The translations under genes were made by a program, and so were the position numbers. Under the pieces are notes generated by a model. The model did no database searches. It saw nothing but the letters and a program-made list of their open reading frames with translations, and had not been told where the DNA came from. DNA of 64,000 nt from Vicugna vicugna (Eukaryota): the NCBI GenBank assembly GCA_013265495.1, contig MU058004.1:312001-376000 (forward strand), read 5' to 3'. Shown piece by piece: positions 1-64,000 of this stretch (the first letter of the stretch is position 1; each line of letters opens with the position of its first letter).

Positions 1-2174
1 CGTTTAGTCTTTGTCCATTTCTCAGTTAAGCTCCTCTGCTGCAGGGAAAAGGGGACTCTGGGAGAGCCCCGAGGACAGTGCTGGTGCTGGGACAACTGTG
101 GGATGAGAGAGCTGAGCTTTCAGTCCCACCCCAACCTCCAGGGAGCTCAACCAAGCGCCGGTGGCCAGTCACCTCATCACCCCCGGCTGCATAGCAAGGC
201 CTCCACAAAGACCCAGAAGAGGTGGTCTGGAGAACTGCTGAGCTGGTGGACACATGGCGGGATGTGCGGGTGGCACACTCGGCGGGCGAGGGAGCTCCAG
301 GCCCCCCAGACCGTGCCTTTTACATGTCTCCCACCCGCCGTTCCTGCATCAGAGCCTTTTACGACAAACCCATGATCTCACACGTCAAATGCTTCTCTGA
401 GCTCAACGAGCCACTCCAGCAAATCACCAAACCCAACCAGGGGGTTGTGGGAAGCGCCATGGGCAGCCGGTCTGTCAGAAGCACAGGTGACACCTGGACT
501 TGCGATGGGAGCCAGGGTGGACTCTTGTGGGCTGAGCCCTTGACCGGGGGGTCCAGTGCACTGTCCAGGTAGATGGGCTCAGAACTGAGATCGGCTGCAG
601 GGCACATCGGGGCTGGCGCCTGAACTGGAGCAGCAACAGGTACCTTGACCAGGGGCGTCACCTGGCAGATGAACAGGCGCCCTGCGACCACCCCCCAGCC
701 AGGACACATGCCAGCTATCCCGGAGGAAGAGGGCTCACAACAGCGCTCAGCAATCAGACAGGTGGACATACGATGACAGGCCCCGGGCTGCACTGGACTT
801 TCCCTCTGCCTCAACCAACCACAAGATCCGGACAAAACACACAAAGCAACTGCTGGCAGGCACGAGGTGACAACCACGGGGAAGGAGGCCCCCAGGTGCA
901 CCCCTTCACCTCTGCTTCCCCCCAAAAGGCACTTTCTAAAGCACGCACAGGGAAATGGAGCCCAGGCAGAGGTAGAGCAAAGTCCCTGACTAGGGAGACG
1001 GTGAGGAAGTGGGACAGGTGCCGGGGAGGGGCGCTGAGCAGGCACCGGAACTCTGCACGGAGCTCTCACCGGGGCCTCGTGTGAGCCACACCCGCGTCAG
1101 GGAGCAGAGGCCTCGGGCGCTGGGCCCACCTGCCAACAGGTTACTCCTCTCGGGGGAAGCTAACCACTAAAAGGAGGAGTCTAAAAGGCAACGTGAAAAT
1201 ACACCAGAGAGGACAAAGTGAAGAACAAGAAGGAAAAGCCAGAAGAGAGAAAACAAACAGCAAGACGCAGGCTGAGCCCACCATGTTGCCATCACCCTGA
1301 CGAACACGGAGGTGTGGTCGGGACAGAGGAAGCGCGGTGCCTTCCCGCCTCCGGACTCAAGCTGCAGCACCAGCTCCTCCCGGGCCTCCAGCTCCCAGAC
1401 CCTGGCATGTGCCAGCCTCCACAACCACCACCACCACCGCACGAGCCAGTTCCTCACAATAAGTCTGCACGCACACACACACACGTATGCACACGTACAT
1501 AGGTCCTGTTTTTCGAGGGAGCCCTATCACAGAGTAGAACGTTGATTTCCACGGCATCTGGAAAGTAACCACTAACGTTTAGTCTCACCAACAACAACTT
1601 ACAGAACAAGCTGTACGCAGAACACCCAAGAGGTATGTCCGCAGAACAGCCCTAAAACAGAACACGCTTCTCTGGAACCTGCTATCACTGGAGACGAAGG
1701 CTGAGCAAACTTAATCAGGTAATTCCTGCCAAACCATACATCTCACTACTCGAAATAAAACTGAAGATTGTTAAAAAGACATTACCCCAAGCACAGTAGA
1801 AAGGTCTACTTCCCTGGGAACCACGGACTCAAAAGCAGTCTATCCATTAAAGCAGGCCGCTGCCACCCTCAAGCAAAGACAGCTCTGTTTTCTGAATAAA
1901 CCCGGGGAGGTAGCTGGCTTCCTCTGAAAGAAGCCTGTGACTGGGACCCAGGCTGATCAGAACAAGCTCTCCTCACAGTGCCCAAGCCGCAAGGTGGCAC
2001 CGAACCCCGACAGCAGTCACTTTCACAAAGTGTGGAGCAAGCTCTTCTGGGCCTCAGTCCAGCCTCAAATGTGGGTCAGAAAATAACCAAAAGAAAAACT
2101 GTTCCTTTCAAGATCAGAAACACTTCTGAGACTAAAGAAGATGAAAGCAGGAGACACCTGTCCACCAGCCCCTA

Positions 2175-30600
<28,426 letters not shown>

Positions 30601-30985
30601 CGGTGGTGGGCTTTCCGTCCATCCTCCACCTCAGGAAAGGTGGACCTGGAGCCCCACTCAGCCCCAGAGAGTCTGCTCAAGAGGTGGGCCCGTCTGGTGG
30701 TCCCCATCTCGGCCTAAGCCAGAAGGAGGAACCGCAAGTCCACCGGGGGACGGGACACCAACTTCCACTGAAACAAAGCCCAGATCTCTGAATTTCTGTA
30801 CAACAGTCCTGAACATATCCAACCTCCAAGTTCCGCCCCACCCCAGCCCCAGGCTAGGACAGGTAATGAGCCAGTCGGAGACCTTTCAGGTGGTCTGGGC
30901 CCCGGTAAATTAACCCAGCTGCTTGGAGGACGGAAACACAGGTGCAACGGAGACACACACAGCCTGTCCCTGAAACCCCCAGGGC

Positions 30986-30991
30986 TTTATT
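30986..30991 (-). terminator. Probable FN3K polyadenylation signal (AATAAA)
   Basis: tttatt on the plus strand, about 75 nt after the stop, followed on the minus strand by a GT-rich tract. Confidence 0.6.
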
Positions 30992-31065
30992 CTCCCTTAA
31001 GCGGCCTCCGGCGCAGCCACCCCCGGCGTCTGCTCAGCGGCTGGGCAGGGGCTGTCGGCCGGCCA

Positions 31066-31404
31066 CTACTTGAGAAGCTTCCTCATGGTGCCCAGGGATG
31101 GGCTCCTGTACTGCCACCCAAAGTGGTTCCAGTGGTTCAGGTAGTTAAAGAGCTTATAGAGCAGCAGCCGCCGGTCAAACCCCGGAGCCCTGGGGATCTT
31201 GCGGTGGTAGGCGGTGAAGAAGGACCTGGGAAACCCACCAAACATTGAGGCGATTGCCAGTTCAAACTCGGAGTGGCCATAGAAGGAGGCCGGGTCGTAA
31301 ATGATGGGCCCGCTGTCGTCCTCGGCCACGTTTCCCGACCAGAGGTCCCCATGAAGAAGGGCGGGGACAATCTCTAGGCCACAGAACAGATCCGGGATCT
31401 TCAC
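31066..31404 (-). CDS. FN3K: FN3K exon 6 (339 bp coding including stop)
   Basis: [25 protein letters not shown]...NHWNHFG...RKLLK, stop TAG. Confidence 0.97.
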
Positions 31405-34400
31405 CTAGGAAAATAATTACTGTATGCAGAGTCACCCTGGGCCCAGGAGCCAGACTCCTCATCCAGCACTTGGAAACAAAGCAGAGACAACCTCGTGCTT
31501 GTTCAGGGCCCACACCACTGTAACCCAAGCCCAGAGGTTAAGGACCCTCCGACTCCCGGGGAATGTCACTTTGTCTGGGGGTTTACTGCTAATTTAGGTC
31601 CACAAGCTCGCCAACACTGATGACCTCCATCAGCAGAGCGGACAGCCTCGGAGGTTACACCTTCATTGTGTAAAGTATGAACCATGTAGCCTGAGGGGAG
31701 TTTTTTGTACGTAATTTAGCAATCTTTCTCTGCTAATCTTTTATCTCACAGCACAGGTAAATCTGCACCTCTTTTATATCCTGATGGCTTCAATAACGAG
31801 TTAAAGAAAATGTCTCTGATGCTTATGCTATGTTTTGAAACCAGTCACTCTGGGGCCACCTGCCACCCACACCTGCTCTAAGAGGACATTTGCGCTTTGT
31901 CAGAGAAGGAAGAACAGTGTTAAGAGTGAGAAAATAACAGTAAATGTCACCGTTTACAAGCCAAGCACCTACATTTCACGTGAGCAAAGTGTGAGGCTGA
32001 GCACCTGTGACCCAGCAGGTGAGAGGTGCCCTCAAGTCCCACCCCCTTCCCAGTTTCCCCACCAAACCGATAGTGAGGCACTCATGTGTCCACGACATCA
32101 CGACATCACCAGCTCTGCTCCAGTGGGCCCCACTCTGGCTCTGTTCTAGCACAGGGCCCCACACAAAAGTGGTGGGCTCATGAGAGGACAGCCCCTCTCC
32201 CCGGGGATAACTGCTGTGCCCACCTGCAGCTGTGACCAGAGTTCTCGTGCCTCTCGGTCAGCGTAGTCCTTCTCAATGAGGTCCAGCTGCGCTTGGAGCC
32301 GGTGACGGGTGAAGAAGGTCGGCCAGTCGTCCTGCCACTCGTTCACCTGGGCAACAAGGGAAAGGAGGGGCTGGTGCTGCAGCTGGCAGTCACAGGACAG
32401 AGTCACGCGTGGAATCTGCCTAAACCCTACAGCAGCCACTAGAAGAGCACAGCAGATACCTTTGCCGGCCAACAGGGAGACAGGACGGGATTGTTAAAAA
32501 CAGTTAATTCAAAAGAGAGCATATTGTGCTCTCCACTGGAATTTGACACAACATTGTAAAATGACTGTAACTCAATAAAAAAATGAAAAAAAAAGACAGC
32601 ATAAAGAGGAAAAAGGGAACAAGGATCAGATAAGACAAACGAGAAACAGCAAGACGACACATCCAAACCTAACCATATCCGTAAGCTCATTGAATGCGAA
32701 TGGTCTAAACACCCCAGTTAAATGACAGAGACCAGCAGGTGGGAAACATAAAGCATGACCCAATTGTAAGCTGTATGTAAGAACTGCACTTTGTATATAA
32801 AAACAGAAACAGTTTCAAAGGAGACAGAAGATAAATCATGCTAAACTAGTCACAAGAAAGCTGGAGTAGCTGTGTTAATGTCAAAGTAGATTTCAAACAA
32901 AGAATACCACCAAGTGTAAAGAAAGGCAATTCACAATGCAAAAGGGGTTAGCTGATGAAGATCACGTAATAATCCTAAGCATTCATGCCCCTGATATATG
33001 GCAAGTCAACACATGGATAGACGCAGCACATTAGTGGTCATCAGGGAAAACAGAACCTCGCTGAGGTGCCACTTCACACCCACTGAGGTGGCTGCAGTTT
33101 TAGAACAAGGAAAGCGCCAAGTGTAGTGAGGACGTGCAGGACCTGGAACTCTCATACACTGACGGTGTGAATGTGAAGTGGCACAACCACTTCAGAAGAT
33201 ACTTTGGCAGTTTCTTAAACAGTTAAATATGAACCTACATGTGGCCTAGTCACTGGCTCTTAGGTATTTACCTGAAATAAATGGACACATTCAACCACAC
33301 AAACTCTTGTACATGAAGGTTCACAGAAGCTTTATTTATAAAAGCAAAGCCTGGAAATACCCCAGATGTCCAGCCTCAGGTGAATGGATACACAGACTGC
33401 GGTTTGTCTTATGGTGGAATGGACTTTCGATCCATGCAACAACACGGGTGAGTATCTAAGTGATTGTGCTGAGTGAAAGCCAAACAGAGGCGTGACAACA
33501 CGTGCTCTCACCTACATTAAATTACACAAAGTGCAAACCCGTCTGTGGTGACAGAAAGCAGGCCAGTGGTTGCAGGGGCAGGGGGAGGAGTTTGCAAAAG
33601 GGCAGGAGGATACTTTGGGGGAGATGGCCTTGCTCACTGACGTGACTGTGGTTAGCGGTTCACAAGTGTGCACATAAGTCAAAACTAACCAAACCATAAC
33701 TGTAGGCGCAGCTTATGTTGTGTCGGTTATACTTTAGACAGTTGTTTGTTTGTTTTTGTTGTTTGTTTGTTTTTTAAAAGGTGCAAAGCTTACCTATACG
33801 AAGAGTGACTTTGTGAAACTCCCTAGGGGAGGAACTGACCGGAGAGCATGCATCCCTGGTCAGCGTCCTCAGCACGGAGACCCCCATGCTGAGTGTTGTG
33901 GTCCCTGAGCCCCTGGGTTCACTCCTTGGTGCTAGGTGCACCTCAAGGGAGGGCAGGAGGGCCCCTCACCAAATGGCCTGAGGCATGTGGGTGCATGCCC
34001 TCCTGTCCCCTGTGCCTGCCCAGGCCCTGTCCTCTTGGACAACCACATCATGAAAGACACAGACTGTTGGGAGCTGGAGACCAGCACGGGTCAGCCCTCC
34101 ACCTGGACAGACAAGCGGGATCCCCTCACCCACGGGAAGACGTGACCTTCCCCAGAGCTGCCAAAGGCAGGGTCACCCCGTGAACAGCTGGTGGGCAGAG
34201 CCCATCTTCACCTAGATGGAGGGGCAAGGTGTGCAGCGGACAGGGCCTATGCCCCAAAGCCAGATGGGCTAACCCTGGCCCCTCCGCTGACCAGCTGCAC
34301 GACCCGGGCACCACCTGGCTTCTTGGCACATCACTTTCCTCGTCTCTAAAACGGCTCAAGGACAACCCATCTCTGGGGTTGCTGTGGCAACTGGGGGAGG

Positions 34401-37400
34401 TGAGTCGGACAAAGCACTTAAAAGGGAGCCTGGGGTGCAGCACCGAACAAACCGTGTCCGTCCTCTGACCAAGCCAGTGGTCTCAACGGGGCTCAGTTCA
34501 TGGGGGGGCCACCACTCAGGGCCGCCCCACTAATGGCGGCAGCCCCCAAGGGCCCACTCAGCCCTCCCAAGGTGCAGGGAGCCACCTGGCACTTCGGGCT
34601 GATCCGTCCAGGCTACTCCATCAGGTGCCATATCCAGGATCATTTTGTCGGCGCAAAGCGGGTAGGCCAGGCGTCCTCCCAGGCCCCTCCGCCCGCCCTG
34701 GCCGGGCTGCAGCTGAGCTGAGTTGGTTCACTGACCCTGGAGTCTGACCAGGCACTCCACTCAGGAGCCACCTGTGTCCCTGATGGGCCAGCCCATCCTC
34801 ATCTGCTTCGTGGTTCTGTGTACTGTCCATTCCTCAGTTCTTGACAAGCCACTGAGCAAGGTCCATGTAGACCTGCAGCTCTAGAACTCCACCTCTGAGG
34901 CAGAACAACAAGCCATGCTCGGCCATGCTGGCCTGGGACCACGTTACTGTCCTGGTGACTAGCTCCAAACAGATACGTCACCCCCAGGGAGCTGGCTCCA
35001 GCAGACTCATGGAGTCTAAACCAGCCAGGTAACCCCACTGGGCACAGTCCTAGGGACCCAGATGTGAGCATGCCCCTTGGCTGAGATCCCTAAATCAAGA
35101 ACCCAAAAGGTTCTTGCCCCTCGTGACCGCCTAGGAGAAGAGCCCTGTGCCCACGCCCGGGAGGCACAAAAGGCCATCTATTGTGTGACTCCACTGACGT
35201 GAAATGTCCAGAGTAAGCAAGTCCTTAGAGACAGAGCGCCATTGGCGGCTGCCAGTGACGGAGGGCAGGGGGATGGGGATGAGGTTTCTCCTTGGGGTGG
35301 CAAAAATGCTTGGAATTAAACAGCAGTGATGGCTGCACAACACTGTGTCTATGCTAAAACCCACTGAACCGTACACTTTAAAATAGTGACGTTTATGTCA
35401 CTGAATTACATCTCATTAGTGCTAATCATTTTTAAAGGCCCCGGGAGAGGGGCCGAGCGACCAGGACTTAATCCACAAACTCTAGGGCCGCCCACCCCCA
35501 CCCCAGTCCCCCACAATCGTCACATGCCCCAAGTGATATGGCCTTTGCACCTGCTGTTCCCTCTGCTTGAAATGCTTTCCCACCTGCCCCGCGGCTTCCC
35601 ATCTCCTCTAGGCTCAGCTCACAGACCCTCTACCTCACTCTCCCACCGTCCCACGCCTCACAGGTCTCACTCTGCTTTCAGAAGTCAGGCAGTCTAGTCC
35701 CCTGGGGCCCCGGGTACTGACACTGCATCCTACACAGGGGTGGGGTGACCAGGACTGGGGCATTCCCGCCCAGACACTCACCTGTGTGATGAAGCCACAG
35801 CACGTCACCGTGTGGAAGCCAAACTGGGTCACGTACTGGGGCCCAGCACCCTCAGTCCTCCGGCCTGTCAACAGAAAGGGCTGCCTGTCTTCCTCAGGAA
35901 TGCCAGGCCCCAGCAGGGCGTCCAGATGGGCCTGGCTGCACTGCCGGGACATGGGTGGTCAAAGACATGCTACACATGGTAGCAACTGGTCCAGCCTGGA
36001 TCAGCCAGGACACACCTCTCTCCAGCCCACTGGACAGTGGGGCTGGATATAAAAGGGGTCGTGAGGCAACCCTACCAGCGTACCATCAAAACTCTTATTT
36101 AACAATCCCACTTTCAGACCACAGCATAAAGGGGTGGGGTCCCACCTGACCATCACTGAAGCGTCACCCAAGCCCCCGCCGGGTAGGTGCACGCAGGTCA
36201 AGGGTCAAGGGCACACCAGCAACCCGCACATACCCACTGTGTTCTCCTCCGCCCTGGACTTCTCCCCGAGCTTCTGGTTGTAAAGGTGCAGATCCGCCAC
36301 CTGTTCTCCAAGTTTCGACGCCTGACTGAGGAAGGAGACGCAGCCAGTTAAAATAAGAACAACACAGCCAGCCAGCACATTCCGTCCTGAGAAATGTTTT
36401 AAATATCTTAAAAACTACTCTCCATTCTTTAAAAAGTGAAAAATGAACCGCAGGCAGTGACTTTGTCCCAAAAACAAACCTGTAAAATCACCAAGAAGGG
36501 TAGGTTCTGGGAATTAAGGGACAAATACTCAAAAAGCAATGTTAGTAAAAGAAGAAAAAACAGCTCCCAATTTTTGTCAAAACAAATGTAAATCACATGT
36601 AAGATAAGGCGTGGGATGCCAGTCACACACCCACCACTGGTGATGGCTGCTCCCCGCTGCCGATTCGGGGGGCTTTAGTCCTCTTTATGTGAGCTGATGT
36701 TTTCCACCATTTTTTAAACAGTGAATATACATACCTTTAATAATTAGAAAAAACTTGAAGGACTTCAGATAATTGCTAGATGAGACGTCAGAGCCCAAAC
36801 TGACTGGCCTGAGTGAACTCGAAGCACAAGGCGAGGGTGATTCAAACACACTTATCTGATGCAGCTTCATGAGCCAAACCAACCTCACACGGTCCCGCAC
36901 GGACAGTGCGTGTGCCCGTCCCCACCCGCAACAGTCCCCACCAGGAAGGCGGCTGTAGGTTCTGGGGCAGTGCCTCTGCTAACCACACCGGCTCGGGAGC
37001 AGCTCCACACCAGGCGGCTCCCTCTCCCTCTTGGGGTCTCTCCCTCTTGGGGTCTCTCCCTCTCTCTCTCACACACACTCACCTGCTCAGGCTCCTCATC
37101 TTCAGATATTCCATCACAAAGGCAGCCCCACCGCCTGGGAGGTCAATCACCTTGATGGGCCGAGGTGCCCGCACCAGGCCAGTGCCGCGAAGAGCCTCCA
37201 GGCTCGCCATCTCCCCCTCAAACATCTGCCGAGCCTGCATCCAGAACACAGCTGTGACCTCCGACTCCAGCAGGGGCTGAGGGTCACAGCCCTGGACAGA
37301 AGCCGCCATAAGCACCCAGGACCTCCGGTTACCGAAAACAGCCTGGGGAACTGGGCGTCAGCCCGTCAGAGAGCAGGTGCAGTGTGTCCCCTCTGGAGAA

Positions 37401-39341
37401 GAGGGGCTACGAGGCCGAGGCTGCACCTGGACTTGCGGGGGCGGGGTGCTGACACCCCTGCAGCAAGCACAGCTCTGAGAGGTGAGGAGGTCCAGGCCCT
37501 GGGGGAGCATGAGGGCACCAAGGGGTGTCGGGAACATGGGTGACGTTCTGGGGGTGTTGGGGACACTGTCGCGTACTTCAGGGTGCCATGATGTGCTGGG
37601 GGTGCCAGGAGTGTGGGTTAGTGGAAGGGCTGGGGCTGGGCCTGCTTCCCCTCCCAGGTTACCTGCCCCCTCACTGCCTCGAGCACTTACAGAAAATGGG
37701 GGGCAGCATGGGTGGCAGGGCAACGTGCCTAGGGGCACACAGGGCAGGGAGGGCGGGCTGGGAGCAGGACCCCCGCCACCCAGGAGGAAGACAGCCACTG
37801 CCCAGAGCAGCCGAACAGCCTCCACTGGGACCCAGGGGTCTTCCTACTTCTAAAACATCCGCACCAATATCCCAGTTTTAAATTAGGCCAACTCTCATCT
37901 TCGGTACACTATATCTCAGTTAAAAATGTGTTAAAGTGCATTTGTGAGCACCTCTGGATATAGAATTAACCCTCTAGAACAACACCGAAGCACCTATTTC
38001 CACACAGGAAAAGAATTCCATCCCTTAATTCAAGTGCCTGACAGGGAACGAGCAAGGTGTCCTTCCAACTGCCCCCACACCCAGAGCCATGGAGCAAGGC
38101 GCCCAGTGACCCCCCCTAGCCATATTCCCAGGGTGAGCCCCCAAACGTACAGGGCAGAGAACACCTGGGCTTCAGGCTGCCTCCGTCCTGAGGGCCTCAC
38201 CTGTCACCTGTTCTTGTGCACTGGTTGAGCACAGACTGTGTGCTCAGCCAGCACTGACGGGTTCCAAGGCCAGCAGTGACATCCCAGCCTGGACGAGCCA
38301 TCGGGGCCAGCCGCGGAGGTTCCAGGGCCAGCTCAAACTCTGACCCAAACCCCTTCCCGGTAGGTGGAGCTTATCATTTTGAGGGATTTGGGTTCTGAAA
38401 TCAGATCTTCAACAGTTTTCTGTGCTAAAAGAGCAGGGTGCTGGACCAAGACCAACCCACTGTCCATCCTGGTTGCGGGTGGGCAGCAGGGGGACTGGTA
38501 GGGGTCCCTCTGGGTTTCCCTTTGGCCCACAGCCAGCATCCCCACTGCCACACCTCAAAGGGGCCTGGCCCCCAGAGCCCCAGGGACCTCCTTGGAGTCA
38601 TCCCCCAGGGCCAAGGGGGTGCCACCCTCAGCACCTGGGGCGCACACACTATGGACTTCTCCTTCTGTACAGTGTTACTATTTTTCCGTGTGTATCTAAC
38701 AGCAATGTTTTAGGCAGATCGGGAAAACCAGGTCCAACACAGCCTGGCCTGTGAGCAGGAGCCTGGCCCTTGGGGTCCACAAGGGTCCTTCCTGCCTCTT
38801 CCCAACTGCGAGAAGGCCCAGGCCTTGGGGAATGGAGCCCAGCTGGGCCCCAAGGCTCACTGCCGCCATGCCTGATTGCTAGAGAAATTAAAACAGACAC
38901 CAAACTCCTGTGCATCCGGGCAAAAGTACAGAAATTAACTCTACAGCAGGTGGAACGCCAGGACCCAGCAGAAAATGCTCGAGCCTGCTCGCGCTGGTGG
39001 TGACAGCTCTGCCAGGCCGCAGGCTGACCCAGGGCGATGACGCCAGGCCTCCATTTGGACTGGACTACGGCGCCCCCTCCGCTGCGCGCCGGGGCCCCCT
39101 CGCCCCTCCTTTCCCTCTCCCCACCCGCTCCAGGGCCCCCGACGGGGTGGGGGGGGACTCGGGCCGCCGGGAGGGGTTGGGATGAAGTGGGGGCACTCAC
39201 CTGCGCCCTGCGGTTGACCTTGACGAACACGGGGCCCGCATCTGTGTCGTAGGCGCGCCCCTCGCTGATGCAGCCAGCCCCAGGGCTCGAGAAGGCGCGC
39301 AGGGTCGCGGTGCGCAGCTCGGCGCGCAGCAGCTGCTCCAT
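31066..39341 (-). CDS. FN3K: Fructosamine-3-kinase, complete, 6 exons, 309 aa
   Basis: Join 39201-39341, 37083-37234, 36234-36325, 35782-35864, 32224-32346, 31066-31404 = 930 bp. [17 protein letters not shown]...GAGCISEG...HGDLWSGN...[13 protein letters not shown]...MRKLLK*. Confidence 0.97.
32224..32346 (-). CDS. FN3K: FN3K exon 5 (123 bp)
   Basis: [45 protein letters not shown] flanks. Confidence 0.96.
32480..33740 (+). mobile_element. Old LINE-1 fragments in FN3K intron 4 with a nested short L1 3' tip
   Basis: L1 words (aatggtctaaacaccccagttaaa; gaaagctggagtagct; ccacttcacacccact); nested insert at 32524-32590. Confidence 0.8.
35160..35420 (+). mobile_element. Old LINE-1 3' end fragment
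   Basis: gaaatgtccagagtaagcaagtcc...ccactgaaccgtacactttaaaatagtga...gaattacatctca. Confidence 0.7.
35782..35864 (-). CDS. FN3K: FN3K exon 4 (83 bp)
   Basis: [27 protein letters not shown]; gtgagt donor. Confidence 0.95.
36234..36325 (-). CDS. FN3K: FN3K exon 3 (92 bp)
   Basis: [34 protein letters not shown] flanks. Confidence 0.95.
37083..37234 (-). CDS. FN3K: FN3K exon 2 (152 bp)
   Basis: [54 protein letters not shown] flanks. Confidence 0.96.
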
Positions 39342-39600
39342 GGGGGCGGGGCGGGATGGGGGGAGGGGACGCAGTGACGCGGGGGACCGGGGTCCGTGCA
39401 GACAGCGGCCGGGAGAGCGAGCTCGCCGCTGCCAAGGCCGCTGTCTGCGGGGCCGCGGGCTCCCAGCGCCCCAGGCTCCCAGCGCTCCGGGCTGGCCCGC
39501 CTCCCAGGGGTGGGTGGGGCGGTGCAGTTAGGAGAGCGATCTCCGCCCACCGGTGGGCCAGGCGGTGCGCGGACCCAGCCCTGAGGGATGGTGAGAGGGA
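39000..39600. promoter_or_regulatory. CpG island / FN3K promoter
   Basis: CpG-rich around exon 1 with GC boxes. Edges approximate. Confidence 0.75.
39201..39341 (-). CDS. FN3K: FN3K exon 1 (141 bp coding)
   Basis: [47 protein letters not shown]; gtgagt donor. Confidence 0.96.
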
Positions 39601-42600
39601 GGAGCTCTCTGATGGGCGGTGCCCTCCCCTGTGTCCACAGCCAGTGTGCCTGGACCTGCCGGGGGCTGCCCAGGGCTCTGCAGGGCCTGACCTCCCTGCA
39701 CATGAACCCTCCCTGGGCACTGTCCCAGACCCCTCCCTCCGGCAGGTCCAGGGGAGAGATGGCTTCCTGGGATGCAGGTCACAGGCCGGCTGGGTCTCTC
39801 ATGGTCCACAGAAGGCTGGGGATCGTGACCACATCCTGCCAGGCCCCAGGCATTGCCTGGTGACACCTGCCAGGGTGCCTGGTGCCCACTCGAGATAGAA
39901 GCTGCTCCTAGGGTGCTGCTACCAGGCACTGACCACACCCTGAGTGGGACTCCTGATTACAGAGGCCGGCCATCTGGGAAGGGAGCGCGGAAGCACACGT
40001 GTGTGCACGGGGCGGGGGGGGGGGCCAATCTGCAGGAAGTCCCCCACAGCTCTTTCTCTCGGTCAGTCGGTCGGTTGGTCGGTCAGTCGGTCGGGTGAAG
40101 CCCACCCTCCTGAACATCTTGAGGAAGGGCTGGCGACAGGTGAACCTGAGGTCTTGCACTTCCTCCAGCATCTTTATTTTCCAAGGCAGTCGTCAGGCTG
40201 TGGGATTCCGGCTGCTGTCACCGCAAAGCATCTGCTGCCTCCCTTTGCAGCCCCTTTGCTGCTGACAAGCTGGAAGCCATTTTGATTCTTACTCTTCGGG
40301 TGGAAACTGCTCTCTCAAGGATCCTTGGTTCCTCTCCTCGTCACCAGTACCTGACAATTCCCCAGGGAGGTGCCCGGGGTGAGTCTCCTGCCACCCCCTG
40401 GGTAGGATGGGGCTGTCTCAGGATGGAAGCTTGGGTCCACCGCCCTGGGCGCGGCCTTCGGCTTCTGCTCTATGATTCCATCCTGTCTCCTCCCTTCTCT
40501 TAGATCTCAGATCTGGTCTAAACACAGCCCCAAAGCTGCCGGGGTCAGGTGCCCATGATCTCCGCCCTCCTGCCCTCCCCAGGCACCCTGGGGGAGACGC
40601 TGGTCTTGACTGAGTCCCCTTCTGGGCTGCGGCCTCGTTTTGCCCAAGCAGGGTCTGACCCAGGTGGGCAGCAGCCAGGCAGGAGCACCATCTTACTGGT
40701 CCCGAACCCAGGCACTTGGGGCTGCGCCCCCGGCCTCCAGCTCCCATCTGAGCAGCTCTGGGCCCAAGGGCAGAACCATCAGCATGAAGACATGTGCCTA
40801 GAAGAGCACTGTGACTTCACACACCAGCCCCGCCCTCCTCCCAAACCTGCATTTGAGTTGGTTTGTGCTCAACGGGGAGATGGGACCCAGGCACAGGCAT
40901 CCAAGCAGCCCCACGAGCTGTGCGCCCCTCCCCACCGCAGCCAGTCCCCTGCTCTCCGGGTTCTCCCCGCGGCCCCAGCTGGAACCTACATTCGAGGAGC
41001 TGTGACTTCTTAGGAAATATATCTGGGGTATGGCTCGAGGTGGCACCGGCTAAGGCACCGGGGTCGCTGTGCAGAGCAGCGACTGTCCTGCTCACTCAGA
41101 CCCCTTGCTGTGAGTCCTGAGTCCAGTGACGCTGTGGAGAACACAGCCCACAGCCCAATTTGTACCATCACTCCGTGGGTGGGGGAGGCGAGGGGGCTGT
41201 AACGCTGCACAGAAAAGGGGCACCAGGAGGGCGGCCGAGGGCACAGCCCCAGGGAACACGACAGCCCTCCTGAAACCAGGCAGCTGGGGTACGGGCTAGG
41301 GCCTGGCGCCTGGCTGCAGGCCGGGTGTCACCACTGTCCCTCACCCTGGCCTCCACTGGGTCCATGCCCCTCACACGGATGGCTGCTCTGGGGGACAGAA
41401 TTCTGCCACCTGCAGGATTCAGACTTCCCCGCCCACCACAGTCCCCAACACTCTGATCACTGCTTCTGAACAGTTTCTGGGTGTCCACATACATCTGTCC
41501 AAGAGGAGACCCCGCAGGGAGGCAAGGTCTCGCGCAGAGGCTTTTGGAAACAATTTCAACCAGGAGACGATGGGGCGGAGAGAGGAAGCCCCCTTCCCGC
41601 CCCCCGCCAAGTGGGAGACAGGCTCCAGCCATGCTGAGTGGCTCAGCCAGGCCAGGCTCCCGCTGGAAGCTCACTTCCCACAACCCACGGTGCCGTGACC
41701 ACCTCACCTCATAAATGAGGGGTTCAAAGCACAGGTGTCATACCTAAGACTCCCCACCGTGGTCCTCCGGCTGCACGGGCAGCACGTTCCCAGTACACCA
41801 GGGGTGGAGGCTTCTAAGAGGGGTTTCCTAGGTCCTGACCCCTCAGCCGGGGTGCATCAGACACACAGGCCTTGTGTGACATAAACGTGTTCCTCCTGTG
41901 GGAAGGTTGATGCCCTGATAGCATGGATAACGGAGCACGAGACATCTTGTGAAAGTCACGGTCCAGAAACCGGCGCTCTAGTGAGCGGGACTCTGGGAAG
42001 TCACAGGCGGCAGGGTCACAATGTCGGACCCCCAGGCACAGGCCCCTCCACCCACCCACCGTGACTTCTTGGCCCGGGGCCCAGTAGGGGGAAACAGGCC
42101 TTGGCAACTTTTTCCCTAAGGTCCCTGGGCCGGGGGAGGGGACGGTTCCTCTCCACACCACCCTAGCCCACGCTGGGCCCGATCCGGCACCGGAATTTGC
42201 CTGGAAGTTTCACCACAGGCGCCCTGCCGGGCCGGCCCCAAGGAGCACCAGCAGTCCCAGAGCACATTTAGAAATCTTCCTCAACTGAAGCGTTCTTCTT
42301 GCATCATCTTTGGTCAAATATCCTTTGTGCAGAGAAGTTTTATTTACTTTTCCATGCCACTACCGCTGCCACCGCAATGAAGAAACATCAGTAAATGGGA
42401 GTCATAAAAACTTGGGACCACCAAGTTGCAAAGATGTATGTTTTCACCTGACAGTGAAACCACAGGTAGACTGTCTAGTTAGGGTGAGAAGTGTACATTG
42501 ATAGCTTGTGTTTGTTTTTAAAATTAAATTAATCCTGGATAAGAGTTGCATTTTTTTGGGGGGAGTCAGTCCTTGACCACTAGTTCAATACTCATTCTGG

Positions 42601-43879
42601 GTGACCTGTTTCACTAGCAGGCCTGTTACTCTCCATGACAAACTGTGTAAGTGCTTATTATGGAATAAATTGCTTTTCTACATTAAAAAAGTGAGAGTAA
42701 TTTTAAAAAGGTAGGGATTAAAATGATTTTTTTAAATGTCATAGTCCTCTCTTCCTCCCTACAAAAGCCTGAACTCTGAAGGCACCAGCTCCGCTTCTGA
42801 ATCCCACTGAGGGGCCCTGACCTGCGAACAGAAACAGGGAGAAACGAATGCAGCCTCCCAGGCCCGCCCCGCTGAGACACTGTGTCCCCTCTGACACTGG
42901 CATTCTCCAAGTCTTAAGCCAGAACCAGAAGGTGGCCACCAATCTGCTTCTTGCCTGAAATGGAATTCCACAGTCACTTTCAACCTCCGTTCCCGTTGAC
43001 CAGACCTCACGGCGACAGGACAGCAGTTCGACTGGACCCGAGTCAGGCAGCAGCAAGTCCTCAGGCCACCGCTGCTCGGAGACTGAAGACCCCCCCACCA
43101 GTCTGTTGAATAAGGCCTAGAAAAGCAGCTGAACCCATGTGTTGTCACAACATGTTATAAAGGTTTCTTGGCAAACAGCTAAGATACACATTGAATCATG
43201 ATTTAAATGAGGGAAATACAGTCTCATGAATCACTGAAACCACTAAAAATTTACTCAAATGTTTATGCAAAAGGATTTATAAGCATCACTGCCATTCACG
43301 GATACGTCTCACTACCGCAAGACCGGTGGCAGGAAACACGCTGGCTTAGCGATGGTTTCTAAGATGACAATTCACAAGCTTTAGAGGTCGCCCTTGAAGG
43401 GCTGCTGACAGCTCCTAAACTTATCAGGGACACCCTGAGGCTAGCGGTTTGGTCCCTCCCAGAACCCAAAGGAAAGGGAATGTGCCCGGGACTGGTCCTC
43501 TCAAGGCTCCCATGGCTTCCCGTCCAGGCCTGTCTGCCCCATCGAGAAGCCAGAACAGCAGTCCCTCCCGGATAGGAGACACGCCCCCCCACCCCCGCCT
43601 GCAGGGCAGTTGCATGGGGGTCGGGCCCACGCTCCATGGGTCCCTGTGTTCACGCCAAAGTTCTAGGGCAGTTTCATACAGCTACGAAGCCTACTGAAAT
43701 GCACCCTCCGGGGACAAGACCCTTCTGGGCTGGTCCGTGCTCCACAAGACCTGGCATATGGTCTGAAGCTCCCCGGGGGTGAGGAGAGGGCAGGTCCCCG
43801 AAAGGGGCTGCACGGGAGCGCGAGGCCAGCAGAGGAATCTTGTGGGACCTAGGACGAAGCCTCCCTCACGCGACACAGC

Positions 43880-44218
43880 TCATCGGACAAGATTCCTCAT
43901 GATGCTGAGGGAGGAGCCTCGGTACCCTGACCCGAAGTGGTTCCAGTGGTTCAGGTAGTGAAAGAGCTGGTACAGCTGGAGGCGCTGCTGGAAGCCAGGG
44001 GCCTGGGGGATTTGGCGGTGGTAGGCGGAGTAGAAGTTGCTGCTGAAGCCCCCAAACATGCCAGCAATGGCCAGCTCGTACTCTGAGTGGCCGTAGAAAG
44101 AGGCCGGGTCAAAAATGATGGGTCCCGAGGCATCCTCTGCCACGTTTCCTCCCCAGAGGTCTCCGTGGAGCAGGGCTGGGACGATGTCCAGGTCACGGAA
44201 CAGGTCGGGGATCTTGAG
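43880..44218 (-). CDS. FN3KRP: FN3KRP exon 6 (339 bp coding including stop)
   Basis: [25 protein letters not shown]...[23 protein letters not shown], stop TGA. Confidence 0.97.
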
Positions 44219-47200
44219 CTGTGGGGGAAACACACCCTCAGCAAAGTGACCAGCAGTGCAGGGGACGCAGGGGCTTTTCCAAGCGTGGCTGCCCGATCTG
44301 AGCAGAGCCTGGAGCACAGGTGCCCATGACGCACATGGCCCAGGCTGGGCACAGGGATGCCTCCTGTCCAGACTCAGACCCGTCCAGGCTGCACCGACCT
44401 CGGCGCCACCCCGGTGGGGCCAGGGCACACGCGCCCGGGCACCGGGGCACACTCACCTGCAGAGCAGACCAGAGCTCACGGGCCTCCCTGTCCCCAGACC
44501 CCCGCTCCAGCATGTCTATCTGGGGCTGGATGCGCTGCCGGGCGTAGAACGTGACCCAGTCCTGCTGCCAGTCGTTCACCTGTGCGGGCGACACGGAGCT
44601 CAGAGGAAACCACCAGAGCTGAAGGAGGGGCCCGGGGAAAGGTCAGCCATCAGAGACGCCACTGCAGGGATGTATGAGGAGTGGAACTGGCCGGGCAGCC
44701 TGGTCTCAAGGACGTGCCGGGACCTCAGATCCCACCCCAAGAGCAGCAGGGTCCACTATGAAGAGCCCAAGGACATTTTCTCTCAATCCAGTCACTCAGA
44801 CACAGAGCCAGGGCAGGCAGCCCTCCCTGACCCCATGGCTCATTTCTGACCACCCAGCCTCCACAGAGGACCCTCCTCCTTGGGCCCTCTGAGCACCACC
44901 CTCCCAGGGAGGGAGGAGGGGAGGGCTACCACAAGAGAGGACGGCTGGCCTCAGGTGCTGACATCCAGAAGGGAGACAAGACAAGTGCACACAAGAGCAG
45001 CACCACACAGGCCACAGCGTGACTCTCACCACACATACACACACGAGCAGTGACCCCAGAGCAGCAGGACCAGGAATCCCAGCTCTCAGCCACTCACTGC
45101 CCCAAGCAGGGCCCCAGACAACCTCCTGCAACGTATCAAAATCTGAACGGCATCTCCCCACCTGGTAGATTACTCACTGCCCCCACCTGAGAAGCCACCG
45201 GCCTGTCCACGTGGGCGAGTACAGCTCCCCAGGCTGAAACCCCCAGGGCAGCCAACCACAGAATTGTAAAACTCAAAGTCACAGCCCCTTTTCACTGTGC
45301 CACCTCTGAGAGTTTCCTATTTAAAATAAAACATTGTCTAACCTTCTATTTTCACCCACCTTGAAATCCAGCACCCTAACCTGCCGGTCCTTCTCTGCTC
45401 TTCCAAGCTTACCCAGCACAGGAGGCGGGTGCACCTCATGTCAGCCTCTTAAAATCAGCAAAGGGAAAAAGGAGCAAAGGCCTTTTACTGAGTTTCACGG
45501 AACAAGGAGGATGGTGTGCTTTCTCTGGCTGTTTCCGAACAGCTGGCCTGACTGGGAAATGGAGGCAAATGCCGGTGTCACTCACCTGGGGGAGGTATCC
45601 GCAGCATGTCACCACATCGAACCCAAACTGGTCCACAAATGGCCGCTCCACCCGCTCAGCTCCCTTCCCTTGCAAGTAAAAGGAAACGAGAAAGGTGACC
45701 GTCCCGTGCCCCCACAGGCCCGCTCTTGGAGCTCAGAGTAGCTTTGGGGCCTGACCCCAGGGTGCCCTTTCCCACCAGGCGTCCCCACCCAGAGACAAAC
45801 AAGGGCCCTGGTCTCTACCGACCCTCAGGCCCTGGGAACAGAACCTGTCCCTTCAGACTGAACAGTCCAGACACCCACTCCTTCCCCGGAGAGGCATCAG
45901 CGGACGCTCAGAGCCACAACACTGTCCAAAAAAGAGGGGAAATCCACTGGTGACCCACCAGGAAAGGACGGCTCTCAGTGGCCGGTCCCGCACCTGCCGC
46001 CTGTGGGAGACAGACTGCTGTGCTGGCGCGTGGTCTCATCCTCTGCAGCTCCCCAAGCTCGGAGCGCAGCCTGAAGGACTGGTCCGCAGGGCTCGGGAGG
46101 GACAAGGCCTGCCTGTCTGTCTAGCACAGCCGATCCTTGGTCACCTGTTCCCAGTGCGCCAGCTACTCTGGCCAGCAGAGCGGCCACACGGGCTGCACGT
46201 GGATTATCAAATGTCAAGGACCCAGACGACACCCTCAGTGCTAGCACCACAGTAAACTCTGAAAAGGTGGGACAGGAGGGCTCCCCTGCCGAGCCTCACG
46301 CCTGACTGTTCTCAGAAGAGAAGGCATGGAAAGCCGGGGGAACTCTGGCAGGCTTTCTTCTGAGCGACAGGTCAAAGAAACCGTAATGCGCCGGGGTCTC
46401 GAGTTTAGGAAGTGTCTCGTCTTTCACCTGCACTTTCTGCACAGTGCCTAACTGTGCTCACTGCGCCCCAAACACGTAGTGGGGGGGACACGCCTTTCCT
46501 CGGGAAGCAACACAGGTCTGACGGTCCATGGCGGCAGCAAAGGCCCACCCGCACACCCAGCCTGGCCAGACGTCCGCCGGGCGGTCCCTCAGGCCCCGGG
46601 CCATACCCACTGTGCCGGCCTCCTTGCGGAGGGCCTCCCCACGCCTCCTGTTCTCCAGGTGCAGGTCCGCCAGCTGGGCTCCAAGCTTGGCAGCGTGACT
46701 GTGGGACCAAAGGCAGCCACTCAGCGCATGACACAAACAGGGACACCCTCCATCTGGAAGGTCTCGGGCACACCAAGTGGTGAGGCACTGGGGACACAAA
46801 GTTTGTCCTGGTGAAGCAAGGGGGAGATGGAGGGCCCCATCTGAGCCAGCAGCCGGGTCCCCAGTCATGTCTCACCTGGAGGGTCCTTTCCTGTTTGCCT
46901 TTGGCTCGATCACATCCCTCAAAATTATACCCCCAAATGCAAGCTCTCCACTTGGGAAAACAGAGCCCCCAGGGAGGCGCCAAGACGCACCTACTCAGGC
47001 TCTGCATGTCCAGATGCTCCATCACCAGCACGCTGCCACCCCCCGGGGCCTCCAGGACCTTGATGGGCTTGGGCACCCTCACTGTGCCCGTCTCCAGGAT
47101 GGCAGTCAGACTCGCCATCTCCCCCTCAAACATTCTTCTGGCCTGTCAGAGAAATAACAGAGGACAGAGAACAAGGTCTCTTCCAGAAAAGTCCTCTCAG

Positions 47201-50200
47201 CATCGCAACCGTAAACCAAGGCTTCCTGGCTGCTGACTTACTGGGCACGGACGGCTCGTCTGCCTTCCGCAGCACAGACTCTCGTTCTGAAGCCGTATGG
47301 GAATTAGAATGTTCAATAGTGTATGTTTCTACGCTATCACTGGTTCCGGTCTCCCCAGAGGGAGGAGAGTGTGCTGGCTCAGAGCTGGACTGTTTCTGGG
47401 TCGCCCTCAGACAGCACCTCCACCACAGTGCTGTCCCACCTGGGACCTCATCTGCCAGGAACCTGGAGTCACTTCTCACCCAAATGGACCATCAAGTCCC
47501 ATGGCATGTCCTGGATGGACCCAGCTGGAGCCACCTCACCTCGACCACATTCTCAGCTTCTAGTCCAAAAGTCCTTGTTCCCCTGCACGGGAGCAACCAT
47601 TCTCCACCTGGTCTCTGCTTGACATACCCGAGTGATACTTTTGGAAGGCAAATTCCACCATGCAACACACCCGAGCTGGCGGCCCTGCCCACTTCGCCGT
47701 GTAACCGCCCCACAGCTTCTGGTTCCAGCCCACTTTCCTCTGCTGTCTGGGCCTCCTGGGCCCCTCCCCAACACTGACAGAAGCACACACGCCCTACAAG
47801 TTCCCCTTCATTCCCCAAAGACCCCCTGCCTGCTCCCACCTAGCCGCCTCCACATGCCATGTCACCTCCGCTTAGAACACTCTTCCTCCTTCTTTTGCCA
47901 AGTCAGCCCCTGCCCAGTCGGGCTTCAGATTCCAACTTAACATCAGCTTTGATTTCTCAGAGAAATCTTCCCTAACTCACCAAGCTAGGTAATTCCTCCT
48001 TTTAAAATATTTTTTTTCAAATAAAAATGCTACAGAAGTACATGAAAAAAAACCCACACAACTAAGCAGCATACAGAATTCCAGTTCTCCCACAGTCAGC
48101 ACGCCCGCAGGACTGCCAGCCAGATTAGGACGGCCACCACTGCCCGGAGGCTCCCCAGCCCCCAGGCGCTGCCGGTGCCCCCAACGGCGGGGCTATCTGT
48201 CTGCTCATCATTGGCACAGAGGCAGATGGCCAGGCCTGCCTGGTCCACGCCACACCAGCAGCCACTGCTTCTCACCGCTGCCCGAAGCCCCACTGTGTGA
48301 ACATCCCAACCAAATCCATCCAATCGGCTGGGCCTCCAGTTTGGGGTCACTACAAACAGTGCTGCCACGGGCATTCTACATCACAGTTACTAACCCTGTA
48401 ACCCTGGCTTCCTCATCTGTAAGATGGGTTAGCAGTAGTACCTGTCTCACAGGCTGGCCGCCATAATTAACTCAGCTAGCGGCTAACACCTACCTACACA
48501 GTTGTTCTGAACACTCCACAGGTATTATTACTACACTACCCTGGAGAGCTAGAGTTGCTGAGAAACAAGATGTCTTTTTTTTTTTTAAATGTAGGTACTG
48601 GGGATTGAACTGAGGACCTTGTGCATGCTAAGTATACACTCTACCACTGAGCTACACCCTCCCCCCAAGAACCGTGTCTTAAGGAGAATTTTCAGAGCAT
48701 TCTCTTTAGAAGACAAAGAAACACAACTGGGCCCTGGCTGTACTTTGTACTAAAGCACTGGTTGAGCAGCGTAAAGTAAGGGATAGAATTTTTTAAACTT
48801 TTTAATTAAAAAAAAAAGAACATGTGGGGAGAGGTGAAGGAGGATCTGTGCACCCAGGCAGAGGCAAGGCTCCCTCACGGTGATTCGCACAGGTCCAGAG
48901 CATCTAACTAGACCCAAGAACACTGCTCCTCAGTCGTCACCATCACTGGGGGTGCAGGCTGCAAAAGATCCAGACCCTGAGGGAGGAATGTGTGAGAAAA
49001 CACAGCCTGCAAAGGACAGATGAGTGAAATCAGGAGGAAAAACAATGCAGATCAGGCCACTGAAGCAGAGAGTGAGGTAGAAACAGAAGACCAGGTGGTT
49101 CTCTTACAAGCAGGGAAGGGGACATTCTCGCCTCCTAGGAGGTAAAGCAGGAAGAGTCCTATCTTCCCTACGACTGGCAAATGTTTATGCCGTGGCTGGT
49201 GCATCTGCACAACTCACACAGCATGTTTCAGAGCCAACTAGAAAAAGACATGGTTGAAACTGTCTACCAGAGGAGTAGAAGGAACTTCTGTGATGATTAA
49301 CAAAAAGGAAATGGACTTTGGTGACAAAATAAAAAGCAAGAACCCGAGGGAACAGCAGCAGAAGAACAATGTTTAAAAGGCATCACTGAGTAGTTCCATT
49401 TAATCATTAGAAAATATCTGCTTCCCTATAATCTACACCAAGTTTTTACTATTACAAATGCTGATCAGAGTGGAAACACAAACATGAAAAGGACTAACGC
49501 CACAGAGAGGAAAAGAATCCAGAGGAGGCCTGCGGTGGGAAGGAAGGAAGGAAGGAAGGAAGGAAGGAAGGAAGGACGCCACCACTGCATGAGCACTGCT
49601 GGGGGGAAGTCGGTTTAAAGAGCGACTTCACGGACCACTAGCTGCCACATTCCTACAGAGGGACGTGCAGGGTGACACAGCAGCCCATTTCTGTAGAACA
49701 AAGGTTAACTTTGGTCCTGAGAGAACAGTAGGGTTTCAGAAAGAGATCATCCCACACCACAGAAGGTGGAATTCATTTCTGGGAAGGAAATGAAAATACC
49801 TGCAAGAGGATTTCCAAAAAGGAGACAAGAGCACCGAGCACCGAGGCCACCCTGGGCCTCCCAGCTGACAGTCCGGAGTGGGCCACCAGAACTGGATGAA
49901 GAAGTGACATCAACACCCAGGAGTAAGCATTTCAGCAGGGAGGCTCACTCAAGTTCTACAGGAGCCCTTGAGAAAACGTTTAGATACAGAAGGGGGGCGT
50001 GGCTGACACCGACGCAGTGTGTTGCGCCCCCCCAAATCATAGGGTGAAACCTAACCCCCAGAGCCACAATGTTTGGAGGCTGGGCCTTAGGCCGTGACTT
50101 GGCTGTAGGGGTGGAGCCCTCATGTGGGGATTAGAGCCCCTGTGCGACCTCAGAGAGCTCTCTTGCCCCTCGGCCAGTGAGGACTTGGGAAGACGTAGCC

Positions 50201-50941
50201 TCTGCATCTGTCCAGCCTCCAGACTCCGAGAAAGACATGTTTGTGTTCTAAGCCTCCCGGTCTGTGCTGTCCTGTTACAGCAGCCCCAGCGGACCAAGTC
50301 GTGGCTAGATAACTTTAATATTCAGAAACGGTTTTGATCTCTGAAAATTCAAATAACCCCCAGGACAACAGGCTGCTACCACCTGTCCTTGTTCAAAACT
50401 CGCCAAGCAGAATGGACTTTCTCGAAGGAGCGGGCACATGGAATGCGGGAAAGCCGTCCGCAGCACCTACGCGGCAGCGAGTCACGAGGCAGACAGGACC
50501 CGCGCTGACCTGGCACAGGGCGGAGCTGCGGTCCCAGAAAAATGCCAGGCCAGCCCGACGACGAGACGGGCCACCAAGCGCCCGGGCGGCCGCGGCCCCG
50601 GGCTGGGACGGCCTGGCCCGCCCCGGACCCCGGGCCCAGACCCCCAGCCCGGACCGGCTCCCGACCCCACAACGGCCCGGACCCCAGACTCGGACCCCGA
50701 CCCCGATTCCAGACCACCCTGGACCTCCAGCCCCCTCTCCCTTAGGCCGGCCCCGGGTCCACAGACCCCCGCCCCGCCCCCCGCGCGCGGCGGCCCTGAC
50801 CTCCGCCTTGTGGTTCACTTTCACAAACACGCGTCCTTTGTCCGTGTCGTAGCTCTGACCCTGGCTGATGCACCCGCCCCCCGAGTGACCCATGGCCTTG
50901 ACGGAGCTGCAGCCCAGCTCCCGCTTCAGCAGCGCCTCCAT
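43880..50941 (-). CDS. FN3KRP: Fructosamine-3-kinase-related protein (ketosamine-3-kinase), complete, 6 exons, 309 aa
   Basis: Join 50801-50941, 46991-47142, 46607-46698, 45586-45668, 44457-44579, 43880-44218 = 930 bp. [28 protein letters not shown]...HGDLWGGN...[13 protein letters not shown]...MRNLVR*. Exon lengths identical to FN3K. Confidence 0.97.
44457..44579 (-). CDS. FN3KRP: FN3KRP exon 5 (123 bp)
   Basis: [45 protein letters not shown] flanks. Confidence 0.96.
45586..45668 (-). CDS. FN3KRP: FN3KRP exon 4 (83 bp)
   Basis: [27 protein letters not shown]; aag acceptor, gtgagt donor. Confidence 0.94.
46607..46698 (-). CDS. FN3KRP: FN3KRP exon 3 (92 bp)
   Basis: [34 protein letters not shown] flanks. 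Confidence 0.95.
46991..47142 (-). CDS. FN3KRP: FN3KRP exon 2 (152 bp)
   Basis: [54 protein letters not shown] flanks. Confidence 0.96.
48575..48666 (-). mobile_element. tRNA-derived SINE (Vic-1-like)
   Basis: Reverse complement of the same SINE head (ggggattgaactgaggaccttgtgcatgct...ccactgagctacaccctcccc) preceded by poly(T). Confidence 0.85.
49538..49576 (+). repeat. (GGAA)9 microsatellite in FN3KRP intron 1
   Basis: Direct count of perfect units. Confidence 0.95.
50015..50300. mobile_element. MaLR (MLT1-like) LTR fragment
   Basis: ccccccaaatcatagggtgaaacctaacccc...tccagcctccagactccgagaaa...taagcctcccggtctgtg...gttacagcagccc. Confidence 0.7.
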
Positions 50942-51300
50942 GTTCCCCGCGCCCGGGACGCCGACCCGCCTCAGGCCTCACGGAGACGCAGCGACAGCAC
51001 AGGGGCGCGCGGGGAGTGGGTGGGGGCGGGAGAGGCGGGGCCGGGCCCCCAGAACGCGCGGGGATTGGGGGGGAGGAAAGGGGAGGGACCAGACCGCGGC
51101 AGCGCTCGATGATTGGGTAGGCGGCGGGAGGGGCGGGACCTGGCCGCCGGGGGCGGGAGGGGATGGGAGGGGCGGGACCAGGACGCGGAAGCGCGCGGGG
51201 ACTGGGGGAGGGGCGGGACGGCGTTGAATGGGGGCAGGGCCTGCTGTGTTCCCCACCCGCCGTGAGCCCCTGGTGACCCTCCTCCCTGGGGCTCGCCCTG
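50430..51300. promoter_or_regulatory. CpG island / FN3KRP promoter
   Basis: CpG-rich, many GGGCGG boxes; CCAAT on the minus strand at 51064-51068 and 51112-51116. Confidence 0.85.
50801..50941 (-). CDS. FN3KRP: FN3KRP exon 1 (141 bp coding)
   Basis: [49 protein letters not shown] donor. Confidence 0.96.
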
Positions 51301-51560
51301 GCCTTTCCGCTGACCCTGTCTGTAACCTGCCCTTGACCTTGTGCGGCCCGCCCTTGCCTGGGGCACACTCCCTACCCGGCCCCTCCCGGCTTCCCTCCTC
51401 ACCTGTTGGGCTCCAGGTGAGAGCATCTCCTGTCACAGGGTGGCTCCTGCAACACTTGCAGGGGTCCTATCTTTTCTGTTTGCACACGACTGTCCAATTG
51501 GCATCAATCCCCCCAACTAGACTTTAGTGGTTTGAGAGCAGAATAAAGTCTGCCTTGCTC

Positions 51561-52004
51561 TGTCCACTGGAGAAAAGTCACAAGCTGTTAAGTTGAGAAT
51601 TACATTTTACTGAGTCCTTAAGCTTAGGGGGGGGGCTCTCAGGTAGCTCTGAGGGACTGCTCGGAAGAGGTAAGGGAGGAGCCAGGATATAAAGGAGTTT
51701 CAGCAAAAGAAAAAAGTAGTCAAACATCAAAAGATTACTGCTCATTAAAGAAACCAGACATCTCGAGTTACTGAACTTAGCACTTTTCTATGTATGGGAA
51801 GACGCAGGTGTGTGTGCTTAATGAAACCCTTCTTTTTTTTTGAAACCCTTCCTTTGATGTGCACCTTAGCTGTCTGGGGCCAGTGTCCTGTTCTCTCCAC
51901 CCTGAGTCCCCTCAGGGGCACCCTCGGGGCACTGCAAGGGCTGATAACTTGAAAGCCTCAACATCCATTGTTTTCTGATACGCAGGCGGTGTTCTTTGTC
52001 CACA
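51561..52004. mobile_element. Solo ERV LTR (ERV1 class, MER41-like), 444 bp
   Basis: TG...CA termini and a 4-bp TSD GCTC (51557-51560 / 52005-52008); family name from recalled similarity only. Confidence 0.75.
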
Positions 52005-52010
52005 GCTCCC

Positions 52011-52128
52011 TGTGCCAGAAACCAAACCAACCAGATGTATGTGTGTAGAGAGAGAGATTTATCTTAAGGAAACAGTTGTGAAAATTAATAAAGGGAAACC
52101 TTGTTTAAGATGGAGTAGGGATCAAAAC

Positions 52129-52159
<31 letters not shown>

Positions 52160-52924
52160 GATGGAGTAGGGAGGCCAGCAGGGAGCACTCTGACGCTGTC
52201 CACCCAGACACAGACTGAAGGTAAAGACAGGGTCACCAAGTGCCACCACCCTGGGCCACTCACAGTCTATGACAGGGAGGACTGTCAATTAAAGACCCCA
52301 ACATGCAGAATCATCAATATGAAAGAATCCTCCATTAGAGGCCTCACAGGGAAAGATGTTCATTGTGTCTCCTTCAAGAAATCAACCACCCAGGCTACTC
52401 AGCCAATGAGAACGTGTCACCCCCAATTCCCACTTTCCACCAATGGACTTTCGTTCAAACAACCCCTCCAACCTTCTCCTTTTTCTCTGTAAAATGATGT
52501 TTACCTCCTTTGTTTGTTGAACTTGTCTGTGACCTTTGCTGTAGCTGGCTTGTCCCAAGTTACAATTCTTTGTTGTTCCTCAGTAATCCATTTTGCTGGT
52601 AAAAATCACTGGCTGTTGTATTTTTTGGGGTTAACAGGGCTCACACAATTGTGGAGGTGCAAGACCAAGATCTGCAGGGCAGGCCCAAGGGCTGGAGGCC
52701 CAGGGACAGTTCTGTTGGCAGAATGTTTGCTCTCTTCAGGCCTTCAGCTGAGTAGACCAGGTCTACCCACACTAGGATGGGTAATCGCCTTGCTCAAAAG
52801 TCTACTGATTTAAATGTTAATTTAATCTAAAATACACCTTCACAGAAACATCCAGAATAATGTTTGATACCAAATATCTGAGCACCTTGCCCCAGTCAAA
52901 CTGACACATGAAACTGACTACCAC
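52011..52924 (-). mobile_element. MLT2-like (ERVL) LTR interrupted by a nested LTR-like insert at about 52077-52636
   Basis: gagagagatttatcttaaggaa...gctcacacaattgtggagg...aagtctactgatttaaatgttaat...accttcacagaaacatccagaataatgtttga; the nested segment has TG...CA ends. Confidence 0.7.
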
Positions 52925-52999
52925 ATTCCCCATGTTTCCCAGTGATTAGCATGATGCACAACGCCAGTCTTGTCGGGGACATTCAATAAGAATGTGGAA

Positions 53000-53434
53000 A
53001 AACATCAGTATCGCTAATTGTCAGAGAAATGCATATCAAAACTACAATGAAGTAGCACCTCACACCAGTCAGAACGGCCATCATTTTAAAGTCCACAAAT
53101 GATAAATGCTGGAGAGGCTATGGAGAAAAGGGAACCCTCCTACACTGCTTATGGAACTCTCGTTTGGTGCAGCAACTGTGAAAAAAAGTATGGAGGTTCC
53201 TTTAAAAACTAAAAATAGACTTACCATGTGATCCAGCAATCCTACTCCTGGGTATATATCCAGAGCAAAGTCTAACTCGAAAAGACGCATGCACCCCAAT
53301 GTTCATAGCAGCACTATTGACAATAGTCAAGACATAGAAGCAACCTAAATGTCCACTGACAGATGACTGGATTAAGAAGATGTGATATATTTATACAATG
53401 GAATACTACTCAGCCATAAAAAAGAATAAAATAA
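53000..53434 (+). mobile_element. Relatively young LINE-1 ORF2 C-terminal fragment lacking 3' UTR and poly(A)
   Basis: Well-preserved L1 text (cacctcacaccagtcaga...aaaagggaaccctcctacactg...caatgttcatagcagcactatt...ggaatactactcagccataaaaaagaataaaataa) that stops abruptly. Confidence 0.85.
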
Positions 53435-53987
53435 CGAGGTAAAGGTATGTCAGGGCCGAGGCTCCATCTGCATGAACCAGTGGTGGGGGAGCAGGGGGCC
53501 AGGGCATGTGGTTCCAGCAATGGGGGGAGGGGAGTCATCTTCCAGCACAGGATGCCCTGCGAGTGGTCAGGTGGGCTGACAGGTGGTGACTGGCTGCTGC
53601 CTGCTGGCACCCTGACAGGTCCAACGGCCACTAGGGGCGTGGAGTTGTCAGTCCCACCACCGTGTGAGTGAGTGTCCTGGGGCTGCCATGACAACTTACC
53701 ACAAACCATCTGGCTTAAAACAACAGAAACAGCTTATTTTGTTTACAAAGAGAGGAACCTGAGACACAGAAGTGTCTATTTTTCACATCATGTAACATGC
53801 AGTTGGAATGTAATATTCAAATTCCTCAGCTAACATGTTCAAAAACATGTGCTCTGTGGAAACCTATTGTGACACAACACGGCTGTCACTATTTTCCTTT
53901 GTGTAACTTGTCAGGTTACAGACAAAGAGGACAAGATCTGTATTCACTGAATCGGGTTGATGCAGCAAAACACCGCTCTTCCAAATC

Positions 53988-54148
53988 AGGGTTTCTCCCC
54001 CTGGAAACCAGTGCCACTTTGGACGGCTCCCCTCCGTGGAGGGGCATCTGTGTGCTGTGGGTGTTGGGCAGTGTCCCTGGTCTCCCCTCCAGATTTTGCC
54101 GGATGTCCTGGGGCGGGGGCAAAATCGCCTCCAGCTGAGAAGGAAGCA
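53988..54148. mobile_element. MER20-like hAT DNA transposon fragment
   Basis: cagggtttctc...gggcagtgtccctggtctc...ggggcaaaatcgcctccagctgagaa. Confidence 0.6.
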
Positions 54149-54733
54149 CTTTTCTCAGAGAGCTACTTGTTAGGAACTTGATTCTCAGAGGAGCCAAAGC
54201 CCTGGGTCATTTCTTCCGTCAGACCATCAGGGAGTTGAGGGGTGTCCCGACTGCATGGGGGGAGCAATTCCGTTCTTTCTGAACAGGGAACTTGACTCAC
54301 AAACGAACGATGTAGGCGAAACGTGAATTACAGCATCTGCTTTGCGAGCGAATTCTGCACCACGTCTTTGTAAAGCTGATAATGCATGTTTTGATGTCAG
54401 CTGCACAGCTGAGAAGGTAGGTCTCCTGAAGCCCTTGGTGTCCAACCGCAGGAGCGAGGTCATGTTAGTCCAGGGGAGACTTCACCAGCCTGGGGGAGAC
54501 TTGGAGGGAGAGATGGTAGGGGTCTCAAGTTTAGGGACAAACTGAGTTAAAGGTGATGAAAGTAGGATGGTCCACCTCCGATTGCTGCACGTGGGCCCAG
54601 GGTGGGAGGCTCAGCCTAGACTGCTGGTCCAGCACCTGCCCCAGAATCCCGAGAGGAGAGCAGACAGGCTGCCCCTGGTCGGCGCCGTGCCCAGGACAAC
54701 ACAAGCTAAGCTGGTTTTCTTTTCTGTCCCAAG

Positions 54734-54967
54734 TGCTGAGCTTGCAGGACCTGTGTTTCCAGGCAGTGGTGTCCCGCACACCGTGCACCTGGTGGACAAG
54801 CTGCCGCTCCCCTGGCCCTGAGGAGCCACCTCAAGTCCTCCTTGATGGCCAAGGGCCTGAACGCCAGGATGATGCTGGCCTCTCCTACTCCCTCATTGCC
54901 AGCTCCCGCCACAGAAGGAGCCACTCACAGGGAAGGGAAGGCTGCCAGCCCACCCTGGAGCCACCCC
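54734..54967 (+). pseudogene. RAB40B: Frameshifted relic of the RAB40B last exon (SOCS box and C-terminal tail); unitary pseudogene
   Basis: After a polypyrimidine tract and AG (ggttttcttttctgtcccaag), the repaired translation is [61 protein letters not shown], with 1-bp deletions near 54782, 54813 and 54875. Position and strand match RAB40B synteny. Confidence 0.9.
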
Positions 54968-55037
54968 TCCCCAGCGCTGCCCTGGTGGTGGCTCCAAGGC
55001 TCTGTGTCTAAACTGGATTACAGGTGAAAGGATGCCT

Positions 55038-55179
55038 TTTTTTTTTTTAAAGGGGGGAAGTAATTAGATTATTTATTTACTTACTTATTTGTTTGTTTGT
55101 TTGTTTAGATGGAGGTACTAGGGATTGAACCCAGGACCTTGTGCATGCTCAGCACATGCTCTACCACTGAGCTATGCCC
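55038..55179 (-). mobile_element. tRNA-derived SINE (Vic-1-like) with TSD, just 3' of the RAB40B relic
   Basis: Same SINE family; TSD tgaaaggatgcct (55025-55037) / tgaaaggacgcct (55180-55192). Confidence 0.88.
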
Positions 55180-56019
55180 TGAAAGGACGCCTCTTTCCAA
55201 GAAGGAGGTGGAGGCTGAACGTGGGGCCTCGTGGAGCAGCCACCCGGGGCAAAGCAGCAGGAGGTGCCGTGGGCCCCGGGGGACCGGGCTGCCACCGCTC
55301 GTCAGGAGCGACACGTGGAGACCAGTGCTGACTTTGCTGAGACGCCCGGCAGGGTGTCCCTTCTTGGTTCTGCTGCTTGAGTATCAACGAGGGATAAAAG
55401 AATAACTTGGAGAGAAAAGCAAATGCCCAGACCTGCTCAGTTTCTGTTAATGACACAGATTTTTGGAGCTTTAAGGACTCTAGAATTGGGAGTGACACCT
55501 TTATTCAGAGACGGTGGAGCTGAGGTCTAGGGAGGAGGATGGGACAGACATCCATTGGGAAGTAGGCAACGGGACAGCAGGTAAACCAGAGTGGACGGAA
55601 CCTCTGCAAGGGGCTGTGAGCCTGGGAGGACTTGCTGCTGGGGCCAGGGCTCCCTTCTCTGCTGGGCAGTGGATGGAGTGAGCAGCCAGGGGGCTGATCC
55701 ACTGACCACACCACTAGGACACTGCTGTGGTGGGGTGACAGTGCCCTGAGTGCCACCAACAGAGACAAGGAGAGTCCCACGCTGAGCACAAGCCCCTCCC
55801 CAACCTTGAGGGGTGCTCAGAGGTAGAAGGTGCAGGCCCCCCAGGCCTGATGGTGGGCGCCTGGCCTCAAGGCTAAACCAGGCCCTCCCCTTCTGTCTCT
55901 TTCTGTGGTTTAACTGGAGGTCTCCTATCAACTTTATCTGGAAGGAACCAGATAAAGTTCCCAACCCCTTGTCCCAGAGCCCTTCCAGAAGCCTGGTGTC
56001 CAAGAGGCCTCATTACAGA

Positions 56020-56190
56020 CAAAGGATACCTGGGGCCACCAGAAGCTGGATGAGGCAGGAAGGAGCCCCCCAGAGCCCTGCCCACACCTGGATTTCAGAC
56101 TCTGGCCTCCAGAACTGTGAGAGGCAAATTTCCACTGCCTTAAGCCCCCCAGTTTGTGGCCATACGTTACGGTGGTGCCACGACACTCTC
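56020..56190 (+). mobile_element. MaLR (MLT1-like) LTR 3' part
   Basis: ccaccagaagctgga...ccctgcccacacctggatttcagactctggcctccagaactgtgagag...taagcccccagtttgtgg. Confidence 0.75.
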
Positions 56191-57070
56191 ACAACAAAGA
56201 AATGTTATACTTCGCAGTAGAAAGTGGTATTGCTAATCAAAGTGGCATTTCTGTAAAATAAAAAGAAACCCTAATATAGAATGTATTTAAGTGCAACTAT
56301 GCATGTTTTGGTGGTGAGCACCCAGAAATCACAATTGAAATGTAAACTGAACCTTAGAGAAGCCGCTCTCAAAATTCATCATTTTCTTCTATGGCCTCAC
56401 TGCTGGGAAAATCCACCCAAAATATAAATGGGAGCACCAAATTGTGTCCCAGCTGTTTGTAATTCTCTTTTCAAGCATCTAGATTCAAAATAAATTATGT
56501 ACAATTATGTCTTCAATTGCCCTGTGACAACTCCTGCAAAGCAGAATAATTTCCTAGACAGAGAGCTTCAACTGTGATGAGGAGTGATCTGGGCAAACAC
56601 TGAATTTTGGAGAAAATGTTTATTACAGGCTTGATGATATTTGTTTTGCCAAAGACACGGAGATGTAGAAGCTCCCCTTTCCCAGAGAAACCCTGTCATC
56701 TAAGCAGATGTGGATTTGAGAAGTGGGCCTGAATGAAGCTGCTTGTGTGTGGGAACCGGGGAGAGGCTCTGAGTCGTGGAGCTGTCGAGCTGTCGTGGGG
56801 GCGGGACCCTGTGCTCATTGTGTTCATCCCCTGCCCTGGACATACCTGGACTGCAGGTGTCTGGGTGGGAGGCGGAGATAGGACGGGCACAGTGAAGGTG
56901 GAGACCAGATGGCTCGCTGGGCAAGGAGCTCAGGGCCGGACGCTCCTGCCTCCGTGGCCGCTTGTGTTAGAACAGGACCGCGTGCCAGCTCCTCCTTATC
57001 CGGTGACGGGCCGTGTCCCGGAGCTGTGTGCCGGCGGCTCTGTGTGTCCTCGCGGGAGAGTCTGTACATT

Positions 57071-57273
57071 CATTTGACCCTCGGACAACGCAGGCGTTAG
57101 GTGCAACGACCCTCCACACAGTCACAAATCCGCGAGTAACATAGCTGCCCGCCCATCCGCCGGATCTGCGGTTCTGCAAACGTGGATCCAACCAACCACG
57201 GTCGTGCAGTCTGTGGCGTTTTCCATGAAAACACTCCGCTGCTGAGAGGCCCCGCGTTGTCCAGGGGCACCGG
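57071..57273. mobile_element. MER8-like Tigger DNA transposon (MITE)
   Basis: Imperfect terminal inverted repeats catttgaccctcggacaacgc ... gcgttgtccaggggcaccgg followed by TA; internal ggatccaaccaaccacgg. Confidence 0.65.
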
Positions 57274-57499
57274 TACTCCCATTTCCCCACTTCTGTCCAC
57301 TTTGCTGTTTTTGCGTACATTGTACTAGCATATCTGTTAAAAAAACCCATAATGCACTGTTATTTTTACAGAGACACTGATGGATACTTTTACCAGTTAA
57401 AAATGAAACGGCTCTTACATTTACTTTAATTTCCCTGATTTCTGGGAGGGCTCAGTTACCGTGGGCGTCTGGGTCCTGTCTGCTCCTGAGGGTCCCTTT

Positions 57500-58300
57500 G
57501 AATCGTCGCCCCCATGGGGCTCAGTGTCCTGGGGGTCTGCTTCGTCCCCAGCAGGTGGTTCCCTCCCCCAGGCCCGCCCCGCCCCGCCCCATGCTCTCGG
57601 CGCTCCGCGGCTCCCTGGCTGCGCGCGCAGGCGGTGGGCCTCTTGCTTCCGGCCGCGGCGGCCTCGGCGCTGGCGAGACGGACCCCGGCGGCCGGCCTCC
57701 CCGAGCGGCATGCGGCGCTGAGGCGCGGCGGACCCCGCGGCGGCGCCATGAACCTCCTGCCCTGTAACCCGCACGGCAACGGGCTGCTCTACGCCGGCTT
57801 CAACCAGGACCACGGTGAGGAGAGCCCCCGGCGGCCCGGCCCTCCTGCCGCCGCCGCTCCGCGCGGGGTCCCGCCCCTCGGCCGGTCGCGCCCCGGGAGG
57901 GCACCCGGGGCCTGGCTGCTCGGCGCCCGCCCCGGCCCCCCGCTCCGGGCCGCGCTCCCGCCCGTCCGACGGGGAGGGTTTTCCGGGGGGCTGTCGGGCC
58001 TTTCCGGCTGGGTCGGGGTCTTAGCCCTCGTGGCGCCGCGCCCGCGCGCCCGGGACCGCGTCCGCCGAGGTCCTCGCCTTTTCTGTGGGCCTGGATGGAA
58101 AGCGTCGCCGGCCGCACTCTCTCCTTGTGCCGAGTGGAAATTGAACTGTCCAGCACGCCGCTGGGGCCAAGGCAGTTTTCGCGTTTCCGAGTCGGGCGGG
58201 CCGCGGGGCCGCGCCCCACGTTCACCCGAGAAGGGGACTCGCGTCTCGGCTGCTCGACTTCGCTTTGGTAGCTGCTTGAAAGAGAACCCCAAAGCAGGAG
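57500..58300. promoter_or_regulatory. CpG island / WDR45B promoter
   Basis: Dense CpG; GC boxes at about 57573-57590; ETS-type CTTCCGG at 57646-57652; NRF1-like TGCGCGCGCAGGCG from 57620. Confidence 0.85.
57748..57814 (+). CDS. WDR45B: WD repeat domain 45B (WIPI3) exon 1 (67 bp coding)
   Basis: gccATG; MNLLPCNPHGNGLLYAGFNQDH(G); gtgagg donor; inside a CpG island. Confidence 0.96.
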
Positions 58301-59839
58301 CTGCAGGACGCGTGTTTGTAGGGGTGGTTTGGGGAGATTTTAGCAGAGCGGGAGCGTGTCGCTTTGGCTCTTGGGGTGCTGACTGCGAGGTTCTGACTGT
58401 GGCGTCCCAGGAGCCGAGGCGAGGCGGCCTTTTCATTCCGGGAGGAGCCCTGAGGTCAGGAAGGGTCCTTGGAGGGGCTGGGCTGGGCTGTGCTGGGGAC
58501 CGCCAGCGCTTGGTCCCACTGCGGGGCCAGCGGGGTGCTCCTTGGGGGCCGGATGTTGGACCTCGGGCAGTGTGTGGCCAAAGACTTTGGCGCTTGATTT
58601 CCTGAGGAGGGCCAGTAGGTTTCTTTTCTTTTCTTTTTCTTTGTTTAAAACAAGTTTTGGTAAAATTGAGAACTCTTTAAGGAGTTAACAGCGATATAGC
58701 AACTCCTTAAGAAATGTGCTTTCAGTAGACGTGACTGGTGATAGTGATGGAGGGGAGAGGCAACTCTGAAAAACACACACAGAAGCAAAAAGCTTATTGA
58801 CTCCGAGGCCATTAAATGCAAAATCTTTTACATCTGTGTTAGTGCCAAACGAGGGACCTTTGTATTAAGTTTCAGCGTAAAAATTGAGTCACAGAATGAT
58901 GCTAATTATTTTGGAAACCAGTGAAGTTTATGACGTCTTTATAAAGTTCCCATCAAAGATTATTTTAAAAGTACAGCTTTGGCTTTTAAATGGATATATT
59001 CCGTTGTCTGAAAAATCTGTTTTCACTTTCCTAAAACCACGTTATTTCATTGCAACAAATAACAAGTAAAGCTTATAGTATTGTTGAAAAAAATATGCTT
59101 TTATACTTAAACTCCTGGTTACTGTTAGGTTAATTTCCTATAATGTAAATTTATGCTAGATTGTTGAGTTCATTACATTTTTTTACTTATACTGATTTTT
59201 AATTTTTACTTAGCATTTTTCGCACTCTTGTTGCAACTTCAGGTTTAGAAATCATTTTTAAAAGAACATTTGCTCATAATTTTAAATTGTTCAAACTTTT
59301 GACTGGTTTTCTCCTAAAGATAATGTGCATTACAATTTTCAAGATTCCTGCATGTTAATATGAACGTTTCTGTCGTCTGGGTGCCTGCTTCTCTTTCTCT
59401 TCCTTCCCATGGGAGCCCCGGGTGTTTGATTACATACACCTTCCCTGTTCACTGGCTTGTCCTGCCTGGACCAAGCCTGGGGCCACAGGCTGACCCGGTG
59501 GGCAGGCTCTTCTGTGGTTCTGGAGTATGGGTGAGGAGTATTTGCATGTGGATTGCACGTGCTCACGTGGAAGGACGCCCTGGAGTGATTCTGATGCTCT
59601 GTTGCCAGGCGGCTGCCCCAGGGGTGTGCTTGGCATCAGCTGCTGGGTTGGGACTTTTCTGTGGGAAAAACTTGTTCAGAGAGCAGGAACGGGAACATTA
59701 GTGCCAGCTTCTGTGTGATAACCTAGTAAAGTCAATTCATCAATCCCTCCCACCAAATAGCGAGGATAATCCCCAGCCTCTGTGGAGAGCGGTTTCCAGT
59801 CTTCCGTTGTCTATAGGGCCCTTTCTTGTAGCTTTTGTG

Positions 59840-60560
59840 TGAAGTACAGTGTTCTTACATAAAGTGCATGTGTCCTGAGCACTCAGCCTGAGGAATTTTC
59901 CAACTGAACACACCTTCTACGGCACCCAGGTTAGGAACCAAATACCCACCATCCTGTGCCCCTTCCCACCACCTCTCAATCTAACGTCCAACGACCTAGA
60001 TTAGTTTTGCCTGTCTCTGTACTTTATTTCTGTTTCTTGCTTTTTTACTCTGTCATGTTTGTGAGATTTTTTCCATGTTGCTGAACGTAATTGTAGGTCG
60101 CTGTCATTGATGTGATGTTTCTTTGTGACTGTGTCACAGTTCGTGTATCCATTCTACCATCAGTGTGCATCGGGTGGTTTCTAGTTTGGGGCTGTTCTGA
60201 GCATAGCGGTGCTTCCGCGAGTGCTTGCAGTGTCTTCCCTGAACACAGATCGTTGTCCCTGGGAGGCAAGTGCGCCTAGGGCAGCACTGACAGCCTACTG
60301 GCACGGACAGCTCCACTGGCTGCAGCGCTTCACCCGCCTCCAGCAGGCCCATGCGTCCCTGGGCCTCCGCACCCACCGTGCCCGTGGCATTTTCCAGCCT
60401 GTTGGCCGTTCTGGTGGATGCGCGGTGGGTCTCATTGTGGTGTCTGTGCGGCTGTGTCTGCGTTTTCCTGACTCAGTGTCTTTACTGACCGTTTGGATGC
60501 TCTCTTCTGTGAACCGTCCAAGTCTTTTTGCTTGTTTTTCTATTGGGCTCCTCTGTCCAG
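59840..60560 (-). mobile_element. Old LINE-1 fragments in WDR45B intron 1
   Basis: T-rich reverse L1 words (ttagttttgcctgt; catgtttgtgagatt; tatccattcta; gtttctagtttggggct). Edges approximate. Confidence 0.65.
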
Positions 60561-61705
60561 ATTATGTGGTTCCAGTAAACAAAGAGGGAGTTACAGCCCA
60601 GAGTAAATTAGAGATAATGAGTGACACCTCACTCTCCAGTGAGTGTCTGACTGCAGGCGCAAGTAAAGTGCACCTCAGAGCCTGAGAGCTGATCGTGCAA
60701 CGGTCTCCCCTCCTGGGGAAGCGGCCTGGTCCTTGTGGTCTAATAAGTAACTTGGACAAAAAACAGAAACATGCTTTTCACATTGGGAGGGTGGCTGATA
60801 GGATAGAGTAGTGTGGTCCCAACGCTGGAACGTGGATCGGGACCAGAGGAGAGACCCTGAGGGCGGCTCTGACAAGTCAGACCTGTGGAGCGGTCGCGCT
60901 GTGAGGGGCCAGGCTCTGCAGCCTATCCTGTGAAGATCGTTGGAGGGTTTGGTTTTTCTCCTTCCAGCCACAAGCCTCATTGAATCAGCACTTGGACATG
61001 GTGACATTTAAGGTCATACTTAGGGAATGAAGTCCAGGTCACAGGACCATCTTGAAGTTTGAGTGTCTCTTTCCTAATGGTGCCTTCAGCTGAACCATGA
61101 ACAGTCTGTTGTGTGAACTGGGATGGTGACTCCTGTGCCGGGTTCAGGGAGTCAGGGTTAGTGACAAGGGGGAGTATGGTCATGGAGACCTCAAGCTGCC
61201 TTCTGAAAGGCCATCCCGTTGTGGCCCGTTTCCCCTTCCCCACTGGGTGTGCCCACACCTTCTGGGGTTGCACACTTTGTGGCTGTTCTCCAGGAGATGG
61301 GGGCTTTCTTGTTTGTCACTGTGCCTCTAGGACTCGGTACCTGACACAGCCCGGCAGAGATGTGTTGGGAACTGAGAGGCCTGTGTGAGCACCGGAGGCA
61401 GCACTGGAGGGAGATGCCAGGCGGCAGAGTGGCTGGTGCAGGTGGCTGGAGTTAGGGGTGGGGCAGAGCCTGGTGCCCCACAGGGCCTGGTGGGGGAGGT
61501 GGAGCCAGACTGGGGAGGTGGAGCCAGACTGCGAAGGCTCCTTTTGCTGGTACGCGCGCAGCCTCTGACCCCAGTGTAGGGGAGTCGTTTGTGTGGTGGA
61601 GAGGCCGCTTCCTCTGGACCCCCTGCTTGTGCCGCTCAGGCCTGGGGAGCCCGTCGTCCAAGCTGAGAGCCCAGCAAGGTGCTTACCGTGTCTCTCTCAC
61701 TTTAG

Positions 61706-61780
61706 GGTGCTTTGCATGTGGGATGGAGAATGGATTCCGCGTGTATAACACCGACCCGCTAAAGGAGAAGGAGAAACAAG
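61706..61780 (+). CDS. WDR45B: WDR45B exon 2 (75 bp; gene continues past the right edge)
   Basis: tttag acceptor; CFACGMENGFRVYNTDPLKEKEKQ; gtaag donor. Confidence 0.96.
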
Positions 61781-62769
61781 GTAAGAGAGATCGGAATTTC
61801 TGGGCTCCTCCTCTTTCCTGGTCCTCAGAATCTAAACTGTATCCTGCAGGTGGGGGCGCTGATTGTGAGATGTGAGTGGGGTTCGTGGCCCGCCGTCAAC
61901 GCGGACAGGGCTGTCCTGGGGCCGGGGCACAGGGGTGGGTCAGCGGGCTCTCCTGTGAGGCTAGCCCTGCGGGCCCTGCGGAGGGGACATGCCCCCCTCC
62001 CGTCCAGTGTCAGCCTTGGGAGAGCGCTGGGAGGGCTTTAGCCACGCACATAGGACTCTGGCTCTTAAAATGACCCACGTTTAGAAAATACTATTCTTAG
62101 CAATAAATTACAGTTGCTTATGTTGATGTATTTCAGTGTCTTAAATTATGTTTTCATGGATTACAAGTTTTCAGTGCTGGAATCAGGAATTCTCTTGGTG
62201 AAATAAAATAATGGTGGTTATATTCCCATTTGACAGGAAAGACGTGTAATTTATGGGTAGAATCTTTGCAGTTACTTCTACTTCATATTTTTCTCAAGCT
62301 TTTAGTGTTTCCTGGTCCTTACCTGCCAACAGGTGAACAAATCTCATAGTCATAGACAATGAAAAACATCCTTTTTCTTCCTGCAGTTGTGCTTTGGTTT
62401 TTATTCAGTGTGCAGGCTGTATTTTTCTTTCCTTTTTCTTTTTTCTTTTTTTTACCCTTAATATGGATTTTATTCTGTTGATGAAGGCTGTATTTTCTGG
62501 TGCTGGAACTGTTTCTCCTCTGTAGGAGGAAGTCACTGGATGCTGGGCTCCCCCCTCAGGCCCCTTCTGTTTTGACAACTAATACTCTACGTTGGGGATT
62601 TTCAGAATTGGTTTTTGGCAGTGGACCCCCTTTGCCAGGTCAAACCTCCCACACAACCGTGTGTGTAAAACAGTGAGTGGTGCTTTGTGTCTAGGGGTTT
62701 ACTTTGTAAGCTGATGTCTGTAACTTTCATTTACTAGAGGAAGACAGAGTAGCCCAGTAGAGAGGGGTG

Positions 62770-62960
62770 CAGACTCTGCACCCACACTGTTTAGATCCCA
62801 GTCCTGCCCTGTCCCTGTCGGATTGCTGTGTAACCTTGGGTAAGTTCCTCACCTTCACTTGGCCTCAGTTTCTTCATGTGTAGAAGTGAGGATGACAAAT
62901 GTCTACGTCCTCAGGCTGCTGTAAAGATAGGTGAGTTAGGACACGTGAGGCACGCAGGTG
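62770..62960 (+). mobile_element. MIR SINE
   Basis: gctgtgtaaccttgggtaagttcctcacctt...gcctcagtttcttcatgtgtaga core. Similar MIR pieces at about 19720-19870, 27950-28040, 34270-34440 and 48400-48500. Confidence 0.7.
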
Positions 62961-64000
62961 GGAGCCTGGCAGACACCCCATTGGTGCGTCAGTGTTTCTC
63001 TACGAGGGTGGTCCGTGGGCTAGAGTCACCTCCCGTCAGTCTAGCCGGCTTCTACTCTTTATTTTGTTCTCGTGGCATAGTGAATTAAAACAACTCTGCT
63101 TTATACAGAAAAATAGTTACAAAATATTTTGAGAAAGGTTAACTTGCAAATTTCAGGATACTTTTTACTTAAATTGATCCAGAAACCTAGTAGTTACAGA
63201 CTTAAGTTTCGTGGAATCATTAGTAGCATATTAACAACTGTTTCTTAATTAATGAAATGTTTTTGATAAACCTTGGACTTCCTAGAAAAATAAGTCACAG
63301 TGCTGTGTGTGTTCCCTTTCCCTGCTCAGCTGCACTGAGTCTGGGACAGGCACTTGCGAGCTCCTGGTGAATTTGACAGGGACCCGACGGGGCCATGCGG
63401 TGCTTACTGGTGGTGCATTTAAGAACCTCCTGTGTGCACTTGCAGGTTAGCTGCTGCTGCATTTCTGGTGGCTGACTCAACAGAAGATCGGCAGAAGACT
63501 TGACCTTGTTCCTTTTTTTATCTGTGAGCTTGCTCTCCTGAACAAGGAATGAACTGTGCCTGTGTTGTGGGCTCATCTCCGGGGTGCCTGTGGCTGTGAG
63601 AAGGGGCCTTGGTGATGGGTGGTGAGCAGGCGCCTCATGTGGGTGTGCCCACCACAGCACGCGAGCCGGCAGTGCCGGGAGTCGTCTTGGGCATTCTGGG
63701 CCTGCGTGGAGGTAGCTTTCTCCTTTGAGGTGTTATGGGTCCGGCGTCTTGTGCTCAGAGCAGCACGGCCCTGCTTAAGGAAGGCGTGGAGCCCTGGGAG
63801 CACAGCTGTGTGTCCGTGCAGGGTGCTGCGGGTCTGGGTGTAGACTCACACACACACCCTCCAAGCACCTACTAGAAGGGAGGGTCACATCATAATCTGA
63901 ACGCAGATGTGTCGGGGAGATACATCTGGATAAAGTGCTATATCCAGCGGTTGCAGAAATAAAGGAGTACCTGTAAAAAGTCAGTTCTGCTCTTAGTTCA

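Follow-up and report, generated by a model that had tools for sequence, protein, structure and literature searches.

A decayed sequence lying between FN3KRP and WDR45B in a New World camelid genome is very probably an in-place unitary pseudogene of RAB40B. The sequence corresponds to the last coding exon of the gene, is broken by frameshifts and can encode no Rab40B protein. It is a real finding, but a further case of a well-known event, the lineage-specific loss of a gene. To our knowledge the Rab40 proteins stand alone among Rab GTPases in serving also as substrate adaptors of Cullin-5 ubiquitin ligases. Their SOCS box recruits Elongin B/C and Cullin-5, and their C-terminal tail is prenylated. 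A unitary pseudogene is a gene that has been lost in place without a surviving copy, as has happened to GULO in primates. By the window we mean the whole stretch of DNA that was analysed, 64,000 nucleotides that form positions 312001-376000 of a contig (C1214) of 403,394 bases and that are without any N.

The exon 6 relic and its position

The relic came to light through its similarity to Rab40 proteins. A protein search with the frame of the relic alone gave one odd primate Rab-40A-like model as its sole match, and this led to the RAB40B sequences. When eight Rab40 proteins, gathered through two protein searches, were compared with the 64-kb window by tblastn, matches at E<0.01 were found only at 54697-54967 (+), where they fall in three frames and cover RAB40B residues 187-267 (the linked matches of pig RAB40B have an E value of 2.4e-10). 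A frameshift-aware protein-to-DNA alignment was written for the relic and joins the pieces into a single alignment. Its score is 246, against a mean of 33.3 for 40 shuffles of the same DNA (standard deviation 5.7, maximum 51) and 40 or less for 20 other segments of the window. The signal is far above chance. The features of the relic are as follows.

54716-54733 (+): retained 3' splice site of RAB40B intron 5, from the sequence and from the AG aligned to it in a bird RAB40B locus (L016)
54734-54998 (+): relic of the last coding exon of RAB40B, from tblastn, the frameshift-aware alignment, the shuffles and the count of conserved columns
54535-55011 (+): open reading frame with a RAB40-like piece of 17 residues and, later, one of 15 residues
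54546-54821 (+): open reading frame with a piece of 10 residues
54740-55027 (+): open reading frame with pieces of 20 and 12 residues

On inspection of the sequence a pyrimidine-rich tract at about 54716-54731 is followed by AG at 54732-54733 and then by RAB40-like coding sequence from 54734 (+). The alignment takes in RAB40B residues 187-276 of 278, of which about 189-276 belong to the exon, and the relic contains the second half of the SOCS box, with the BC-box LQDLC and the Cul5-box LPLP, together with the C-terminal tail. In the list of stop-to-stop open reading frames the RAB40-like pieces are spread over three frames of the plus strand. With Pfam none of the three single-frame open reading frames gave a family, the SOCS box included, which is to be expected as the pieces are only 10-20 residues each. 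The relic is single-copy in the assembly.

In the frameshift-aware alignment the relic is identical to RAB40B at 63 of 93 positions for the walrus, 60/93 for the macaque, 55/93 for the deer and 53/82 for the pig, against 45/93 for a RAB40C model from the camel. The glycine-rich insert of RAB40C-type sequences is absent. That the relic is nearer to RAB40B than to RAB40C and is without the insert argues for its descent from RAB40B.

The start of the relic can be compared with that of an intact exon. The exon-6 peptide of the deer was used to scan metagenome contigs, which gave no mammalian locus but two others, L016 and L017. L016, on a metagenome contig of 5160 bases, is an intact bird RAB40B in five exons that are 96-97% identical to the chicken RAB40B model. 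Its last exon begins at the same residue as the relic (V189), and in a DNA alignment its acceptor AG falls on the AG at 54732-54733 of the window, with the intron just upstream aligning weakly. The window sequence upstream of the relic is intron-like, with no resemblance to the end of exon 5. By these alignments, the relic keeps the parental exon-intron boundary. As a side observation, L016 is host DNA within a metagenome, and L017 bears a RAB40C-type last exon.

The order of genes in the window is FN3K (-), FN3KRP (-), relic (+) and WDR45B/WIPI3 (+), such that the relic is on the strand of WDR45B. We take FN3KRP, RAB40B and WDR45B to follow one another in the same order in human, where the FN3KRP-WDR45B interval presumably measures several tens of kilobases. 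In the window the distance from the ATG of FN3KRP at 50941 (-) to that of WDR45B at 57748 (+) is 6.8 kb. The neighbouring genes were identified from the following exons.

31069-31404 (-): last exon of FN3K, near-identical to the human FN3K chain 9cx8_A (E 1.3e-69, 235.5 bits)
43883-44221 (-): last exon of FN3KRP, from Pfam PF03881 and 100% identity to the alpaca protein P0126
50801-50941 (-): exon 1 of FN3KRP with its ATG at 50941, from 100% identity over 47 residues to the alpaca ketosamine-3-kinase P0126 and from the open reading frame
57748-57816 (+): coding part of exon 1 of WDR45B (WIPI3), an open reading frame that begins MNLLPCNPHG and lies inside a CpG island at 57001-58999

Pfam places fructosamine-kinase exons at 31069-31398 and 43886-44212 (-). 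The last exon of FN3KRP matches the human FN3K chain with 182 bits, against 235.5 for the exon at 31069-31398. FN3KRP is 100% identical to the Vicugna pacos ketosamine-3-kinase and 97% identical to a Camelus ferus model, which marks the genome as that of a New World camelid or a very near relation. Over the six exon matches of FN3KRP the identity to the alpaca model is 93-100%, exon 3 being loosely delimited. Exon 2 of WDR45B lies within 61456-61872, where the WIPI3 chains match with E 3.4e-11 as against 0.0044 for WIPI4, and a further PROPPIN exon is found downstream of it on the same contig.

Some other features of this region may be recorded here. FN3K (31069-39341) and FN3KRP (43883-50941), both on the minus strand, are tandem paralogues with matching exon layouts, and each FN3KRP exon has a weaker counterpart in FN3K. 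A Camelus ferus hypothetical protein of 582 residues (P0127) matches the FN3KRP exons within 43883-50557 (-); it also matches stretches that are intron or upstream sequence in the alpaca model, for example 46259-45996 and 50557-50471, and looks to be an over-extended gene model. Directly past the 3' end of FN3K there is a strong CpG island at 29001-31000 (GC 0.68-0.69, observed/expected 0.79-0.96), which is probably the promoter of the gene that follows on the minus strand, presumably TBCD. Just downstream of the relic ARAGORN reports a tRNA-Ala-like element at 55111-55180 (-), with a T-run and a TTTG-rich stretch preceding it, within 55040-55190. By its appearance the element is the head of a tRNA-derived SINE that entered what was once the 3' UTR of RAB40B.

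An earlier note, made from the sequence alone, had described the polypyrimidine tract with AG at 54732-54733 and the pieces in three open reading frames, and the sequence and the list of frames agree with it. Its assignment of the pieces to RAB40B and not to RAB40C is upheld by the counts of identical residues (63/93 and 60/93 against 45/93), and its placing of them between FN3KRP and WDR45B, on the strand of the latter, by the identification of the neighbours from sequence matches. The note had further read the relic as an in-place pseudogene and no retrocopy; with the similarity stopping at the exon-5/6 boundary and the AG aligned to that of the bird, this reading has stood.

Lesions and missing exons

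The relic does not carry its SOCS box in one frame: the BC-box and LPLP are visible, but 1-bp deletions spread the sequence over three frames. The lesions and the former end of the coding sequence are as follows.

54781-54785 (+): first 1-bp deletion, between ...VVSRTP and HLVDK; the protein alignment and the bird DNA alignment agree
54812-54814 (+): second 1-bp deletion, right behind LPLP; the protein alignment and the bird DNA alignment agree
54875-54876 (+): third 1-bp deletion, behind NARMM, in both alignments; the deer query puts the deletion at 54888
54922-54928 (+): 1-bp insertion in the variable tail, the exact base being uncertain (54922 or 54928 in the protein alignment, depending on the query, and about 54928 with the bird DNA)
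54958-54962 (+): probable fifth shift, of uncertain sign and place (an extra base at 54962 in the protein alignment against a 1-bp gap near 54958 with the bird DNA)
54987-55011 (+): former CAAX and stop region, from the open reading frames, the alignment and the conserved columns

With its 1-bp gaps at about 54781, 54812 and 54876, the DNA alignment to the bird exon 6 gives independent support for the three deletions. The sign and place of the fifth shift are uncertain because the length of the tail varies among species. At the C terminus the relic reads GGSK where RAB40B has N-S-C-K, and the prenylation cysteine is lost (column 95, C to S). There is no stop after GGSK in its frame; the TAA at 55009-55011 belongs to another frame.

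To gauge the extent of the decay the relic, with an X at each break, was aligned to 83 RAB40B-type exon-6 sequences from the fetched proteins. To be included a sequence needed the start motif of exon 6, a tail between 80 and 100 residues long and, after LPLP, residues of RAB40B type; 139 sequences passed the start-motif and tail filters, 31 of them RAB40C-type. Judged against the 83 sequences, the relic departs from the consensus at 13 of the 57 conserved columns, namely at 4 of the 27 that are invariant and at 9 of the 30 that are conserved to at least 90%, the CAAX cysteine being among the latter. The four invariant residues are replaced C to F, R to Q, C to R and F to S, all of them in or beside the SOCS box. 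The intact RAB40B-type sequences deviate from the consensus at a median of 0 columns and at 10 columns at most. It would seem that the relic has been free of selection, and probably for a long time.

The remainder of the gene was sought in the interval upstream, in the window and its flanks, and in the assembly.

50942-54715 (no strand assigned): interval expected to hold the RAB40B promoter and exons 1-5, from tblastn and CpG content

Beyond the relic no Rab-like exon was found in the 64-kb window, all other tblastn matches having E values of at least 0.24. A permissive tblastn of 50.9-57.8 kb gave only matches at chance level (E at least 0.9), several of them with stops, on the wrong strand or out of order. 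No match to RAB40B was found in either 10-kb flank of the window, and there is no second CpG island between those of FN3KRP and WDR45B, the observed/expected ratio of CpG being 0.12-0.50 over 51001-56000. Several stretches were considered as decayed exons and rejected: an upstream match at 52815-52865 to residues 159-175 (E 0.9-9.1, with an internal stop), 47797-47910 (at chance level and within the FN3KRP gene), and 53679-53753 and 51904-51930 (both at chance level).

A six-frame search of the whole assembly, 2.03 Gb in 12,405 contigs, was run with pig RAB40B as the query, and all 127 of 127 candidates were scored. No RAB40B-type exons 1-5 were found in the 2.03 Gb of assembled sequence. Such exons would have scored above those of RAB40C. 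Pig RAB40B matches best to six exons that belong to a single locus, RAB40C, on a contig other than that of the window (C7944). In four of the six exon matches it is 96-100% identical to RAB40C of ferret, horse and camel; the other two are 100% identical over the exon proper, and their remainder runs into the intron. This gene is intact through CKIS, and RAB40C is the only intact Rab40 gene in the assembly.

What is left of the matches in the assembly falls to other Rab genes, with identities of 22-57%, and to an old intronless Rab40 copy, L011 (C10123:9177159-9177860, -), in which residues 16-276 are represented but broken by 8 frameshifts and 1 stop. L011 is of RAB40C type, with the glycine-rich insert and TVKSHLKSF, and by these marks is a processed pseudogene of RAB40C; it offers no spare copy of RAB40B. 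A blastn comparison of the FN3KRP-WDR45B interval with about 130 kb of the same genome gave two short repeated segments only.

The three 1-bp deletions and the probable fourth shift of the earlier note were recovered within 1-3 bases by the two alignments, and the prenylation motif that it had called unrecognisable is indeed replaced, with GGSK for NSCK. The GTPase-domain exons, which it had reported as absent, are missing from the window, the 10-kb flanks and the assembly alike. It had also held that the neighbouring genes are free of frameshifts, with which the intact FN3KRP and its six exon matches at 93-100% to the alpaca agree. Lastly it had proposed a search of the whole genome for RAB40B; as run with pig RAB40B, this found no intact copy, with RAB40C as the best locus.

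Probable loss in place and the alternatives to it

The locus has no Rab GTPase domain (PF00071), no SOCS box in a single frame and neither CAAX box nor stop, all of which belong to a functional RAB40B. What it has is what would be looked for in a unitary pseudogene: an exon-intron boundary, lesions, no intact copy in the assembly, and orthologues in related lineages. Full-length RAB40B is annotated, in the form of annotation models, in pig, cattle, goat, sheep, deer, cetaceans, horse, carnivores and bats. It would seem likely that one or more deletions removed the promoter and the five GTPase-domain exons, by which the interval shrank to 6.8 kb. The surviving exon would then have drifted unconstrained, taking up three deletions of 1 bp, a further shift or two and the replacements at invariant sites. 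The loss would be old and fixed. RAB40C probably covers the functions shared with RAB40B, among which may be the role as a CRL5 adaptor.

The loss might instead be recent or polymorphic and limited to one species or individual, as opposed to old and lineage-wide. We regard this as unlikely, but it deserves to be taken seriously, as only New World camelid-like sequence has been seen at the DNA level. The state of the relic speaks against it: its roughly 265 bp carry no fewer than four shifts, and 13 of the 57 conserved columns are altered. This implies long neutral drift, as a reading of the lesions and not as a dating of them. The lesions are not the only point. Fourteen DNA runs, under three organism labels and from five studies, contain 0.79-0.85 of the sampled 31-mers of 50900-57800, a share that does not resolve words spanning the frameshifts or any deletion junction and to which the best-matching run may contribute as the source sample. 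Among the 120 best of 656 Rab40 relatives there is no RAB40B from a camelid, whereas a Camelus RAB40C is listed, and there is none among the 62 listed members of eight RAB40B clusters, the two largest of which are represented in part.

It is improbable that the relic is an artefact of assembly, with a complete RAB40B present in the real genome, some 40-60 kb collapsed and the shifts being sequencing errors. The assembly is fragmented, with its 12,405 contigs, and exons may lie in unassembled sequence. However, the window is without N, and a skipped segment should form a contig of its own, yet the assembly holds no RAB40B-type exon 1-5. Sequencing errors would not change 4 of 27 invariant columns and remove the CAAX cysteine beside an FN3KRP that is clean at 93-100%. 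The contigs of the 14 independent DNA runs also contain about 80% of the 31-mers of the interval. The interval is reproducible in independent data, and its indels and its contiguity over 50.9-57.7 kb rest on the assembly and on this sharing of k-mers.

We give still less credence to a truncated gene that remains in use, be it as an exon spliced into an upstream exon of WDR45B or into a non-coding RNA, or as a short SOCS-box-like peptide. The splice acceptor is kept, and some RNA runs (X15-X20) contain 0.06-0.14 of the words of the interval. These words may stem from the first exons of FN3KRP or WDR45B, however, which are inside the searched stretch; no frame is open through the SOCS box, and invariant residues of the SOCS box are replaced. 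Runs X21-X24 contain 0.03 or less of the 31-mers of 50900-57800.

There is next to no chance that the relic, instead of being RAB40B in place, is a retrocopy or a RAB40C fragment. The genome does contain a decayed Rab40 retrocopy, L011, but this is of RAB40C type and runs without introns through residues 16-276 on a different contig, whereas the relic ends at an exon boundary with an acceptor, is nearer to RAB40B and sits between FN3KRP and WDR45B. A processed pseudogene was likewise rejected: of the exons there is exon 6 alone, at the parental site and with an acceptor at its edge.

Possible reach of the loss and comparison with known genes

If RAB40B was lost in place, the question is how far the loss extends. 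The chances seem to us evenly balanced that the gene was lost in the camelid stem tens of millions of years ago, in which case all living camelids would be natural knockouts that live on RAB40C alone. That the loss includes the Old World camels could equally well be true or false; the lack of a camelid RAB40B among the relatives and cluster members listed, beside a Camelus RAB40C, lends it weak support at the level of annotation.

A 2023 review has Rab40B and Rab40C present in the genome of all vertebrates (PMC10509765). In the same text the SOCS box with the LPLP motif is described as binding Cullin-5, and the redundancy of the Rab40 proteins is discussed and named as an open question (PMC10509765). 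In one family with Charcot-Marie-Tooth type 2 the disease has been linked to a nonsense mutation of RAB40B by which the SOCS box is lost (PMC10789172). If the loss did take place in the stem, the camelids would be an exception to the rule that all vertebrates keep both genes, and would offer a natural test of the redundancy of Rab40B and Rab40C for a gene that is linked to human axonal neuropathy. Should a mammalian lineage prove healthy in the absence of RAB40B, it would demonstrate that the role of the gene can be covered in vivo by RAB40C or by other pathways, and it would supply cells that are naturally without RAB40B. No report of the loss of RAB40B was found in the literature that was searched, though genome-wide catalogues of gene loss and their supplements may list it.

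The relic is also of some use for annotation. It explains why no RAB40B model would be built at this locus, which is not to be taken as an assembly gap. A relic of a single exon is easily missed, and annotation pipelines may score just a missing gene.

Set beside RAB40B itself, a Rab GTPase with a SOCS box that acts as a Cullin-5 ligase adaptor, the relic shares a recognisable BC-box LQDLC and Cul5-box LPLP, the RAB40B-type residues after LPLP, the exon-6 boundary and the site between FN3KRP and WDR45B. It is, however, without GTPase domain, promoter, open frame, CAAX cysteine or in-frame stop, and is a remnant and not a gene. RAB40C of this genome belongs to the same family as the gene from which the relic derives and has the same six-exon layout. 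It is found at another locus, with its SOCS box and CKIS intact, and its exon 6, identical to the relic at 45/93 positions, bears the glycine-rich insert that the relic lacks. The processed RAB40C pseudogene L011 resembles the relic in being a dead Rab40 sequence with frameshifts. It differs in being intronless and of RAB40C type, in taking in nearly all of the coding sequence and in its site away from the parental locus, in none of which the relic follows it. With the unitary pseudogenes of mammals the relic has in common the ancestral position, a kept boundary, lesions, the lack of a functional copy and intact orthologues in sister lineages, though here most of the gene is physically gone and one exon is left.
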